NCBI GenBank assembly: GCA_029775965.1
Contig: JARVJU010000007.1
Location: 10,695 to 74,694 of the forward strand
Source of the DNA: Nitrososphaeria archaeon
GTDB taxonomy: Archaea > Thermoproteota > Nitrososphaeria > Conexivisphaerales > DTJL01
Reading direction: 5' to 3'
DNA: 64,000 bases
The position numbers were made by a program, and so were the translations under genes. The notes under the pieces are model-generated. The model did no database searches, had not been told where the DNA came from, and worked only from the letters and a program-made list of their open reading frames with translations. Below are positions 1 to 64,000 of the stretch, piece after piece (position 1 is the stretch's first letter; each line of letters opens with the position of its first letter).

Positions 1-209
1 TCGTTGGGCCTTTCGATAGAATTCAGCAACAGATTGCTAGAGTTTGAAGTGGGATAGTAGCCGAAGACATTATCGAAAGAATGGTTTTCCATCATGATGA
101 TTACAACATGAGAAATAGGGGTTCTGGTAGAGCTCGCTGTGCTGATCTGTGTGCCAGCCATTATGTTGAGCAACATAAGAGCCACAGCCAGAATCACTAT
201 ACGCCTCAA
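1..209 (-). CDS. Phosphoesterase family protein (phospholipase C / AcpA acid-phosphatase type), N-terminal part; gene runs off the window start
   Basis: Manual minus-strand translation: TTG(209) RRIVILAVALMLLNIMAG (hydrophobic anchor/signal) ... HVVIIMMENHSFDNVFGYYPTSNSS. The ENxSFD block is the hallmark of the PF04185-type phosphoesterase family. It is absent from the ORF track because it has no stop inside the window. Confidence 0.55.
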   Translation of the reverse strand, partial: MRRIVILAVALMLLNIMAGTQISTASSTRTPISHVVIIMMENHSFDNVFGYYPTSNSSNLLLNSIERPN

Positions 210-273
210 CGGTAATACTAAGCCTGAACCACATATTTAAAGCATAGACTCTGCATGTCAAGAGAATGGCATC

Positions 274-1536
274 TTGGTCACCTTTCCTTCCGAAACCAAC
301 TGGACACTGCCGAAGTATGAAAGCTACTGCATTTCGAATTTGATCGGTTCGATTTCTTCTCTACTCGGTCTTAATACTACACAGAAGAAGTTGCCAGAAG
401 ATGTCTTCGACGGACTGAGTTTGGATGGAGTTGAAAACGTAGTGCTTTTTGTGTTTGACGGGTTTGGTTTCAGAGAATGGGAAAGGCAGAGAAATCAAGG
501 ATTCTTTGGGGCGCTGGACAAGAACGGCAAAACTACACCTATAACGACAGTCTTCCCCTCAACGACTTCTACTGCACTCACCAGTCTGGTTACAGGCCTG
601 ACACCCCAACAGCACTCGCTGATAGAATGGTACCTATACGTAAGCGAGCTGGACATGGTGATACAGACCCTTCCCTTCTCCCCCATCGGTGCAAAAGGAA
701 GTGACCTCCTACTGCCAATAGCAGACCCGAAGATACTCTTTGAGGGAGAACCTATTTTTAGCATCCTGTCAAGAGAAGACGTAAACTCATTTTCAATTTT
801 GAGCAAGTATATTGCCAACAGCTCGTATTCCAAACTGGTCCACGGCAAAAGCAAAGTGCGTGCATATGAGTCATTGTCTGACATGCCAGTAGTTTTGAGG
901 AGGACACTTGAATCCTTAAGGGGCCCATCTTTCATTTATGCCTACTGGAGCGGCATCGATTCCATAGAGCACACTTATGGACCTAGCACTGAGGAGACGT
1001 CATCCGAGGCGAGCTTAGTATCCTACTCTTTGATGAAGAACTTGGTCGACAAGCTCGATGCAAAGGTGTCAGAGCATACACTTTTCATTGTAACAGCCGA
1101 TCATGGGCATATTTCTAATTCACCGAAGAATATCAATTATCTGAACCAATTTTCCGAGCTCCTGAGCAGCCTTGCAAAAAGTTCTGCTGGAAAAATCATC
1201 CCACCATGGGGGGCTCCCCGTGATGTTTATATCGATGTCATGAAAGAGCATGTAGAAAGTATACTCGATTTCCTGTCCCAGAAACTGTCTAGCACAGCCA
1301 GAGTAGTCAGGAGTGAAGAAGCATTTAGGGCAGGACTGTTTGGATCAGGCCGAGTTGGCAAGCATTTCATTGAAAGGGTTGGAAAGCTCATGATACTGCC
1401 AAAAGATAACAACCTCGTCTGGTACAGATTCGACGGAGTTGACTATCCGCCGCTCGAAGGCCATCATGGAGGGCTGCATAATGACGAAATGACTGTTCCG
1501 TTAAGTATAGCAAAGGCACGCTCCTTACAGGTATAG
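274..1536 (+). CDS. Alkaline-phosphatase superfamily nucleotide pyrophosphatase/phosphodiesterase-like protein
   Basis: 420 aa. Metal-site motifs VLFVFDGFG, TVFPSTTSTALTS (nucleophile Thr/Ser region), TADHGH, GHHGGL. Paralogous to 7715..8971. TTG start. Confidence 0.75.
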   Translation: MVTFPSETNWTLPKYESYCISNLIGSISSLLGLNTTQKKLPEDVFDGLSLDGVENVVLFVFDGFGFREWERQRNQGFFGALDKNGKTTPITTVFPSTTSTALTSLVTGLTPQQHSLIEWYLYVSELDMVIQTLPFSPIGAKGSDLLLPIADPKILFEGEPIFSILSREDVNSFSILSKYIANSSYSKLVHGKSKVRAYESLSDMPVVLRRTLESLRGPSFIYAYWSGIDSIEHTYGPSTEETSSEASLVSYSLMKNLVDKLDAKVSEHTLFIVTADHGHISNSPKNINYLNQFSELLSSLAKSSAGKIIPPWGAPRDVYIDVMKEHVESILDFLSQKLSSTARVVRSEEAFRAGLFGSGRVGKHFIERVGKLMILPKDNNLVWYRFDGVDYPPLEGHHGGLHNDEMTVPLSIAKARSLQV

Positions 1537-1629
1537 ATTCACAAAAATCTCACTTCCTATGAAGTATTTACTGCCCGAAGTCTTTGGCTTCAAATACATT
1601 TATGAGTATGCACCTTACCTTCGCAAGTC

Positions 1630-2529
1630 ATGGCTGTTTCAATCATGCTAACCGCCGAAGCCTTGGGTTGGCTTATTTTCATAGTTGGAGCAGCCGTCCC
1701 TGTGTACATAATCTTTGGTCTGGTGAAACTTTCGGGCTTCAGGGAGATAACTCGTTTTGAGCGTCACAAATCTTTCTACTACAGGCTAAGTGCCGGAAGC
1801 AAGCTTGTAGCTCTGGTTTCCATAGCCCTGTCTGCGCCACTGGAGAACTGGTGGCTAGGTCTCCTTGTTCCATCAGTCGTAATGATGTCGTATCTCACAC
1901 TGAGAAATGGAATCAGGAAATTTCTGATCGGAGTTTCACTCACTATAGCCTTCATCTGGGCTACATCGTGGGGAGGTATTTCAGACCTCCTCCCTTATCT
2001 TATCCAAGGAAGGACTTTGAGAGGGCTGAGCTCCTCGACTATTATATACCAGTTTGCCACAAGGAGTTTTCTCTTGAACTACAGAGTAGCTGGGGTGTTC
2101 CTGATGGCACTAATTCTCATAATGACTAGCACCCCCACAGAGGTGCTTCACGTTCTGAGAAAGGCAAGAATACCCAACGGTGTGAGCTTTTCACTTATAG
2201 TCGGAATAAAAACCGTCCCCATCATCTTCGACAGCCTCAACTCAATCATTAAAGTACAGTTCATGCGGGGTTGGGGGTCAGTGGGAAGGCGTTCCTTATA
2301 CCCTATTTACGCTGTGGTTGCAGCCATCCTAGCCATCATCCCCACCATGATCTTCTTACTCAGAGGGGCGAGAAACATTGCCATCTCAACTGGTACAAGA
2401 GCATTTGGTGCCTACAGGAACAGAACCTATCTGAATCCTCTATCATTTCATGTGGCCGACTATCTGGTCATAGGTGTGGCACTCTGCCTTCTCGCTTTGA
2501 TAATAGTCTCATCTTTGTTCATATTGTAA
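1630..2529 (+). CDS. ecfT: ECF transporter transmembrane (T) component, EcfT/CbiQ family, copy 1
   Basis: 299 aa polytopic membrane protein with the C-terminal ARNIAISTGTRAFGAY arginine-containing coupling motif. Clear paralog of 5224..6252. Confidence 0.7.
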   Translation: MAVSIMLTAEALGWLIFIVGAAVPVYIIFGLVKLSGFREITRFERHKSFYYRLSAGSKLVALVSIALSAPLENWWLGLLVPSVVMMSYLTLRNGIRKFLIGVSLTIAFIWATSWGGISDLLPYLIQGRTLRGLSSSTIIYQFATRSFLLNYRVAGVFLMALILIMTSTPTEVLHVLRKARIPNGVSFSLIVGIKTVPIIFDSLNSIIKVQFMRGWGSVGRRSLYPIYAVVAAILAIIPTMIFLLRGARNIAISTGTRAFGAYRNRTYLNPLSFHVADYLVIGVALCLLALIIVSSLFIL

Positions 2530-2795
2530 AGGATCTTTGGGTTGTTTCCTATCTTGCGATAGCTAGAGGTGTTATGAAGGGATAACGAACTGTCCAGAAA
2601 TGAACATTGAAGGTGTAGATTTACCCCAGTTGATAGCTCTTTTGCACAACAAACATCAATAACAAAAATTGTCTAGCAGCATAAGTCGAAATAAAAGCAT
2701 CAAATAATAATTTGGTATTCAGCATTTTTAATATACATACAATATGTATTATACAAGATGTTTGTGAACTACAAATAAAAGTTTATTAATCAATA

Positions 2796-3611
2796 TTGAG
2801 CAAACGGTTTGACCTTCGATTGACCTTTAATGGTATAAAAGGCTTGGTTGGCGTTCCGGGTCAGATTCCTTGGGAAATTATCGTTGGCTACTTCATAGTT
2901 GCACTCGCCGTAGCTTTCGTTCTTGGCAAAAAGACTGGGGGTCTTGGCGCATTCACAACGCTTGACTACGTGTTTATAGGTATTGGAGCTGCTTTTGCTG
3001 TCGTGTGGGAGTTCTTCATAGGTGCATTCCTGGGAGGGTTCATACCAAGAGGTATTTCCACATACATATCGATCGGATTCTGGGGTGGACAGCTTCTCAC
3101 AATGATGGTTGTCGCTGCACTTGTCAGAAAGGTAGGCGTTGGTATGATCTCCTTCGTTGTATATTCATTCTTAGCAGATCTTTTCCACTATGGCTTTGGC
3201 GGCGAGCCCATTTACTTCTTTTATGAAGCGTTGACGTATGGACTTTTCCTAGACCTGATGATCGCTGTTACGGGAGGCAATATATTTGCTGTCAAGAGCT
3301 CACTAAAGGCATCTGCCCAAGTTGCTGCAACCTCCCATGATGATCAGGCAACTACGACAGTAGCCCAGACAGGTAGTTCATCTTCTAAGCTTGTTGCGTT
3401 GATGGTGATTGAAGGTGCGATAATCGGACTTCTGTTTTCATTTCCAGACCCATTATTCTACGATGGCTTCTTTGCCCCATTCCTGACCGGAGGATATGTT
3501 AATTGGCAGACAATTTTCTTCCTTCTCAGCGCATTCATTCCAGGTGGAGTAATCGTGGGCGGCTTCGCAGGCGTTGTAGCCAACCGGATTGCCAGAGCCC
3601 TTGGACAATGA
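2796..3611 (+). CDS. Polytopic membrane protein, candidate substrate-capture (S) component of the ECF module
   Basis: 271 aa, multiple TM helices. Its stop overlaps the ecfA start (ATGA at 3608-3611). It carries an internal Ser/Thr/Ala-rich hydrophilic linker (KASAQVAATSHDDQATTTVAQTGSSSSK). Assignment is by position only. Confidence 0.4.
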   Translation: MSKRFDLRLTFNGIKGLVGVPGQIPWEIIVGYFIVALAVAFVLGKKTGGLGAFTTLDYVFIGIGAAFAVVWEFFIGAFLGGFIPRGISTYISIGFWGGQLLTMMVVAALVRKVGVGMISFVVYSFLADLFHYGFGGEPIYFFYEALTYGLFLDLMIAVTGGNIFAVKSSLKASAQVAATSHDDQATTTVAQTGSSSSKLVALMVIEGAIIGLLFSFPDPLFYDGFFAPFLTGGYVNWQTIFFLLSAFIPGGVIVGGFAGVVANRIARALGQ

Positions 3612-5227
3612 ATCCCGTAGAAATCAACAGACTTTCTTTTAATTATGCGGGGGCAGGCAGGGATGTCCTTGCAGTAGATCATTTTCAGGTGGAAGAAGGG
3701 GAAGTTGTTGTCATAGTAGGGAAATCAGGCGGTGGCAAATCGACGCTTGTAAACTGTATAAATGGTGTAATCCCTCACGTCTTTAAAGGGAACAATCCTT
3801 CGGGTGTGGTTGTATATGGAAAAATGGTTAAAGAAACTCCGCTGTCAAAGCTCTCAACACTTGTGGGAACACTTTTGCAGGACCCTGAAACCCAAGTCCT
3901 GAATTACACTGTAGAGGAAGAGGTTGCTTTCGGGCCCGAAAACCTTTGCTTCCCTCCAGATGAGATCATGCGAAGGGTGAAGGAGGCTATGGCAACGGCA
4001 GGCATCTCTTCGTTAGCAGACAGAGAGACCTACACTCTGTCTGGTGGAGAGCTCCAGAGGGTAGCTTTGGCTGCTGTACTTTCCATGAGACCCAAAATGC
4101 TGATCATGGACGAACCAACTTCCAACATAGACCCGGAAGGAACCGCCCAGATATTTGAGACACTTACGCAGCTAAAGGGGAGGAGCACTTTGATAATCGT
4201 TGAGCACAAGCTTGAAAGAGTTCTACCGTTTGCTGACAGAGTGGTATTGGTTGACAAAGGAAGGATAGTTTTCGATATAAGAAAGAACGAACTCGTGAAT
4301 CATATTGATGAACTGGCTGCTGCAGGTGTAGATGTACCAGAACATTATGTTTATGCAAAACGCTTTGGTATTGACCCGGAGGATATAGAAGCTATCAGAA
4401 AGAAAATAGTTAGCGAAGGGATCAAGCTCAGTATTCCTCATAGAGATAATGACGGGAAATTGTTGATGCAGGCAAGTGCCAATGTCCAGGCAGCAGGAAG
4501 GGTTATTGTTGAAGCTGATATATCCCTGAGAGAAAAGCAGATATTAGCTATCATGGGAAGAAACGGAGCTGGGAAGTCGACCTTTCTCAAGGCCATTATG
4601 AATTTCTTGGATAAGGATGTAGTGGCAGAAAGTAGACTATTCATAGGCGGAAAGGACCTGAGCAAGTCTACGATACAGGAGAGAGGCAAATACATAGCAT
4701 TCGTCCCTCAGAGTTTCGACCTGATGCTGATAAACAAGAGTGTCGAGGATGAGATAGCTTATTCTTTGAAAAAGAGGCATGATAAAAATTACAAGCAGAA
4801 GGTTGAAGAGTTCCTGAACCTGTTTTCCTTGCAGCCTGAAAGAAAGAGAGACCCTCTCATGCTCAGCGTTGGTCAGAGAAGACGCGTAGCTATGGCGGCA
4901 GCTCTGTCAGCTGGTGTCAAGATAGCTATGCTGGATGAGCCGACCTCTGGCCAAGACTACTATAACAAAGAGCTGATAGGCAAGGAGTTGCAGATGCTCA
5001 AGGGGAAAGGTTTTTCCTTCATAATAGTTACCCATGATGCCAAGTTCGTGTACAAGTATGCTGACTGGGTGGTTATAATTAACGCTGGCAAGAAGGTGCA
5101 GGAAGGCACTCCAGACGAGGTCTTCATAGATTCTTCAAGATACTCGATAGTGCCTCCTACGGAGTACTATCTCAGGCATCCTGAGCTGCCGATTTCAAAG
5201 ATAGTGAAGGAGGTCAGTTACTTATGA
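3608..5227 (+). CDS. ecfA: ECF transporter ATPase, fused double ABC domain (EcfA-EcfA')
   Basis: Two Walker A motifs (GKSGGGKST; GRNGAGKST), two signature motifs (LSGGELQR; LSVGQRRR) and two Walker B motifs (LIMDEP; AMLDEP). ATG at 3608 (MNPVEINRL) is preferred over the ORF-track start at 3503, which overlaps the previous gene. Confidence 0.85.
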   Translation: MNPVEINRLSFNYAGAGRDVLAVDHFQVEEGEVVVIVGKSGGGKSTLVNCINGVIPHVFKGNNPSGVVVYGKMVKETPLSKLSTLVGTLLQDPETQVLNYTVEEEVAFGPENLCFPPDEIMRRVKEAMATAGISSLADRETYTLSGGELQRVALAAVLSMRPKMLIMDEPTSNIDPEGTAQIFETLTQLKGRSTLIIVEHKLERVLPFADRVVLVDKGRIVFDIRKNELVNHIDELAAAGVDVPEHYVYAKRFGIDPEDIEAIRKKIVSEGIKLSIPHRDNDGKLLMQASANVQAAGRVIVEADISLREKQILAIMGRNGAGKSTFLKAIMNFLDKDVVAESRLFIGGKDLSKSTIQERGKYIAFVPQSFDLMLINKSVEDEIAYSLKKRHDKNYKQKVEEFLNLFSLQPERKRDPLMLSVGQRRRVAMAAALSAGVKIAMLDEPTSGQDYYNKELIGKELQMLKGKGFSFIIVTHDAKFVYKYADWVVIINAGKKVQEGTPDEVFIDSSRYSIVPPTEYYLRHPELPISKIVKEVSYL

Positions 5228-6252
5228 GCCTTCTTTCTGTTGTATTGGTAAATTTTTTTAGCTGGTTCCTTTTTCTGTTTAACGTTGCACTGCCCCTTTA
5301 CCTGTTGCTCGGCGCAATAGGGCTCACAGGATTCAGGGAGATCTCATCTTACCAGAAGCACACTACGTTTTATTACAGGTTGAACCCGATCACAAAGGTA
5401 GCTCTTGCTGTAGCTATCACCTTTGTCGTTGCTTTCACTGTCTGGTGGATAGACCTTGCAATTCTTCTGGCTTTTCTTGCAACATATATGACGTTGAAAA
5501 ATGGAAAGAGGAAGATACTGGTTGGAGGTGCTTTTGCCTTCTCAGCAACAGTCGGGCTGATGTGGTGGTGGGCCGCGAATACTCCATATACACTGCTCGA
5601 CTATGCATTGTTCCATGAGTGCGTCACTTCGGTTACAGATATAAGCAACCTTGGTCCGCTATGGACTTGGCCTTCTTATTTCACAGTCATAGGTTACCAG
5701 CCAGTGTTGACACTAGGGGGTATATTTTATGGCTTACAGGTAGCTACAAGGACGGCCACAGTGTTCATAGTTGCTCTTATTCTGATAATGACGAGCACTC
5801 CATCCCAGATACTAAGAGCCTTACGGAAATTGAAATTACCTATTCTCATCATCTTTTCCCTTGTAGTTGCAATGAGAACAGTGCCAAGAATATTCGATTC
5901 TCTTGATACAGCTGTCAAGGTACAATTCATGAGAGGTTACGGATCTGATGCACCATTGTTTCTCAGAGTCTTTTATCTAGCAGGTGCAGCACTTACGGGA
6001 ATAGTTCCTGCTATGACCTTTTTGTTCAGGGGAGCCCGTAATACAGCTATTTCAGCTGACACTCGGGCTTTCAGGGCATACAACGATAGGACATATCTGA
6101 GGCCTGTGGTATTTTCGAGGGGAGACTACTATATGTGGATACTTATTGCAGGCTTTATAGTGCTGGCAATCGTCGGAAATCTGTACGGATTTGGTAGAGG
6201 GATTCCTTATGCAGCCGTAGGCTCGACGTGTGGCGGTTCAGGCTTCGGCTGA
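5224..6252 (+). CDS. ecfT: ECF transporter transmembrane (T) component, EcfT/CbiQ family, copy 2
   Basis: 342 aa. ATGA overlap with ecfA. ARNTAISADTRAFRAY motif. The N-terminal TM plus GFREI motif is shared with copy 1. Confidence 0.7.
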   Translation: MSLLSVVLVNFFSWFLFLFNVALPLYLLLGAIGLTGFREISSYQKHTTFYYRLNPITKVALAVAITFVVAFTVWWIDLAILLAFLATYMTLKNGKRKILVGGAFAFSATVGLMWWWAANTPYTLLDYALFHECVTSVTDISNLGPLWTWPSYFTVIGYQPVLTLGGIFYGLQVATRTATVFIVALILIMTSTPSQILRALRKLKLPILIIFSLVVAMRTVPRIFDSLDTAVKVQFMRGYGSDAPLFLRVFYLAGAALTGIVPAMTFLFRGARNTAISADTRAFRAYNDRTYLRPVVFSRGDYYMWILIAGFIVLAIVGNLYGFGRGIPYAAVGSTCGGSGFG

Positions 6253-6389
6253 ATGGTTTAAAGGTTACATGATCCAAAAATTCAATCTTGAACTGAGACT
6301 TAAGTCTAGATAGAGCCTCCATACCAAGGCATGTGGAACAGTAAGCATGCCATCAGCTGACTGGAAAGCAATAGCAGTCCGCCTACTCA

Positions 6390-6806
6390 TCAGAGCAATC
6401 TTCGGATATTCCTACATCCCCGCCTTCTCCTTCCCTGATACAAGCAGAGAGTACAGGGAGATTTGAAGAATAAGGCATCCTCCAAGCTAAATACCATACA
6501 ATAGCACTGCAAGGATGTTCCAGAGAGAGATATCTCATTCAGTTGCTCAGTCAGACTGCAGTCATGATACTGATAGCACAGCATAAGAGCAACGTAACTC
6601 CATATGACTCGACTGGCCTCCCTACTATAAAGTATGGAAGATGTTTCGAAGTCAAGAACTCCAGGCAGAATGAGAAAAAGAAGTTCGTCAAACTCCCCCG
6701 TATAACCAACGATGCAGAGATGCCTTAGAGCATCCTCTGCCCATCCGGAGTAATTTGTGGGCAACACAGCATCTCCAAAATCAATAAATAGACAGAATAT
6801 TCGGTT
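6390..6806 (-). pseudogene. Possible 5'-truncated remnant of an APH/choline-kinase-like phosphotransferase
   Basis: The ORF from MNRIFCLFIDFGDAVLP starts at the conserved (I/V)DFGDA metal-binding motif of the kinase C-lobe. The N-lobe and catalytic loop are missing. The remainder of the 174 aa track ORF overlaps tRNA-Gly and is spurious. Confidence 0.25.
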
Positions 6807-6817
6807 CATTTGGCTGT

Positions 6818-6913
6818 GCGGCGATCGTCTAGAAAACGCATATGTTTGGACAGCCTGGTCTAGGACATCAGCCTGCCACGCTGGTAACGCGGGTCCAAAT
6901 CCCGCTCGCCGCA
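6818..6913 (+). tRNA. tRNA-Gly(GCC) with a 21-nt intron in the D-loop (6833..6853)
   Basis: Acceptor GCGGCGA/TCGCCGC plus A73. D-arm GTCT AG^CCTGGTCTA GGAC. Anticodon arm TCAGC CTGCCAC GCTGG. T-arm GCGGG TCCAAAT CCCGC. The intron is flanked by a BHB: 4-bp helix GTCT/GGAC, 3-nt bulges AGA and AGC, inner helix AAAC/GTTT. Mature length 75 nt. Confidence 0.85.
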
Positions 6914-7150
6914 CTCTAACCTAAATAATCAAAATTGGCATAGTCTGCAAAATGATGGTAAAATAGTCAGAAATTTAGCTATAAGATTTGGTTTTAAAGA
7001 GAAAGGTATCTCTTACTCTAACAATAAAGATCTTCTTCTAATTATGGCGTCTTGTGTTGACTGTGGTAATTGTATGCAGAGTTTAACTTACTACCCAAGG
7101 AAAGGCATATTCTTCAGTTTACCTTACCTTACTCATTCATGCCATTAAGC

Positions 7151-7678
7151 TCAGGACCATGTCAGATTTCTGTTAACATGAGGGATAAGTGCTAGAACCA
7201 CAGCATGTTCATATAAACGAATTCTATCTATCACACCTTTTGTAAGTAAACCAACTGCACCATACTTCCTTTTGACATCTTTATCCCCAGATATAATATC
7301 CATAGCCTCCCCCAGCTCCTTTCCCTTATAGACTAAACTAATAGCTTCATTAGGAATTGGAAAGAAACCTGTGGTAGCCATCGATGATTTACCTTTTTTA
7401 TCCATTATACATACAATGGCAAAGGCAAAACTTGCATTCTTAATGACCTTTACGCCGCCCTCTATTCCTACAGCGAAATCTGTCTGATAGAGCTTCATAG
7501 CTTCTTTTGCCCTGTTAGTGGCTCCTTCAAAGACTTGCTTGTCAAATGGTTGAGATGGAACACCAGAATCAACTTCGACTCCTCTTACACTAGCACTGTA
7601 ATACTTTGCAAAAGCTCTTTTTGTGGCTATAATCTTTACTCTATTGCTACTACCTACTATTACTCTGACAGTTTGCAA
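7151..7678 (-). CDS. Inosine/xanthosine triphosphatase-like NTPase (YjjX/DUF84 family)
   Basis: 175 aa. N-terminal VIVGSSNRVKI, SGVPSQP and GIEGGV blocks are typical of the family. TTG start. Confidence 0.65.
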   Translation of the reverse strand: MQTVRVIVGSSNRVKIIATKRAFAKYYSASVRGVEVDSGVPSQPFDKQVFEGATNRAKEAMKLYQTDFAVGIEGGVKVIKNASFAFAIVCIMDKKGKSSMATTGFFPIPNEAISLVYKGKELGEAMDIISGDKDVKRKYGAVGLLTKGVIDRIRLYEHAVVLALIPHVNRNLTWS

Positions 7679-7714
7679 CAGGCAGATATAGCATGGACAA
7701 AGTAAATAACAATT

Positions 7715-8971
7715 TCAGAACTTTACCTCTTTGCAAGGAATATAAAATAGAGGAACCAGAAGCTCGTCTTCTGTAAGACCAGAATGTGCACCCTTATTTG
7801 GGTATGCTCTTTCCATCTTGAATGGATAGAATATAACTTTGTTTGGTCCAGGAAGTAAAAGTATATCCCCTATTCTATCCTCTATTTTCGGTCTGTTCAA
7901 CCCGTTACCAAAAAGCCCCAACCTTAGTGCCTCTTTTGATGCTAATGAGTAGTAATCATTATCAAACTTTCTAGCTACATAATCTTCCAATTCATGAACC
8001 TTCTTTGTATACAAAAAGGAGGCCCTTGAATCGCCTGTTGGCGGTATCACAAGCATATCCATAAAGCGCTGATCCTTAGATGCATCGAAGATACCGCCAT
8101 TCTCTACATCTATCTGCCCGTGGTCAGCTGTGATAATTATAGCTAAATTGTTCTTTACACTATCTGAAATCTTTCTCAGAAACTCTTCATACATAGAGTA
8201 GAAAAAGTTCCGAGCTTCTGCAGCTACTTCTTCGGTCCAAGGTCCATATGCATGTGCAGCGCTATCTACAGATGGCCAGTATACAAAGACATACTTATCT
8301 TCATGAACCTTTTCTTCAAGAAGGTGCCTAAGAATTATGAACATGTCTCCTACATCGACATACCCTACAGACCTTGCACCTGCATGTATCATCCTTGACA
8401 GGCCAGAATTCAGTATGTAATTCTTCGTAATCACATAGCATGATATTCCCTGCTCAGTAAGCATCTGATGTACTGTATGAAGGCCCAGAAATCTTTCAGG
8501 GGATATTCCTTTATCAAATATTACGTCATCTTTTTGTGCATTTACTATCTTGAAATCGAGCATATTAGCTACAAACCCGAACTCTTTCAGGTACATGGTA
8601 TACCCAAGTATGCCATGAACGTTTGGGGTAACGGCAGTATTCAGTGTTGTGAGAACAGTAGACGTAGTAGAGGGAAATACAGTGGTCAGGGATGAAGGAG
8701 GAAAATTAGAAGCCAGGTTTTGAATGTAGTGACTTGTATTTGTAAGCCTTTTAAATAGGTTATACCCAAAACCATCCAGAAGAAAGAGCAGTACAGTAGA
8801 GTGTCCCTCATCGGGAGAAAGAATCGACCTATTCAGCTGAGCGAGATTGGGTGGTTTACATGACAGCATCCTGAATATGCTTGAAGGCAGGTTAGCTAAT
8901 CCTTTTCCATCATATGATGGCTTATACATGTCTTCGGTTAACTTTTCCAGTTTTATGCTATCACTTTCCAA
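7715..8971 (-). CDS. Alkaline-phosphatase superfamily nucleotide pyrophosphatase/phosphodiesterase-like protein (paralog)
   Basis: 418 aa. LLFLLDGFG, TVFPSTTSTVLTT, ITADHGQ, GAHSGLT. Same motif order as 274..1536. Confidence 0.75.
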   Translation of the reverse strand: MESDSIKLEKLTEDMYKPSYDGKGLANLPSSIFRMLSCKPPNLAQLNRSILSPDEGHSTVLLFLLDGFGYNLFKRLTNTSHYIQNLASNFPPSSLTTVFPSTTSTVLTTLNTAVTPNVHGILGYTMYLKEFGFVANMLDFKIVNAQKDDVIFDKGISPERFLGLHTVHQMLTEQGISCYVITKNYILNSGLSRMIHAGARSVGYVDVGDMFIILRHLLEEKVHEDKYVFVYWPSVDSAAHAYGPWTEEVAAEARNFFYSMYEEFLRKISDSVKNNLAIIITADHGQIDVENGGIFDASKDQRFMDMLVIPPTGDSRASFLYTKKVHELEDYVARKFDNDYYSLASKEALRLGLFGNGLNRPKIEDRIGDILLLPGPNKVIFYPFKMERAYPNKGAHSGLTEDELLVPLFYIPCKEVKF

Positions 8972-9012
8972 GACTTGACATAAGCAGCTGTAGAGTTAAT
9001 AAATAGTTTGTC

Positions 9013-10572
9013 CTATGTCCATCCTGCATAGTGCATTATTATTGGCGTTATATTTGCCTCTATCAACCCAGCTATGAGGAAGAGAAGGGCAAGTGCAATC
9101 AGAAGGTAGATAGTCTGCCTTGCTACATAATAGAATTCACTATTCATTTTATCATCATTAGCTTTGTTGAATTTATAAAAAAACACTCCAAGCCTTATAC
9201 CAGCAGAACCTGCGAGAATAAAAGATGGAAGCTCTATAACGCCATGGGGTAAGATAGCAGCAGCGAACATGAAAAAGTTTGGTACTAATGTGTATACGGA
9301 ACCAAGTATGAAGCCATTAACAAATATACTGACAAATGGAGTCACAGAAAACCAAATTCCTGAAAGAGCCGTTGCAAGGGAGACCTGCCAGTTGTGCAGG
9401 AATATGTATAATCCAAGTGATACTGGAATACTGCTGCTCACAAGCGGATTTATTCTACCAGGCACATAGCCAGCATTCAAAAGATCATTAGCAAAGCCGG
9501 AATAACCAAATTCTAACCCAGCTGCTAGACCAATTATTAACGCGAGTAGAGAGGTCAGATGGTAGAATATATTATTTCTACCGACTATGAATGATTTCAG
9601 AGCAGACAGTCCTGCAATAAATTTATGCAATAGGAATGTTGGCAAGCCCTTCACAACATCAGCGAGAAGGGAAGGATAAATAATAACGTAACTGGATTCA
9701 AGTTTGCCATCTGCAACATCGCTGTATATACTTGTCTTAGTTAGATGCATGATAGGTATTACGATAAAACTGACAGCTATTGACACCAAAGAGCTTAGTG
9801 GTAAACCTGCTCCTGGTATCAAGGAGGCTGCAGAAATAAACAATCCACTCAAGAATAAGTCAGCTAGAGCGTATGTTAAGGATATCTTCCAATTTCGCCT
9901 AACTGTATTAAAGCTACGTCGTATTGCAGATAAGCCTGTAAGACAATCCTTGATTACAGCTATTTCAGTATAGATGAGTGAAAAGGAGAGAATGCAAGTA
10001 GGTATGATAGATAGTAAAAATATAGATACTCCAACTACTGTAAAAGATTGAATTGATAAGGTATATAGCAGCACAGCAGTACCAATCACAATGGGGCCAA
10101 GACTTATAAGCGAAGAGAGAAAATGTGTCCAAGCCATACTCCTCCATTTGTACCTTATTCTACTCATAACTGTTTCAACCTTGACGTTGTCTCCTGACAA
10201 AGCAATCACATATGAAGAATATTCAGCAGAATAGACGAAGCCTGCAGCAAGAAAGAAGATAATTACAGAGAGTATGATTGCTGGAGTTAAATATGATAAT
10301 AGCGTGTTTAGGATAAATGGCTCTTCAACAAGCCTGAGCAATCCTTGATAATCTGAATTCAGCAGGCTTGCTAATAGTTGTATCAGAATACCATCGCTCT
10401 GCATTTTAACCAATAGCATTATACCGAATATTGAGAAGATTGCCTGAACCATTATACTCAAAGAACTGTTTAGCATTGTAGGTACACTTGTTGCAGGATT
10501 CTTCCTCCAAGTCCAGTAGCATCTGCTTAAAGAATCGTCAAAAGATACTGCTTTTGCTGATAAAGAACCCAT
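9013..10572 (-). CDS. Large polytopic membrane protein with C-terminal SpoIIM/DUF95-like domain
   Basis: The C-terminal region LPHGVIELPSFILAGSAGIRLG matches the conserved SpoIIM-family motif. The start is moved to ATG 10572 (MGSLSAK) to avoid a 72-nt overlap with the upstream MFS gene. Confidence 0.5.
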   Translation of the reverse strand: MGSLSAKAVSFDDSLSRCYWTWRKNPATSVPTMLNSSLSIMVQAIFSIFGIMLLVKMQSDGILIQLLASLLNSDYQGLLRLVEEPFILNTLLSYLTPAIILSVIIFFLAAGFVYSAEYSSYVIALSGDNVKVETVMSRIRYKWRSMAWTHFLSSLISLGPIVIGTAVLLYTLSIQSFTVVGVSIFLLSIIPTCILSFSLIYTEIAVIKDCLTGLSAIRRSFNTVRRNWKISLTYALADLFLSGLFISAASLIPGAGLPLSSLVSIAVSFIVIPIMHLTKTSIYSDVADGKLESSYVIIYPSLLADVVKGLPTFLLHKFIAGLSALKSFIVGRNNIFYHLTSLLALIIGLAAGLEFGYSGFANDLLNAGYVPGRINPLVSSSIPVSLGLYIFLHNWQVSLATALSGIWFSVTPFVSIFVNGFILGSVYTLVPNFFMFAAAILPHGVIELPSFILAGSAGIRLGVFFYKFNKANDDKMNSEFYYVARQTIYLLIALALLFLIAGLIEANITPIIMHYAGWT

Positions 10573-10577
10573 TTGTA

Positions 10578-11780
10578 TCACTGAACTTCTTTCTTTCCTG
10601 CCTTTGGTAGAAGGGGTAAGCTTACTACAGAAAACAACCCTACGAACCACAGGACAAGAAATGTTGTATAAATTCCGTATTGATCAGCGATAAGACCTCC
10701 CACACCAGCTCCTATTGCAGTGCCTATAGTAGTTCCAAAGCCCCATAGTATTCCATTGGCTCTTGTTAATATATTCCTTGGCAAGACCTGAGATGTATAA
10801 CCCATCATAATTGGGAAACCGCTGAATGTTGCAAAAGAGAAGATCATCATCAATACAACCTTTGTTAGGTAGGAGATATTTAGCAGAAATATACCAAAAC
10901 TTGCTACAGATATAAGACTTGTCAGGATCACTACATTCCTGCCTCCTACCCTGTCCGTCAGATGTCCAAGTAAGGGCTGACCGATGATTGGTGTAATGTA
11001 GATTATAGTGATTATCACACCAACCAAGCTACCATACGCATTAGCGAAGTACTTTGGCATGTATGTCATTATTGAACCAGTGAATACAGACCTCAAGAAG
11101 AATACGAAGGTTAACGAAAATATAAATCTCGTATATTCCTTTAATCCTACCTTCCTTATCTCAGATTGCGATTCTTTTACCTTTGAACCCAGTCTTGAAG
11201 TTAGACTAAAGATGAGCGCTGCAGAAATAAGTACTATAACAGCAAGATAAAGTGTTCCCTCAACACTCCCCGAAATTTCTATGAAGAGGACTAATATTGT
11301 AGGAAAGAGAGCTCTTCCTATACTCCCTATGCTTCCGTTTATCCCTAGATAAAGAGATGTGGATTTCTTTTCTGTTGCATCAGCTATTATCGACCCGCCT
11401 ATAGGATGATAAAAAGCTAACCCAAGGCCTAAAAGAATTGAAGCAGGTAAAAGAATAAAGTTTGCGATCGAAATAAATGCAAATGAAATTCCAAAAAGAA
11501 TAAGAGAGCTTCCGAGTGCAGCTATTCCAAGGGACATGAGGATACCTTTCCTCGCCCATCTATCAGCTAGCCTGCCTATGGGCTCTGACGCTAGAGCAGA
11601 GATGATACCATATAATGCAGCCATAAGGCCTAGATATCCAAGTGATATGCCTGCTCTGCTGTAGTATATTATCAGCATGGGGAAAGCTACAGATAGAGAA
11701 TCGTTAAAGTAGTGCCCTATCGCTGCTGCTACAAATACCCGTATTCTGGTTGATGGCAGACTCTTCGTGTCTTCACTCAA
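10578..11780 (-). CDS. MFS transporter
   Basis: 400 aa, about 12 TM segments. GRLADRWARKG loop 2-3 motif. Confidence 0.75.
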   Translation of the reverse strand: MSEDTKSLPSTRIRVFVAAAIGHYFNDSLSVAFPMLIIYYSRAGISLGYLGLMAALYGIISALASEPIGRLADRWARKGILMSLGIAALGSSLILFGISFAFISIANFILLPASILLGLGLAFYHPIGGSIIADATEKKSTSLYLGINGSIGSIGRALFPTILVLFIEISGSVEGTLYLAVIVLISAALIFSLTSRLGSKVKESQSEIRKVGLKEYTRFIFSLTFVFFLRSVFTGSIMTYMPKYFANAYGSLVGVIITIIYITPIIGQPLLGHLTDRVGGRNVVILTSLISVASFGIFLLNISYLTKVVLMMIFSFATFSGFPIMMGYTSQVLPRNILTRANGILWGFGTTIGTAIGAGVGGLIADQYGIYTTFLVLWFVGLFSVVSLPLLPKAGKKEVQ

Positions 11781-11883
11781 TAGCTACTAAGGAAAAAGCG
11801 ATCTGTAAATATAGCTATTGGAAAATTTGTCATTGTATTGCAGAACAGAATGTTGATATTAACCCGAAGCCTGGGTGGAAAAG

Positions 11884-12981
11884 ATGGGCATACCTGAGAA
11901 GATCAAAAAGATAGAAGAAGATCTTAGGAGGACTCAGGTCAACAAGAAAACAGAGCATCATATAGGGTTGCTGAGAGCAAAGCTAGCCAAGTTAAGGAAA
12001 GAACAGGAAGAATCACAATCAAAGAAGGCAGGAACCTCTCAAGGCTTTGATATCAAAAAATCTGGAGATGCAACAGTTGTACTGATTGGCTTGCCCAGCG
12101 TTGGAAAGTCAACTCTTCTTAACAGGCTGACCAACGCCAAGTCTAAGGTTGGAGCCTACCAATTCACTACACTTGATGTGGTGCCTGGTGTGCTCGATTA
12201 TAAAGGGGCAAAAATACAGATACTTGATCTGCCAGGGATAATAGAAGGTGCATCATCAGGTAAAGGACTTGGTAAGAGAGTTCTTTCGGTGGCAAGAAGC
12301 GCAGATCTTATACTGTTTGTTGTCGATGTCTTTCAGCCTGAAGCAAGAAACATACTTGTCAGAGAACTCAACAACATAGGAATAAGAGTGGATGAAAAAC
12401 CTCCGAAAGTGGTTATTGAAAGAACAAGCTCTGGCGGTATCATGGTTGCTCCTACAGTTAAATTGACAAAGATATCTGAGCAGCTTGTTAAGGATATAGC
12501 TAAAATATACGATATTGACAACGCCAGAATAATCATAAGAGATGATATAACAGATGAACAGCTTGTAGATGTTTTAACGGGTAACAGAGTTTACATACCA
12601 TCCCTGACTGTAATGAATAAAATAGACCTTGTAAACTCTGGCTTTACAAACGAACTGAGCATGAGATTGAACTATAAATTTGTACCCGTATCCGCAGAAT
12701 CAAGCATAAATATTGAGGCGCTAAAGGAAGAGATTTATGGAAGGCTCGGGTTCATCAGAGTGTACATGAGAAGAAGGGACGGAGAGACTGACTTTCAGGA
12801 ACCTTTGATACTGAGGCAGAATGCAGATGTGATGGCTGTGTGTGATAAAATACACAGAGCAATCAAAGACGAATTAAGATATGCTTTAGTATGGGGTAAA
12901 AGTGTAAAATTTGGAGGTCAGAAGGTTGGACTTACGCACAGGTTGATGGATGAAGATATCATAACTCTTGTTACAAAGTAA
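11884..12981 (+). CDS. Developmentally regulated GTP-binding protein (DRG/Rbg1-type Obg-family GTPase with TGS domain)
   Basis: MGIPEKIKKIEEDL... N-terminus, G1 GLPSVGKST, G3 DLPG, NKID G4, C-terminal TGS-like segment. ATG 11884 is preferred to GTG 11875. Confidence 0.85.
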   Translation: MGIPEKIKKIEEDLRRTQVNKKTEHHIGLLRAKLAKLRKEQEESQSKKAGTSQGFDIKKSGDATVVLIGLPSVGKSTLLNRLTNAKSKVGAYQFTTLDVVPGVLDYKGAKIQILDLPGIIEGASSGKGLGKRVLSVARSADLILFVVDVFQPEARNILVRELNNIGIRVDEKPPKVVIERTSSGGIMVAPTVKLTKISEQLVKDIAKIYDIDNARIIIRDDITDEQLVDVLTGNRVYIPSLTVMNKIDLVNSGFTNELSMRLNYKFVPVSAESSINIEALKEEIYGRLGFIRVYMRRRDGETDFQEPLILRQNADVMAVCDKIHRAIKDELRYALVWGKSVKFGGQKVGLTHRLMDEDIITLVTK

Positions 12982-12989
12982 TTTTATAG

Positions 12990-13655
12990 CTAGCTTCTGC
13001 ACAAGCTTATCAGCTCAGTCAGGGATTCAAAGGCTCTTCCAGAGTCCTTCATATCTACTACTATTATTGTGTCTGTGTAGCTACTTGTTGTATCCTGTAT
13101 GTTTATACCACTTCGTGAAACTTGGCTGTAAATTGTCAATATGCATCCAGGCGTATCTATTATCTCTTTAGGGCTATGAATTGTTATCGATGCCAACGAT
13201 CCCTTCCTCTCCAACAGCCTGAGCCCCTTTAATTTGGCCATTATATTATCCAAGAATTTTTCATCAACTATAGCAGTTATGCCAGATGTACTCTCAGCCA
13301 TATGGATAAAAGCTTCCGGATAGCTGGATATAGCCCTCAGAACTGCTTCTAGTGTATCCCTACTTCTGTCTACCACAAACTTTGCCACATCTGTTCTTAC
13401 ACTGACGCTACTTCTAGCTATAACCTGTCTGATAGAGTTACTCAACGGATTTCCACTCTTTCTCATTCTTTTTAATGCAGAAATTATACTCTCTTGACTA
13501 ACTTTATGGCCGACACCCTTTTGTATAAATGGTAGTATCTCTCTTGCTACAGCGCTCAAATTTGCTATATCTCTGTATATTGCATCTTGAAGAGTGACAT
13601 CTATCTGAACAGAATCCCTTACTAATCTGGCTATTGAATAGCCATTTTTGGTCAT
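12990..13655 (-). CDS. Hypothetical protein, possibly ACT-like ligand-binding domains; divergent from argG
   Basis: 221 aa with no strong motif. The C-terminal beta-alpha-beta-like segments (SITIHSP..., IIVVDMKD...) resemble ACT-type folds. The call is weak. Confidence 0.3.
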   Translation of the reverse strand: MTKNGYSIARLVRDSVQIDVTLQDAIYRDIANLSAVAREILPFIQKGVGHKVSQESIISALKRMRKSGNPLSNSIRQVIARSSVSVRTDVAKFVVDRSRDTLEAVLRAISSYPEAFIHMAESTSGITAIVDEKFLDNIMAKLKGLRLLERKGSLASITIHSPKEIIDTPGCILTIYSQVSRSGINIQDTTSSYTDTIIVVDMKDSGRAFESLTELISLCRS

Positions 13656-13732
13656 AATATTACGCTTCTAGCTTTATCTGGCCAAAAAATATAAAAACCT
13701 TTCCAAGAAGGCACAAGTAAAAATTGACTTCT

Positions 13733-14941
13733 ATGAAGGTAGTTTTGGCATATTCAGGAGGACTTGATACTTCTGTAGCTATAAAATGGATACAAGAAAA
13801 GTATGATGCTGAAGTGATCACTCTTACCCTTGACCTTGGGCAAGAAGAGAATCTCGATACAGCCAAAGAAAAGTCTCTTTCCCTAGGTGCAATAAAGCAT
13901 TATACTATGGATGTTAAAAAGGAGTTCGCTTCAGACTACATCTTTCCCTCGATAAAGGCTAACGGACTGTATGAAGGTAAATATCCATTAAGCACAGCTT
14001 TAGGAAGGCCGCTCATTGCTGAAAAGCTTGTTGAGGTTGCAGAAAACGAGGATGCTGATGCAGTAGCTCATGGCTGCACGGGCAAGGGTAATGATCAGGT
14101 GAGGCTTGATGTAAGTATCAAGGCACTTAATCCCAATCTGAGAATAATAGCTCCTGTAAGAGAATGGGGGCTCACTAGAGATCAGGAGATGCAATACGCA
14201 AAGGAAAAAGGTGTTCCTATATCAGTAAAGAAGAATGTCTATAGTATAGACCAGAATCTGTGGGGAAGAAGCATAGAAAGTGGTATGCTTGAAGATGCAA
14301 CACTTGAACCTCCTACTGATGCTTTTGAATGGGTTACTATGCCAGAAGATGCACCAGATGTGCCAACATATATCAAGATAGGTTTTGAGAATGGTCTGCC
14401 TACATCCATAGATGACGTAGAGATGAGGCCATTGCAGCTGATATCTAAGCTGAACGAAATAGCTGGAAGGAATGGTGTTGGGATAATAGATCACATTGAG
14501 GATAGATTGGTAGGTATCAAGTCAAGGGAAGTATATGAGTGTCCTGCGGCAACTGTTATACTTGAGGCGCATAAGGAGCTTGAGAAGCTTGTACTAAATA
14601 GACATCAGCTTGAGTTTAAACGGTACGTTGATGATATATGGTCTCGCCTTGTATATAACGGGCTATGGCTTGATCCATTAAGAGCCAACATTGATGCTTT
14701 TATAGATTCAACACAGACTAGGGTGAACGGCTGGGTTAAAATCAAGTTATACAAAGGAGCGTTGAGGGTTACAGGTAGATCCTCTTCCAGCAGTCTGTAT
14801 GACTTCAGTCTAGCAACATACTCTTCTTCCAGTGTATTCAACCAGAAATACGCAGAAGGATTCATCGAATTCTGGGGCCTTCCTACCAGAGTAGCCTCAT
14901 ACAAAGCAAAAAGGATAGCACCAGCACAAGAAAGAAACTGA
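13733..14941 (+). CDS. argG: Argininosuccinate synthase
   Basis: KVVLAYSGGLDTS ATP-pyrophosphatase P-loop, AHGCTGKGNDQVR, GRSIE motifs. Confidence 0.95.
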   Translation: MKVVLAYSGGLDTSVAIKWIQEKYDAEVITLTLDLGQEENLDTAKEKSLSLGAIKHYTMDVKKEFASDYIFPSIKANGLYEGKYPLSTALGRPLIAEKLVEVAENEDADAVAHGCTGKGNDQVRLDVSIKALNPNLRIIAPVREWGLTRDQEMQYAKEKGVPISVKKNVYSIDQNLWGRSIESGMLEDATLEPPTDAFEWVTMPEDAPDVPTYIKIGFENGLPTSIDDVEMRPLQLISKLNEIAGRNGVGIIDHIEDRLVGIKSREVYECPAATVILEAHKELEKLVLNRHQLEFKRYVDDIWSRLVYNGLWLDPLRANIDAFIDSTQTRVNGWVKIKLYKGALRVTGRSSSSSLYDFSLATYSSSSVFNQKYAEGFIEFWGLPTRVASYKAKRIAPAQERN

Positions 14942-14957
14942 ATCTGAGGAAGGTAGC

Positions 14958-16412
14958 ATGGATCTTTTAAGAGGGAAGAGACTCTCAAAGATGGATAAGA
15001 GGGCAGAGCAATTCACATCTTCAGTTACAGAGGATAATCCATTGATAAAGGCTACCCAGACTATAAATAAAGCTCATATACTAGCCCTTTACGAAGCAGG
15101 GATTCTGAGCAGAGATAAGGCAGTAAAGATATTGAGAGCTCTGGAAAAAATATCTGACATAAAGCTGGATACATCCCTGGAGGATGTTCACATGAACATA
15201 GAGGCACTGGTAAGTAAGGTTGCAGGCAAAGATGGAGGTTATATGAATCTGGGAAAGAGCAGAAATGACCAGGTAAGCGCAGCTCTAAGAATCAGAGCTA
15301 GGGAAGAACTATTATCAGTACTTGATGAAGTCATGAATACAATTAAGATTATGTTGGATAGATCAGAAGAGTTTGAAGATTCTCCTCTGCCAGGTTATAC
15401 TCACATGCAGGTAGCACAGCCTGTAACTCTTTCACATTTTTTACTTTGCTATGCTGAAGCTCTAATAAGGGGCTGTCAAAGGGTTATTGACTGCTACAAA
15501 AGGATAAACATCTCTCCTATGGGTGCAGCCGCTTTGGCTGGAAGCATTGTACCCATCAGCAGAGAATCAGTTGCAACTCTTCTTGGGTTTGATGGGATTA
15601 TTCAAAATTCAATGGATGCAGTATCAAGCAGGGACTTCTTGGTTGAACTGCTCTCTTCATACCTTATGATTCAGCTGGATTTGAGCAGGATTTCCGAGGA
15701 CCTGATATTTTACAGTAGCATAGAGGCTTCGTACATAACAATACCAGATTCTTATTCCTCGACGAGCAGTATTATGCCACAGAAAAAGAATGCAGTAGCA
15801 CTGGAGATGGTCAGGGCGAAGACTGCATCAATTATAGGCATGTTCACAGCAGCTGTCACAACACTGAAATCCCTCCCACAATCATATAACCTTGACGTCC
15901 AGGAAATCAATTCTTTGATCTGGAAATCATCTCAAACAGTAAAAGATTCACTTGCCATGGTGGCAGGTGTAGTAGCTGGAATATCCTTCAACGAGGAAAA
16001 GGCACTAGAAGGTTTGAAGTATGGCTTTGCTGTGGCCACAGATATAGCTGAATCACTCTCCTTGACCTTTGATATACCATTCAGGGATGCTCATCATATA
16101 GTTGGTGGGATAGCTTCAAGACTCACAAAGGAATATTCAGAGCAGAGCCTGATACCAATGATAGAATCTGAAGCAAAGAATTATGGTTACAAGGTAGAAG
16201 GTTCCAAGTTGAAAAATATTATGGATATACACGCTTTGCTCGTCAAAAAAAAGACAGAAGGAAGTCCTAACCCTGTTCATACTAGGAGGATGAGAAACAG
16301 CATGAGAGAAGCTGTTCAAGGAATCAGGAAATGGATGAATGATGTTCAGAAGTCTGTTCGGGCTTCTGAGCATCTGCTTGAGAATAAAATTAGGGAGTTG
16401 GAAAGGAGGTGA
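14958..16412 (+). CDS. argH: Argininosuccinate lyase
   Basis: 484 aa fumarase/lyase class II. GYTHMQVAQP and GSSIMPQKKN signature (SSTSSIMPQKKNAV). Confidence 0.9.
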   Translation: MDLLRGKRLSKMDKRAEQFTSSVTEDNPLIKATQTINKAHILALYEAGILSRDKAVKILRALEKISDIKLDTSLEDVHMNIEALVSKVAGKDGGYMNLGKSRNDQVSAALRIRAREELLSVLDEVMNTIKIMLDRSEEFEDSPLPGYTHMQVAQPVTLSHFLLCYAEALIRGCQRVIDCYKRINISPMGAAALAGSIVPISRESVATLLGFDGIIQNSMDAVSSRDFLVELLSSYLMIQLDLSRISEDLIFYSSIEASYITIPDSYSSTSSIMPQKKNAVALEMVRAKTASIIGMFTAAVTTLKSLPQSYNLDVQEINSLIWKSSQTVKDSLAMVAGVVAGISFNEEKALEGLKYGFAVATDIAESLSLTFDIPFRDAHHIVGGIASRLTKEYSEQSLIPMIESEAKNYGYKVEGSKLKNIMDIHALLVKKKTEGSPNPVHTRRMRNSMREAVQGIRKWMNDVQKSVRASEHLLENKIRELERR

Positions 16413-16418
16413 GAAAAG

Positions 16419-16592
16419 TTGGAGTTGCAATGTGAGCAGTGTGGCGGGCAAGTAAAAATTCCTGAGGATGCTGTATCTGGCGAGATAGTTGCATGCAAAG
16501 ATTGCGGGGTAGAGTATGAAGCAATAATAGATAAACAAGGAACTGTAGAACTGAAGTCCGCCGAGAGTGTTGGTGAAGACTGGGGAGAGTAA
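16419..16592 (+). CDS. lysW: Amino-group carrier protein LysW (alpha-aminoadipate/glutamate carrier)
   Basis: 57 aa ORF, too short for the ORF track: M-ELQCEQCGGQVKIPEDAVSGEIVACKDCGVEYEAIIDKQGTVELKSAESVGEDWGE*. It has a zinc-ribbon CxxC...CxxC and the diagnostic C-terminal EDWGE tail. GGAGGTGA lies 7 nt upstream of TTG 16419. Confidence 0.85.
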   Translation: MELQCEQCGGQVKIPEDAVSGEIVACKDCGVEYEAIIDKQGTVELKSAESVGEDWGE

Positions 16593-16598
16593 GCTAAG

Positions 16599-17450
16599 CT
16601 GGTACACCTAACTATAGCTTATGACAGGCTGCGTATAGAAGAAAAGATGCTCTACGAGCAAGCCAAGTCATTTGGCTTAGCTACAGTCATGCAAGATGTA
16701 AAGACAACATTCTTCTATCTTACCAACTCCTCTCATTATGATACTGACGTTGTTTTGCAAAGATGTATAAGCCATGTGAGGGGGCTTCATGTTGCCGCCA
16801 TCTATGAATCTTTCAACATTCCTGTGGTAAATAGGTCGGATGTGACATATGTATGCGGTGACAAGATGCTCACCACATTAATCCTGGCTAAAGCAGGTAT
16901 CCCCACTCCAGAAACAAGCATAGCATTCTCAGCAGAAGGAGCTTTAATGCAGCTGGAAAGAATAGGTTACCCAGCAGTAATAAAACCTGTCATTGGAAGC
17001 TGGGGAAGGCTTGTTGCGAGGGTCAGGGATAGAGAAGAAGCGAAAAATCTGATCGAAAGTAGGATGATTGACAATGACCCATATGACCAGTTATTTTACG
17101 TCCAAAAATATGTTGAAAGACCTCCCAGAGATATAAGGGCTATAGTTGTAGGGGACAGTATAGTTGCATCAATATTCAGGTACCAGCCAGAGGATGACTG
17201 GAGGACTAACGTTGCTAGAGGAGGAAGGGCAGAGGCTGTGCAGCTCGCAAAGGAGCAGCAGGAGACGATTCTGAAAGCTGCAGAGGCTGTAGGAGGCGGT
17301 GTGCTTGGCATCGATGCAATGGAGAGCAAAGATGGTATAGTTGTACATGAAGTAAACCCTACTGTAGAATTTAAAGGAGCTGCATCCGTTTCAAGCACGA
17401 ACATACCAAGAGAGATAGTTAGATATGTGATGGAGAAGGCTAGAAGATGA
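16599..17450 (+). CDS. lysX: LysW-glutamate/aminoadipate ligase (RimK/ATP-grasp, LysX/ArgX)
   Basis: ATP-grasp motifs (VIKPVIGSWGR, GGGVLGIDAMES). The conserved N-terminal block LTIAYDRLRIEEKMLYE lies upstream of the first ATG (16647) and has no ATG/GTG/TTG in frame. CTG 16599 is provisionally taken as the start. Confidence 0.8.
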   Translation: MVHLTIAYDRLRIEEKMLYEQAKSFGLATVMQDVKTTFFYLTNSSHYDTDVVLQRCISHVRGLHVAAIYESFNIPVVNRSDVTYVCGDKMLTTLILAKAGIPTPETSIAFSAEGALMQLERIGYPAVIKPVIGSWGRLVARVRDREEAKNLIESRMIDNDPYDQLFYVQKYVERPPRDIRAIVVGDSIVASIFRYQPEDDWRTNVARGGRAEAVQLAKEQQETILKAAEAVGGGVLGIDAMESKDGIVVHEVNPTVEFKGAASVSSTNIPREIVRYVMEKARR

Positions 17451-18496
17451 AACCTAAGGTTTCTGTAATAGGAGCATCAGGCTATGTTGGAGGGGAGCTC
17501 CTTCGATTATTGCTAACTCATCCATCTGTAGAGGTGAAATATTGCTATTCTAGGTCATTCGCAAAAAAATACATTCATACAGTGCACCCAAACCTGAGGA
17601 AGAAATCAGAGCTTATGTTCACTGATGAAGACCCTGTCAGCATTGCATCACAATCAGACATATCATTCTTTGCCCTCCCTCACGGACAGAGCTCAAAGAT
17701 TATGCAGAGAGTGCTTGAAACAGGTACAAGGGTTATAGACCTAGGGGCTGACTTCAGACTGGAAGACCCGGAGGACTACAAAATATGGTACAAATTCGAG
17801 CATCCATCTCCGTCTCTGCTACAAAAGTTCGTTTATGGCCTGCCTGAGCTCTGGGCCTTTAAGATAAAAGGGGCCAGGAATATAGCTGTGCCAGGCTGCA
17901 TAGCTACCTCTGCCATACTGAGCCTAGCTCCGCTTGCAAAAATGATCCAGACTACAGCTATAGTTGATGCCAAGGTAGGCTCCAGCGGTTCAGGGGGGAA
18001 GCCCTCACCAGCTACACATTATTCGGAAAGGTTTGGTGTTGTAAGAGTTTACAAGCCTGCAGGACATAGACACACAGCTGAAATAATTCAAGAAATATCA
18101 AAGATCAAAGGGGAGAAGGTGAACATATCAATGAGCGCTCATGCAGTCAACATGGTGAGAGGAATACAGACAACTACTCACATTCCATCAGATGATATAC
18201 CTGATATCAAAGAGCTCTGGAGACAATTCAGACAGTTCTATTCTAATTCTCCATTTGTCAGGATTGTCAGAGATAAGCAAGGTAACAACAAATATCCTGA
18301 CCCTAAATTTACAATCGGCTCAAACTTTGCAGACGTTGGGTTTGAAATTGATGTTGAAGGAAGAAGAGTACTTGCATTCGGTGCACTGGATAACCTGGTA
18401 AAGGGGGCTGCAGGAAATGCAGTTCAATGCATGAATCTTATGATGGGTTTTGATGAAGAAGAAGGGTTAGGGTATATACCTTTGCATCCGGTGTGA
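17447..18496 (+). CDS. lysY: [LysW]-aminoadipate/glutamate semialdehyde-forming reductase (N-acetyl-gamma-glutamyl-phosphate reductase family)
   Basis: VIGASGYVGGEL NAD(P) motif and catalytic PGCIATS cysteine. ATGA overlap with lysX. Confidence 0.9.
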   Translation: MKPKVSVIGASGYVGGELLRLLLTHPSVEVKYCYSRSFAKKYIHTVHPNLRKKSELMFTDEDPVSIASQSDISFFALPHGQSSKIMQRVLETGTRVIDLGADFRLEDPEDYKIWYKFEHPSPSLLQKFVYGLPELWAFKIKGARNIAVPGCIATSAILSLAPLAKMIQTTAIVDAKVGSSGSGGKPSPATHYSERFGVVRVYKPAGHRHTAEIIQEISKIKGEKVNISMSAHAVNMVRGIQTTTHIPSDDIPDIKELWRQFRQFYSNSPFVRIVRDKQGNNKYPDPKFTIGSNFADVGFEIDVEGRRVLAFGALDNLVKGAAGNAVQCMNLMMGFDEEEGLGYIPLHPV

Positions 18497-19311
18497 GATT
18501 CTTGGTAATTGTAATCAAGATAGGTGGCAGTCTTGTCGCGCAAGGGAAGCTGGATACAATACTCAGCGATCTAGCCTCTGTACTACCTTATTATAAAACA
18601 GTACTTGTGCACGGAGGTGCAAAATCTGTAACTGAGATAGCAGAAAGGATGGGAAAGAAACAGAAGTTCATAACCTCGCCTTCTGGTATAAAGAGCAGAT
18701 ATACAGATTATGAAACTGCAGAGATATACTGTATGGTTATGTCAGGGCTCTTGGCTAGCAGGATAGTATCATTCTTGGCAGGCCAGAAGGTCAAGGCATT
18801 CAGCATTTCAGGCCTGGATGCATCAGCTATATTGGCAGAGAGAAAGAAGAAATTGATAATACTGGATGAAAGAAACAGAAAGGTGGCAATAGAAGGAGGA
18901 TATACAGGCAAGATAAAGCATGTAGATTCGAAGATAATAGACATGCTATTGCAGAACAGTTACTTACCAGTGATCTCTCCAGTGGCTATAGGCACAGATA
19001 ACGAAATTCTTAACGTAGATAGCGACAGATGCGCTTCAGCTGTAGCCTCATCTCTTAAAGCGGAGCAGCTGATATTTCTTACAGACGTAGATGGCCTGAT
19101 GCATGATGGCAAGCTGGTGAACAGGATTACTAAAGATGAAGCGAAGAAGCTTTTGCCAGAAATAGGAGCTGGAATGGATAAAAAAGTTATGTCTGCAATA
19201 GAAGCTTTAGAGAATGGTGTAAAGAGATGTGTTATATCATCAGGCATGACTGATAAACCAATTTCTGGGATTCTGAAGAATGATGGCGGAACGGTGATAC
19301 TAAATGGATGA
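18493..19311 (+). CDS. lysZ: [LysW]-aminoadipate/glutamate kinase (acetylglutamate kinase family)
   Basis: IKIGGS...VHGGA amino-acid-kinase motifs. GTGA overlap with lysY. Confidence 0.85.
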   Translation: MRFLVIVIKIGGSLVAQGKLDTILSDLASVLPYYKTVLVHGGAKSVTEIAERMGKKQKFITSPSGIKSRYTDYETAEIYCMVMSGLLASRIVSFLAGQKVKAFSISGLDASAILAERKKKLIILDERNRKVAIEGGYTGKIKHVDSKIIDMLLQNSYLPVISPVAIGTDNEILNVDSDRCASAVASSLKAEQLIFLTDVDGLMHDGKLVNRITKDEAKKLLPEIGAGMDKKVMSAIEALENGVKRCVISSGMTDKPISGILKNDGGTVILNG

Positions 19312-20491
19312 GCAAGAGGTAAAGAGACTTGAAGATTCTATGCAACTGCATACTTATCATAAGCTTCCTATAGTTCTTGAAAGAGGAGAAGGTGTTTATC
19401 TTTTTGACAAGTCTGGAAAGAGATACATGGATTTTATGTCTGCATATGGTGTAGCCATCTTAGGTCACTCAAACGTTGCAGTTATAGAAGCTGTACAGAA
19501 TCAGATGCAAAAACTGATCTCTTGCCATGGCTCAGTTTACAACGAAGCTAGGGCAAAGCTCCTTTCTAAACTAAAGCTGATATCTCCTCCAGACCTTCAG
19601 CACTTTTACCTTTGCAACAGCGGTGCAGAGGCTATAGAAGCTGCAATGAAATTTGCCAGGAAGGTAAGAAGAAAGAAAGGCTTCATAGCCTTCTCTGGTG
19701 GGTATCATGGTAAAACATTTGGTGCATTATCTGTCACTTGGGGTGAGAAATACAGAGAGCCATTTGCACCGCTGCTTGATGGTGTAGTATTCGGTAGGTA
19801 TGGAGATGTGGAACAGCTTGAAAAACTTCCTTTCGAAGAGGCTGCGGCAGTGATAGTGGAGCCGGTGCAGGGAGAATCCGGTATTAAGATGGCAAATCAA
19901 GAGTTCTTCAATACTATACAAAGTAGATGCAAAGAAACAGGATGTCTTATGATTGTTGATGAAATACAGACAGGTCTGGGAAGGACTGGAAAGATGTGGG
20001 GGCATGAACATTATGGGCTCAGGCCAGATATTATCACTGTAGCGAAGGGGATAGGTGGAGGCATTCCACTTGGAGTCACTATGGTTTCGAACAAGGTAGC
20101 TGAAGCAATAGAATTGGGAGACCATACTACAACTTTTGGTGGAAATCCCGTAGCTGCTGCAGCAGGTTGTGCTGTAATAGACTTTATTTTATCAAACAGG
20201 CTAATAGAGCATTCCAGAAGCTTGGGCAAAGTCTTCAGAGAAAGACTGGCAGAAATGAGCAACCAAAAATTGTACAAGGAGAGTAGGAATATGGGACTGA
20301 TGGCAGCTCTCGAATTGAGAATAAAATTCATGAATGTATTAGATGAAGCACTCAAGCATGGTCTGATAACTCTTTACTCTGGCCTGAATATAATTAGGAT
20401 GCTCCCTCCCCTTATAATAAGCAAGGAGCAGTTAGACGAGGGCCTTGACATACTGTTACAAGCGCTTAAAAAGACAGGGGAAAATCTGTAA
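19304..20491 (+). CDS. lysJ: [LysW]-aminoadipate semialdehyde / acetylornithine-type class III aminotransferase
   Basis: 395 aa. GYHGKT, IVDEIQTGLGRTG and pyridoxal-Lys context TVAKGIGGG. Confidence 0.9.
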   Translation: MDEQEVKRLEDSMQLHTYHKLPIVLERGEGVYLFDKSGKRYMDFMSAYGVAILGHSNVAVIEAVQNQMQKLISCHGSVYNEARAKLLSKLKLISPPDLQHFYLCNSGAEAIEAAMKFARKVRRKKGFIAFSGGYHGKTFGALSVTWGEKYREPFAPLLDGVVFGRYGDVEQLEKLPFEEAAAVIVEPVQGESGIKMANQEFFNTIQSRCKETGCLMIVDEIQTGLGRTGKMWGHEHYGLRPDIITVAKGIGGGIPLGVTMVSNKVAEAIELGDHTTTFGGNPVAAAAGCAVIDFILSNRLIEHSRSLGKVFRERLAEMSNQKLYKESRNMGLMAALELRIKFMNVLDEALKHGLITLYSGLNIIRMLPPLIISKEQLDEGLDILLQALKKTGENL

Positions 20492-21579
20492 TGAATTCCG
20501 AGCAAAAGGATGAGGCAAAAAGACTATTGCTAAATATGTTATCCATACAATCCTATTCTGGCAGAGAAGGTGAGCTTGCAAGTTACATAAGGGACTGGAT
20601 GGAATCACATGGCTATTCCAACGTAGCTATCGATGAGGTTGGTAATGTGTCAGGAGAGTTTGGCACTGGTAAAGAGTGTATCATCTTAATAGGTCATATG
20701 GATACTGTTCCCAGTTTTTTTCCTGTAAAAGACGAAGGGAAGAAATTATTCGGGAGGGGGGCTTGTGATGCAAAAGGTCCTTTAGCTGCTATGCTGATGG
20801 CTCCATATGTTTCTGATAATCCTTCAAACTTCAGGATAAAGGTACTTGCATGTGTGGGAGAAGAATCTGATGGTAGAGGGATAAAGCATGCGATTGCTAA
20901 AGGAATAAAAGCTCAGTATGCAATATTCGGTGAGCCGTCAGGCCATTCAAGCATTGTGATAGGATATAGGGGAAGAATTCAGGCGTCTGTAGAATTCTTA
21001 ACCAATAGCTTCCATGCAAGTTCTCCTTGGATGGGGAAGAGCGCTCTAGATGAAGCTATAGAATTTATACAAAGGGTAAGGCAGTTGGATACATCTAACA
21101 GCAATAATGAAAAGTTTAATTCCAGCTCCCTGTGTGTCACAAGATTACAATCTGGAGACGCTTCAAACGTAGCACCATCTAAAGCATCGTTGACAATTGA
21201 TATAAGAATTCCACCAGGAGCTGACACTAAAAAGATAATCAACTTTTTAGAAGAAACTGCCAGAACGATTAATGAAGAAAGCAGAGTCAGTATAGATGAT
21301 ATGATCTATGGAGTTGAAGTAAATCAAAATGCTGAACTTGTAAGAGCGTTAAGAAGAGCGATCTACAAGTCATCTGGCTCAGTTGCAAAATGCATAAGAA
21401 AGACAGGCTCTGGCGATATGAATCATCTGCTTTATGGCACATCAATACAAGCAGTAACGTATGGTCCAGGCGATTCACGTTTGAGTCACACCAAAAATGA
21501 GTGCATTGACTTGCTTGACTATTATTACAGTATAGAAATACTATCAATTCTGCCAGATGAATTGAGCAAAGTAATATAA
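20491..21579 (+). CDS. lysK: [LysW]-lysine/ornithine hydrolase (M20 peptidase, ArgE/LysK)
   Basis: GHMDTV, GRGACDAKG, EESDG metal-ligand motifs of M20 deacylases. TAATG overlap with lysJ. Confidence 0.8.
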   Translation: MNSEQKDEAKRLLLNMLSIQSYSGREGELASYIRDWMESHGYSNVAIDEVGNVSGEFGTGKECIILIGHMDTVPSFFPVKDEGKKLFGRGACDAKGPLAAMLMAPYVSDNPSNFRIKVLACVGEESDGRGIKHAIAKGIKAQYAIFGEPSGHSSIVIGYRGRIQASVEFLTNSFHASSPWMGKSALDEAIEFIQRVRQLDTSNSNNEKFNSSSLCVTRLQSGDASNVAPSKASLTIDIRIPPGADTKKIINFLEETARTINEESRVSIDDMIYGVEVNQNAELVRALRRAIYKSSGSVAKCIRKTGSGDMNHLLYGTSIQAVTYGPGDSRLSHTKNECIDLLDYYYSIEILSILPDELSKVI

Positions 21580-21627
21580 CATAGCCGCGGAAAAGGAAAT
21601 ATACATCCAAAAAACTGCCCTGTTCAG

Positions 21628-21716
21628 GCCGCGGTAGCTCAGCCTGGGAGAGAGCGCAGGCCTCTAACAATCGGCTGAAGACCGATGTGTCGCAGGTTCA
21701 ACTCCTGCCCGCGGCA
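21628..21716 (+). tRNA. tRNA-Phe(GAA) with a 13-nt non-canonical intron in the 3' D-stem (about 21655..21667)
   Basis: Acceptor GCCGCGG/CCGCGGC plus A73. Anticodon arm ATCGG CTGAAGA CCGAT. T-arm GCAGG TTCAACT CCTGC. BHB-like motif: helix AGAG/CTCT, bulges AGC and AAC. Mature length 76 nt. Confidence 0.88.
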
Positions 21717-21799
21717 TACAATTTACAGCAAAAAGCAAAAGTTGAAAATATGTTCATAGCATGCATTGCTGACTAACTTTAAGTATATCCATCTCAGCC

Positions 21800-22363
21800 A
21801 TGTTGGATGTCAAGTTGTCTTACGTCCCCACAAAAGTCTTTCTTACCAAGGGAGTCGGGGTGCATAAAGATAGGCTGGCCAGTTTTGAACTAGCCCTAAG
21901 AGATGCAGGGATAGCTCATTGCAACCTAGTAACTGTGTCCAGCATCTTCCCTCCCAGGGCAAAGCTTATACCAAGAAAGCAGGGAATTCAGCTCCTCAGA
22001 CCAGGGCAGATAGTTCACGTCGTTCTGAGTAGATTGGATACAGATGAGCCAAATAGGCTGATAGCAGCTTCAGTAGGTGTTGCAATACCCAAGGATAAGA
22101 ATGCTTATGGCTATCTATCAGAGCTGCATGCATATGGTGTAACTGATGAAAAGCTTGGAGAGCATGCAGAGGATGTTGCTGCATACATGCTTGCTTCTAC
22201 AATGGGTCTTGACTTTGACCCGGATAAGAGCTGGAATGCTCAGCGCCAAGAATGGAAGATCTCCGGTAAAATATACAAGACTATGAATGTAACACAGTCA
22301 GCAGAAGGAAATAAAGATGGTCTATGGAGCTCTGTAGTTGCTGCAGCCGTTCTGCTCCACTGA
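21800..22363 (+). CDS. pdaD: Pyruvoyl-dependent arginine decarboxylase
   Basis: 187 aa with the LVTVSSIFPP self-cleavage Ser-Ser site and PdaD-like length and architecture. Confidence 0.8.
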   Translation: MLDVKLSYVPTKVFLTKGVGVHKDRLASFELALRDAGIAHCNLVTVSSIFPPRAKLIPRKQGIQLLRPGQIVHVVLSRLDTDEPNRLIAASVGVAIPKDKNAYGYLSELHAYGVTDEKLGEHAEDVAAYMLASTMGLDFDPDKSWNAQRQEWKISGKIYKTMNVTQSAEGNKDGLWSSVVAAAVLLH

Positions 22364-22370
22364 ACCTGTG

Positions 22371-23738
22371 ATGCTGTTGCAGAGAAGATTATTCGGCACC
22401 TCTGGAATCAGAGGTCTGGTGAATAAACAACTCACACCTGAGCTCGCATGTAGAATTTCTCTTATCTTTGCACACATGCTAGGGAATGAGGGTGAGATAG
22501 CTGTTGCAAGAGATATAAGAAATCAGTCAGAGTTGATAATGCATTCTGTTATATCAGGGATAGTAGCTGGTGGGATGACGGTGCTGGATCTTGGAATACT
22601 ACCAACACCAGCTCTTCTGCATTTTGTTAGGGATTACAAGCTTAAAGGAGGAGTAATGGTAACAGGAAGCCACAGTCTTCCTGCTATAACAGGTCTCCTT
22701 TTCTTCAAAGGGGATGGAGGGGAGATTGATGAGAATGATGAAGAATTGATGGAGAAGAATTATTTTTTACACAGATTTACAAGGATGCCCTTTAACAGAC
22801 TTGGCAAGGTCCAGAAAGAAGATGCTCTATCTTACTATATACACAAAATGAGCAGTCTGAATTTTAGAGGGATAGATTCCTTCAGAGTTGTTCTTGATCC
22901 AGGTAATGGTTCAATGTCTTCAGTAGCTAGGGGTATAGTTGAAAGCTATGGAGTGAGAATTCATGCAATAAACGATACATACGACCCTATGTTCAAAGCC
23001 AGGTCACCCTATCCAAGAAGAGATAACCTTCAATCATTGGCAAGAGAAGTGAAGAATACAGGTTCTGATCTGGGAGTGGCTTCTGATGGAGATGGTGATA
23101 GAGCCATATTTTCAACCGCTACAGGTAGTATACTCTGGGGTGACATAACCGGCTCTCTTTTTGCAGACAAGGAGCTGCAAAAGAGGAATGGAAGCATAGT
23201 AGCACCTATTAATTCATCAAGGCTGATAGAGTACATTTGTGCAAAGAGAAATGCCAGACTCATATCTACAAAGGTAGGTCCACCTGCTATCGTATCAGCA
23301 TTGAGGGAGCATAAAGATGCAGTATTCGCTTTTGAAGAAACAGGAAAGAATATCTGGCCTGGCTTCCTCCTTTACGGTGATTATGTGTACAGTACGCTTA
23401 TGATGTTATCAATACTGAGAGAAGGAAGCTTGGAGCAATTAACAAGATTATACCCAAGGTTTTATCTTGAGAAAAGGATGGTCAGGTGCACAGAAGAGAA
23501 GAAGATGCAAGTGATGCAAAGAATAAAGGGGATGATAGAGCAGGAATTCGAGCCTAGCGAAGTAATAACACTAGATGGAATAAAGGCCTATATGAATGAT
23601 GGGTCTTGGCTCTTGATAAGACCTAGCGGTACAGAACCTTTTATCAGGTGCTATAGCGAAGCAAAGAGCAGAATATTATCTGTAAGACTTGCTAGGAAGG
23701 GTTTGGAAATTCTTAAAAAAGCCATAGCTTCAGCTTGA
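22371..23738 (+). CDS. Phosphohexomutase (phosphoglucomutase / phosphomannomutase / GlmM family)
   Basis: FGTSGIRG N-terminus, active-site loop MVTGSHS (variant of TASHNP), metal loop ASDGDGDR, C-terminal RPSGTEP. Confidence 0.8.
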   Translation: MLLQRRLFGTSGIRGLVNKQLTPELACRISLIFAHMLGNEGEIAVARDIRNQSELIMHSVISGIVAGGMTVLDLGILPTPALLHFVRDYKLKGGVMVTGSHSLPAITGLLFFKGDGGEIDENDEELMEKNYFLHRFTRMPFNRLGKVQKEDALSYYIHKMSSLNFRGIDSFRVVLDPGNGSMSSVARGIVESYGVRIHAINDTYDPMFKARSPYPRRDNLQSLAREVKNTGSDLGVASDGDGDRAIFSTATGSILWGDITGSLFADKELQKRNGSIVAPINSSRLIEYICAKRNARLISTKVGPPAIVSALREHKDAVFAFEETGKNIWPGFLLYGDYVYSTLMMLSILREGSLEQLTRLYPRFYLEKRMVRCTEEKKMQVMQRIKGMIEQEFEPSEVITLDGIKAYMNDGSWLLIRPSGTEPFIRCYSEAKSRILSVRLARKGLEILKKAIASA

Positions 23739-24728
23739 TACAGAACTTATACCATCCATGATTATTCTGTACAGAGAAGGGGAGCTTTGTGATAATCTCT
23801 CCAAGGTTGGGGGAAGAAGGCCTATTCTCCTTGCCCTCCTTATGTTATAAAGTATCAGTCTATCTGCTCTACCTTCCTTCCATCCCACCTTATCTACGTA
23901 CCTTTTTATCACATCAAACGCTTCTTCATCAGACATACGCTTTACGTTAACAAGGTATGGAGGAAGGATAAGCCATAGTATTCTATGCCTTCCATCCTGT
24001 ATGTTAGCCTGAAGAATCTTTTCTATGTACTCGTATTTACTGCTTGGCAAAGTTCTAGGCCTGGGTATCTTTGCTTGTATCTCCTCTAAAACAGGCTTTA
24101 TGGCTGCAGGTATGTTACTTGGATACGGCATCTTTCTCAGCTTTTGCAGTATAAGAACAGAGAACTGATCATGCACTAGCTCCATCACCTTTTCTCTTGT
24201 CAGGAATATTTTTCCTCTGTAGAGCAGGTTATCTATCAGGGAAAACTTCGGGTTATCAATCTGTTGAAGGTCTGAAGCCACCTTCAGATATTTAGCTAGA
24301 GGGGCCTGGTATTTTATCTTCATCCTTTCCTGTTCTGTTGCCTGCCATGGAAGTTTGTCTACAATTTCAAGCTGCATGTCAAAGAGCTCATTTATTATTT
24401 TACAAACTACAGCATCATCTTCACTCTTGAACGCTTCTCTTGCCCTTTTACCTTCTGCTCTTGAGAAGACTCTTTCAAGGAATGCACTATGACATGACTT
24501 CACCATAATCATCGCAACAAAGAAGCTGAGTACCTCTGCATCCAGGTCTGAAAGATTAACATCAATTGGTTTGTTAATTAACGCAAGCATGACTCTTTCT
24601 TTTGCTCTTTGCAAAACCTTTGGTGTCATAACCTCCTCTGCAGACAGCCCAGATTCCCTCAGGTATGCATCTGCTGCAGATGCAAAGGGATATCTCGCAA
24701 GTTCATAGAGGCTCGCCAAAGGGAGCAC
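23730..24728 (-). CDS. priL: DNA primase large subunit PriL-like protein (cysteine-poor C-terminal domain)
   Basis: 332 aa. N-terminal ARYPF motif. The C-terminal block GRHRILWLILPPYLVNV...LILYNIRRARRIGLLPP resembles the PriL-CTD pattern, but only 2 Cys are present in the whole protein. Confidence 0.55.
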   Translation of the reverse strand: MLPLASLYELARYPFASAADAYLRESGLSAEEVMTPKVLQRAKERVMLALINKPIDVNLSDLDAEVLSFFVAMIMVKSCHSAFLERVFSRAEGKRAREAFKSEDDAVVCKIINELFDMQLEIVDKLPWQATEQERMKIKYQAPLAKYLKVASDLQQIDNPKFSLIDNLLYRGKIFLTREKVMELVHDQFSVLILQKLRKMPYPSNIPAAIKPVLEEIQAKIPRPRTLPSSKYEYIEKILQANIQDGRHRILWLILPPYLVNVKRMSDEEAFDVIKRYVDKVGWKEGRADRLILYNIRRARRIGLLPPTLERLSQSSPSLYRIIMDGISSVSS

Positions 24729-24783
24729 CCATTATATTCAGTATCCTAAGGTATAAAAGGTAATCCAGAATAAGAGTGCTAGA

Positions 24784-25641
24784 ATGGAGAGAAGAATATT
24801 TGGAAGAAGTAATGAATCAGTATCAGTCATAGGTGTTGGAACTTATTATGATACTATAGATACGTCAGGAGAGAAAAAGGTATCTGAAGTAGCTAGCAAG
24901 GAAGAAAAGATAGAAGGAATAAAGAGGGCAGTTGAGCTTGGTATAAACCTGATAGATACTGCTGAGTCATACACAACAGAGCCTCTGGTTAGAGAGGCAG
25001 TTAAAGATTTTAAAAGGGATGATTTGTTCATAGCCACAAAGGTGTGGCCTAATCATCTCAGGTATGATGATGTCATAAAGGCAGCAAGAAGAAGCCTTGA
25101 AAGGCTTTCATGTAGATATATAGACCTGTATCAGATTCACTGGCCAAATCCAAAGGTGCCGATAAAGGAAACAATGAGGGCAATGGAGAAGCTTGTGAGC
25201 GATGGTATAATCAGGTATATAGGTGTAAGCAACTTTTCTCTCGAAGAGCTGAAGGAAGCTAGAGAAGCGCTAACGAAGAGCGAGATAATATCCAATCAGC
25301 TGGAATACAGTCTGCAGGAGAGGTCCATAGAGAAAGAGATGCTTCCCTATACTCAGGCAGAGAATATAGCTGTTTTAGCATACAGACCTATTGGGCATGG
25401 CAAGCTGGCAAACCCATCAGGAAAGCTGGGCTCATGCATAGAGAAGATGGCAGAGAAGTATGGTAAGACAAACGCTCAGATAGCTATAAACTGGCTTCTC
25501 AACAAAAGTAACCTTGTCTTCCCCATACCAAGGGTATCCAGCGCAAAAAGGGCAGAAGAAAATGCAGGAGCTGTGGGCTGGTATCTTAGTTATGATGATG
25601 TGCGTTTCCTTGATAAGTGCAGCAAGGAAGGATTTATTTGA
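24784..25641 (+). CDS. Aldo/keto reductase
   Basis: IDTAESY, LYQIHWPN, IRYIGVSNF motifs. Confidence 0.85.
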   Translation: MERRIFGRSNESVSVIGVGTYYDTIDTSGEKKVSEVASKEEKIEGIKRAVELGINLIDTAESYTTEPLVREAVKDFKRDDLFIATKVWPNHLRYDDVIKAARRSLERLSCRYIDLYQIHWPNPKVPIKETMRAMEKLVSDGIIRYIGVSNFSLEELKEAREALTKSEIISNQLEYSLQERSIEKEMLPYTQAENIAVLAYRPIGHGKLANPSGKLGSCIEKMAEKYGKTNAQIAINWLLNKSNLVFPIPRVSSAKRAEENAGAVGWYLSYDDVRFLDKCSKEGFI

Positions 25642-25663
25642 TAGGATCATATGGCCTTGACAA

Positions 25664-26665
25664 ATGCCAAAATTCATTCTGATTTCTCACAGGAAAGACT
25701 TGGACGGTATATCTTCTGCAGCTCTTGGTGTCAGGTATGCTGCAAAGCATATGGTATCGCCATTCTACCTTGCGCTGAAAGACTATTCTGATGAGATGCA
25801 GATAATAGAAGACAGAATTTTGGGGATAGAAAACTGCGAGGTGCTCATATCTGACTTGGCTACAGACCAGAAATTCATAGACTCAATATTTTCCAGGCTG
25901 AGCATCATAAAGAGCAATAAGAATAAAGTGACATGGATGGACCATCATCCTACAAAGGATTTCATAAAAGAGAAGCTTGCATCCATAATAGATGTACTTG
26001 ACCTCAGGCCTAGTGACACAACAGGCTCCCAGATAGTCTATGACAGAATATATGCTAAGAACGGCATAAAGGATGAGCACGCAGAAATGCTTGCAAGGCT
26101 TGGCAGGGACTCAGACCTCATGGAGTTGAAGTATGATATAACACCGAAGCTTGTTTCACTCATAGACTATTATAACTACATCGACTCTGATACAATACTT
26201 TACCCCAACCTTGTACAGTTGACACTTAGCCTGGCTTTTCCGAAGGTTGAAGCGGAAGAGGATAGACTTCTTGAAGAGCACCATCTAAAGCAGATAGAAT
26301 TCTATGAATCGTTAAAACTATCAGAAAAAGATAAGGTTCTGGGGAATGTAGAAAGGGTTAAGGTAGGTAGCTATACCTTTGCCATATTCAGTTACCCCAA
26401 CCTTATATCAGGCACACAAATCTCAAATTATGTCCTTGAAGCAAATGATGTAGATGCATCAATAGGTTTTAACGAAAAAGGCACTGGGAGCGTAAGAAGG
26501 AATAATGATAACATCAGCTGCAGAAGCATAGCTGCAATGCTAGGAGGAGGAGGGCACGAATTCGCAGCCGGGTTCAACCTGGGCTTTGAAATAAAGTCAG
26601 ATGAAGACGCTAAAAGAGCTAGAGCTACAATCAAAGAAGCCTTGAAAAAGGTATATGGTAGTTAA
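25664..26665 (+). CDS. DHH/DHHA1 family phosphoesterase (NrnA-like)
   Basis: SHRKDLDGISSA (DHH motifs I-II), MDHHP (DHH) and GGGHEFAAGF (DHHA1 GGGH). Confidence 0.75.
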   Translation: MPKFILISHRKDLDGISSAALGVRYAAKHMVSPFYLALKDYSDEMQIIEDRILGIENCEVLISDLATDQKFIDSIFSRLSIIKSNKNKVTWMDHHPTKDFIKEKLASIIDVLDLRPSDTTGSQIVYDRIYAKNGIKDEHAEMLARLGRDSDLMELKYDITPKLVSLIDYYNYIDSDTILYPNLVQLTLSLAFPKVEAEEDRLLEEHHLKQIEFYESLKLSEKDKVLGNVERVKVGSYTFAIFSYPNLISGTQISNYVLEANDVDASIGFNEKGTGSVRRNNDNISCRSIAAMLGGGGHEFAAGFNLGFEIKSDEDAKRARATIKEALKKVYGS

Positions 26666-27342
26666 GCCTGATATTTTGTTTTGTCTTCTATGCCAGCATC
26701 TTTGAAAGCCTTCTTTCTGTTCATGCATGATTCACATCTTCCACAATGAACCTCACCAGAGAGATAGCAAGACCATGTTTCATATATTGCATCACCCATC
26801 ACATCATAAGCTCTCTTGAGCAGCTCTGCCTTACTCCAAGCTTCTACAGCAGGACTGCTTATCCATATTTTGCTTGAGGAGAACCTTCCCCTGTTTATTG
26901 CAGTCTCAAGGGAGCGAGTAAATTCTGGCGTGCAATCTGGGTATAATGGCTCAGCAACATCTGCCCTTAATGCAGCATCACTGAGATGCGCCCCATAAAT
27001 TATACCCTCAGCTTTTATACCATCTGCATACGCAGCAGCTATCATAAGAAAGACACCATTCCTCAGAGGTACCACTACATTAGGCCTATAGCTCTGCTCC
27101 ACTGATACCTTCTCATCTGTCAGCTGTGTGCCTCTCCAAACAGAAGCCAGGCTCGATATATCTACAGTAACAGGTTCAGAGAATCCAAGTCTCTTAGATA
27201 GCTTTTTCATAACACTAACTTCCTTAACACCCTTTTGACCATACGAAAATGAGATAGGATGAATCGCCTTTCCCCTTGCCTTCCATATAGCAGCGTATCC
27301 TATGCTGTCAGGTCCACCAGATACCACAGCGACAACACTCAT
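26662..27342 (-). CDS. queC: 7-cyano-7-deazaguanine synthase
   Basis: MSVVAVVSGGPDS PP-loop and C-terminal zinc cluster CYLSGEVHCGRCESCMNRKKAF. The start is moved to ATG 27342 (ATGA overlap with queT). Confidence 0.9.
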   Translation of the reverse strand: MSVVAVVSGGPDSIGYAAIWKARGKAIHPISFSYGQKGVKEVSVMKKLSKRLGFSEPVTVDISSLASVWRGTQLTDEKVSVEQSYRPNVVVPLRNGVFLMIAAAYADGIKAEGIIYGAHLSDAALRADVAEPLYPDCTPEFTRSLETAINRGRFSSSKIWISSPAVEAWSKAELLKRAYDVMGDAIYETWSCYLSGEVHCGRCESCMNRKKAFKDAGIEDKTKYQA

Positions 27343-27848
27343 TTTGCTAGTATCCTCCTGGCAGATTTGTACACTATATACCCTGCTACTGTAGTTGATA
27401 AGAATATACCTGTCAGCACATAAGCGAATGTTGCTAGCAAAGATACATGCACTACAAACGATATTAGAAAGCTTACCCATAAAGAGACTATTAATGAATA
27501 TATTGTTAGGCCTGCGAGCACACTCGTATTCCTCAGATAGTATATCGCAAGCAGACCCACAAATGCTGGTATAGAGCTGAGCATGTCAAGAGGTCCAAAG
27601 GGAGATACAACATTAGCTATCAGCACACCTACAGCTATGCCATAAACGGCTGGCAGGCCTATTATGGGTGTCAAACCTATTATTACGTTTGCTACTCTGA
27701 ACTGAATCTGCTGGAATGAAATAGGAGCAAAGGCAAGAGTTAACGCTATGTAAAGAGCAGATATAACAGCAGCCTGTGCCAAAGATCTGATATGCAACAT
27801 CAAACCTTTAGCTCTTTCTTCTTTAACTCTTTTGAGGTGAACTACCAT
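27339..27848 (-). CDS. queT: QueT-like queuosine/archaeosine-precursor transporter (ECF S-component family)
   Basis: 169 aa, about 5 TM segments. FAPISFQQIQFRVANV motif resembles QueT. Translationally coupled to queC. Confidence 0.6.
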   Translation of the reverse strand: MVVHLKRVKEERAKGLMLHIRSLAQAAVISALYIALTLAFAPISFQQIQFRVANVIIGLTPIIGLPAVYGIAVGVLIANVVSPFGPLDMLSSIPAFVGLLAIYYLRNTSVLAGLTIYSLIVSLWVSFLISFVVHVSLLATFAYVLTGIFLSTTVAGYIVYKSARRILAK

Positions 27849-27943
27849 CTTACGGACCTAGCAGAAGCCACATCCGTTTGTTTGGGGCTTCTAGCAGGTT
27901 AAACGGGGTAAGTTTTTAAAACATCAAAATATGGTTCTCGCAG

Positions 27944-30661
27944 TTGACCACTAAGGATACACTCAGAGAGCTGTTTTCAAAAGACCCAGATAGGTACTAC
28001 AGGGTAAGGCTATTCGATAAAGAAGGATTTATCAGGAAAAGGTGCAGGGAATGTGGCAATTTCTTCTGGACACTCATTGGTGATAAGGAACTCTGTCCCA
28101 GTTGTGAAGGATACAGTTTTATTTCGAACCCTCCTACATCAAAGAAGTTTGGCTACACTGATGCATGGAAAGCTATGGAAACATTCTTTGTAAAAGAGGG
28201 GCATACAAGTATCAAAAGATACCCTGTAGTTGCAAGGTGGAGACCTGACCTTTACTTTACAGTCGCATCCATAATAGATTTTCAGAGGATAGAGGCAGGG
28301 AAGGTTGTCTTTGACTTTCCTGCCAATCCTCTGGTTGTTCCTCAGATGTGTTTGAGGTTCAATGACATAGAAAATGTTGGTGTAACAGGAAGGCATTACA
28401 CTTCCTTTTGTATGGTCGGTCAGCAGGCATTAAGCAATACAAACGGCTACTGGAAGGATAGAACTATAGACCTAGATTTTGCACTGCTGACAGATGTCTT
28501 TGGAATAAAGAAGGAGGATATAACATTCGTAGAGGATGTTTGGCTTGGCTATGGTGCCTTCGGTTATTCTTTGGAATACTATGTAAGAGGCTTGGAGCTT
28601 GGGAATGCTGTATTTACAGAGTTTGAAGGCGAGCCTGAAAGCTACAGGGTGATGGAAAATCCTGTTGTAGATATGGGTGCTGGGCTGGAGAGGTTCAGCT
28701 GGATAACTCATGGCACAGCTACAAGCTATGAGCCAGTCTTTGGATCAGTATACAAAAAAATATCTGATATGCTTGGAATAGATGCAGACCACGCAGTAAT
28801 AAAAGAATATTTTGGAATGGCTGGAAGGCTGGATATAGATCAGCTTCAGGATCCAGCTATGGTAAAGCATGAGCTTGCAAAGAAGCTTGGGTTAAGCAAT
28901 GATGTTGTGCAAAAGCATATAGCGCCTCTGGAAGCTCTTTTTACAGTACTTGACCATTCACGCACTCTTCTTTTTGCCATATCAGACGGAGCATTGCCTA
29001 GCAACGTAGCAGGAGGGTACAATCTGAGAGTTATTTTCAGAAGAATGAAATCTATCCTTGACAGATATAACTGGAAGCTTGGGATAGATCATGTTATGGA
29101 GCTCCATGCTTTGCATCTGAAGAGCATGTATCCGGAACTTATTGAATCGATGGATGCGATAAGAGAGGTGCTTGATGTAGAAAGTAAAAGGTATGATTCA
29201 AGCAAAGTCAGGATGGCATCAATTATAGAGCAGATGAAGAAGAGGAGCAATATTACTACAGATGATATGATGAAGCTGTATGACTCAGAAGGGATAACGC
29301 CAGACCTGCTCAAAGAAAGTGGTGTGAATGTGCATATTCCACCTGACTTTTACAAGAGGGTTACAGAGTTGCATATGACACAAAAGCAGAACGAAGAGAA
29401 GATAGTTTTCGACGTCAGCTTTTTGCCAGAAACAGAATTGCTCTTCTATGAAGATCAGAATCTGTTTGACTTCGATGCGAAAGTGCTCCACATATTTAAC
29501 AACAAATGGATAGTATTAGATAAGACTGCATTCTTTGCAAGAGCTGGAGGGCAGGAGCCTGATCATGGTTTTATTGGTGATGCAAGGGTTGTTGAAGTGA
29601 TAAAGTATGGGAATGTGGTTCTGCACAGGGTAGAAGGTAATTTGCCTGCTGTAGGAAGCATGGTATCATGCAGTGTAGATAGGGAAAGAAGAGAGATAAT
29701 TATGAGGCATCACACGGCAACTCATATAATAAATGGAGCAGCAAGAAAGGTTCTTGGTCCTTGGGTCTGGCAGCATTCTGCATACAAGGATGTTGATGGC
29801 GCAAGGCTTGATATAACTCATCATTCAAGGATTACAGAAGAGCAGCTGCGAAGAATCGAACAGCTCGCAAATGAAATAGTAAGGCAGAACATACCAGTGG
29901 AGCTGCAACTCTTGCCGAGACAGGAAGCTGAAAAGCGTTATGGCTTCAGGCTGTATCAGGGCGGAGTTGTCCCAACAAAGATTCTCAGAGTCAGAAAGAT
30001 AGATGACTTTGACATAGAAGCTTGTGGTGGTACGCATTGTGAGAGGACAGGAGACATAGGACTGATAAAGATAACCAAGTCAGAAAGACTTCAGGATGGT
30101 GTCGAGAGAATACAATTTCTTGCAGGTAAAACAGCTCTAGACTACGTGGAAAAGCAGGAAGAAACGATAAATAAATTGCTATCAAGCTTCTCGACACAGC
30201 AGGAAAACCTTGTAAAGGTTACAGAAGGTTTCAGGGATGCTCTTGAACAGTTAAAGAAGAGGTACAAAGGCATATCAAGGATGCTTGCTGAAGAGCTTGC
30301 AGAGAGTTATAAGAAAATTGCATTAGCTGTAGGAGATGTATACCTGATCTTCATTTCAGAGGACTACCTTGATGATCAGTCTCATATAGTTATAGGCGAA
30401 TTTATAACGAAGAAGATACCAGAGCTTGTATACGCAGGCCTCTGGGTCAGCAACGGTAAAAGCAGACTTGTAATCTTCTCTGGAAAAGAAGCGATACGCT
30501 ATGGTATAAATGCAGCTGAGCTGGTGAAGAAGATCTCATCTTATCTACATGGCTCTGGAGGTGGTAGGCAAGAGCTTGGCCAAGGTGGAGGAGTTGAGCC
30601 CAAATCTGTAAACTATGTCAAAGATCTCTTGATAAAGGAAATAAAAGCCATGCAAAGATAG
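27944..30661 (+). CDS. alaS: Alanine--tRNA ligase (archaeal type)
   Basis: 905 aa. N-terminal RKRCRECGNFFWT, editing-domain HHTATH...CGGTHC, C-terminal DHHA1-like GGG. Confidence 0.95.
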   Translation: MTTKDTLRELFSKDPDRYYRVRLFDKEGFIRKRCRECGNFFWTLIGDKELCPSCEGYSFISNPPTSKKFGYTDAWKAMETFFVKEGHTSIKRYPVVARWRPDLYFTVASIIDFQRIEAGKVVFDFPANPLVVPQMCLRFNDIENVGVTGRHYTSFCMVGQQALSNTNGYWKDRTIDLDFALLTDVFGIKKEDITFVEDVWLGYGAFGYSLEYYVRGLELGNAVFTEFEGEPESYRVMENPVVDMGAGLERFSWITHGTATSYEPVFGSVYKKISDMLGIDADHAVIKEYFGMAGRLDIDQLQDPAMVKHELAKKLGLSNDVVQKHIAPLEALFTVLDHSRTLLFAISDGALPSNVAGGYNLRVIFRRMKSILDRYNWKLGIDHVMELHALHLKSMYPELIESMDAIREVLDVESKRYDSSKVRMASIIEQMKKRSNITTDDMMKLYDSEGITPDLLKESGVNVHIPPDFYKRVTELHMTQKQNEEKIVFDVSFLPETELLFYEDQNLFDFDAKVLHIFNNKWIVLDKTAFFARAGGQEPDHGFIGDARVVEVIKYGNVVLHRVEGNLPAVGSMVSCSVDRERREIIMRHHTATHIINGAARKVLGPWVWQHSAYKDVDGARLDITHHSRITEEQLRRIEQLANEIVRQNIPVELQLLPRQEAEKRYGFRLYQGGVVPTKILRVRKIDDFDIEACGGTHCERTGDIGLIKITKSERLQDGVERIQFLAGKTALDYVEKQEETINKLLSSFSTQQENLVKVTEGFRDALEQLKKRYKGISRMLAEELAESYKKIALAVGDVYLIFISEDYLDDQSHIVIGEFITKKIPELVYAGLWVSNGKSRLVIFSGKEAIRYGINAAELVKKISSYLHGSGGGRQELGQGGGVEPKSVNYVKDLLIKEIKAMQR

Positions 30662-30689
30662 ATTATATTTATATCATCATTCTCTTGGT

Positions 30690-33536
30690 GTGAGCGGAAA
30701 GCTGATGGACGAAAAGGTTGCCAGATGGGTCAGGAGATGGGAAGATAGTAAGGCCTTTGAAGCAAACCCAGACCCATCCAGGCAAAAGTTGTTCGTCACA
30801 TTTCCTTTTCCTTATATGAATGGTCCATTGCACCTCGGGCATGTCTTTTCTGCTACCAGAATAGACGTGTATGCAAGATTCAAGAGGATGCAAGGCTACA
30901 ATGTACTTTACCCATGGGCCTGGCACTGGACCGGCCAGCCTGTTGTTTCTGCGGCCCAGAGGCTTAGGGAGGGGGATGAAAGACAGAGAAGAACGTTCAT
31001 AGAAATGGATAAAGTACCAGAAGAAGAGGTTGATAGATTCACAGACCCAGTATACCTGGCAAATTATTATACAAGGCTGAACAAAGAGACTGTTAAGCAT
31101 CTGGGTCTTTCAATAGACTGGAGAAGAGAGTTTCATACAACAAGCTATGAGCCTCTATTCAGTAAATTTGTGGAGTGGCAGTACAGAAAGCTAAGAGAGC
31201 TTGGTTATGTTATCCAAGGAACACACCCTGTTGTCTGGTGTCCAAAGGATAAGAGTCCGACTCAGGACCATGACAGGCTTGAGGGAGAAGGTGTTTCACC
31301 AGAAGAGTACACGCTTGTAAAATTCAGACTTGAAGATGATAATGCATTCCTTGTAGCAGCAACGTTCAGACCTGAAACAATACCTGGAGCTACAAACCTC
31401 TGGGTTAAAGAAGATGCAGATTATGTTGAAGCTCTTGTAGATGGAGAAAGATGGATAATTGTTTACAATTCAGTCCAGAAACTTCAGGAGCAGCTGCATA
31501 CGGTATCTATAGCTAAAAAGGTCAAAGGCAAAGAGCTCATAGGAAAATTCTGCATAGCTCCAATAACAGGCAAAAGAATACCTGTTCTTCCAGCCCTTTT
31601 TGTAGACCCGAATGTTGGAACTGGAGTTGTATACAGCGTTCCTGCCCATGCACCATACGACTGGCTTGCACTCAGAGACATGCAAAAGAGCAATGGTAAG
31701 CTCAAGGAGCTAGCGACTTCAATCAGACCAATATCAATAATACATACAGAGGGGTTTGGTGAATACCCAGCTGTAGAAATAGTTGACAGGCTCCAGGCTA
31801 AAGACCAGCTTGATGGCAAAGGCGACTTGGCTACAAAGGAGGTCTATACAAAAGAGTTCAATTATGGTAGAATGAAAGATAACTGCGGAGCATACTCAGG
31901 ACTGAGTGTAAAAGATGCCAAGCAGAAGATAATAGCTGACCTCAAGGCAAGTGGAGAAGGTTCATCTTTCTTCGACCTGGCAGATATAGTAATATGCAGG
32001 TGTGGTACGAGGTGTATAGTAAAGACACTGCAGGGGCAGTGGTTCTTGAAGTACAGCGACCAGCTTTGGAAGGATAGGTCAATAGAAGCTATCAAAAAAG
32101 CCAAAATAATGCCAGATGAAGCAAGAAACTGGTTCATAGAAACCGTACGCTGGCTGAAGGAATGGCCATGTGCGAGGAAGACAGGTCTTGGCACTCCTCT
32201 GCCATGGGATAGCGAATGGCTTGTAGAAACTCTGAGCGATTCCACAGTCTATATGGCCTTTTACACTATAGATTATATTCTCAGAGAAGCTGGTGTGAAG
32301 GCTGAGTGGCTTACAGACGAGCTGTTTGATTATATATTCTATGGATCAGGAGATGCCAGCATTATATCCAGCCATGTAAATGAATCTTTGCTAAGAAGAA
32401 TGAGGCAGGAGTTTCTCTACTGGTACCCAGTTGACCTTAGAAATTCAGGAAAGGACCTTGTCGCAAATCATCTGACATTCTTCATAATGCAGCATGTAGC
32501 CCTCTTTCCTCCGGAGCATTGGCCAAGGGCTATAGGGGTTAACGGCATGGTTCAGCTTGAGGGAGCAAGGATGTCAAAATCACACGGCAATTTCATCACA
32601 GCTAGAGAGGCAATAGATACTTATGGGTCAGATGCAACCAGAGCAACCCTAATCTTAAGCGCAGAAGGGATGGATGACCCGGACTGGAGAGCCAAAAATG
32701 CTTTCGATATGAAGGATAAGCTGCATGCTCTACCAGAGCTGATGAATAACTTACTTGGCACATCAAAGGAAAGGGATGAAACGATGATAGACAGATGGTT
32801 GATGTCAAGACTCCAGCAGAGGATAAAGACGACTACAGAAGCTCTGGAGCAGCTCAGGACGAAGACAGCATTCTATAACTCATTCTTTGCCGTCTGGAAT
32901 GACCTCAAATGGTACATACGCAGAGAAGAACCGAACCTTGAGGTTCTGAAGAAGTTCTTTGATGTATGGATAAGGCTTCTTGCTCCTTTTGTCCCCTTTA
33001 CAGCTGAAGAGATGTATGAGGCTCTAGGTAAAAAAGAACTTGTATCCTTGGCTGAATGGCCAAGGTATGAAGCAAGCCTGATGGACGATACATCTGAGCT
33101 CTCAGAATATCTGGTGCAGAGTGTAATAGAGGATATAAGGAAGATAAAAGAGGTTCTCAAGCAACCTGCTTCAAGCGCAGACATTTATGTAATAAACTCT
33201 GAGATATTTCAACTAGCAACAGCAATCTATTCATCTTTATCAAAAGGAAAAAGAGACTCAGAGATAATAAAGGAAGCGATTGCAGCATCAAAAGATAAAC
33301 AGAATACTGCAAGGCTTGTTCAGAGTATAATCAAATATTGCAGGGAGCAAGGAAGTGAATTTATCGGAAGGGTAATAGCTGTCAGAATAGATGAGCTCTC
33401 TACCCTCACAAATGCAAGAGACTTCATATCTTCCGAAACAGGTCTTAAATCTTTGTCAATTCATGTCTATGATGGAACAAAGCTCAGCAGAGAGAAGATA
33501 CCATACCCTATGAAGCCAGCAATACTGCTGCATTAG
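30690..33536 (+). CDS. leuS: Leucine--tRNA ligase (archaeal type)
   Basis: 948 aa. PYMNGPLHLGH (HIGH) and RMSKSHGN (KMSKS). The start could be GTG 30690 or ATG 30705. Confidence 0.95.
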   Translation: MSGKLMDEKVARWVRRWEDSKAFEANPDPSRQKLFVTFPFPYMNGPLHLGHVFSATRIDVYARFKRMQGYNVLYPWAWHWTGQPVVSAAQRLREGDERQRRTFIEMDKVPEEEVDRFTDPVYLANYYTRLNKETVKHLGLSIDWRREFHTTSYEPLFSKFVEWQYRKLRELGYVIQGTHPVVWCPKDKSPTQDHDRLEGEGVSPEEYTLVKFRLEDDNAFLVAATFRPETIPGATNLWVKEDADYVEALVDGERWIIVYNSVQKLQEQLHTVSIAKKVKGKELIGKFCIAPITGKRIPVLPALFVDPNVGTGVVYSVPAHAPYDWLALRDMQKSNGKLKELATSIRPISIIHTEGFGEYPAVEIVDRLQAKDQLDGKGDLATKEVYTKEFNYGRMKDNCGAYSGLSVKDAKQKIIADLKASGEGSSFFDLADIVICRCGTRCIVKTLQGQWFLKYSDQLWKDRSIEAIKKAKIMPDEARNWFIETVRWLKEWPCARKTGLGTPLPWDSEWLVETLSDSTVYMAFYTIDYILREAGVKAEWLTDELFDYIFYGSGDASIISSHVNESLLRRMRQEFLYWYPVDLRNSGKDLVANHLTFFIMQHVALFPPEHWPRAIGVNGMVQLEGARMSKSHGNFITAREAIDTYGSDATRATLILSAEGMDDPDWRAKNAFDMKDKLHALPELMNNLLGTSKERDETMIDRWLMSRLQQRIKTTTEALEQLRTKTAFYNSFFAVWNDLKWYIRREEPNLEVLKKFFDVWIRLLAPFVPFTAEEMYEALGKKELVSLAEWPRYEASLMDDTSELSEYLVQSVIEDIRKIKEVLKQPASSADIYVINSEIFQLATAIYSSLSKGKRDSEIIKEAIAASKDKQNTARLVQSIIKYCREQGSEFIGRVIAVRIDELSTLTNARDFISSETGLKSLSIHVYDGTKLSREKIPYPMKPAILLH

Positions 33537-33782
33537 CAGGAAAGCAAGAAACCCCACATCTTTTAGAGATGGGATGAAAGCCAGTCTGAATGCTTGTGTA
33601 GAAATCTGTGAAACATTCCAGCGAGGGTATGAGATGGGATGGCATATGCTTAGCAAGAATCTCTTGTTGCTCAATGAAGGATAAGCAAGTTTGTTCCTGT
33701 GAAGCAAGAAGCCTACGGATTCAGTTGTAGGTAGTTCACATTAGCTACACTTTTAAAAGAGCATTACCCTAGCAGGAATGAT

Positions 33783-34799
33783 TTGAAGGCTGTCAGACTG
33801 GAAAAGGACGGTAGGCTGAACTATTCTGATGTAGATATGCCAGAGAATATAGAAGCTGATGAAGTGTTGTTAAAGGTTGATATGACAGGCATATGCTACA
33901 GAGATATTCTAACAGTAGACGGGTTCTTTCCAAACACCAAGTTCCCTGTAACTCTTGGGCATGAAATAACGGGCAAAGTTGTAAAGAAAGGCAACTCTGT
34001 AAGTGAATTTGAAGTAGGGGAAAGGGTTGCAAGCCTGATCTATGAACCATGCGGCAAGTGTGAAGAATGCTTGGCTGGAAGAGAAAACCTCTGCAGGAGA
34101 AGAAAGACTTTTGGCGAAGATATAGATGGCTCTTATGCTGAATATGTGAAGGTTAACCAAAGAGCTCTTGTGAAGGTACCACAACAAGTAAACAGCGAAG
34201 GAGCTGCAATAGCTGCATGTGTCACAGGAATGCTTGTTCACGCATTCAAAAAGAGAGGCAATCTGCAGTCTGATGAGACTGTCCTTGTAACAGGAGCAGG
34301 TGGAGGAGTAGGTGTGCACGCAGTTCAGATAGCTAAAGCATTAGGTGCAAATGTGATAGCTGCCACATCATCTAGCTGGAAGGCAGATGCGATAAAGAAG
34401 TATGGCGCAGATCATGTCATTGTGTATAACGATAAGTTCAGCGATCAGGTAAAGCAGATAACTGATGGTAAAGGTGTTGATCTAGTATTGGATTCTGTGG
34501 GTACGCCTACTCTGCAGGATAGCATAAGGAGTAGCAGGTGGGGTGGCAGAGTGGTGCTTGTAGGTAATGTAAAGCCAGAGCCTATCGATATTATGCTTGG
34601 CATACTTATCCTTAGAGAAAATACTATAATGGGAAGTCTCAGCTCTACAAGAGAGGATGTCAAAGTTGCTCTTGACATGACTGCAAAAGGTTTGATCAAG
34701 CCTGTTATTCATCAGGTATTTTCACTTGCAGATGCAGAGAAGGGGCATGATGTGATGCGGAATAAATCCTCTCTTGGAAGAATTCTGCTCAGACCCTGA
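33783..34799 (+). CDS. Zinc-type medium-chain dehydrogenase/reductase (candidate enoyl/acryloyl-CoA or aldehyde reductase)
   Basis: GICYRD...GHE catalytic zinc ligands, structural zinc CGKCEECLAGRENLC, Rossmann VTGAGGGVG. Confidence 0.8.
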   Translation: MKAVRLEKDGRLNYSDVDMPENIEADEVLLKVDMTGICYRDILTVDGFFPNTKFPVTLGHEITGKVVKKGNSVSEFEVGERVASLIYEPCGKCEECLAGRENLCRRRKTFGEDIDGSYAEYVKVNQRALVKVPQQVNSEGAAIAACVTGMLVHAFKKRGNLQSDETVLVTGAGGGVGVHAVQIAKALGANVIAATSSSWKADAIKKYGADHVIVYNDKFSDQVKQITDGKGVDLVLDSVGTPTLQDSIRSSRWGGRVVLVGNVKPEPIDIMLGILILRENTIMGSLSSTREDVKVALDMTAKGLIKPVIHQVFSLADAEKGHDVMRNKSSLGRILLRP

Positions 34800-35286
34800 T
34801 GCTTAAAAGCTTCTGTCCCCTTTTTACAACATCATCCTTTTTTACTAGCACCTCAGCAACAACACCATCTACATCAGCCCTAAGTGCTGTCTCCATCTTC
34901 ATCGACTCTATTATTACTACTTCATCCCCAAGCTTAACAGCATCCCCAGGCCGGACAAGCACAGAAATCACTTTACCTGGCAATGGAGAATACAGCTCCT
35001 CCATCGATGAAGAGTTCCTCTGACCCTCTCTTCCAGCTTTTCTAGCAATTTTGAACTCTTCGCCGTTTATTCTTAGCAGAATGAAATCTATCCCTTCATC
35101 AACAAGCTCCACATTGAAACTCTTTTCATTCAGCATTACTGAAACTTCATTTTTATTCACGTAAGATAATGAAGCATGATAGCTCTTACCATCTAAAGCA
35201 AGCGAAAACAGATTCTCATCATCAGAATCAGACTTTATCTCTACTCCAAATCTTACGCCATCAACTTCAAGCTCATAGTAGGTCAT
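34789..35286 (-). CDS. accB: Biotin carboxyl carrier protein
   Basis: C-terminal biotinyl domain with IIESMKMET (variant of the EAMKM biotinyl-lysine motif). Confidence 0.8.
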   Translation of the reverse strand: MTYYELEVDGVRFGVEIKSDSDDENLFSLALDGKSYHASLSYVNKNEVSVMLNEKSFNVELVDEGIDFILLRINGEEFKIARKAGREGQRNSSSMEELYSPLPGKVISVLVRPGDAVKLGDEVVIIESMKMETALRADVDGVVAEVLVKKDDVVKRGQKLLSIRV

Positions 35287-36793
35287 AGTACCTTTGAACC
35301 TCTTGTCTATTTCTTATTGCATAATCTTCCAGTTCTGTAATTCTGTGTATACCTTTAGCTGTTATCATAGCCGCTATTGCTGCAGCAACGGCAGCCTTTT
35401 CTCTTCTTTCCCTGTTTCCTTTCTCAACCATCATCTCTATTATTCTGTTCTTTTCTATGAAGTCAGTGCTCAATTGCCAAGAAGCAAAGGAGCTGCTGTT
35501 TATGACTTCTTTGTGAAATGGTAATGTGGTTCTCAGACCCTTTACACTGAACTCCTCCAGAGCTACAGACATTCTTCTTCTTGCCTCATCTACATCCTTT
35601 CCCCAGGCGATCAGTTTGGCTATCAAAGAATCATAGTACTCTGGTACACTCCATCCTGAATAGATAGCTGTATCTACCCTTATCCCTGGGCCGCCTGGTA
35701 GATGTATATCATGAATAATACCTGAATTTGGTGCAAAATTCTGCAAAGGATCCTCTGCGTTTATTCTGCATTCTATGGCTGCACCGTTCCTTCTCACTTC
35801 ATTCTGGCTTAATGATAAGCTCTCCCCTGCAGCTATCCTCAACTGCTCCTCAACAAGATCAACTCCTGTTACCTCTTCTGTTATAGGATGTTCAACCTGA
35901 AGCCTAGAATTTACCTCCATAAAATAGAAATTTCTATCACTATCAAGCAAGAATTCTACTGTGCCCGAGTTTTTATAGCCTACAGCTCTGGCAACCTTAA
36001 TAGCATAAAGTCCAACTCTTTCTCTCATCTCTTCGTCAACAGCGGGAGAAGGTGTTATCTCTATGAGCTTCTGATGCCTTCTCTGGATGCTGCATTCCCT
36101 CTCACCAAGATGAATTATCTTACCCTTACCATCAGATAATATCTGAACTTCTATATGTCTTGCAGGCCTTATCAGCTTCTCAACATATATAGCTGCTCTT
36201 CCGAAGGCGCTATTTGCTTCCCCAACAGCTCTGCTCCAGTTCAGCTTAACATCTTCATCACTATCAACTTCTCTTATTCCTAGTCCCCCGCCACCAAAAG
36301 CAGATTTAAGAAGAACAGGGTATCCAAGTTCATTAGCTTTGTCTATAGCTTCCTCCATAGATTCTACAGGATTAATAGTGCCAGGGATAGCTGGAACATT
36401 CTGACTATTGGCTAGTCTTTTACATTCTACCTTGTTGCCAGTGGTAACAAGTGTTTCTGAGCTAGGGCCGACGAATGTTATTCCTTCATCTTTGCATGCT
36501 TTGGCAAAATTAGAGTTCTCTGCAAGGAATCCATAGCCTGGATGAATAGCCTCTGCACCTGATTTTTTTGCAATGCCTATTATTGCATCTATATTCAGAT
36601 AGCTCTCCTTTGCAGGTGATGCGCCTACTCTGAAGGCCTCATCAGCAAGCATACAATGCAGTGCATCTTTATCAGCATCAGAATATATCGCTACTGTCTT
36701 TATTCCCATTCTCTTGCATGTCCTGATTATTCTAACTGCAATCTCTCCTCTGTTTGCTATGAGAACTTTGTTCATCATATGCATATCATCCAT
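35273..36793 (-). CDS. accC: Biotin carboxylase subunit of acetyl/propionyl-CoA carboxylase
   Basis: NKVLIANRGEIAVR, ATP-grasp core, EVNSRLQVEHPITE. Several Met codons occur at the N-terminus (36793-36775). Confidence 0.95.
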   Translation of the reverse strand: MDDMHMMNKVLIANRGEIAVRIIRTCKRMGIKTVAIYSDADKDALHCMLADEAFRVGASPAKESYLNIDAIIGIAKKSGAEAIHPGYGFLAENSNFAKACKDEGITFVGPSSETLVTTGNKVECKRLANSQNVPAIPGTINPVESMEEAIDKANELGYPVLLKSAFGGGGLGIREVDSDEDVKLNWSRAVGEANSAFGRAAIYVEKLIRPARHIEVQILSDGKGKIIHLGERECSIQRRHQKLIEITPSPAVDEEMRERVGLYAIKVARAVGYKNSGTVEFLLDSDRNFYFMEVNSRLQVEHPITEEVTGVDLVEEQLRIAAGESLSLSQNEVRRNGAAIECRINAEDPLQNFAPNSGIIHDIHLPGGPGIRVDTAIYSGWSVPEYYDSLIAKLIAWGKDVDEARRRMSVALEEFSVKGLRTTLPFHKEVINSSSFASWQLSTDFIEKNRIIEMMVEKGNRERREKAAVAAAIAAMITAKGIHRITELEDYAIRNRQEVQRYYDLL

Positions 36794-36797
36794 CTAT

Positions 36798-38369
36798 CTA
36801 TAGGGGTATGTTACCATGCTTCTTTCTTGGCCTAAATTCACTCTTATCTCTCAAAGAATCCAGAGCAGATATCAGCTTCGGCCTTGTCTCAGCCGGGTCA
36901 ATGACTTCATCTATTATACCTCTGCCTGCAGCTATGTATGGATTGGCAAACTTCTGCCTGTATTCCTTTATCAGAGCCTGTCTTCTCTTGGCTTTATCAT
37001 CAGCTGCATCTATCTCCTTCCTGAATATTATATTTACAGCACCTTCTGGACCCATGACTGCTATCTCAGCTGTAGGCCAGGCGTAGTTTATATCAGCCCT
37101 GCTGTACTTTGAGCCCATTGCGCAGTATGCTCCTCCATAGGCCTTTCTTATTATAACAGTAACCTTAGGAACTGTGGCTTCACAGTATGCAAAGAGTAAC
37201 TTCGACCCATGCCTTATTATCCCACCATGCTCCTGTTCTATACCAGGTAAGTAGCCTGGAACATCCACAAAAGTTACTATAGGTATGTTGAAAGCATCAC
37301 AGAACCTTACAAACCTTGCGGCCTTGTTTGATGAGTCTATATCCAAGGAGCCTGAAAGGTGTGATGGCTGATTTGCAACCACACCTATACTGTAACCATC
37401 CAGCCTTGCAAACCCTACAGTTATATTCTTCGCCCAATCTTTATGCATCTCAAGGTATTCGCCATCATCCACAACCCTTGCTATTATATCTCTGATGTCA
37501 TATGCTCCGTTGGGGTCTGGAGGTAAAATATACCTCAGGTTAGGGTCAGTTCTTGTTGGACTATCCCTTGGCTTTACCCTAGGTGGAGGTAACGAATTAT
37601 TCTGTGGCAGATAAGTTAGTAATCGTCTTACAAGGGAGAAGCTCTGGTCTTCATTATCTGCAACAAAGTGTGCAACCCCGCTCTTTTCTGAATGGACCTC
37701 ATATCCTCCAAGCTCTTCGAATGTCACCTGCTGCCCTACTGCTGCCTTAACCACATCTGGCCCTGTGATGAACATGTTGCTTATCCCTTTCACCATTATC
37801 ACCATATCAGTAAGAGCTGGAGAGTATACAGCTCCACCAGCAGTAGGACCCGCTATCAGACTTATCTGAGGCACAACGCCTGAAGCCAAAGTATTACGAA
37901 AGAAGATCTCACTGTATGCTGCAAGGCTTACCACACCTTCCTGTATCCTTGCTCCACCAGAATCGTTTATCCCTATAATTGGAGCACCGTTCTTCATCGC
38001 TAAATCCATTACCTTCGTTATCTTTCTGCCGAAAGCCTCTCCTAAAGAACCTCCGAAGACTGCAAAATCATGAGCGAAGATGTACACCAGCCTGCCGTTG
38101 ATCTTACCATAACCTGTGACAACTCCGTCTCCAAGAGGTCTGTTCTTATCTAGTCCAAAATCTGTAGACCTGTGAGTTACAAATTTATCGATCTCCTGAA
38201 ACGTACCAGGGTCAAGTAGCCTCTGTATTCTCTCTCTAGCTGTATACTTCCCTTTTTTGTGCTGCGACTCTATCTTGTCTTTCCCTCCTGCCACCTCTGC
38301 CTCTCTGTTCATCCTTCTGAAATCTTCAAGCCACTCCGGCTCTGACATGGCGTTATGTTTTTTCTCCAT
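36798..38369 (-). CDS. pccB: Acyl-CoA carboxylase carboxyltransferase (beta) subunit
   Basis: 523 aa. DSGGARIQEG and GGAYCAMG crotonase-fold carboxyltransferase blocks. Confidence 0.95.
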   Translation of the reverse strand: MEKKHNAMSEPEWLEDFRRMNREAEVAGGKDKIESQHKKGKYTARERIQRLLDPGTFQEIDKFVTHRSTDFGLDKNRPLGDGVVTGYGKINGRLVYIFAHDFAVFGGSLGEAFGRKITKVMDLAMKNGAPIIGINDSGGARIQEGVVSLAAYSEIFFRNTLASGVVPQISLIAGPTAGGAVYSPALTDMVIMVKGISNMFITGPDVVKAAVGQQVTFEELGGYEVHSEKSGVAHFVADNEDQSFSLVRRLLTYLPQNNSLPPPRVKPRDSPTRTDPNLRYILPPDPNGAYDIRDIIARVVDDGEYLEMHKDWAKNITVGFARLDGYSIGVVANQPSHLSGSLDIDSSNKAARFVRFCDAFNIPIVTFVDVPGYLPGIEQEHGGIIRHGSKLLFAYCEATVPKVTVIIRKAYGGAYCAMGSKYSRADINYAWPTAEIAVMGPEGAVNIIFRKEIDAADDKAKRRQALIKEYRQKFANPYIAAGRGIIDEVIDPAETRPKLISALDSLRDKSEFRPRKKHGNIPL

Positions 38370-38399
38370 ATAAATAAATTAAACCATTACGGAAGACTT

Positions 38400-38651
38400 C
38401 TAGTGTACTCTTTTTATGACGGACCTTCCTTCGCTATTCTCAACAACAAACTCATCAGTTGTAACGTGAATCTTCTCGAAGAAGACCCAGCTGGAAACTC
38501 TTTCCATCACTCTCTTTTCAAGGTTTGCGATTCCTTCCGGTGTCTTTACAGTAAATTTGGCAAACTGTGTGCTGTGCGCCAAGGCAGTTTCTAGCTTTAA
38601 TATATCTATACCAGCCTCTAGCTTTGTGACTCTATGTGCTTCCCCGCTCAC
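38400..38651 (-). CDS. Small hypothetical protein upstream of pccB
   Basis: 83 aa ORF, same strand, 30 nt before pccB. No recognisable motif. Confidence 0.3.
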   Translation of the reverse strand: MSGEAHRVTKLEAGIDILKLETALAHSTQFAKFTVKTPEGIANLEKRVMERVSSWVFFEKIHVTTDEFVVENSEGRSVIKRVH

Positions 38652-39006
38652 CTTGCATCACGCGGCGAATACGCCACACACATGCCGAGATGGTATGCTA
38701 ATGAGCACACCTTAATAAAATCTCTGCGCAATAATTTTGCTACTTTTGTTCACATAATTGAAGTAAGAGTAAGACTTCGCATGAAAAAATATTTTCTGCC
38801 AGATCTATTCAACTGAAGTTTCGGATATTTTTTGTTATACGCTAGCGCCTGAGCTTTTAATCAGATAGACTGGAGGGGCATACTATTTATTCTTCTGAGA
38901 TAAATGATTTAAGAATTGCAATATATAGTGAATTTTACTAAAAAGACTTATGAATAAATAACTACCTTGTGGAAAATAATATATCTGACCTGTAAGTATG
39001 GTATAA

Positions 39007-39124
39007 TTGATGTCTCAACCACAAGGGTATACCATTGCAGGCAGGTTGGAAAGACTACCTTGGACAAGCTTTTCATACAAAGCTACTCATTCTACTTGCT
39101 CTCAGCGTATCGTCCATGATCTGA
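39007..39124 (+). pseudogene. Decayed N-terminal remnant of an MFS transporter gene
   Basis: MSQPQGYTIAGRLERLPWTS is a typical MFS N-terminus. The expected continuation FHTKLLILLALSVSSMI is in the +1 frame and then stops. It therefore has both a frameshift and a truncation. Confidence 0.35.
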
Positions 39125-39176
39125 ATTGTAGCAGCAGTCATGTAGCTTATAGAGTGCATCTGTCCTTAAAAGATTT

Positions 39177-39701
39177 TCAGTTTATATCTAGTTGCTTAAG
39201 AGTAGAAAGAAGTATTTTCTGTTTATACTCCTGATCATCTGATTCATCAAAATAGGGGTAGATGACAGGCAATGTTACCCCAGATTTTGTAAAGTGATCT
39301 ATTAGATCAGCTAGGGATGAAGGAGAAGGGTTGAACAAAGAGATTCTAGCAAGAGATTCAGGGACATATACTCTTCCTGCAGCCAGCTCTTCTTTTGCAT
39401 GCAGTATATCTTCATGTACACCATCTACAATGAACATCTTCTGGTACTGGGGTAAAGAATCATAATTTGCAAACTCCTGTATCATATTTCTCTGAGCTAT
39501 CTTCACATCATGGGAGTAGAATATCTTGATGTAGCATGCAAATTCCGCATCTCCTTTATGCTCAGACCTGAAAGAGCTTATCACCCTGCCCGCATGCTCT
39601 GCAGAGCAGAAATTCATCAGTATTCCATCACCTGAAGAGCCACAAAGAAGCCCACACTCTTTAGAGGTGGGAGGAATTGCTGCAGGCTGTTTATATAACA
39701 A
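39177..39701 (-). pseudogene. Probable 5'-truncated luciferase-like (LLM/F420-dependent) oxidoreductase fragment
   Basis: The 174 aa correspond only to the C-terminal half of LLM-family proteins (GSSGDGILMNF..., ...NPSPSSLADLIDHFTKSGVTLPVIYP). The N-terminal half is absent, and the fragment ends 28 nt from the tnpB start. Confidence 0.35.
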
Positions 39702-39729
39702 TATCTATAGTCTCCTTTAGTTAGGAAGA

Positions 39730-40919
39730 TTGCATCGTGCTATTCTCCTCCAGACAGAAGCAACAACACATAAACGAAGTGTTCTTAACAGATTCATGGC
39801 AAAGTCTGTTGCATATGCCAATCTAGTGCTTGATAACAGATTGCCTTATGACTCTGCCTCTTCTCTTCAGACTAGAATGTATCAAATGGGGAAGAAGGAG
39901 TATGGATTCAATGCACAAGTCATATGTGAGATAATTCGAACAATAGCAAACTCCAAAGGAAAAAATGTGAATAGCATAACAATCAAGTTCAACATACCCA
40001 GAAACTGCAAGACATTTCGAACAAAGGGGTTCTTCTTTGTCGAACTGGGGCTCTATCCTAGGCATAGGATTGCCATACCAATACGAAAGAACCAAAACTT
40101 CGACAGGTTCAATGATTTGCTTGGAAACGGATGGACATGCAAGACGTTTGGTTTAACTCCAACTCTGGATATAGTTGCTTATCTGTCGAAGAAAGACGAA
40201 CCACTGGCATCGAGAAGGAATGTCCTAGGTATAGATATCAACGCCAAGAACTTCGCCTATACTGTCCTGACTCCAGAAGGGAAGATCCTCAAACAGGGAT
40301 ATCTAGGGCAACAAATATGGATTAAGAAGAGGCATTTTGAAGAGCGAAGAGCTATCTTATCTTACAGCACTTTAACAACCTGAAGCGATTGAAGAGGATG
40401 AGGCATAAGAAGAGGAATTATGTGAAGACAGGCATAGGGCAGATGGTTAGAGATATAATTCTTCTAGCTAAAAGATATAATGCTGACATCTCTGTCGAGA
40501 AGTTAAAGAGGTTCAAGCCAAAGGGCAGAATCTTCAACAGAAAGGTTATGACTATACCACTAGCTCTCTTCAGAAGAATACTTGAAGCGAGATGCTTTGA
40601 TCATGGGATTATGCTGAACAGAGTTGATGCTTACCATACAAGCAAATGGTGTTCCCATTGCTGTGCTGTTGGGAATGGACATGATGGAAGCATATACTCT
40701 TTGTTCAGATGCAAAGAATGTGGCCAGGTTGTAAATGCAGATAGAAAGGCAAGCTTGGCTGTAGCTATCAAAACTCTGGTGTTGCGGAAGCGATTCCTAA
40801 CAAGAAATGGTTCCAGATTAACACCAGAAGAGTCCCTGTCAACTAGCTTATGCATGGCTCTTATGCACATGGGCTGGAGGCTGTGCATAAACCAGTCCTG
40901 GGAAGGGGCAAGCCCATGA
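39730..40919 (+). pseudogene. tnpB: tnpB (OrfB) RNA-guided nuclease gene, interrupted by a frameshift near 40340-40385
   Basis: Two ORFs in different frames (39730..40383 and 40389..40919). RuvC-I LGIDIN, RuvC-II ISVEKL, zinc finger CSHCC...CKECG, RuvC-III NADRKASLAVA. Combined length is about 393 aa. Confidence 0.8.
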
Positions 40920-40948
40920 ACTTCATTCATGGGTAGTTGACCAACTAC
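40914..40948 (+). repeat. Tandem hairpins at the tnpB stop (candidate right-end / omega-RNA terminal structure)
   Basis: CCATGAA-cttca-TTCATGG (7 bp) is immediately followed by GTAGTTG-ac-CAACTAC (7 bp). The tnpB stop TGA (40917-40919) lies inside hairpin 1. Confidence 0.5.
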
Positions 40949-41132
40949 TTACGCAGCAGAGCTTCTCAGGGATGCAGTAGGAATATCAAACTCTAATCCC
41001 TACCTGTACGGTATAGGCCTGCTCATATATGCAGTAATTCTGATAGTACTTGCAGGAAAAAGGATGAGGTGGAGAGATATCTAAAGCTCTGCACAAAGTC
41101 TTTAAACCCTGCCTAATCCATCATGCCCTGTC

Positions 41133-41327
41133 ATGGCCGACAGAATGAGCATGCTATTGAGGCTTGTTGGTCTTGCGACTCTGATTTCTGGGTTGCTTAT
41201 AGCATACTTTGCCATTACAAGCAATCCACCTCTGTATCCGCCCATAGAAACCTCCTACATGCTGATAGCTGTACTGCTCAGTGTTGCTGGTGCAATAACT
41301 GTTATAGCAAAGTACAGGGTTGATTGA
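41133..41327 (+). CDS. Small two-TM membrane protein
   Basis: 64 aa with two clear hydrophobic helices. ATG start, ends 6 nt before the next gene. Confidence 0.4.
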   Translation: MADRMSMLLRLVGLATLISGLLIAYFAITSNPPLYPPIETSYMLIAVLLSVAGAITVIAKYRVD

Positions 41328-41333
41328 ATTAAA

Positions 41334-42317
41334 TTGCTTAATATTGTATTTTTCGGCTACGGTAACAGCGCCAGAGCTACTGTAGATTTCCTGCAAAGAG
41401 TGAAAAAAGGGGATGTGAATCATGCTGGTGTATGGCATGATAGAGTAGCAGGATTCTCTGTCCGGGATGTAGAAGTTGCTGCCTGCTTTGAAATAGATAA
41501 GTCAAAGTCGGGTAAAGATGTAAGTGTAAAGATATTGCCAGGCATAATAAAGGATGAGATACCAAGACATATAGAGTCACGCAGCTTAATGCATTGGTCC
41601 GAAGAAGAGGTGATGAAAAGTCTTAAGCAGATTAAACCAGATGTGGCTTTCAACGTCATATCTTCAGGTCAGGACAACGCATCAAAAGCTTATGCAAAGA
41701 TGTGTGCAGAGCTCGGAATACCCTTTGCCAATGCCACACCTGCAAGCATAGCTACAGACAGCTACTTTAGATCCATCTTTGCAGAAAGAAAGACACCCCT
41801 TGCAGGAGATGACTTGATGAGCCAGCTGGGTGGAACGGTGCTCCACAAAGGTATAATAGACTTTCTTGATTCAAGAGGGATAAAGGCTGTAAGAAGCTAT
41901 CAGCTGGATGTGGGTGGAAGCCCTGACACTTTAAATACAATAAAAGACGACATAAGGTCTCAAAAGAGAAGGATAAAGAGCAGCTCAATAGCTGGTGAGG
42001 TAGATTACAAAGTTGATGCTGTTGCTGGTACCACAGACTATGTAGAATTTTTGGGCAGCAGAAGAACAATATATTTCTGGATAGAAGGAAGGGGTCCGCT
42101 TGATGAGCCATACGAGATTGATATATTCTTCAAAAGCAGCGATCCAGCAAATGCGGTTAACATAATCATAGATGTGGCAAGAGCCCTAGCTAAGGCGAAG
42201 ATTGAAGGTAAGGGGGGGTTGGAAGAGATAATATCAGCTTATGGATTCAAGAATCCTGGCAGACGTGTAAAACAAAGGTCAGCTTTAGCAGAATTTGAGC
42301 AGACCTACGTAGGCTAA
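41334..42317 (+). CDS. Myo-inositol-1-phosphate synthase family protein (short, divergent)
   Basis: 327 aa. ANATPAS, AGDDLMSQLGGTVLH and QLDVGGSPDTLN align in order with the MIPS blocks FTPS / GxDGKTGET / NxGGNxDxxN, but with substitutions. Confidence 0.5.
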   Translation: MLNIVFFGYGNSARATVDFLQRVKKGDVNHAGVWHDRVAGFSVRDVEVAACFEIDKSKSGKDVSVKILPGIIKDEIPRHIESRSLMHWSEEEVMKSLKQIKPDVAFNVISSGQDNASKAYAKMCAELGIPFANATPASIATDSYFRSIFAERKTPLAGDDLMSQLGGTVLHKGIIDFLDSRGIKAVRSYQLDVGGSPDTLNTIKDDIRSQKRRIKSSSIAGEVDYKVDAVAGTTDYVEFLGSRRTIYFWIEGRGPLDEPYEIDIFFKSSDPANAVNIIIDVARALAKAKIEGKGGLEEIISAYGFKNPGRRVKQRSALAEFEQTYVG

Positions 42318-42379
42318 ATTTTTCTTCTCGAAAGGCTTATAACAATTTGCAGAATAACTCGAAACTTGCGCCGTCGAAT

Positions 42380-42504
42380 GCCGTCGTTGGTCTAGTGACC
42401 GACGAAAGCTCAGCGTGGTAGAGCAGCTGACTTTGACCTGGAAGGCTGACGCTGTTAACCACGCAGAGACCAGCTGGTCGCAGGTTCGAGTCCTGCCGAC
42501 GGCG
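42380..42504 (+). tRNA. tRNA-Asn(GUU) with three introns (42388..42406, 42430..42450, 42458..42468)
   Basis: Spliced product: GCCGTCG TA GCTC AGCGTGGTA GAGC A GCTGG CTGTTAA CCAGC TGGTC GCAGG TTCGAGT CCTGC CGACGGC G (74 nt, G73). Each intron is bounded by a BHB motif with cleavage after the second bulge nucleotide. Confidence 0.85.
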
Positions 42505-42794
42505 CTTATCAATCATCATCATGCATTGCATAGAATTACATAGTTTGACAGCTGGCAAATGCGAAGCACGTAAATAAATTTAAAAATGTTCAGATATGGC
42601 ATGTAAAATAACCTAATAATCATTTCAATATCCCATGGCTTATTGCAAAGAAAGCCTTTGCTCCTTGGGCAGAGCTACTATGTAAAGAATGGCTATGAAT
42701 CAAAGTGGGAGCATGTGCTTTAGCTGCAGGAGACAAAAATAATCATCTCTGCATCCAGCAAAGGATAAATCACATGCAAAAGAGCTAGCTATGC

Positions 42795-44459
42795 ATGTAC
42801 AAAGCTTCACCTGCAGATAGCATGATAGTTGAGCTGTGGAAGAAGGTATATCCTTCAGCTGCCTATACCATAGGCTGGCCAGAGTATGCAGGTAAGCTCT
42901 TCATTCCAAGCAAAGCTAACGTAGAGACTGCATTGGCTGAAGTAAAAAAGATTAGGAAGCAAATACAGAATGATCATCAGGCAAAGATCTTGGACAGCAT
43001 CGAGCTCGACCTACTGTTTGAAGAGCCCCAAACAATAATAGAAGGGATAGTAGGTACTATATTCAATCATCTCACAAAGGAAGGGCTTAACGAAGATCAT
43101 ATGGTCTCTCTCGTTTCGAATGTGATAGAAGCGCTTGATGCATCAATAGAGAGATTCAAGGACAAGAAAGTCCCGACAGGTGTCAAGGTGCTGACTCTTT
43201 ACAGCCTTAATGGAATACTCGAGATTCTTGACGTTGTGAAGGATCAAGCAAAGAACCAAAAGCTAAAGAGCCTATGCAACGTTGCAAAAGCGAAAGCAGC
43301 TGAATTCGTTTCTATGTTTAAGGTGGAAGGCTTCACAAAAGGAACATATCAGGAGGTGAGAGCTATATTTGAAAGGGAGAAATTTGACCTTGGAAGGGAA
43401 AAGATCTACAAAGATGCGTTGAAAAAGTGGTACGATTATGACGAAGGAGCCGAGGAATTGGAGCAGAACGCTCTGAGATGGATTCAAGAGGAGTTACCTA
43501 TGTACAGAGAAGTGATAAGGCAACTTTCCCAGCTGTATAGCTGCGAACCAGCAGTAGATGAGGTTGAAAAGAAGATAGAATCAAGGGTAAGAATAGAACC
43601 TGCTGAACTTGTCCAGACGACAGCAGCAATAAGAAATGTTGTACAGCGTTTTATAAATGAAAAGATAGTAAGGATAAATCCAAAGTACGATACGAGGTTG
43701 ATAGAGACACCTTCATACCTGACAGGAACCTTACCTACAGCAGCAGCTGGATTCTTTGATTCTATCACAGAAAAGCCATTTCAGCTCTATTTTATAACTA
43801 CAGATAGAGACAGAGACCCAATGAAGTCCTTGGCCTCGATAATAAACACGCTTGTGCATGAAGAGTATGGTCATTGTGTGCATCATTCAAACAGCTCCGT
43901 TGGCTTTGTTGAAGAGCTGAACATTCTTGATCTTCTACCAACCTCTTTCCAAGGGCCAGTAAGCGAAGGACTTGCCTTTAACAGAGAGCTGGAATTTATT
44001 CATGCAATAAAGGAGCTTGAAGATAATAAAGAATTAAGTGCTATAGAAAGAGAATATGTAAACCTTATGGAAAGATACGGCGGACTTCATCTTTGCAATC
44101 TTGAGGTAGAGTACGAAACAAGAAAATGGAGGCTGATCAGGTTCTTAAGAGTTGTAGGGGATGTAAGGGTGAATACAGGAAAGCAGACACTTTTTGAGTT
44201 CATCGACTGGGCTCATGCCTATACAGGCGTGCCAGCTGCAAACATATACTTCCAGCTCTTTCCAGCTCATGAGAGTATAGGGCCAGGCTATGCGACATGT
44301 TATGCTGTTGTAGGTGAGAAGATAAGAGAGCTTGAGAGCAGGATCAAAGAAAAGAACAGAAGAATAGAATTCTCCACATATCTATCTAGTATAGGTTCTC
44401 CACCCACAAGTATATACAGGAAGAAGCTTGAAGATTATCTCAAAAAGATAGTTGCCTAG
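42795..44459 (+). CDS. Hypothetical HExxH protein, possibly DUF885-like metallopeptidase fold
   Basis: 554 aa. Single LVHEEYGHCVHH motif about two thirds along the protein, resembling the DUF885 HExxPGHH block. No signal peptide is evident. Confidence 0.35.
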   Translation: MYKASPADSMIVELWKKVYPSAAYTIGWPEYAGKLFIPSKANVETALAEVKKIRKQIQNDHQAKILDSIELDLLFEEPQTIIEGIVGTIFNHLTKEGLNEDHMVSLVSNVIEALDASIERFKDKKVPTGVKVLTLYSLNGILEILDVVKDQAKNQKLKSLCNVAKAKAAEFVSMFKVEGFTKGTYQEVRAIFEREKFDLGREKIYKDALKKWYDYDEGAEELEQNALRWIQEELPMYREVIRQLSQLYSCEPAVDEVEKKIESRVRIEPAELVQTTAAIRNVVQRFINEKIVRINPKYDTRLIETPSYLTGTLPTAAAGFFDSITEKPFQLYFITTDRDRDPMKSLASIINTLVHEEYGHCVHHSNSSVGFVEELNILDLLPTSFQGPVSEGLAFNRELEFIHAIKELEDNKELSAIEREYVNLMERYGGLHLCNLEVEYETRKWRLIRFLRVVGDVRVNTGKQTLFEFIDWAHAYTGVPAANIYFQLFPAHESIGPGYATCYAVVGEKIRELESRIKEKNRRIEFSTYLSSIGSPPTSIYRKKLEDYLKKIVA

Positions 44460-45592
44460 CTGTATTTATCCCTCATTTTTTTTGCAGCAGCAACCATGGA
44501 GGCAAGCTTGGAAAATGCTATACGCCTTGGAAAGCTTCTGTACATACCAGGAGCAAAACCACAGTCTGGGTTCAACCATATCTGCTCTGGGTCAAGAAAC
44601 TTTGCAACTCTTTCTGCTCTTTTGACTATTACATCAGGCTCCTCTACAGTTTTATCCATAACTCTTACAACACCTAACCCTAGCTCTCTATCATTGAGAG
44701 ATTCAGCAAACTTTGCCGGGTCACCACTACCTTCCGAAGCATACTCCAACACGAACTGTTTCACCTTTATGTCAAGCACGTCTGGCAATAATCTTTCGTA
44801 ACCAACCCCAAAAAATGGGGAATCTTTGTTTGGCCACCTGTCCATGTGCATCCCTATTCTCACCCCTGATATTCCCTTTATCGAGTCATTGATCAACTCC
44901 TTTGCCACATTAAGCTCCTCTTTAAAACCCCTGTACTTTTGGCCATGTATCAGCTCTATCACCCTTCTGTATCTATCCGGCTTTCCTTCCGTAGCTTCAA
45001 CAAGGTCCCCAAGCATAGGCTCATCCAGCTGAATAAACGAAGCTCCTGCATCCTTAAGCCTCAATATCTCCTCCCTGAGCACTTTGGAATAGTCTTTCGC
45101 CATGTCCTCAGGATGTGGGTATATTTCTTTGGACCTTTCGGCATGCCATGCTTCCCACATGACAAGATAAGGGCTTGGCAGTGTAACCTTGACAGGCTTG
45201 CTGGTTATATGCTTCGTGAATTTCAGCTCATCCAAGGCTAGAAGTGAATCCTGTATTCTTTCTACAGCCACTGCTCTCCAATATGTAAGCTGTGCCTTCT
45301 CCTTCTTCATTATTTCGAGCGCATCACGATTCAGCTCTGTAACATGTACTAGCTTAAAGCCCTTGACCTTCTGTCCAACGAACGAAACAAAGCTTGCCCT
45401 TCTCTGCTCTCCATCTGTTATTACATCGAGACCGCAGATCTCTTCCTCCTTTACTGTTAGTTTTATAGCATCCTGTATCGCCTCTTCGAGCTGCTCATCT
45501 GTAACAGCTCCCTTCGAGTGACCGTCAAACGCATCTATCAGAAACTTCGGCCTAGAAAAGCTACCAACCACGCTTGTTGTAAACATCCACAT
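44456..45592 (-). CDS. metE: Cobalamin-independent methionine synthase, catalytic-domain-only (core MetE)
   Basis: 378 aa. VVGSFSRP, ITDGEQRR, IQLDEP, NPDCGF zinc/homocysteine-site blocks. Confidence 0.85.
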   Translation of the reverse strand: MWMFTTSVVGSFSRPKFLIDAFDGHSKGAVTDEQLEEAIQDAIKLTVKEEEICGLDVITDGEQRRASFVSFVGQKVKGFKLVHVTELNRDALEIMKKEKAQLTYWRAVAVERIQDSLLALDELKFTKHITSKPVKVTLPSPYLVMWEAWHAERSKEIYPHPEDMAKDYSKVLREEILRLKDAGASFIQLDEPMLGDLVEATEGKPDRYRRVIELIHGQKYRGFKEELNVAKELINDSIKGISGVRIGMHMDRWPNKDSPFFGVGYERLLPDVLDIKVKQFVLEYASEGSGDPAKFAESLNDRELGLGVVRVMDKTVEEPDVIVKRAERVAKFLDPEQIWLNPDCGFAPGMYRSFPRRIAFSKLASMVAAAKKMRDKYS

Positions 45593-45723
45593 AGCTGTAA
45601 TGCAGTGGATATATCAGCTTTTTATCTAATCTCTCAAGAAGCCATATCTGCAAGGGCGGGGTAGTTCACTAATAATGTAAACCATCTAAACATAAAAATA
45701 ATAGCTTCTAGCCAAAGAGTGCG

Positions 45724-46593
45724 ATGCCAAAATCTAGAAAGTGGCAGAGCCAGAAGAAGAAGACCTCCAGAGCTGGAATAGCTATAGCTGCAATAGTGAT
45801 AATAGCAGCAATAGGAGGAGTAGCTTACCTGATAACGCAGTCCAATTCTGGCAAGGGTATTCTGGCTCAAGAGGAAGCGATGGTAGGGCAGCCTATTCCC
45901 TCTTCTCTGTACAATACAATTTCTAGCGTAAGTATATCTACTATTTCTGGCATGTCGACGAAGGGTGTTGCAGCGTTAAGCATATTACCATCGGGTACGC
46001 CTTTGCTGACCTATAACGGCAAGCCAGAAGTCCTTTACATTGGTGCAGAATACTGCCCTTTTTGTGCTGCAGAGAGATGGGGAATGGTGGTTGCACTGTC
46101 AAAGTTCGGTAACTTCAGCAATCTGTCATACATGCTGTCTTCACCTACAGACCCGGCTGGAAGCAATGTTCCAACCTTTACATTCTACGGTAGTAACTAC
46201 ACCAGTCAATATATATCATTCATACCTATTGAGGAAACTAATAGATATCAAAATGTAACACTTCAGACACCAACGCCAGAACAACAGAACCTTATGTACA
46301 CCTACGACCCTAACGGAAATATACCATTCATAGATATAGCAAACAGGTATATTCTGGTAGGCGCTCAGTTTAGCCCTAGCCTTTTCCAAGGTCTGAACTG
46401 GACACAGATAGCTTCGCAACTTGATAACCCTGATAGCTCAGTAGCAAAGGCAGTTGATGCCTCTGCCAACACAATAATAACAGCGATATGCTCTGTTGAT
46501 GGCGGTAATCCTGCTACTGTATGTAGCAGCTTCTCATACTCTCCAGCATCATTTCAGCCAGTAACTGGTGTTCGAGATGAGAAATCTTTCTAA
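45724..46593 (+). CDS. DUF929 thioredoxin-like membrane-anchored protein with CxxC
   Basis: N-terminal TM anchor, then [27 protein letters not shown], the characteristic DUF929 CPxC block. Confidence 0.7.
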
Positions 46594-46990
46594 GTCATTT
46601 GTCATCATATCTGTCATGGGCATTGCTATAGCAATTTATGATGCATACGAATATATAACGGAAGATTTCAGATACTGTTCTATAAATTCACGTTTTTCAT
46701 GCGGTGCAGTTTTTGCGAGTGGTCATACGTCCGTATTTGGGATTCCGTTTTATATTCTCGGCCTTATCTGGTTTCCATTGGTTCTTTTATCTGGTTTAGC
46801 TTCGATAAAGTCAAGAGGAGAAGCTTCAGGTCAGTACCTTTTGCTTTTGCTGATAGTAGGAGACATATTTACTATCTACCTGTGGTACCTTGAGCTTGTT
46901 GTTATAGGAGCCATATGCCCTGTCTGCTTAAGCCTTTACATAGTTAACTACATTCTTACAGCTGTTGTGCTTGCATCTTTTTTTGTCTAG
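46568..46990 (+). CDS. Vitamin K epoxide reductase (VKOR) family membrane protein
   Basis: 140 aa. Loop cysteine pair [22 protein letters not shown] and the TM CPVC active site. Overlaps the DUF929 gene by 17-26 nt. Confidence 0.8.
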
Positions 46991-46996
46991 TAATTC

Positions 46997-47494
46997 CTAA
47001 CCATAAGATGGTGGTAATTGCTCCTTTGGCACTCTTGCTAGAGCATTAAGTCTGAGGTCGGAATAATTAACTTCTCTTGCGCATGTGGCTGCTATTTCTG
47101 TTGCGGTTACCAGACCTATCATTTGATCATCTTGCATTACGGGCAGTCTTCTCACATTGTAAGTTATCATCAGTCTTGAAGCTTCCTCTATAGTAGCATT
47201 TGCCTGAACTGTTATAAGTGGTGTGGTCATTATGTTCTCGAGCAGTACATCCTTCGCTCTAAATCCTTCCGCAACTATCTTTCTTACGATATCTCTTTCC
47301 GTAACTATACCTACTATTAGCTCATCAACAGAAACAAGAACGCATGGAACATCCTTTTCAACCATAAGTCTGGCCGCGTCTTCAACATTCTTCTTTGAGG
47401 ACATAACGTAGAATTTTTTGCTCATAACTTCCTTTACGGCTGTCAATGCACCAGCAAGATGGTTTAACTTGTTATTAAAAGTGTTGATAGACAA
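46997..47494 (-). CDS. CBS-domain pair protein
   Basis: 165 aa with two CBS repeats (VMS..., GIVTERDI; MTTPLITV..., GLVTATEI). Confidence 0.8.
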   Translation of the reverse strand: MSINTFNNKLNHLAGALTAVKEVMSKKFYVMSSKKNVEDAARLMVEKDVPCVLVSVDELIVGIVTERDIVRKIVAEGFRAKDVLLENIMTTPLITVQANATIEEASRLMITYNVRRLPVMQDDQMIGLVTATEIAATCAREVNYSDLRLNALARVPKEQLPPSYG

Positions 47495-47848
47495 AAGGGA
47501 TCAATTAACTTAACCTGATCCTTTTGATCTTTTAGCCTATCTTACTCTATTAAGCAAGGACCGTTTACAGCATTTATTCTTTTACTTTATCCTAGGATTC
47601 AAAAGAGAAGTGTTTGTTAATCGATATATAAAGGATAGAAAAAATCATTTGATCATCATCATAACAATAATGATTGCCTATGTATAAGATGTAATATGCA
47701 TAATATGAATACATATGCTCTATGCTGTATATACAATGAAATTAAGAAGAGTTAGATTTGAGGGATTGTTGTGATTATGGAAGTTAAGTTAGGTTAACAG
47801 AGCCCTTAAGGGGTAAGATTTTATTGCCAGATATGTTTAACAGGCCTG

Positions 47849-49216
47849 ATGGATATAAAAATTTCAGGAAAGAGCTATTGCAATAGTGAAAGTAAACTAA
47901 TAGATGATATAACTTTCTTTCTTCAAAGATTTTTTTCTGCAGCAGATGCTTCGTATATGGTTAAAAGTAAAATAAAGTATGCACATGGAAATTTAAAAAT
48001 AGGCAAGTTAAGCTTCAATTTGAGAGACTACGGGAGGATCTTTGTTATCGGAGGTGGTAAGGCAACTCAGCTTATGGCGAAGGGGCTTGAGGAAGTACTG
48101 GGAGAAGATATCTTTGCAGGGATAGTCAACATCCCTTACTATGCACCTGAAACAGTAAGATGCAAAAAGATAGAGATGAACAGAGCTTCTCATCCTTTAC
48201 CTGATTCAAACGGAGTAAAAGGTGTTGAGAGGATGCTGAATATGATAAACAAACCAAGCGAAGATGATCTTATCATCTGCCTGATTTCTGGAGGTGGCTC
48301 TTCTCTGCTAGCCATGCCACATGACTTGATAACTCTAGATGAAAAGAGAGAGGTTACAGATGCCCTTTTGAAGTCCGGGGCGGATATCTCTGAGCTGAAC
48401 ATTGTAAGAAAGCATCTGTCAAAGGTAAAGGGAGGTAGGCTTGCAGAAATGCTTTATCCAGCTACAGTGCTAACATTGATAATATCTGATGTCACAGGGG
48501 ATAAGCTTGATGCAATAGCTTCCGGGCCGACTGTGCCTGATTCAAGCACATTTCTTGATGCCAAGAAGGTGATGGAGAAGTACTCTGTCTGGAGCAAGGC
48601 ACCTGAATCTGTAAAGAGGTTGATAGAAGCTGGAATAGAAGGAAGAGAGAAGGAGACTCCAAAGCCTGGAAGCTCAACTTTCTCAAGAGTGCATAACATA
48701 GTAATAGGAAATAACATGCTACCATGTAAGGCTGTAATTAAAGCCGCAAAGCAAAAGGGATACAATGCACTCCTGCTTACTACAAGAGCATCAGGTGAGG
48801 CAAGGACAATAGGCGAGTTTGTTTCTTCCATAATACTAGATACAAGGAATGTCGGGATACCTATGGAAAGACCAGCTGTTTTTGTAATTGGAGGTGAGAC
48901 AAGGGTTACTGTTACTGGAAGAGGTAAAGGAGGAAGAAATCAAGAAGTTGCACTTTCAGCCTCAATATCGATCAAAGGATATGATGGTATTGCTATAGCT
49001 TCTGTGGCGTCAGATGGTGTCGATGGCCCTACTGATGCAGCAGGGGCTGTAGCGCTTGGAAGCACTGTAATACGAGGTGAAGAAGCTGGTCTGGATGCAC
49101 AGGTATTCTTATTAAACAATGACTCCTATTCATTCTTTGAAAAGGTGGGTGGGCTTGTGATAACAGGCCCTACGGGAACAAATGTTAACGATGTGATCAT
49201 TGGGGTTTCACTGTAA
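47849..49216 (+). CDS. Glycerate 2-kinase (DUF4147 + MOFRL family)
   Basis: 455 aa. FVIGGGKA, CLISGGGSSL, and the C-terminal MOFRL block GGETRVTVTG.GKGGRNQE...DGVDGPTDAAGA. Confidence 0.8.
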   Translation: MDIKISGKSYCNSESKLIDDITFFLQRFFSAADASYMVKSKIKYAHGNLKIGKLSFNLRDYGRIFVIGGGKATQLMAKGLEEVLGEDIFAGIVNIPYYAPETVRCKKIEMNRASHPLPDSNGVKGVERMLNMINKPSEDDLIICLISGGGSSLLAMPHDLITLDEKREVTDALLKSGADISELNIVRKHLSKVKGGRLAEMLYPATVLTLIISDVTGDKLDAIASGPTVPDSSTFLDAKKVMEKYSVWSKAPESVKRLIEAGIEGREKETPKPGSSTFSRVHNIVIGNNMLPCKAVIKAAKQKGYNALLLTTRASGEARTIGEFVSSIILDTRNVGIPMERPAVFVIGGETRVTVTGRGKGGRNQEVALSASISIKGYDGIAIASVASDGVDGPTDAAGAVALGSTVIRGEEAGLDAQVFLLNNDSYSFFEKVGGLVITGPTGTNVNDVIIGVSL

Positions 49217-49241
49217 GAGGATGATAATTATTCACTATCAG

Positions 49242-49268
49242 CTGTTCTGTTAACTTAAGGTTGGTATA
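49242..49268 (+). repeat. Left arm of a 25-bp inverted repeat
   Basis: ctgttctgttaacttaaggttggtata. Its reverse complement matches 49645..49669 at 24 of 25 positions. Confidence 0.85.
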
Positions 49269-49644
49269 AAACTTATACGCGCCAGCTTCTTATCTTAGAT
49301 AATGCTTGCAGCCAAAGCAGCCAAACAAAATATCAAAGAACAAGGAGTGAACTACCCCGCCCTTGCGGACGGGGTCTTCTTGCGAGATTAGATAAACGTA
49401 ATATGTGGATGCCAGAGGCACGAGTAAATATTGCCCGATATGTGGATTGAATCTATATTTATACCTGAACGGGCAACGTCAACTCTGGTGTCCTAAATGC
49501 AAAATCTCTAAAGATAGAGATAAGATTGCTGCTCTGAATATAGTAAAAAGAGGGCTGAGGTTCAGCATTGCTGCACTGCAGTTGAAGCGATGAGGGGGAA
49601 CGATAATGACTCTAATCTCATAGTCGATCGCAAGAAGTTAACTC
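49269..49644 (+). mobile_element. Internally deleted IS200/IS605-family (tnpB) remnant, PATE/MITE-like
   Basis: It contains a GC-rich 22-nt hairpin (49354..49375), a 62-codon tnpB 3' fragment (49405..49593) and about 50 nt of 3' flank. The whole element sits between the two arms of the inverted repeat. Confidence 0.5.
49405..49593 (+). pseudogene. tnpB: tnpB 3'-terminal fragment (zinc finger + RuvC-III only)
   Basis: VDARGTSKYCPICG...WCPKCKISKDRDKIAALNI is the TnpB C-terminal TSxxCxxCG / CxxC / DRDxNAAxNI pattern. An in-frame stop lies immediately upstream (49399-49401). Confidence 0.65.
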
Positions 49645-49669
49645 TATACCAAACTTAAGTTAACAGAAC
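49645..49669 (+). repeat. Right arm of the 25-bp inverted repeat; overlaps the pyruvate kinase stop codon
   Basis: tataccaaacttaagttaacagaac. The last five pyk codons plus stop (R V L L T *) are encoded inside it. Confidence 0.85.
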
Positions 49670-51103
49670 CCTATCAGCTAATTCCATGGCAAAGATCAGC
49701 TCGCCCGTCTGGCCAGACAGGGAGACATCATCACAGACTATAACTATTCTATCACTGGGTCTCACGGGCCAATATTCCTTCAGTCCTTTTATGGAATCTG
49801 ACATGAGATCTGTTAAATTCCTTTTCTTTGTTATAACAGAGGGATATACCCCCCATACGATATTCAACTTTCTTGATTGTCTTTCGTCATTGGTAAAAGC
49901 CACTATGGGTGCCTTTGGTCTAAAACGGGATATCTTTGTTGCCATAGCTAGAGAATTTGTGAGTGAAAGAATGAACTTTGCTGAGATCCTCCTTGAGAGG
50001 ACATATGCAGCTTCGCTGAGAGAATCTTTCAGGTCTTCATGATAATCTCTTACATCTTCTCTTGCGATAATTTTCTCTTCGATTATTGTGGATACTTTAT
50101 GCAGTACCTGAACACATTCTACCGGGTATTTACCCACAGCAGTCTCTTCAGAGAGCATAAGAGCATCTGTACCATCAAGTATAGCATTAGCTATGTCTGA
50201 AACCTCTGCTCTAGTAGGTGTTGGATTGTTTACCATCGATTCAAGTATCTGGGTAGCTGTGATCACAGGCTTGCCAGCAGCCTTGCAATCAGAGATGATC
50301 ATCTTCTGAATGACTGGAACTCTTTCAATAGGGTTCTCTACACCCAGATCACCCCTGGCAACCATTACAGAATCTGATGCATCGATTATAGACTTCAGAT
50401 TCTCTACAGCCTCTCTTTTTTCTATCTTTGCTATTATTGCAGGTTCTTCTCCAGCTTTTTTAGTAAATCTTCTCACTTGTCTGATATCATCTGCTGTACG
50501 TACAAAAGATACTGCTACCAGGTCCACTCCTTTTTCTAACCCAAACCTCAAGAACTCTTCATCTTTTTCTGTGAAAGCTTTGAATCCATGTTTTAGCTTT
50601 GGGATGTTCACACCTTTGCCAGATAGCAATCTCCCTCCAGTACTGCATATGCATTTGATTCTGTTTTCCTCAGCCTCAAGCACTCTAAGCTTTATAGCTC
50701 CATCTGATAGATAGATGTCACTACCCTTCTCAACATATTTCCCAAGATTGGCGTAGCTTATCGGTATGTATCGCTGATCATTCTTCACTTCTTCTGCACC
50801 CTCTAAAAATACGGTATCTCCCCTCTTTATGTCTATAAACTCAGAAGGTAGTTTGCCAACTCTTATCTTTGGTCCAGGCAGATCCTGCATTATTGCAATC
50901 TGCTTTCCCAAGGATCTGGAAACCTTTCTTATCGTTGATATTACCCGTGCATGTCGCTCGAGTATACCATGGGAGAAGTTAAGTCTTGCACAATCCATAC
51001 CAGCCCTTACCAGTTTCTCTATCATCGGCTCTGATTCTGTTGATGGGCCTATTGTACACACTATCTTTGTCCTTCTTGGATTCCTTGATTCTATCTTTTC
51101 CAT
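49655..51103 (-). CDS. pyk: Pyruvate kinase
   Basis: 482 aa. RRTKIVCTIGPS, NFSHG, MVARGDLGVE, ATQILESM blocks. Confidence 0.9.
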   Translation of the reverse strand: MEKIESRNPRRTKIVCTIGPSTESEPMIEKLVRAGMDCARLNFSHGILERHARVISTIRKVSRSLGKQIAIMQDLPGPKIRVGKLPSEFIDIKRGDTVFLEGAEEVKNDQRYIPISYANLGKYVEKGSDIYLSDGAIKLRVLEAEENRIKCICSTGGRLLSGKGVNIPKLKHGFKAFTEKDEEFLRFGLEKGVDLVAVSFVRTADDIRQVRRFTKKAGEEPAIIAKIEKREAVENLKSIIDASDSVMVARGDLGVENPIERVPVIQKMIISDCKAAGKPVITATQILESMVNNPTPTRAEVSDIANAILDGTDALMLSEETAVGKYPVECVQVLHKVSTIIEEKIIAREDVRDYHEDLKDSLSEAAYVLSRRISAKFILSLTNSLAMATKISRFRPKAPIVAFTNDERQSRKLNIVWGVYPSVITKKRNLTDLMSDSIKGLKEYWPVRPSDRIVIVCDDVSLSGQTGELIFAMELADRVLLT

Positions 51104-51176
51104 CTATTGCTGGTGGGTTAAGAAGGGTGCATTTAACCATGCTAGGTGTTGCTGCATAATGCTATGCAAGGCTATG

Positions 51177-52397
51177 CTAAGGATAGCGCCACGTACCCTT
51201 AACCACCCATACAGGTTCATCAGGATTAAAGGATTCTTGCCCTTCCGCTCTGTGACTATCGAGTGTCTTTTCATCTATCTCCACACCCAGCCCTGCTTTC
51301 TTGGGTACTTCTGCGTAGCCTTTGACAACAGGAGTTGCATCTTTTATCAGCTCTCTTTTCCAGCTGGGGAAGCTATCATAGAATGATTCTTGGATGAGGA
51401 AATTTGGTATTGATGCATCTAGCTGCAAAGTAACTGCATTCTGAATAGGTCCAAATGCGTTGTGGAATGCCATCTGGACACCATATGCCTCAGCTATAGA
51501 GGCTACCTTTCTAGCCTGGGTTACCCCTCCTATATTGGTTATATCAGCCTGCAGATAGTCCACAATACCTTCTGACAAAAATTGCAGTGCATGCTCTTTG
51601 TTTATGATTCTTTCTCCTAAAGCAATTCTTAGATTTGTTGTAGCCCTATACTTTTTCAGCTGCTGTATACTTTCCGGATGAACAGGCTCTTCCATGAAGA
51701 GAGGATCAAGATCCATGAACTTTCTTGCTATAGCAATAGCAGAATCTGCGTTGAACCTGCCATGATGCTCTATGAGTATCTCCACCTTTCCTTCTGTTGC
51801 TTCCTTGACTGCTTTGGCCCTCTCGTAAGCAACCTGTAGCTTTGATGGTGTTATCGAATCGTAGCTGTTACCGAATGGATCGAACTTCAATGCGGTATAT
51901 CCTCTTTTCTGAAGCTCGATGGCTCGTTCGGCAAAATCTTCAGGTTGATTGCAATTCGAGTACCAACCGTTTGCATATACTCTTATCCTTTCCCTGAAGA
52001 GTCCTCCGTTAAGCTGATACAACGATGCCCCAAAATGCTTCCCTATTATATCCCAGCAGGCTATATCGAATGAGCTCAAAGCAGTAGTTGACTCGAATGA
52101 AAATGGTAAATAGAAATCATGCCTGTGCCATTCATGCCAGTTCCTTTCAACATCAAGCGGGTCTTTACCTGTATAAACTCTGGCCACTTCTTTTATGGAT
52201 TGAATAACAGGTTGCACCCTGAGGGTAGGAACAGCTTCTCCCCATCCCACCGTCCCGTCAGAGGTCGTCAGCTTTACAAGGATTGCATTGCCGGCCCACG
52301 TAGCCGCACCGGTTTCCTTCTCTCCCAGCTGGAACACATCTATATTTGATATTTTCAATGTCAGGATGCGAGATAATAGTTCGACATTAAAAAGCAT
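51177..52397 (-). CDS. Enolase-superfamily (mandelate racemase/muconate lactonizing) sugar-acid dehydratase, candidate gluconate/galactonate dehydratase
   Basis: 406 aa. N-terminal capping domain, KFDPFG, LFMEEP, LGERI and DITNIGG metal/acid-base blocks. Confidence 0.75.
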   Translation of the reverse strand: MLFNVELLSRILTLKISNIDVFQLGEKETGAATWAGNAILVKLTTSDGTVGWGEAVPTLRVQPVIQSIKEVARVYTGKDPLDVERNWHEWHRHDFYLPFSFESTTALSSFDIACWDIIGKHFGASLYQLNGGLFRERIRVYANGWYSNCNQPEDFAERAIELQKRGYTALKFDPFGNSYDSITPSKLQVAYERAKAVKEATEGKVEILIEHHGRFNADSAIAIARKFMDLDPLFMEEPVHPESIQQLKKYRATTNLRIALGERIINKEHALQFLSEGIVDYLQADITNIGGVTQARKVASIAEAYGVQMAFHNAFGPIQNAVTLQLDASIPNFLIQESFYDSFPSWKRELIKDATPVVKGYAEVPKKAGLGVEIDEKTLDSHRAEGQESFNPDEPVWVVKGTWRYP

Positions 52398-52452
52398 TAG
52401 CTATCTTTCAAAACTGTTAATTATCTGACAGGCCAATGCATGTGCTGAAGAA

Positions 52453-53763
52453 ATGATCACAGAAAGAAGAAACGCTGCTGCAGCAGGCTTAGAAGGTGCT
52501 GGTGATGAAATAAAGGAGGTAAAGGCCAGACAAGTATTGGACTCAAGGGGGAATCCGACTGTTGAGGTCGATGTCTGGACCAGGTCAGGTGCATTTGGAA
52601 GGGCCTCTGTCCCTTCTGGTGCCTCAACAGGAATTCATGAAGCTCTGGAATTAAGAGATAGAGGCAAAGAGTTCGGCGGACTTGGTGTCAGCAAGGCTGT
52701 GTCCAACGTGAACGAAAGAATAAGGCATGAAATAATAGGAATGAGTGTGCTCAGACAAAGAGATATAGATATGCTTATGGTTGAGATGGACGGTACACCT
52801 AATAAAAGAAGATTGGGTGCAAACGCAATCCTTGGTGTTTCGATGGCAGTAGCCAGAGCCGCGGCATCTTATACAAAGCAATCTCTGTATGCATACCTCG
52901 AAACTCAGCAGAGCAAAGAGCTCCCTCTGCCTATGATGAATATTATCAATGGCGGAAAGCATGCGGGAAATAACCTTGCCATACAAGAGTTCCTTGTAGA
53001 ACCTGTCTCAGCATCTGGTTATTCTGAAGCATTAAGAATGGGGGTAGAAATATACCATACTCTAAAAAATGTTCTCAAAGACAAGTATGGTCCCTCCGCT
53101 ATAAACGTGGGAGACGAAGGTGGATATGCACCACCGATCAGCAAGACAGAGGAAGCTCTAGACTGCATTATGACAGCCATAATCAAAACTGGCTATTCTG
53201 AATCGGATATTAAGCTAGGCATAGATGCGGCAGCCTCTAACTTTTATGCTAGCAATATGTATCAGCTTGATGGAAAGAGCTTATCTTCTTCTGAGCTTGA
53301 GGAGTTTTATTCTAGGCTTGCTGACATTTATCCAATAAAGACGATAGAAGACCCTTTTGATGAAGAATCATTCGAAGATTTTGCAAGTATAACAAAAAGA
53401 CTAGGAAGCAGAATAAAGATCATTGGAGATGATATATACGTTACAAACGTTGGCAGAATAAAAAAAGGTATAGATGAAAAATCATCTAATGCTTCACTGA
53501 TAAAGTTGAATCAGATAGGAACAGTAACAGAGACATTACAAGCTGTCAGGCTTACTAAAGAAGCAGGATGGATGGTAGTTGTATCACATCGCTCAGGCGA
53601 AACTGATGACCCCTTCATAGCCCATTTTGCAGTTGCTGTTGGAAGCACATTCATAAAGACAGGTGCTCCTGCTAGGGGTGAAAGAGTGTCAAAATACAAC
53701 GAGCTTCTGAGAATAGAAGAAGAGATGGGCAATACAGCAAGAATCGCAAAGATACCTGTATAA
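52453..53763 (+). CDS. eno: Enolase
   Basis: QVLDSRGNPTVEV, SGASTGIHEA, IKLNQIGTVTE, VSHRSGETDD. Confidence 0.95.
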   Translation: MITERRNAAAAGLEGAGDEIKEVKARQVLDSRGNPTVEVDVWTRSGAFGRASVPSGASTGIHEALELRDRGKEFGGLGVSKAVSNVNERIRHEIIGMSVLRQRDIDMLMVEMDGTPNKRRLGANAILGVSMAVARAAASYTKQSLYAYLETQQSKELPLPMMNIINGGKHAGNNLAIQEFLVEPVSASGYSEALRMGVEIYHTLKNVLKDKYGPSAINVGDEGGYAPPISKTEEALDCIMTAIIKTGYSESDIKLGIDAAASNFYASNMYQLDGKSLSSSELEEFYSRLADIYPIKTIEDPFDEESFEDFASITKRLGSRIKIIGDDIYVTNVGRIKKGIDEKSSNASLIKLNQIGTVTETLQAVRLTKEAGWMVVVSHRSGETDDPFIAHFAVAVGSTFIKTGAPARGERVSKYNELLRIEEEMGNTARIAKIPV

Positions 53764-53769
53764 CTGCAT

Positions 53770-54912
53770 TCAAGAATATATTTTATCCCACATCAGCTTT
53801 GCAAGCTTGCCACTATGCATAAATGTGTCCAGAAGCTCCCTTGCTTTTTCCCTTCTTTGCTGATGCAATTCTATAAATTTTGTCACTTTTTCTATCAGTA
53901 TCTCTTTCATCTCTCCGCTAAGCAACTTGCCAGCTACATAATCATCCCTTATCTTCTTAAGTCTTGCAGAACTCTCCTCAAAGAACATCTCTAGCCATAA
54001 GTAAGGAACATCGACGTCCGGATTTCCACCGAAGCGCCTGTGCTCTTCTATTGTTGCCTTCCCGCCTGTAAAGGCATTTTTCCATATCTTCTTTCTTATC
54101 TCGTTAGCTGTATCTGTCAAGTATATGGCTGTTTCAGGAGCTGAGGCACTCATCTTTCCAGCTATTCCAGTTAGAGGAGGAAGGAACTTGCTGTGAATTG
54201 CTGCAGCCTTTTTGTAACCAAGTGATTCTGCTATATCTCTTTGCAGCCTCCAGAACGGATCTTGATCTATAGCGCATGGTATAAGGCACCTGTTCTTTTC
54301 AAAAAGACTGGGCACTATCTGTATAGCAGGGTAAAACGAAAACCCTATATTTGTTTCACCAGTAAATCCGAAGACTGCTCTGACAACGCTGAAGTTTATC
54401 TTCCTAGCCACTTTGACTGCCAGCTTGTAAATATTTCCAATATATTCTGTGTCTTGAAATATAAATGTCTTTTCTGGGTCGAAGCCTGCGGCTATTATGT
54501 CCAGAATATTATCCTTTGCCCATTTGTTTGTCTCCTCAAGGCTTTCGTTCTTCTCTTCCAGATATTTTTCATCATCAGTCAGCTGAATGTAGGTATTTGC
54601 TCCGAACCTTTTTTGAAGCCAGCTTGTCATGTAGAACTGAATGGCATGCCCTATATGCATTGGGCCGCTAGGGCCTCTTCCCGTATAAAGAAAGAACTTG
54701 TTCCCTTTCTCAAAATCATTGAGAACCGCATCTAAATCCCTGTGAGAATAATAGATTCCTCTTTCTATTGAGTGATGCCTTTCCCCAGCTAAATAAAGCA
54801 GCCTTTCTTTTAGATCTGGGGTTATAGGCTGTGTACCAAAATCCTTGATCAGCTTATCGTAGTCGACTACACCAGAAACAGACCATGGAGTGACAGAATA
54901 GCCTTCGTCCAA
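53770..54912 (-). CDS. trpS: Tryptophan--tRNA ligase (archaeal/eukaryotic type)
   Basis: VTPWSVSG..DYDKLIKDFG N-terminus, GPSGPMHIGHAI (HIGH), KMSAS (KMSKS). TTG start. Confidence 0.85.
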   Translation of the reverse strand: MDEGYSVTPWSVSGVVDYDKLIKDFGTQPITPDLKERLLYLAGERHHSIERGIYYSHRDLDAVLNDFEKGNKFFLYTGRGPSGPMHIGHAIQFYMTSWLQKRFGANTYIQLTDDEKYLEEKNESLEETNKWAKDNILDIIAAGFDPEKTFIFQDTEYIGNIYKLAVKVARKINFSVVRAVFGFTGETNIGFSFYPAIQIVPSLFEKNRCLIPCAIDQDPFWRLQRDIAESLGYKKAAAIHSKFLPPLTGIAGKMSASAPETAIYLTDTANEIRKKIWKNAFTGGKATIEEHRRFGGNPDVDVPYLWLEMFFEESSARLKKIRDDYVAGKLLSGEMKEILIEKVTKFIELHQQRREKARELLDTFMHSGKLAKLMWDKIYS

Positions 54913-54973
54913 GCCAGCATCCTCGAAGCAGGGTGTGTAAAAGTGTATTATATTTGCGTTTGTTATCTTTGTG

Positions 54974-54989
54974 TTTAACTAGCGTTAAA
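54974..54989. promoter_or_regulatory. 16-bp perfect palindrome, candidate TetR operator
   Basis: TTTAAC-TAGC-GTTAAA in the trpS/tetR divergent intergenic region, just upstream of a TATA-like gattatata box about 30 nt before the tetR start. Confidence 0.35.
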
Positions 54990-55037
54990 TAGATTAAGAT
55001 ATGATTATATACCATAGTATGCAATGCCCTTCAGGAT

Positions 55038-55616
55038 TTGAGCTTCCAGCAGCTAGCAAGTGAAAAGATACTAGATGTTGCATCCAAACTCTTCGCACAG
55101 AAGGGCTATTCAAATGTTTCTGTTAGAGAGATATGTAAAGAAGCAGGGACTACGCCTCCTATGATATATTACTATTATGGAAGCAAAAGAGGGTTGTTTG
55201 ATGCTGTCAGGAGAGATAGAATATCCCTCAGAGAATTCGTGAAACAGCTGGCATCGAGTTTAACTATAAATGAAGCTAGAGAGTCTCTCTCCAAATTCGT
55301 AAAGATGTACCTGGATAATTTTCCTGAAGATGCTTTTGAGCTTGGGCTGTATATAGATGATAAAGAGCCACTGAGCAAAGAAAATACGAAAAGAATTCTG
55401 AATTATTTTACTCAGATTCATAAAATAGCTACCTCGATAATAACAAAGGGTGTTAAAAGTGGAGAATTTAACGAGAGCAATCCAGAAGTCTCTGCTGATT
55501 TGTTGATAGGCCTCTTAAATCATTTCGTATTCCGTAGAATACATTTTTCCAAAAACTTTGATACCAGCAAGACAGCTAGCTACATTACTGACTTCTTTCT
55601 AAGAGCAATGAGGTGA
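55038..55616 (+). CDS. TetR/AcrR family transcriptional regulator
   Basis: The N-terminal HTH ASKLFAQKGYSNVSVREICKEAGTTPPMIYYYYGSKRGLF is a textbook TetR signature. Confidence 0.85.
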   Translation: MSFQQLASEKILDVASKLFAQKGYSNVSVREICKEAGTTPPMIYYYYGSKRGLFDAVRRDRISLREFVKQLASSLTINEARESLSKFVKMYLDNFPEDAFELGLYIDDKEPLSKENTKRILNYFTQIHKIATSIITKGVKSGEFNESNPEVSADLLIGLLNHFVFRRIHFSKNFDTSKTASYITDFFLRAMR

Positions 55617-55621
55617 AATGA

Positions 55622-56881
55622 ATGAGCAAAGGCCAAGTTCGTCAGAGATATGCTACAGACCTTTTTTTAATCGGTACGTCATTTAAGACGTCTCCTTTAC
55701 ATATAAGAGAAGAGCTGCTAAGGCAGATCTATTTTCATGGCATAGATATTAGCAGCAGAGCACATATTAATGAATATGCCATACTGCAAACATGCAATAG
55801 GATAGAAGTATATGCAGCTACTGACGACATTGATTCTGCTGTAAAATGGATGCAAGAATCTTTCTTGAATGGTTTTAATAAAGAATATTTCTATATAAAG
55901 ACAGGAGTAGATGCTATAGAGCATCTTTACATGGTAGCTTCTGGCCTTGATTCGATGCTGCTGGGCGAAGATCAGATTCTCGAGCAGGTAAGAAGAGCTG
56001 GCATCGATTCAAGAAGGCAGGGGATGGCAAAGGGGATACTTTCAACCTTGTTTGATACTGCAGTGTCAACAGGAAAGAAGGTAAGAAGTATTATTCCTAA
56101 GAACGATGATAACAGATCGATAGGCTCTTTTGCAATACGATTCGTTAAAGAAAAGACAAATTTGGATAAAGATTCCAGAATTTTGCTTATAGGAACAGGA
56201 AAGACAATTCTCCTAGCAAGTAGAGAGCTTCCTGTAGATCCTTCACATATCTACTTGGCCACAAAGAGAAGCAACACTCCCAAAGGGTTGGAGGGGGCTC
56301 TTGTGATACCATACTCAAAGATACCTCAAGCTGCAGATGATAGTGACCTTATAGTTTCTGCAACTAACAGCTTTGAGTTCGTGCTAAGGAAGGAGTTCTT
56401 CTCCACTAAAAGGAAGAGACTGATTATAGACCTTGCAGTACCAAGAAACGTTGACCCAAGGGTGAAAGAAGTGGAAGGTATAGAGCTCTATACACTGGAT
56501 GACCTGAGCGAAAGATTCAATGATATGTCAAGAATCACACCTGAAGAAAGACAGAAGGCTCGGATGCTTGCTAGAGAAGAAGCAGAAAGATTCAGGCGCT
56601 GGCTTATCGCTTCTAGATTGAGCCCTACACTGTCCGAGCTTTACAAATGGGCTGAGGAATTGAGAGAGCAGGAAATGCACAGGGTAAAGAGCAGACTGTA
56701 TAATGATTCAGAAATAAAATTGATTGAAGTAATGAGTAAGAGGCTGCTCAGCAGGTTATTGTATCCGCCTACGGAATATGTGAAATCTGCAAAAGACCAG
56801 GGTCAAGAGTTGAGGAGGCTGGAGACTGTAGCTAAGGTGTTTGGACTGACGAACAATGCAGAAGATAAGGATAGGAACTAG
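55622..56881 (+). CDS. hemA: Glutamyl-tRNA reductase
   Basis: LQTCNRIEVY catalytic Cys block, GLDSMLLGEDQIL, Rossmann LIGTGK. Confidence 0.9.
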   Translation: MSKGQVRQRYATDLFLIGTSFKTSPLHIREELLRQIYFHGIDISSRAHINEYAILQTCNRIEVYAATDDIDSAVKWMQESFLNGFNKEYFYIKTGVDAIEHLYMVASGLDSMLLGEDQILEQVRRAGIDSRRQGMAKGILSTLFDTAVSTGKKVRSIIPKNDDNRSIGSFAIRFVKEKTNLDKDSRILLIGTGKTILLASRELPVDPSHIYLATKRSNTPKGLEGALVIPYSKIPQAADDSDLIVSATNSFEFVLRKEFFSTKRKRLIIDLAVPRNVDPRVKEVEGIELYTLDDLSERFNDMSRITPEERQKARMLAREEAERFRRWLIASRLSPTLSELYKWAEELREQEMHRVKSRLYNDSEIKLIEVMSKRLLSRLLYPPTEYVKSAKDQGQELRRLETVAKVFGLTNNAEDKDRN

Positions 56882-57806
56882 GAAAAGTAACCTTGCTATT
56901 GCACAGGCAAGTATTGTAGCTAATATGCTCATAAAGGCCAATAGTGAACTTGAGGTCGAGCTGGTTAAGATAAGCACTCTGGGAGATAAGAATGCTTTGC
57001 ATGGAAGATTAAAGCAAGATATGAAGACTGCTTTTACAAAAGAGCTGGAGGTAGCTCTGATAAATGGCGAGATAGATGCAGCAGTTCACAGCCTTAAGGA
57101 CTTACCCTCAGCATTACAGGATGGTCTGATAGTAGCTTCGTATCCTCCCAGGGATGACCCAAGGGATGTGTTAGTTAGTAAGAATAAAGTAAGTCTGAAT
57201 ATGCTGCCTGCAAACGCAAGGATAGGAACGAGCAGCATCAGAAGAAGAGTTCAACTTCTACAGCTCAGGCCTGACCTTCAAGTTGTAGAGCTTCATGGTA
57301 ATGTGGATACAAGGGTAAATAAAATGCAATCACTGGGTCTGGACGGAATAGTGCTCGCAGCAGCAGGCCTCAACAGACTTGGTATGCAAGAAGTGATCTC
57401 TCAGGTCTTTGACGTGGGAGAAATGATTCCTGCCGCAGGCCAAGGTATACTTGCAGTAGAAACCAATGAGAAAAATTCTTTTTTGGAACAGTTAAGGAGT
57501 ATAGATGACCCAAAATCAAGGGCAGAGGCTTTATGCGAAAGATCCTTTACCGCAGCATTAGGCGCAGGCTGCAACCTGCCAGTAGCTGTAAATGCAAAAT
57601 CCTATGGTGCAAAGCTAGAAATCCAGGCTATGATAGCTAGTCAGGATGGTAGCAAAGTCATAAAAGCTAGAGATTCTGGAAGCACCTCTGACCCAGAAGG
57701 TCTTGGAAAAAAGTTAGCAATCGATATGCTGAACAGAGGTGCTGAGTTTTACCTGAAAGAGGTTGCCGAACTTGAATACAAAGGTGATACTGGCAAGATC
57801 AAGTGA
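56856..57806 (+). CDS. hemC: Porphobilinogen deaminase (hydroxymethylbilane synthase)
   Basis: IRIGTRKSNLAIAQ, AVHSLKDLP, GTSSIRR, and the dipyrromethane Cys context GAGCNLP. Confidence 0.9.
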   Translation: MQKIRIGTRKSNLAIAQASIVANMLIKANSELEVELVKISTLGDKNALHGRLKQDMKTAFTKELEVALINGEIDAAVHSLKDLPSALQDGLIVASYPPRDDPRDVLVSKNKVSLNMLPANARIGTSSIRRRVQLLQLRPDLQVVELHGNVDTRVNKMQSLGLDGIVLAAAGLNRLGMQEVISQVFDVGEMIPAAGQGILAVETNEKNSFLEQLRSIDDPKSRAEALCERSFTAALGAGCNLPVAVNAKSYGAKLEIQAMIASQDGSKVIKARDSGSTSDPEGLGKKLAIDMLNRGAEFYLKEVAELEYKGDTGKIK

Positions 57807-58509
57807 GGGAAACTTCGCTCTAGCAAGAGAGCTGGAGAAGGTTGGGCTGCAGCCTATTCAGATTTCCACCGTTGAGTTTGAACCTCCTGAAGACTGGTCA
57901 GACGTAGATAAAGAGCTGAGAAGCATTGAAAATTATGATTGGTTGGTTTTCACATCATCTACCTCAGCAAAGTTCTTCTTGGATAGAATTAGAACTTTAA
58001 GAGTTCAATTACCTGATCTAAAAATAGCTGCTGTTGGATCAAAAACAGCTGCTGTACTTACAGCCAATGGTATCAGGGTTGACTTTATCCCTTCCAGATT
58101 CACTACGCAAAGATTAGCTATGGAGCTTCCGAAAAATGGTAATAGGGTATTGCTTCTTAGGGCAGATATAGCTGATGAACAGATGCTGATAAGTCTTCAG
58201 AATAGGGGGTTTAATGCAAAACAGGTAGCTGTTTACAGAAGTGTTGCTGTATCATCAAAGTACGCTTATGAAGAATTTTATGAAGCAAAGGCGATTCTGT
58301 TCGGAAGTGCTTCTGAAGTAAGAAATTTCTGCAGGATAGTTCCAGAAGACTTGCTTGACAGATTAAGAAAATCAAGCGTTGCTGCATGCATAGGTCCTGT
58401 AACAGCAGGAGAGGCAAAAGCTGAGGGTTTTTCCAATATATTAATACCCAAGGAGTATACTTTTGAATCTCTAATCTTGGAGCTGATACGTTACATTGAA
58501 AGAGAATGA
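57784..58509 (+). CDS. hemD: Uroporphyrinogen-III synthase
   Basis: About 241 aa HEM4-like two-domain pattern (WLVFTSS, AAVGSKTA, ACIGPVTA). Start GTG 57784 or TTG 57763. Confidence 0.7.
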   Translation: MILARSSEGNFALARELEKVGLQPIQISTVEFEPPEDWSDVDKELRSIENYDWLVFTSSTSAKFFLDRIRTLRVQLPDLKIAAVGSKTAAVLTANGIRVDFIPSRFTTQRLAMELPKNGNRVLLLRADIADEQMLISLQNRGFNAKQVAVYRSVAVSSKYAYEEFYEAKAILFGSASEVRNFCRIVPEDLLDRLRKSSVAACIGPVTAGEAKAEGFSNILIPKEYTFESLILELIRYIERE

Positions 58510-58516
58510 TAGTTAT

Positions 58517-59491
58517 ATGCTGAGATACAGACCAAGGAGGCTGCGAAGGACTGAAGAGATCAGGGAAATGGTGCGTGAAACAAGCTTGAACATATCAAAT
58601 TTCATCACACCAGTCTTCGTCAGAGAAGGAAATGGTATAGCTGAGGAGATAAAAAGCATGCCTGGTATATACAGATATACCCTTGACAAGCTTCCAAGCT
58701 ATCTTGCAAGTCTGCTCAATAAGAAGCTTAGAAGCATCATAATCTTCGGCATCCCAAGCGTAAAGGATGAAATGGGAAGCATGGCTTACTCAAAGGATGG
58801 GATAGTGCCAAGAGCCTTAAGACTGATCAAAAGAGAATACCCAGAGCTTGTTGTTGCTGCAGATGTATGTCTTTGTGAGTATACTTCGCACGGGCATTGT
58901 GGAGTTCTGAAGAAGGGGAGTGTAGATAATGATTCCACACTGAAGCTGCTAGCTAGAGCAGCTGTAGAATATGCTAACTCTGGAGCTGATATCGTTGCGC
59001 CAAGTGCAATGATGGATGGTCAGGTATCAGCGATAAGAGAGGCTTTGGACGAAAATGAATTAAAAGATACTATAATCATGTCTTATTCAGCAAAGCACGC
59101 TTCCGCTTTTTACGGCCCGTTCAGAGAAGCTGCTGAGTCAGCCCCAAGCTTTGGTGATAGAGCTAGCTATCAGATGCAGTACACAAATTCAAGGGAAGCT
59201 ATAAGGGAGATTCAGCTGGATGTTGAAGAGGGTGCTGATATAGTCATGGTGAAGCCTGCTTTGGCATACTTGGATATAATTTCGAAGGCAAGAGGGCTTA
59301 TCAATATTCCAATAGCTGCTTACAACGTAAGCGGAGAATATTCTATGCTTAAAGCTGCAGCAAGGCTGGGATGGCTTGATGAAGGAAGGGCTATGATCGA
59401 AATACTGACAGCTATCAGAAGGGCAGGGGCAGACCTTATAATAACCTACTTTTCTGAAAGGGCAAGTGACTTGTTAAGGGGGGAGCTGTAA
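58517..59491 (+). CDS. hemB: Porphobilinogen synthase (ALA dehydratase)
   Basis: YRPRRLR, zinc site DVCLCEYTSHGHCG, active-site Lys blocks SAMMDG and MVKPAL. Confidence 0.9.
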   Translation: MLRYRPRRLRRTEEIREMVRETSLNISNFITPVFVREGNGIAEEIKSMPGIYRYTLDKLPSYLASLLNKKLRSIIIFGIPSVKDEMGSMAYSKDGIVPRALRLIKREYPELVVAADVCLCEYTSHGHCGVLKKGSVDNDSTLKLLARAAVEYANSGADIVAPSAMMDGQVSAIREALDENELKDTIIMSYSAKHASAFYGPFREAAESAPSFGDRASYQMQYTNSREAIREIQLDVEEGADIVMVKPALAYLDIISKARGLINIPIAAYNVSGEYSMLKAAARLGWLDEGRAMIEILTAIRRAGADLIITYFSERASDLLRGEL

Positions 59492-60213
59492 TGGATGAAA
59501 CAGCTACAAGTCTGCAGAACAAAGAATTTGCAAAGAGAAAGATACTAAAATACAACTTCTTCAAAGTAGATAGAGAGTGGAAGGTTTTACAGAGTGAAAA
59601 AAAGAAGGAAGCTATTGCTGAGTTTATACAGATCGTCGAGAGGCATTTATCCAGCATTCAGATGAAATTTTATTCTCTTGTTGGTATAAGGGCTGATGCT
59701 GACTTTATGGTATGGATTATAGCAGATGAGATAGAGGACATTCAGAAATTTTACTCAGAACTTAACAGAAGTATACTCGGCAAATATCTTGAAACAACCT
59801 ATGCCTATACAGCTATGTCCAGACGTTCTAGGTACATTGCAGGTCATACACATGAAAATCAGGAAGGGGTTAGCGAAACCAGATTGCAGGGAAATTCAAA
59901 ATATCTCTTTGTCTATCCTTTTGTTAAGAAGAGAGAATGGTACAAACTGCCTTACAAGGAGAGGTTAAGAATGATGGCGGAGCATTTTAAAATAGGGCAC
60001 AAATATCCAAGCGTAAAGATAAACACAGGGTATTCGTTCGGCCTTGATGATCAAGAATTTGTTCTAGCCTTCGAATCAGATAGCTTGGCTGATTTTCTAG
60101 ACCTTGTAGAGGAACTGAGGGAATCAGATGCAAGCGCTTATACGCTTAGAGACACCCCGTCCTTCACATGTTTGGCTACGGAGCCAGAGCAGCTGCTGAT
60201 GATGCTTGGTTGA
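59491..60213 (+). CDS. hemQ: Chlorite-dismutase-family protein, HemQ/ChdC-like coproheme decarboxylase candidate
   Basis: 240 aa. FVYPFVKKREWYKLPYKERLRMMAEHFKIGHKY matches the HemQ/Cld-like core. It sits inside the hem operon with TAATG and TTGA overlaps. Confidence 0.75.
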   Translation: MDETATSLQNKEFAKRKILKYNFFKVDREWKVLQSEKKKEAIAEFIQIVERHLSSIQMKFYSLVGIRADADFMVWIIADEIEDIQKFYSELNRSILGKYLETTYAYTAMSRRSRYIAGHTHENQEGVSETRLQGNSKYLFVYPFVKKREWYKLPYKERLRMMAEHFKIGHKYPSVKINTGYSFGLDDQEFVLAFESDSLADFLDLVEELRESDASAYTLRDTPSFTCLATEPEQLLMMLG

Positions 60214-61499
60214 TATCAAATAAGCAGAATAGGTCAGATTACCTCTACGAGAGGGCATTGAAAGTTATGGTAGGGGGTGTAAACAGTCCTGTCAGGTCAT
60301 TCAGAGCGGTAGGAGGGAAACCCATCTTTTTCCGGAAAGGCAAAGGATCAAGGCTGTTCGATGTGGACGGAAAAAGCTACTTGGATTATGTCTGTTCCTG
60401 GGGAGCTCTTATACTTGGACATGCCGATGATGAAGTAACAGAAGCTATATGCAGGGCTGCGATGGAAGGGACAAGCTTCGGTGCACCCTGCGAGGCAGAA
60501 GTGAAGCTTGCTGAAGAAGTTACAGAAAGAATGAAAAGCGTAGAAATGGTCAGGTTTGTAAATTCTGGTACAGAGGCTACAATGTCAGCTATAAGGTTGG
60601 CTAGAGGTTATACAGGTAAAAAGAAGATAATAAAATTTGCAGGTTGTTACCACGGACATTATGACTCATTTTTGGCAGATTCGGGATCTGGGATGGCTAC
60701 TTTTTCCATACCTATATCTGCAGGAGTGATAGATGATACGATAAAGCATACACTGACCCTGGCGTACAATGATGTAGCAATGCTAGAAAATGTCATGGCA
60801 GAATGGAGAGACGATGTAGCTGCTGTTATATTAGAGCCCATTGCTGGGAACATGGGCGTTGTTCCAGCAAGCAAAGAGTTTATCGAAAAGGCAAGAGAGC
60901 TCTGCGATAAGTACAATTCTTTACTCATCTTCGACGAAGTTATATCAGGATTCAGAGTTGCAAGGGGTGGAGCGCAAGAGCTCTACGGGATCAAGCCAGA
61001 TATAACATGCTTGGGCAAAATAATCGGAGGAGGCATGCCTGTAGGTGCCTATGGAGGAAGTAGACAGATAATGAAGCATATAGCGCCAGAAGGAAATGTG
61101 TATCAAGCTGGTACTCTAGCCGGAAACCCTGTAGCTATGTCTGCGGGATTGGCAACTCTCAGAAAGCTTGGTATGCAGCAGTATGAACAGCTGGAAAGAT
61201 TATCATATATGCTTGAGCATGGAATAAAAGCTGCAGCTGAAGAAAATAAAGTAAGCATCAGCATAAACAGGGTTGGGTCGATGATAGGGATATTTTTTAC
61301 AGATAGTGATGTTAAGAATTATGTAGATGCCAGAAAGACAGATGCTAAAGCTTACTCCAAATTCTTTCATTACATGCTTACTTTAGGAGTTTATCTTCCT
61401 CCTTCTCCTTTTGAGACAGTATTTCTTAGCACTTCCCATTCTGATGAGGATATAAGAATGACTGTTGAAAGTGCTTCGAAGGCTTTTCAAGTGATATAG
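60210..61499 (+). CDS. hemL: Glutamate-1-semialdehyde 2,1-aminomutase
   Basis: GGVNSPVRSF, FDEVISGFR, and pyridoxal Lys context CLGKIIGGG. TTG 60210 overlaps the hemQ stop. Confidence 0.9.
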   Translation: MISNKQNRSDYLYERALKVMVGGVNSPVRSFRAVGGKPIFFRKGKGSRLFDVDGKSYLDYVCSWGALILGHADDEVTEAICRAAMEGTSFGAPCEAEVKLAEEVTERMKSVEMVRFVNSGTEATMSAIRLARGYTGKKKIIKFAGCYHGHYDSFLADSGSGMATFSIPISAGVIDDTIKHTLTLAYNDVAMLENVMAEWRDDVAAVILEPIAGNMGVVPASKEFIEKARELCDKYNSLLIFDEVISGFRVARGGAQELYGIKPDITCLGKIIGGGMPVGAYGGSRQIMKHIAPEGNVYQAGTLAGNPVAMSAGLATLRKLGMQQYEQLERLSYMLEHGIKAAAEENKVSISINRVGSMIGIFFTDSDVKNYVDARKTDAKAYSKFFHYMLTLGVYLPPSPFETVFLSTSHSDEDIRMTVESASKAFQVI

Positions 61500-62519
61500 T
61501 TGACTCATGTATTTCTTGATGCATGTAAAAGAAAGAAAGTAGAATATACGCCTGTATGGTTCATGAGGCAGGCTGGCAGGTATCTGCCCAGTTATGCAAA
61601 GATGAAGGGGAATAGAGGTGTGTTGCAAGCAGTAAAGGACCCAGAGCTTGCCTCAGATATAGCGGTAGAGCCTGTCAAGCTACTGGGAACTGATGCTGCA
61701 ATAATCTATGCAGACATAATGATTCCTCTTGAAGCGATTGGTATAGATCTTAGCATAAAAGAGCATTACGGGCCTTTAATAGCAAGGCCTTTCAAAAGTG
61801 AAAAGGATGTAGAAAGAATAAAGGAGCTAAAGCCAGAGAAGCTATACTTTCTGGGGGAAGCAATTAAGAAGATTAAAGCGAAATTACAAAAATCCATACC
61901 TGTAATAGGCTTTTCTGCAGCCCCTTTTACCTTGGCAAGCTATCTGATAGAGGGAGGCCCGAGTAGTGATTTTGTAAAGACCAGAATGGCTATGCATGAC
62001 GAGATTCTCTGGCAAAAAATAATGGGTTCTCTTGTAGACCTGATCTCTGATTATCTAGCCTATCAGGTTGAATATGGTATAGATGCTGTGCAACTCTTTG
62101 ATAGCTGGGCAGGTGCGGTATCCAGCTCAGACTACGAGAGATTCATTCTTCCGTATACTAAAAGAGTATTCTCAAATCTACCAGCGAACTTACCCAAGAT
62201 ACACTTCTGCGCCAATTCTTCACACCTGATCGAGAAGTTCGCACAGACAGGAGCGGATGTATTATCTGTCGACTGGAGGGTTGACATCGCATCTGTCTGG
62301 AAGAGAACTGATGAAAAGCTTGCAGTGCAGGGTAACCTTGACCCTGCTCTTGCCGTAGTTGGCGGAAAGGAGATGCAGCTAGCTGTCAGTAAAATAATGC
62401 AGGCTGCCTATGGGCACAAAGGTCACATATTCAACCTGGGCCATGGAGTGCTGAAAGAGACAAACCCCGAAAATTTGAAGAAGATAGTAAAGATTGTTCA
62501 CAGATGGGAGATGGCATGA
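61500..62519 (+). CDS. hemE: Uroporphyrinogen decarboxylase
   Basis: TPVWFMRQAGRYLPSY signature. 339 aa. Confidence 0.9.
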   Translation: MTHVFLDACKRKKVEYTPVWFMRQAGRYLPSYAKMKGNRGVLQAVKDPELASDIAVEPVKLLGTDAAIIYADIMIPLEAIGIDLSIKEHYGPLIARPFKSEKDVERIKELKPEKLYFLGEAIKKIKAKLQKSIPVIGFSAAPFTLASYLIEGGPSSDFVKTRMAMHDEILWQKIMGSLVDLISDYLAYQVEYGIDAVQLFDSWAGAVSSSDYERFILPYTKRVFSNLPANLPKIHFCANSSHLIEKFAQTGADVLSVDWRVDIASVWKRTDEKLAVQGNLDPALAVVGGKEMQLAVSKIMQAAYGHKGHIFNLGHGVLKETNPENLKKIVKIVHRWEMA

Positions 62520-63391
62520 AGGCGATACTTCTTACTGCTTATGGCTCTCCTTCCAACCTTGATGATGTGGAGAGATATTATACACACATAAGAGGAGGTA
62601 GAAAGCCTACAGAGCAGCAGCTCAATGAGTTGGTTGAAAAGTACAGAAGAATAGGAGGTTCTCCACTGCTTCAGATTACATTTAGTCAGGCTAAGGCGCT
62701 TGAAGCCATGATAAAAAGCAAAGGAACTGATGTCAAAGTATACTTTGGCATGAAACATTCCCATCCTTTTATATCTGAGGTTATGGAGGATGTTAAGAAT
62801 CATGGTATAGATTCTCTGCTTGTAATACCTCTAGCCCCCCACTATTCCAGGCTGAGCACAGAAGGCTACATAAAGGCGGTGGAAGATTCAAAGGGATCAG
62901 TAAATACTCATTACGTAAAGTCATGGCATAATCAGCCTGAGTTTATAGATGCATGGGCAAACAATATATTGAGATTTAAGGGTGATTTCCATCTACTATA
63001 CTCTGCACACAGTCTTCCCGAGAGAATAATAAATGAAGGTGACCCTTACAGACAGGAACTGCTAGAGACCTGCAGCCTTATAAATTCAAAGGTTAACCCG
63101 AGAAGATGGAGTTTCGCCTTCCAGAGCGCGGGGAGGACTGATGAGAAGTGGCTAGGGCCAGACATATTGGAACACTTGGAATCTCTGTACAATCTAGGTG
63201 AAAGGAATTTTCTTGTAGCTCCTATAGGCTTTGTGTCAGACCATCTTGAGGTTCTGTATGATATTGATGTAGAATGCGTAGAATGGGCAAAGAGAAAGGG
63301 TGTAGAGCTGAAGAGGTGCCCCTCGTTTAACGACTCACACGAATTTATTTACTGTCTATACTCGATAGCAAAGAACTATGGATATGCATGA
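62516..63391 (+). CDS. hemH: Ferrochelatase (soluble, Bacillus-like size)
   Basis: ILLTAYGSP, YSAHSLPERI, GFVSDHLEVLYDID. ATGA overlap with hemE. Confidence 0.85.
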   Translation: MKAILLTAYGSPSNLDDVERYYTHIRGGRKPTEQQLNELVEKYRRIGGSPLLQITFSQAKALEAMIKSKGTDVKVYFGMKHSHPFISEVMEDVKNHGIDSLLVIPLAPHYSRLSTEGYIKAVEDSKGSVNTHYVKSWHNQPEFIDAWANNILRFKGDFHLLYSAHSLPERIINEGDPYRQELLETCSLINSKVNPRRWSFAFQSAGRTDEKWLGPDILEHLESLYNLGERNFLVAPIGFVSDHLEVLYDIDVECVEWAKRKGVELKRCPSFNDSHEFIYCLYSIAKNYGYA

Positions 63392-63546
63392 ATAAAGAGG
63401 CTCTATCTCTTAGCTCTTGCAATAATGCTAGCATCAAGGAAAGAGTTCAGCTCTTTAGCCTGCCTGAGCTTCCATGAACCCTTATGGTATGCATATGCTG
63501 CAAGCAAGGGAAATGTGACTGTAGCTTATAAATATAAATCTTTGTG

Positions 63547-63729
63547 TTACTCCTTTAAGACATCCTTGATTCTTATCCTCTGCATATTTGAAGCAGAGGC
63601 GCAATTATTACAGATAAGTATTCTCTTCCTGACCTTGTATACTTTATGGTCTTTACCAATCACCTCTTGCTCTACAGTCTGTATAGACATGGGTGTGCCG
63701 CATACAGGACAATTGAATGGTATTATCAT
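63547..63729 (-). CDS. Small zinc-ribbon protein (hypothetical)
   Basis: 60 aa with CPVCG...CNNC. ATGA-coupled to the upstream 80-aa ORF. Confidence 0.3.
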   Translation of the reverse strand: MIIPFNCPVCGTPMSIQTVEQEVIGKDHKVYKVRKRILICNNCASASNMQRIRIKDVLKE

Positions 63730-63968
63730 AGTATAAAACCTACAGAGTTTAAATCATTCTGAGTCAGCATTCCAAGCTGTAAATACAGCCTCACCAGAGC
63801 CTCTACCGTATCTGGATATCCTTGGGGTTTTCTGAAATCAGGTAAAGAAAACCAATGGGTACTTTTTTCAATCTGCTGGAACAAGGGTAGCCTAAGTAAT
63901 CTTCTCTCCGCATTTGAAAGAGGAGGGAATCCACGTGCAGCCCTTACCTGCTCTATCTCTGCCTCCAT
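63726..63968 (-). CDS. Small hypothetical protein
   Basis: 80 aa ORF with an ATG start, translationally coupled to the zinc-ribbon ORF. No motif recognised. Confidence 0.25.
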   Translation of the reverse strand: MEAEIEQVRAARGFPPLSNAERRLLRLPLFQQIEKSTHWFSLPDFRKPQGYPDTVEALVRLYLQLGMLTQNDLNSVGFIL

Positions 63969-64000
63969 TTTGGCTATATCAAAGCTTGTAAGTTCTATTC

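Follow-up and report, generated by a model that had tools for sequence, protein, structure and literature searches.

The window, a 64,000-nt stretch of a contig from a Conexivisphaerales archaeon (Nitrososphaerota), carries at positions 42380-42504 a tRNA-Asn(GUU) gene that is interrupted at three places and preceded by a short second copy of its acceptor 5' strand (Table 1). The host is a thermophilic hot-spring organism and not a crenarchaeon; its AlaRS is 99% identical to the AlaRS of a Conexivisphaerales MAG (Nitrososphaerota). We assign 42380-42504 with high confidence to a working tRNA-Asn(GUU) gene with three bulge-helix-bulge (BHB) introns at tRNA positions 8/9, 30/31 and 37/38.

Table 1. 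Features of the tRNA-Asn(GUU) locus. In the bulges, a hyphen marks the splice junction.
Feature	Coordinates	Strand	Description
Predicted archaeal TATA box	42337..42342	+	TTATAA, preceded by gaaagg; motif conserved upstream of orthologues
Leader strand	42368..42376	+	GCGCCGTCG; GC followed by a copy of the acceptor 5' strand; supplies the 5' side of the 9-bp leader helix
Spacer	42377..42379	+	AAT, between leader helix and exon 1
Exon 1	42380..42387	+	tRNA positions 1-8, GCCGTCGT; ends in U8
Intron 1	42388..42406	+	19 nt, positions 8/9, BHB; central helix CGTC/GACG, bulges GT-T and AA-A, inner helix GGTC/GACC with loop TAGT
Exon 2	42407..42429	+	positions 9-30: D arm and anticodon-stem bases 1-4
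Intron 2	42430..42450	+	21 nt, positions 30/31, BHB; central helix CAGC/GCTG, bulges TG-A and AC-G, inner helix CTTT/GAAG
Exon 3	42451..42457	+	positions 31-37, GCTGTTA; anticodon GTT at 42454-42456
Intron 3	42458..42468	+	11 nt, canonical positions 37/38, BHB in relaxed hBH form; central helix CTGT/GCAG, bulges TA-A and AG-A, 4-nt loop CCAC without inner helix
Exon 4	42469..42504	+	positions 38-73: anticodon-stem 3' strand, variable loop, T arm, acceptor 3' strand (42497-42503), G73 (42504)
Leader helix 3' half	42497..42505	+	acceptor 3' strand, G73 and first trailer base C

Excision of the three introns leaves a 74-nt molecule, GCCGTCGTAGCTCAGCGTGGTAGAGCAGCTGGCTGTTAACCAGCTGGTCGCAGGTTCGAGTCCTGCCGACGGCG, which ARAGORN reads as tRNA-Asn(gtt) without a cloverleaf defect; the unspliced and every partly spliced form give faulty models (Tyr, 'Stop', or stem mismatches). 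The spliced tRNA has U8, A14, G18G19, U33, a GUU anticodon, A37, a TTCGAGT T loop and G73, and CCA is not encoded. Compared with 19 contiguous intronless orthologues it is identical at positions 9-43 and shows 64/74 identity overall. The gene is 100% identical in a second assembly, GCA_038734905.1, which excludes an assembly artefact. In the genomic, unspliced sequence the gene is missed by ARAGORN, and the Rfam tRNA model reaches 31.1 bits with a wrong 5' strand and a 34-nt insertion in the anticodon loop; the only extra matches in an Rfam E-value scan of the window were a tRNA-Gly gene and one spurious lncRNA match.

At all three introns the junctions lie between the second and third bases of 3-nt bulges that adjoin a 4-bp central helix, and these helices are paired at 4/4 positions, two of them including one G.U pair. 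The outer helices comprise a 4-bp h' and a 2-bp h at intron 1 and a 4-bp h' at intron 2 (HBh' form); at intron 3, h' is absent and h is the anticodon stem, complete only once intron 2 is out. In this window a 4/4 helix in a fixed register has a chance of 0.0197 per position and length, and when the introns were shuffled all three junctions were satisfied in 1 of 100,000 trials (~1e-5). The Asn isotype, the three intron coordinates and the BHB registers had been proposed in the initial annotation, with which both ARAGORN on the joined exons and the helix pairing agree; its count of five introns in three window tRNA genes, four of them non-canonical, also holds. The folding z-score of the precursor is -5.4. 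Energetically, the BHB-1 register is inferior to a continuous 9-bp hairpin (42384-42392 with 42397-42405), which is better by 7.6 kcal/mol at 37 C and by 2.9 kcal/mol at 70 C, and the RNAalifold consensus likewise favors this shifted register, where the intron takes up C6, G7 and U8. Imposing all three BHBs together places the fold 20 kcal/mol above the minimum, and one clade (L070, L084, L088, L106, L209) has a C.A mismatch in the BHB-1 central helix.

A search using the exon 2 stretch as the pattern yielded 112 distinct orthologous loci, in 112/112 of which exon 2 is identical because that stretch was the search pattern. Scanning the genome collection with a degenerate 3'-half pattern returned mostly unrelated euryarchaeal and bacterial tRNAs, with seven useful orthologues among the matches. 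The 8/9 intron is present in 18 distinct orthologues besides the window gene, most of them also interrupted at 30/31 and 37/38; 16 distinct genes (window gene included) were parsed automatically, and L219, L225 and the bathyarchaeal L045 by hand. The same triple interruption is seen in 14 other aligned sequences and in L188 (a duplicate of L173), and apparently in L045 too. One metagenomic tRNA-Asn orthologue, represented by L219 and L225, has five introns. On the sequence record, the layout, which recurs in hot-spring, soil and marine lineages, is not a one-off.

The helices of the introns vary in a concerted manner among these genes. The inner hairpin of intron 1 covaries (GGGC/GCCC, AGTG/CACT, GGTGT/ACACC, GGCCCC/GGGGCC and others), as does the inner helix of a 30/31 intron ending in GCTGAN that occurs in 25 distinct orthologues (CTCC/GGAG, CTTC/GAAG). 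The 37/38 intron has GCAG or GCGG at the same place, with 96.7% of cells paired (helix 6). Over the whole 17-sequence alignment 90.7% of cells are paired, compared with 84.1% after shuffling and 25-53% with partners slid by 1-3 columns; 12 pairs changed on both sides, a number reached by none of 500 shuffles. Inner-helix columns are 100% paired by construction, because they were fitted by a pairing rule. Exon 1 and the acceptor 3' strand form 7/7 pairs in 17/17 orthologues (100% of cells), with a compensatory change of U5:A68 to C5:G68, and exon 1 always ends in U8.

The window gene is a known kind of tRNA gene in a new lineage. The tRNAscan-SE 2.0 census of 2021 lists 16 three-intron tRNA genes, every one of them from Thermoproteales; the 498 thaumarchaeal tRNA genes that it covers include none (PMC8450103 Table S7), in keeping with the earlier remark that triple-intron tRNAs were known only from a few crenarchaeal lineages. 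The multi-intron genes of Thermoproteales, such as tRNA-Glu(UUC) of Pyrobaculum calidifontis and tRNA-Pro(UGG) of P. islandicum with three introns each, resemble the window gene in their short BHB introns at canonical and non-canonical positions, in their relaxed motifs (hBH, HBh') and in the crowding of introns such that one must be out before the next motif completes (PMC4390854, PMC8450103). Unlike them, the window gene belongs to a Nitrososphaerota host, is of the Asn isotype, and has an 8/9 intron whose BHB takes in the acceptor 5' strand and which is accompanied by a conserved leader strand. The one- and two-intron tRNA genes of Thaumarchaeota, captured by the Thaum-BHB model of tRNAscan-SE 2.0, share with it the phylum-level group and the kind of intron. 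The thaumarchaeal census comprises 107 non-canonical introns and 39 two-intron genes in 11 genomes (PMC8450103 Table S7), and multiple non-canonical introns in Thaumarchaeota have already been remarked upon (PMC8450103). Where this thaumarchaeal census has no three-intron gene, the window gene has three introns and the metagenomic orthologue five. In the literature searched, we found nothing specific on a leader helix tied to acceptor-proximal introns or on tRNA introns in Conexivisphaera.

The acceptor-strand copy upstream of the gene had been described as perfectly complementary to 42497-42505, and so the sequence reads. The leader:42497-42505 duplex has a predicted energy of -20.1 kcal/mol (RNAduplex) against -6.7 +/- 2.1 kcal/mol for shuffled leaders; it is present in the minimum-free-energy fold of the window sequence and is recovered unprompted by RNAalifold in the consensus of 17 orthologues. 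Across the 16 intron 1 genes the duplex between leader and 3' end ranges from -16.2 to -21.0 kcal/mol (16/16), compared with a mean of -5.9 kcal/mol in 84 genes without intron 1. In 83 of these 84 the helix is absent, the exception being L186, which has kept a leader and has no intron 1. The gene L060, which shares its neighboring gene and promoter with leader-bearing genes, has neither the 13-nt leader block nor intron 1. Among ~357 tRNA-like matches in the collected loci, a second 5' strand was confined to members of the Asn family, to L045 (the bathyarchaeal Asn gene) and to three cases attributable to chance. The two other tRNA genes of the window are apparently leaderless.

The leader helix has changed in ways that mostly keep it paired. 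Nine core pairs are retained in 15/17 orthologues and seven in the other two; alignment columns 10:153 read C:G in five sequences, U:A in five, U:G in five and C.A in two, and a C.A mismatch lies in the leader helix of L030 and of L204. The leader substitutions comprise C/U opposite G and the U:A to C:G swap at columns 10:153. In every case the helix runs 2 bp past the copied strand, over G73 and the first trailer base, and in a marine clade it does so by 5 bp of other sequence (TGAGC:GCTCA). The spacer between leader and exon 1 varies from 0 to 7 nt and in sequence. In most of the 17 aligned 8/9-intron orthologues a promoter motif, (a/c)gCTTATAA, precedes the leader helix by 24-25 nt, counted to its first base, a few having a diverged or AT-rich box; in L060, without leader and intron 1, the box is 25 nt upstream of G1. 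Comparison of the orthologues thus indicates that the upstream copy is not an accident, given its strict link to the 8/9 intron. This link may largely reflect shared ancestry (some nine clades, with a single joint absence and a single exception).

With moderate confidence, we propose that the leader occupies the acceptor 3' strand for as long as exon 1 is paired with intron 1 and thereby helps the precursor to fold for splicing. Judging from promoter spacing only, transcription would start ~25 nt downstream of TTATAA, close to 42368, and the precursor would therefore have a 12-nt leader. The acceptor strand of exon 1 and the 3' end of intron 1 would pair locally into BHB-1, with its 4-bp helix, two 3-nt bulges and 4-bp inner hairpin, and the acceptor 3' strand, left without a partner, would be taken up by the first nine leader bases as a substitute closing helix. 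With this helix in place the 3' strand could not drive the intron off exon 1, and the precursor would stay compact. Consistent with this proposal, a fold constrained to BHB-1 chooses the leader helix unprompted, and beats the conformer with a normal acceptor stem by 8.5 kcal/mol at 37 C and 3.5 kcal/mol at 70 C.

By analogy with known archaeal splicing, the endonuclease would cut each bulge after its second base and an RtcB-type ligase would join the exons. Intron 2 is probably removed first, since the anticodon stem, the outer helix of the intron 3 motif, is continuous only without it. Once intron 1 is out, exon 1 would displace the leader from the 3' strand, whereupon RNase P would remove the leader, RNase Z the trailer, and CCA would be added. 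Counting against such a release of the leader, nearest-neighbor energies favor the leader helix over the acceptor stem also after splicing, by 6 kcal/mol at 37 C and 3.2 kcal/mol at 70 C. Pfam scans of 30 window proteins found no EndA, RtcB or RNase P protein among them. A broad-specificity endonuclease in the host is a reasonable expectation given the literature assignment of alpha2beta2 EndA to Thaumarchaeota (PMC4090602). Taken together, the gene model and the leader-assisted account of folding and splicing are, in our judgment, likely to explain the window tRNA-Asn.

The initial annotation had left open whether the upstream copy forms a leader-trailer helix or is a duplication scar. The comparative data support the helix and make a pure scar the less favored option, and the copy may still have originated as a scar. 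Unlikely, though to be taken seriously, is the alternative that the three-intron model is right and that the copy is a neutral remnant of the duplication or insertion that made intron 1, with no part in folding or splicing. Its complementarity to the 3' strand would then come free, because the leader amounts to little more than GC and a near-copy of exon 1; an alignment of L060 with L088 that has one ~33-nt insertion, placed behind an ancestral exon 1 corresponding to the present leader, is also feasible, L186 has the leader without intron 1, L030 and L204 tolerate the C.A mismatch, and intron gain via mobile elements carrying tRNA fragments has been proposed earlier (PMC4390854). A neutral remnant, however, would have to have been retained in some nine divergent clades, sampled from hot springs, soils and the sea, despite diverged spacers and flanks, with its changes confined to those preserving pairing (C/U opposite G; U:A to C:G). 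The helix also always exceeds the copied 7-mer, one clade extending it by different, mutually complementary sequences, the promoter spacing tracks the start of the leader, and the leader is absent from all but one of the 84 genes without intron 1.

Improbable is a second alternative, in which the leader's partner is the 3' end of intron 1 (CGTC to GACG) and the leader so presents the 3' splice site, the acceptor stem being normal in the precursor. The 4-mers are perfectly complementary in the window, in L030 and in the L070 clade, whose exon 1 mismatches the intron; yet in L204 it is the leader that mismatches the intron and exon 1 that fits perfectly, and in L173 and L188 exon 1 matches where the leader merely wobbles. 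Such pairing would leave the 5' splice site outside any 3-nt bulge adjoining a 4-bp helix, and the implied cut in the leader would lie at a lineage-dependent distance from G1, because the spacer ranges from 0 to 7 nt. It also demands the acceptor-stem conformer, which is the worse one by the 8.5 kcal/mol given above.

We consider it very improbable that the upstream copy, 42370-42376, is the true exon 1 and that a single ~30-nt intron holds the second copy. In the L070 clade, L119, L180 and L198 the copy is followed by T and can pair with the 3' strand, but on this reading the window, L030, L147 and L204 would have A8 instead of the near-universal U8, with an acceptor-stem C.A mismatch in L030/L204 and poor pairing in L131/L222, whereas the downstream copy is 7/7 paired, ends in U8 in 17/17 genes and covaries with the 3' strand. 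Hardly credible, lastly, is that the locus is a pseudogene or encodes a different isotype, such as Gln-UUG, Tyr-GUA or a suppressor, with a single long intron, as the Rfam match of 31.1 bits with its 34-nt anticodon-loop insertion and the ARAGORN calls of Tyr(gta) or 'Stop'(tta) on unspliced and partly spliced sequence might suggest: every such model has mismatched stems or an abnormal D arm, the exons are intact and conserved over many lineages, positions 9-43 match the intronless Asn genes, and the Gln-UUG reading with a single ~32-nt intron, which had been named as the rival at the outset, requires an A.C mismatch in the anticodon stem and finds no support in the comparison of intronless with intron-bearing orthologues.

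In split and permuted tRNAs and in archaeal rRNA precursors with leader-trailer helices, pairing outside the mature RNA shapes the endonuclease substrate (PMC4090602), as it appears to do here. There, the leader-trailer helix itself bears the BHB and is cut; on reading the sequence, we found no BHB formed by leader and trailer at the termini of the window tRNA-Asn. The leader of the window gene apparently only occupies the acceptor 3' strand, with the BHB forming elsewhere, and its removal would need RNase P. We also considered the leader CGTC as a central-helix strand, with an endonuclease cut at -1/+1. This arrangement fits only lineages with a 1-nt gap to G1, and an endonuclease cut at the tRNA 5' end was rejected because the offset from the 4-mer to G1 varies.

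These results extend the range of three-intron tRNA genes from Thermoproteales into Nitrososphaerota. That the 8/9 intron comes strictly together with a leader helix illustrates how flanking sequence, beyond the mature tRNA, could guide a precursor between its splice-competent and final folds. More tentatively, the 9-nt leader may be a dedicated RNA device, a substitute acceptor strand with a strand swap after splicing, that lets BHB introns persist where they conflict with tRNA folding, in a tRNA-Asn family that would be widespread in uncultured Nitrososphaerota and Bathyarchaeia and have up to five introns. Since the gene escapes ARAGORN and scarcely registers with the Rfam tRNA model, tRNA-Asn may seem to be missing from MAG annotations of these lineages. 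The five-intron orthologue, if confirmed, would raise the upper limit of tRNA gene fragmentation above the published maximum of three.

Read directly, the sequence at 42360-42510 is as the initial annotation had given it. ARAGORN found no tRNA there in the unspliced genomic sequence, and the Rfam tRNA model scored the locus at only 31.1 bits (gathering threshold, 29) in an alignment with a wrong 5' strand, starting within intron 1, and a 34-nt insertion in the anticodon loop. Removal of all three introns (see table) yields a 74-nt sequence that ARAGORN folds flawlessly as tRNA-Asn(gtt), bearing out the isotype and the three intron coordinates first proposed. The spliced sequence carries U8, A14, G18G19, U33, the GUU anticodon, A37, a TTCGAGT T loop and discriminator G73; CCA is not encoded. 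Whenever fewer introns were removed, the ARAGORN model was defective: a Tyr tRNA whose D arm is abnormal, a 'Stop' anticodon accompanied by an A.C mismatch, or an acceptor stem mismatched at two positions. The locus is a genuine three-intron gene, and the observation and main interpretation of the initial annotation hold.

Introns and neighboring features of the tRNA genes (a hyphen within a bulge marks the splice junction)
Feature	Coordinates	Intron length and position	Motif or remark
tRNA-Asn intron 1	42388-42406	19 nt, 8/9	central helix CGTC/GACG; bulges GT-T, AA-A
tRNA-Asn intron 2	42430-42450	21 nt, 30/31	central helix CAGC/GCTG; bulges TG-A, AC-G
tRNA-Asn intron 3	42458-42468	11 nt, 37/38	central helix CTGT/GCAG; bulges TA-A, AG-A
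tRNA-Gly(GCC)	6818-6912	21 nt (6833-6853), 15/16	central helix GTCT/GGAC; inner helix AAAC/GTTT
tRNA-Phe(GAA)	21628-21716	13 nt (21655-21667), 24/25	central helix AGAG/CTCT
myo-Inositol-1-phosphate-synthase-like gene	41334-42317		flanks tRNA-Asn gene
DUF885 protein	42795-44459		flanks tRNA-Asn gene on the other side
Two adjacent ORFs	39730-40919		~1.5 kb upstream of tRNA-Asn; second with Cas12f1/TnpB-like TNB domain
tRNA-Asn orthologue L219/L225		13 nt, 8/9; 15-17 nt, 30/31; 18 nt, 37/38; 30 nt, 53/54; 20 nt, 59/60	apparently five introns

All three junctions show 3-nt bulges beside a helix paired 4/4, formed by the tetranucleotide that stops two positions short of the exon end and the one that stops two positions short of the intron end, so that the bulge-helix-bulge (BHB) registers originally assigned stand. 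This geometry occurs across the window at a frequency of 0.0197 per position and intron length, and with shuffled introns all three junctions passed in 1 of 100,000 trials. Inner helices of 4 bp are also present in introns 1 and 2; intron 3 has only a 4-nt loop, and the outer helix of its motif is the anticodon stem, which is continuous only once intron 2 is out. The strongest evidence for the correctness of the predicted junctions is comparative: among 112 distinct orthologous tRNA-Asn loci, 84 lack an intron at 8/9, 74 of these are intronless, and 19 of the 74 are identical to the spliced product of the window over positions 9-43. The remainder of the 84 comprise nine loci with intron 2, with or without intron 3, and one (L186) whose sole insertion lies in the T loop.

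The predicted 143-nt precursor folds at -72.4 kcal/mol (z = -5.4 versus shuffles), and enforcing all three BHBs together costs 20 kcal/mol. Because exon 1 contains a CGTCGT tandem, the GACG of intron 1 can also pair three bases further along (42384-42405), and this non-BHB register, a continuous 9-bp hairpin, is the minimum-free-energy form, surpassing the BHB of intron 1 (BHB-1) by 7.6 kcal/mol at 37 °C and 2.9 kcal/mol at 70 °C; RNAalifold likewise favors the shifted register. On mechanistic rather than observational grounds, the BHB register alone would yield the correct product under the known cleavage rule.

Sixteen distinct loci with an 8/9 intron were parsed automatically, and L219, L225 and the bathyarchaeal L045 by hand; with the window itself left out, 18 orthologues carry this intron, in about nine clades including named Conexivisphaerales, Nitrososphaerales and 'Thaumarchaeota' MAGs. 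Its length is 15-23 nt, apart from 13 nt in L219/L225. Most of these loci also have the 30/31 and 37/38 introns; a marine pair (L131 and L222) combines the 8/9 intron with one at 59/60 instead. In a structure-aware alignment of 17 genes (loops padded with N; unchanged by MAFFT), the mature structure is paired in all cells, and the pre-splicing structure has standard pairs in 90.7% of cells versus 84.1% in shuffles and 25-53% with slid partners. Twelve pairs change on both sides, and the observed values were reached by none of 500 shuffles. Almost every intron has an anchored inner helix of 4-6 bp differing in sequence (GGTC/GACC, GGGC/GCCC, AGTG/CACT, GGTGT/ACACC, GGCCCC/GGGGCC, GGTCCC/GGGACC); the random expectation for a helix of at least 4 bp is ~2% by our own estimate from a pairing probability of 0.375, and the 100% pairing of the inner-helix columns is by construction, these having been set by a pairing rule. 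As the third pair of the BHB-1 central helix (exon 1 position 5), five genes have U:A, five have C:G and two have U:G, and one five-gene clade has a C.A mismatch there. The compensatory change from U5:A68 to C5:G68 identifies the downstream of the two copies of the acceptor 5' strand as the true exon 1.

The upstream copy, or leader (42368-42376, GCGCCGTCG), is perfectly complementary to 42497-42505, a segment comprising the 3' strand of the acceptor stem together with G73 and the first nucleotide of the trailer. The best duplex between leader and 3' end measures -16.2 to -21.0 kcal/mol in 16 of 16 genes with intron 1, versus a mean of -5.9 kcal/mol in the 84 genes without it (Mann-Whitney p = 2e-10, not a true probability since the sequences are related), where the sole strong duplex is that of L186 (-16.3 kcal/mol). 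RNAalifold predicts the leader helix unprompted. Its variation consists of C/U opposite G, with one pair being U:A, C:G or U:G but C.A in L030 and L204. In most genes with intron 1, the leader is preceded by a conserved CTTATAA box at a distance of 24-25 nt from its first base; in L060, an orthologue with neither leader nor intron 1, the box stands 25 nt ahead of G1. L060 shares its upstream gene end and promoter with L106, L070, L173 and L088, and relative to these is missing exactly the 13-nt leader block and a 22-nt intron.

The initial annotation had read the upstream copy as either a leader-trailer helix or a duplication scar. The leader may have begun as such a scar, even if now under selection, and an alternative alignment treats the locus as a single ~33-nt insertion following an ancestral exon 1; however, the leader has been retained while pairing is kept, with the nine core pairs preserved in 15 of 17 genes and the helix always extending 2 bp beyond the copied 7-mer, or 5 bp in the marine clade, with other sequences (TGAGC:GCTCA). 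The helix reading is thus favored by conservation, the tie to intron 1 and RNAalifold; the leader helix is a conserved addition that we infer to be functional. In the literature searched, we came across no account of an acceptor-proximal intron coupled to a leader strand, an absence that is no proof of novelty. A relative of the marine orthologues, L186 (MDTE01184334.1), keeps the leader strand (GAGTGTCGT) and has no 8/9 intron; it could represent a recent, precise loss of that intron.

When BHB-1 is enforced, the constrained fold takes up the leader helix unprompted, the leader-helix conformer reaching -64.8 versus -56.3 kcal/mol for the acceptor-stem conformer at 37 °C, and -24.9 versus -21.4 kcal/mol at 70 °C. 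Since the leader-helix conformer is favored under this constraint, we propose a sequence of events in which exon 1 and intron 1 would fold locally into the BHB during transcription, and the acceptor 3' strand, on emerging, would be captured by the free leader and so be unable to displace the intron; endonuclease and ligase would then remove the introns, after which exon 1 would replace the leader and RNase P would cut it off. The enzymes of this scheme are presumed on the strength of reviews and of what is well established for tRNA splicing in archaea; alpha2beta2 endonucleases, tolerant of relaxed BHB motifs, have been assigned to Thaumarchaeota (PMC4090602). A scan of 30 window proteins against Pfam yielded no splicing or RNase P protein. 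In the spliced RNA, the acceptor stem is still less favorable than the leader helix by nearest-neighbor energies, with a difference of 6 kcal/mol at 37 °C and 3.2 kcal/mol at 70 °C. Counting against the proposed scheme are this difference, the greater stability of the shifted register, the cost of enforcing all three BHBs, the leader without intron in L186 and the mismatched helices of L030 and L204.

Contig JAVYOB010000024.1 (assembly GCA_038734905.1) carries the locus with 100% identity, and the tRNA-Asn feature is therefore not an assembly accident. G+C content is 42% in the window versus ~60% in the tRNA. The alanyl-tRNA synthetase encoded in the window shares 99% identity with a protein named by NCBI as 'Conexivisphaerales archaeon', its next matches (56-67% identity) being from Conexivisphaerales or Nitrososphaerota; Conexivisphaerales is an order within the phylum Nitrososphaerota (formerly Thaumarchaeota), and the host is thus not a crenarchaeon. 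According to reviews, a tRNA gene has at most three introns, and genes with three occur mainly in Thermoproteales (PMC4033280; PMC4390854). Among 217 archaeal genomes, the tRNAscan-SE 2.0 census tabulates 16 genes with three introns, every one from Thermoproteales; for Thaumarchaeota it gives 498 tRNA genes, with 107 non-canonical introns and 39 genes containing two introns but none containing three. The same paper describes multiple non-canonical introns as known in Thaumarchaeota and supplies a dedicated BHB model for them (PMC8450103). The restriction of triple introns to a few crenarchaeal lineages, as initially stated, agrees with this census but not with the present host, and the tRNA-Asn gene therefore falls into an established class, in a lineage for which no three-intron gene had been listed.

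The two other interrupted tRNAs noted initially, tRNA-Gly and tRNA-Phe, have one non-canonical intron each and are called correctly by ARAGORN only after splicing. Their TATA boxes lie 27 and 24 nt from G1, respectively, so both appear leaderless, making tRNA-Asn the exception in the window. The acceptor 5' strand of tRNA-Phe (GCCGCGG) recurs exactly at 21584-21590, 44 nt upstream of the gene, between the putative TATA box and the stop codon of the preceding ORF, which it closely follows; this copy probably lies outside the transcript and may have arisen by chance, be a relic or belong to a terminator. Opposite tRNA-Gly, and overlapping all of it, a 174-aa minus-strand ORF (6390-6914) without a Pfam match is most likely not a gene. 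The ORF pair upstream of tRNA-Asn resembles an IS200/IS605-type TnpB that has been split or has decayed.

Orthologues L219 (SDBV01026051.1) and L225 (Ga0114947_10091878) apparently carry five BHB introns in a tRNA-Asn(GUU) gene, in contrast to the published maximum of three. The gene (170-172 nt; in L219 starting ~24 nt upstream of the core match, which is at offset 3871 on the strand carrying it) collapses to a canonical 74-nt Asn, with central helices paired 4/4 in four introns and 3/4 in the 37/38 intron. Outside Nitrososphaerota, L045 (Bathyarchaeia MAG CAZRDM010000002.1) has a tRNA-Asn gene apparently with introns at 8/9, 30/31 and 37/38, whose exon 1 is preceded at 18 nt by a GCCGCCG copy; this layout may therefore have a greater age, or a greater mobility, than confinement to a single phylum would imply. 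Lastly, an Odinarchaeota MAG (L077) and a Baldrarchaeota MAG (L089) have tRNA-Asn genes of ~130 nt with inserted sequence both at 37/38 and in the D-arm/anticodon-stem region; these appear to be additional Asn genes with several introns, from Asgard-related lineages.

Follow-up and report, generated by a model that had tools for sequence, protein, structure and literature searches.

A probable TetR-controlled operon for coproporphyrin-dependent heme synthesis in a Conexivisphaerales archaeon

Organization of the hem locus

A 64-kb stretch of DNA (hereafter, the window) from an uncultured hot-spring Conexivisphaerales MAG (Nitrososphaerota) was analyzed. An ORF check revealed nine closely packed ORFs on the forward strand at 55038-63391, all at the coordinates first given, in the order TetR, HemA, HemC, HemD, HemB, HemQ/ChdC, HemL, HemE, and HemH. 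Families were assigned by comparing Pfam and NCBIfam profile scores with the model cut-offs, and the ORF coordinates and profile matches reproduced the gene content and order of the original prediction. The features of the locus are as follows:

54974..54991, no strand: predicted TetR operator; palindrome plus TA extension, 47-64 nt before the tetR start codon
55038..55616, + strand: tetR, TetR-family transcriptional regulator, the operon's first gene; 192 aa; PF00440 66 bits, TetR_C_24 34 bits
55622..56881, + strand: hemA, glutamyl-tRNA reductase; 419 aa; TIGR01035 253 bits (cut-off 209.55); GlutR_N, Shikimate_DH, and GlutR_dimer domains
56856..57806, + strand: hemC, hydroxymethylbilane synthase; 316 aa; TIGR00212 322 bits (cut-off 164)
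57763..58509, + strand: hemD, uroporphyrinogen-III synthase; 248 aa; PF02602 183 bits
58496..59491, + strand: hemB, porphobilinogen synthase; 331 aa; NF006762 477 bits (cut-off 297)
59491..60213, + strand: hemQ, putative HemQ/ChdC-like coproheme decarboxylase, chlorite-dismutase family; 240 aa; PF06778 207 bits
60168..61499, + strand: hemL, glutamate-1-semialdehyde 2,1-aminomutase; 443 aa; TIGR00713 624 bits (cut-off 527)
61500..62519, + strand: hemE, HemE/UroD, uroporphyrinogen decarboxylase; 339 aa; TIGR01464 378 bits (cut-off 303), PF01208 362 bits
62504..63391, + strand: hemH, putative coproporphyrin (CpfC)-type ferrochelatase; 295 aa; TIGR00109 229 bits (cut-off 125)

The tetR and hemA genes were separated by 5 nt, hemA and hemC overlapped by 26 nt, and overlaps were also present at hemC/hemD and hemD/hemB. 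Further downstream, hemB/hemQ, hemQ/hemL, and hemE/hemH overlapped by 1, 46, and 16 nt, respectively, and hemL/hemE had a gap of 0 nt. Gene callers placed the hemD start at 57772, giving 245 aa, and one gene caller placed the hemB start at 58517.

The archaeal host named in the original prediction was confirmed by the LysW/LysX cluster and PriX/PriL, encoded on the same contig as the hem operon, by two over-long tRNAs (89 and 105 nt) in the window, and by a cluster member labelled 'Conexivisphaerales archaeon'. The identical locus and its neighbors (pyruvate kinase, MR/MLE, enolase, and a TrpRS/TyrRS-class synthetase) were found in three independent NCBI assemblies, which rules out an artefact of assembly or binning.

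Residues and relatives of HemH and HemQ

Among solved ferrochelatases, HemH scored 221 bits against the B. anthracis protein, 209 bits against L. monocytogenes CpfC (LmCpfC), and ~104 bits against human PpfC; the score against solved Firmicute CpfCs was twice that against PpfCs. LmCpfC residues Y12, T14, R29, R45, Y46, S53, Y124, H182, and E263, the roles of which were taken from published work (PMC9794026, PMC10427985), corresponded to Y13, S15, R30, K46, Y47, S53, Y122, H169, and E249 in the window HemH. In particular, the p2/p4-binding residues T14/Y46/S53/Y124 appeared as S/Y/S/Y, and the proximal residue was Tyr as in Firmicute CpfC, in contrast to Met in human PpfC. The similarity scores, the propionate 2/4-binding residues, and the proximal Tyr support the assignment of HemH as a coproporphyrin-type (CpfC-like) ferrochelatase, as had been predicted.

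The best NCBIfam model for HemQ was HemQ_actino, with a score of 159 bits against a cut-off of 235, a shortfall that counts against the coproporphyrin-dependent (CPD) route proposed below. The top solved relatives were the ChdCs of Streptomyces coelicolor (113 bits) and C. diphtheriae (97 bits), and T. acidophilum Ta0507 was distant (54 bits, with the alignment confined to residues 128-224). The predicted HemQ structure fitted those of Cld and ChdC to the same degree. The catalytic Tyr (Y142), the proximal His (H165), and the distal His (H119) did not vary among 27 relatives, and H119 was the equivalent of CdChdC H118, the actinobacterial-type distal His. The catalytic Arg of Cld lies 13 residues past the proximal His (NdCld H160/R173), and HemQ residues 161-209 contained no Arg. 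By its sequence, HemQ has the coproheme-decarboxylase catalytic set without the Cld arginine, and these residues support the earlier HemQ/ChdC-like reading.

Related clusters and the predicted operator

The order [tetR]-hemA-C-D-B-Q-L-E-H was kept in seven loci (L007, L019, L020, L021, L023, L024, and L027), and the Bathyarchaeia-type loci L014 and L026 had the order tetR-hemC-D-B-Q-E-H. Neighbor-joining trees of HemH, HemE, and HemQ gave congruent groupings. In a related Conexivisphaerales genome, tetR directly adjoined deoxyhypusine synthase with zero hem genes between them, which means that the hemA-hemH block is gained or lost in one piece. HemQ homologues with 44-47% identity also occurred in hemA-C-D-Q-L-B clusters that had no hemE/hemH within 10 kb.

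TetR orthologues with 36-58% identity headed the clusters at L014, L019, L020, L024, and L026. The family was small, with 46 proteins at E<=1e-10, and its named members belonged to Nitrososphaerota or Conexivisphaerales. The position of a TetR-family gene at the head of the operon thus agreed with the original prediction, and tetR was found to be a conserved part of the cluster. The predicted TetR model gave no clue to a ligand, and HrtR was absent from the sequence and fold matches of the window TetR.

Upstream of tetR, we found the palindrome TTTAAC-TAGC-GTTAAA at 54974-54989, with a TA extension that makes its right arm a TATA-like TTAAATA (54985-54991). The palindrome core TAACNNNNGTTA had only two occurrences in the window. 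The 16-mer consensus TAACGAACGTTAAATA was then scanned with up to three mismatches over ~1.05 Mb, comprising the window and the compared loci, and its matches lay almost solely just upstream of the first gene in homologous clusters (L003, L014 twice, L019, L020, L021, L023, and L026). The motif preceded the first cluster gene in eight loci and was found nearly nowhere else in the scanned sequence; in the form TTTAAC-N4-GTTAAA(TA), it was shared by Nitrososphaerota- and Bathyarchaeia-type loci. L102, L103, and L104 each had a related palindrome upstream of an unlinked tetR orthologue. On a single contig of 1,467,662 bp, the motif stood before hemA (L021) and a related motif stood before an unlinked tetR orthologue ~235 kb away (L102).

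The coproporphyrinogen oxidation step

Family searches for CgoX/HemY, CgoN (by its Pfam family), HemF/N/G/J, and the Ahb genes gave no match in the window, which upheld the claim that CgoX/HemY is missing in and near the cluster. Nor were any of these genes present up to 10 kb away from the related archaeal clusters (at least 10, of the Nitrososphaerota and Bathyarchaeia types). The pathway as encoded in the window is therefore incomplete, which counts against the CPD route proposed below. The only recurrent neighbor of the related clusters was an AhbD-like radical SAM protein, which was not present in the window and stood alongside CgoX in one Micrarchaeota MAG (L011). In that MAG, CgoX lay inside the cluster (10035-11510; TIGR00562 266 bits, cut-off 98).

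A canonical CgoX, the HemY-type FAD oxidase, encoded elsewhere in the genome would complete a standard CPD pathway in which the host alone is unusual, and we regard this as a tentative possibility. Archaeal CgoX exists, as evident from the Micrarchaeota cluster and a Marsarchaeota homologue named among its relatives; a metagenomic locus (L090) carries hemQ-hemE-hemH-CgoX, with a HemQ 48% identical to that of the window; bacterial relatives of the window HemH reside in hemE-hemH-hemY clusters; and the window spans no more than 64 kb of the genome. On the other side are the at least 10 clusters without CgoX inside 10 kb, the absence of hemY/hemG from complete Thermoplasmatales genomes carrying both hemE and hemH (PMC3004389), and, as weak evidence, the absence of Nitrososphaerota names among the best 120 relatives of archaeal CgoX in the matches listed. 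None of these 120 relatives came from a contig matching in length those that bear the clusters (1,572,808, 1,467,662, 348,893, and 75,033 bp), which is likewise weak evidence. An equally tentative possibility is a CgoX-independent CPD variant, in which coproporphyrinogen III would be oxidized by an unrecognized non-orthologous enzyme or non-enzymatically by O2 under warm, acidic, (micro)oxic conditions. The consistent lack of CgoX in the archaeal clusters and the equal gap in complete Thermoplasmatales genomes (PMC3004389) favor this variant, as do the non-orthologous replacement by CgoN/YtpQ in Bacillaceae and the spontaneous oxidation that coproporphyrinogen III is reported to undergo to a measurable extent when exposed to air (PMC10965808). 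However, no conserved candidate gene stands beside the clusters; the recurrent AhbD-like protein occurs together with CgoX in L011 and is not in the window.

Proposed pathway and alternative routes

We consider it likely that the locus forms one operon under TetR control, through which this Conexivisphaerales archaeon makes heme b de novo by a CPD-type route. The identity of HemE and the identities and residues of HemH and HemQ favor the coproporphyrin-type pathway originally proposed. We infer the following enzyme activities and substrate specificities. HemA and HemL would convert Glu-tRNA to 5-aminolevulinate, HemB, HemC, and HemD would carry it to uroporphyrinogen III, and HemE would yield coproporphyrinogen III. 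Oxidation to coproporphyrin III would depend on a factor outside the operon (CgoX elsewhere, a non-orthologous oxidase, or O2-driven auto-oxidation), after which the CpfC-type HemH would insert iron to give coproheme, and the actinobacterial-type ChdC (HemQ) would decarboxylate propionates 2 and 4 with H2O2 to yield heme b. ChdC requires H2O2, and this need counts against the proposed route in view of the sole cultured member of Conexivisphaerales. That member is a strict anaerobe (PMC10833072). The order also contains families with a need for heme, some aerobic (coxAB) and some microaerophilic (cydAB), and these speak for the route (PMC10833072).

Other explanations of the locus fared less well. 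Coproheme could come from the Ahb pathway, with HemQ merely an aerobic substitute for AhbD, as proposed for Haloferax PitA, and HemE/HemH serving another purpose or being relics. Haloferax does use a ChdC-domain protein without uroD/cgoX/cpfC (PMC5746218), and the HemQ homologues in clusters without hemE/hemH agree with such a hybrid; nevertheless, it is improbable, as hemE and hemH are intact, exceed their equivalog cut-offs, show translational coupling to the operon, and vary together with hemQ from lineage to lineage, coproporphyrin-specific contacts are kept in HemH, and the window holds no SUMT, PC2-DH, or AhbA-D genes. More doubtful still is the classical protoporphyrin-dependent pathway with unrecognized decarboxylase and oxidase steps, in which the HemQ-like protein would be a chlorite dismutase or a heme-binding protein outside synthesis. 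The equal fold match to Cld and ChdC and the score under the NCBIfam HemQ cut-offs would suit it; the Arg-free residues 161-209, the invariant catalytic Tyr and distal His, the proximal Tyr rather than Met and the kept p2/p4-binding residues of HemH, and the absence of HemF/N/G/J/Y from the window do not. The chance that the locus is a bacterial contig wrongly binned with, or assembled into, an archaeal MAG is close to nil: although the nearest solved relatives of HemH and HemQ are from Firmicutes and Actinobacteria, the cluster shares an unbroken sequence with archaeal genes (the LysW system, PriX/PriL, and intron-bearing tRNAs) within the one window, its junctions are identical in the three assemblies, GC content is even throughout the region, and TrpRS-tetR-DS synteny is common to the window and a relative.

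Comparison with known systems

The CPD pathway of Firmicutes and Actinobacteria (UroD-CgoX-CpfC-ChdC) and the window use the same enzyme families at each encoded step; the window HemH matches the proximal Tyr and p2/p4 contacts of Firmicutes, and HemQ matches the distal His, catalytic Tyr, and proximal His of Actinobacteria. B. subtilis has hemEHY and hemQ, and its early genes lie in hemAXCDBL. In contrast to the bacterial systems, the window cluster has an archaeal host, combines early and late genes in one operon with hemQ set between hemB and hemL, lacks CgoX in or nearby, has a TetR regulator and a conserved predicted operator at its head, and pairs a CpfC like that of Firmicutes with a ChdC like that of Actinobacteria.

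The novelty implied by the original prediction was overstated, although its reading of the operon stood. Archaeal hemE and hemH, without hemF/N/G/Y or ahb-nir genes, had been reported by 2010 in Picrophilus torridus, Thermoplasma acidophilum, and T. volcanium (PMC3004389), and the Cld-family protein Ta0507 of T. acidophilum (PDB 3DTZ) had already been classed as ChdC (PMC7611857). These Thermoplasmatales resemble the window in their bacterial-type hemE and hemH and archaeal host; in contrast, their early hem genes are scattered, as judged by locus tags (PMC3004389), and do not form one operon, Ta0507 is only distant kin of the window HemQ, and a regulator is not described for their hem genes. 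Haloferax volcanii shares an archaeal ChdC-type enzyme, PitA, with a role in the aerobic last heme step (PMC5746218), but PitA is fused to an ABM-like domain, and Haloferax reaches coproheme via siroheme without uroD, cgoX, or cpfC, whereas HemE and HemH are encoded in the window, with Ahb genes absent from the vicinity.

HrtR of Lactococcus lactis is a heme-sensing TetR-family repressor that binds a palindromic operator within its promoter and controls a heme efflux pump. The window TetR resembles HrtR in its family and, as predicted, in its tie to heme homeostasis and its palindromic operator; the HrtR target, however, is the efflux pump and not heme biosynthesis. TetR regulators are usually released from DNA on ligand binding, and such release is not how one would first expect an end product to control a biosynthetic operon, which counts against the proposed regulation. 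We infer that a TetR dimer would bind TTTAAC-N4-GTTAAA where it overlaps the TATA-like box and would control transcription of both tetR and the operon, with TBP/TFB occlusion as the simplest mechanism. The conserved palindrome overlapping a TATA-like box upstream of this cluster is new, and its recurrence in Nitrososphaerota- and Bathyarchaeia-type loci and before unlinked tetR orthologues points to a dedicated TetR regulon.

Identity of the operon and of its host

The original prediction had read this part of the window as a single operon encoding a coproporphyrin-dependent (CPD) heme route in an archaeon. We found this overall reading to be supported and the finding to be real: nine open reading frames (ORFs) lie on the plus strand between 55038 and 63391, joined by short overlaps or by gaps of at most 5 nt. 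Their identities were assigned with Pfam and NCBIfam profiles, as listed below.

Genes of the heme operon (55038-63391, plus strand) and their profile matches

TetR regulator: PF00440, 66 bits (Pfam)
HemA: TIGR01035, 253 bits (cut-off 209)
HemC: TIGR00212, 322 bits (cut-off 164)
HemD: PF02602, 183 bits (Pfam)
HemB: NF006762, 477 bits (cut-off 297)
Chlorite-dismutase family protein (HemQ): PF06778, 207 bits (Pfam)
HemL: TIGR00713, 624 bits (cut-off 527)
HemE (UroD): TIGR01464, 378 bits (cut-off 303)
HemH: TIGR00109, 229 bits (cut-off 125)

As judged by the NCBIfam scores, HemQ was the only soft assignment among the nine genes. The UroD/HemE enzyme that the CPD route requires was identified by a TIGR01464 score well above its cut-off.

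The archaeal character of the host was confirmed by genes elsewhere in the window, which include a LysW/LysX amino-acid biosynthesis cluster, a PriX/PriL primase subunit and archaeal-type synthetases. Over-long tRNAs (Rfam RF00005) were present at 21628-21716 (89 nt) and 42399-42503 (105 nt), consistent with the intron-containing archaeal tRNAs claimed earlier; ARAGORN reported the first without an assignable anticodon and missed the second. Identical HemQ and HemH proteins were found in the assemblies GCA_038734905.1, GCA_038883915.1 and GCA_038727985.1, and the upstream neighbors (pyruvate kinase, an MR/MLE enzyme, enolase and a class-Ib aminoacyl-tRNA synthetase) are the same in all three; the 90% cluster also includes a member named 'Conexivisphaerales archaeon'. 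GCA_029776075.1 and GCA_038877195.1 are further sister MAGs of GCA_038734905.1. Mis-binning was ruled out, since the same locus and neighbors recur in three assemblies, the window carries archaeal genes and the region is uniform in GC content. No public sequencing run carrying the locus was found.

Two further features of the window were observed. Two neighboring ORFs at 39730-40919, the latter of which encodes a Cas12f1-like TNB domain, look like an apparently split remnant of the TnpB/IS200-605 type; this repeat probably breaks the sister assembly, because the sister contig JAVYOB010000024.1 starts at approximately window position 39556. On the minus strand, 34789-38369 holds an acetyl/propionyl-CoA carboxylase set comprising biotin carboxyl carrier, biotin carboxylase and carboxyltransferase genes. 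Such carboxylases serve thaumarchaeal 3-hydroxypropionate/4-hydroxybutyrate carbon fixation or anaplerosis.

HemH and HemQ resemble the enzymes of the coproporphyrin-dependent route

HemH scored 221 bits against the Bacillus anthracis ferrochelatase and 209 bits against the Listeria monocytogenes coproporphyrin ferrochelatase (LmCpfC), and only about 104 bits against the human protoporphyrin ferrochelatase (PpfC). In LmCpfC, T14, Y46 and S53 hold propionate 4 of coproporphyrin III and Y124 holds propionate 2, both of which protoporphyrin lacks, while R45 and R29 bind propionates 6 and 7 (PMC9794026). At the proximal position, Firmicute CpfC enzymes have Tyr, actinobacterial ones have Phe, and human PpfC has Met (PMC10427985). 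The corresponding residues of the archaeal HemH are Y13 (proximal), S15, R30, K46, Y47, S53 and Y122. Of these, S15, Y47, S53 and Y122 stand at the positions of T14, Y46, S53 and Y124, the LmCpfC residues in polar contact with propionates 2 and 4; the catalytic H169 and E249 are also retained. By every available sequence criterion, HemH is thus predicted to be of the CpfC type.

The closest characterized relatives of HemQ were the coproheme decarboxylases (ChdC) of Streptomyces coelicolor (113 bits) and Corynebacterium diphtheriae (CdChdC; 97 bits). HemQ missed the equivalog cut-offs, with 158.9 bits against 235 for NF042928 (HemQ_actino) and 90 bits against 253 for NF008913, and the window protein belongs to a divergent archaeal clade. 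Its predicted fold is that of the chlorite dismutase (Cld) family, including the heme-binding, ferredoxin-like C-terminal domain, and its AlphaFold model (pLDDT 77.5) matched both ChdC and Cld structures with TM-scores of 0.6-0.75. As the predicted fold matches the two equally, the choice between Cld and ChdC is made on residues. Upon alignment with CdChdC, Y142 corresponded to the catalytic Tyr135, H165 to the proximal His158 and H119 to the distal base His118, and all three were invariant in 27 HemQ relatives. Functional Cld enzymes carry a catalytic distal Arg approximately 13 residues past the proximal His (NdCld spacing). Both sequence and alignment revealed no Arg between HemQ residues 161 and 209. 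A functional chlorite dismutase is an unlikely identity for HemQ, since this Arg, whose role in Cld catalysis has been described (PMC7611857), is missing from the expected region.

Pathway assignment and the oxidase absent from the cluster

The signature on which the original prediction relied, namely HemE together with an apparently CpfC-type HemH and ChdC-type HemQ, is present within one operon and points to the CPD route. The siroheme-dependent (Ahb) route was not represented in the 64-kb window, where no genes for SUMT, precorrin-2 dehydrogenase, AhbA/B, AhbC or AhbD were detected and a tblastn query with an AhbD-like radical SAM protein gave no match. The window likewise lacks the HemF/HemN and HemY/HemG/HemJ families of the classical route, and its HemH carries CpfC-type residues. 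Other tetrapyrrole genes (amine-oxidase-type FAD protein, radical SAM, flavodoxin-type HemG, HemJ) were also absent from these 64 kb.

The one step missing from the operon is the oxidation of coproporphyrinogen, normally performed by the FAD enzyme CgoX (HemY). The claim that no CgoX lies in or next to the cluster held, as tblastn with three bacterial and one archaeal CgoX produced zero matches in the window; neither the Amino_oxidase family (CgoX/HemY) nor DUF1444, the family of the Bacillaceae replacement CgoN (YtpQ), occurred among the window genes. The search was extended to homologous loci fetched from other genomes and metagenomes (L-numbers). CgoX was absent within 10 kb of L007, L013, L014, L019-L021, L023, L024, L026 and L027, which represent every Nitrososphaerota- or Bathyarchaeia-type cluster examined for it.

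We give about the same probability to a CgoX encoded elsewhere in the genome and to oxidation by a non-orthologous enzyme or without any enzyme. On the side of an unlinked CgoX, the Alicyclobacillus and Nitrospiraceae relatives of the window HemH reside in hemE-hemH-hemY clusters, and CgoX is not foreign to archaea, as evident from a Micrarchaeota MAG (L011; hemQ-hemH-CgoX-rSAM-hemC-hemE, where rSAM is a radical SAM gene) and a metagenomic contig (L090; hemQ-hemE-hemH-CgoX). When the Micrarchaeota CgoX was compared with a set of 5.8 billion proteins, none of the best 120 matches was named Nitrososphaerota or attributable to cluster-bearing genomes, which counts weakly against an unlinked CgoX. 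On the side of a different oxidation, complete Thermoplasmatales genomes share the same gap (PMC3004389), coproporphyrinogen III measurably auto-oxidizes in air, and CgoN provides a non-homologous oxidase in Bacillaceae (PMC10965808). HemQ itself was dropped as the driver of this step because Staphylococcus aureus HemQ stimulates the oxidation of protoporphyrinogen and not that of coproporphyrinogen (PMC5095920).

Conservation and mobility of the cluster

The order hemA-C-D-B-Q-L-E-H, with tetR as an optional first gene, was also found in L007 (a GTDB genome, 'archaeon isolate 13_2'), in the Nitrososphaerota MAG L020, on near-complete contigs of 1.47 Mb (L021; Ga0484001_0000001) and 1.57 Mb (L019; ERZ25039491 contig_32965), and on the soil/peat metagenome contigs L023, L024 and L027. 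Bathyarchaeia MAGs carry tetR-hemC-D-B-Q-E-H (L014, with L026 of the same type). Neighbor-joining trees of HemH, HemE and HemQ agreed in their groupings (Conexivisphaerales/Nitrososphaerota, including the window; Bathyarchaeia-type; Micrarchaeota), and these groups were intermixed, on long branches, with sequences from Firmicutes, Chloroflexi and Nitrospirota. The three late genes (hemQ, hemE and hemH) travel together; the trees do not show which domain was the donor. In Micrarchaeota, the ORFs annotated as HemC are approximately 550 residues long, near the combined length of HemC and HemD (L011 12658-14340, L015 10891-12564, L016 1116-2768), and are probably HemC-HemD fusions.

HemQ homologues 44-47% identical to that of the window were found in hemA-C-D-Q-L(-B) clusters (L045, L067, L068, L075, L082 and L086), and neither hemE nor hemH lay within 10 kb of them. 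The same HemQ clade therefore also serves a second genomic context, in which it is possibly fed by the siroheme route.

In another Conexivisphaerales genome (L103; GCA_038872495.1, JAVZJZ010000002.1, 5455-11645), the tetR orthologue adjoins a deoxyhypusine synthase gene with no hem genes in between, and a TrpRS-class synthetase 69% identical to that of the window lies upstream. In the sister MAGs L004 and L020, deoxyhypusine synthase directly follows hemH. This synteny indicates that 7.8 kb of sequence, from hemA to hemH, has been inserted or deleted between tetR and the synthase gene, and that the whole block is a presence/absence polymorphism within the order. Conexivisphaerales comprise families that are aerobic, microaerophilic or anaerobic (PMC10833072), and gain or loss of the block fits this division.

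The ORFs immediately after hemH (window 63425-63736, L019 14031-14411, L021 14001-14381) had no Pfam match and were not conserved between loci. At the place where L004 and L020 have deoxyhypusine synthase, the window carries a two-gene module on the minus strand (63547-63968), likewise without a Pfam match, in which a 60-residue zinc-ribbon ORF (CPVC...CNNC; 63547-63729) overlaps by 4 nt with an upstream ORF (63726-63968) that is longer in the sister contig. The module may be toxin-antitoxin-like or a mobile insert.

A TetR regulator with a conserved candidate operator

The presence of a TetR-family regulator in the cluster was corroborated (PF00440; TetR_C_24, 34 bits), and its association with the operon could be taken further than originally proposed through a palindrome that is shared by the clusters and by unlinked tetR orthologues. 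The predicted structure (pLDDT 81.6) contained 10 helices, with an N-terminal HTH and an all-helical C-terminal domain, and matched TetR structures. Sequence and fold searches returned generic matches (PfmR, FadR, FasR) at TM-scores below 0.6 and revealed no ligand clue and no HrtR. The family comprised 46 proteins at E<=1e-10, whose named members are from Nitrososphaerota or Conexivisphaerales; the C-terminal domain was well conserved, and His169 was invariant.

A perfect palindrome, TTTAAC-TAGC-GTTAAA, was identified upstream of tetR at 54974-54989, and its right arm continues into the TATA-like TTAAATA (54985-54991). Another TATA-like box is located at 55005-55011. The 6+6 palindrome was found by a script; a repeat search with a minimum length of 8 had missed it. 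We then scanned approximately 1.05 Mb (the window and the fetched loci) with the 16-mer consensus TAACGAACGTTAAATA, allowing up to three mismatches. Matches were the window site and sites just before the first cluster gene in L003, L014 (twice), L019, L020, L021, L023 and L026, with one further weak match beyond these cluster sites. In L021 and L023 the cluster lacks tetR, and the motif is still located 37-45 nt before hemA. The tetR orthologue of L021 (P0257, 50% identity) is approximately 235 kb away on the same contig of 1,467,662 bp and is itself preceded, at 44 nt, by the related site TTCAACAATGTTAAATAAAG. Palindromes of the TTTAAC/GTTAAA type were also present upstream of the stand-alone tetR orthologues in L103 and L104.

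TTTAAC-N4-GTTAAA is thus a putative inverted-repeat operator, conserved upstream of the clusters and of unlinked tetR orthologues. We infer from this distribution that TetR would be autoregulated and that its regulon would be the heme operon, on which it probably acts by occluding the TATA/BRE elements.

An AhbD-like radical SAM neighbor

The only recurrent extra neighbor of the archaeal hemQ/hemE/hemH clusters was a radical SAM/SPASM protein of the TIGR04053 family, which is absent from the window.

TIGR04053-family radical SAM/SPASM proteins at homologous loci

L011, 11515-12657
L014, 3352-4500
L019, 4264-5400
L024, 3-431
L026, 1472-2638
L038, 1957-3048

These proteins scored 443-489 bits with TIGR04053 (cut-off 395) and 267-315 bits with the AhbD model (cut-off 500), indicating that they are related to AhbD. 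In L014, L019 and L026, this gene lies ahead of tetR and is the first to follow the operator motif. A possible function of the radical SAM neighbor is oxygen-independent coproheme decarboxylation, for which the enzyme of the CPD route is still listed as unknown by the field (PMC10965808).

Discussion

The chemistry encoded here is that of the known CPD pathway, and what is new is the archaeal lineage. In the literature searched, no paper on the CPD pathway in Thaumarchaeota/Nitrososphaerota was found, nor any description of the operon, the TetR or the operator in Nitrososphaerota or Bathyarchaeia; an earlier remark in reviews by Dailey and colleagues is possible. An archaeal precedent exists in Thermoplasmatales, which have hemE and hemH without hemF/N/G/Y or ahb, and whose route was 'currently unclear' in 2010 (PMC3004389). 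A Thermoplasma acidophilum protein (3DTZ) has been listed as a ChdC (PMC7611857), and in Haloferax a protein with a ChdC domain acts after the Ahb route (PMC5746218).

If confirmed, the absence of CgoX and the dedicated TetR-operator pair would define a distinct archaeal variant. Tentatively, and with low confidence, we propose that Nitrososphaerota and Bathyarchaeia use a CgoX-free version of the CPD route with non-orthologous or non-enzymatic oxidation, switched by a dedicated TetR that senses heme, porphyrin or the redox state and acts at a palindrome overlapping the TATA element, with the TIGR04053 AhbD-like protein supplying an oxygen-independent last step within the regulon of some lineages. 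Were this true, TetR would be the first regulator described to control heme biosynthesis at the transcriptional level in archaea.

The heme routes of Thermoplasmatales and of ammonia oxidizers without AhbC/AhbD have been unsettled since 2010 (PMC3004389, PMC4010524). The locus defines a missing-oxidase problem and a candidate regulator-operator pair for archaeal heme synthesis, and offers thermophile-derived CpfC and ChdC as targets for biochemistry. A CPD-type gene set, complete-looking but one step short, is a conserved mobile operon in non-ammonia-oxidizing Nitrososphaerota and Bathyarchaeia-type genomes, and the locus is relevant to the proposal that gene gain or loss in Conexivisphaerales is linked to adaptation to oxygen (PMC10833072).
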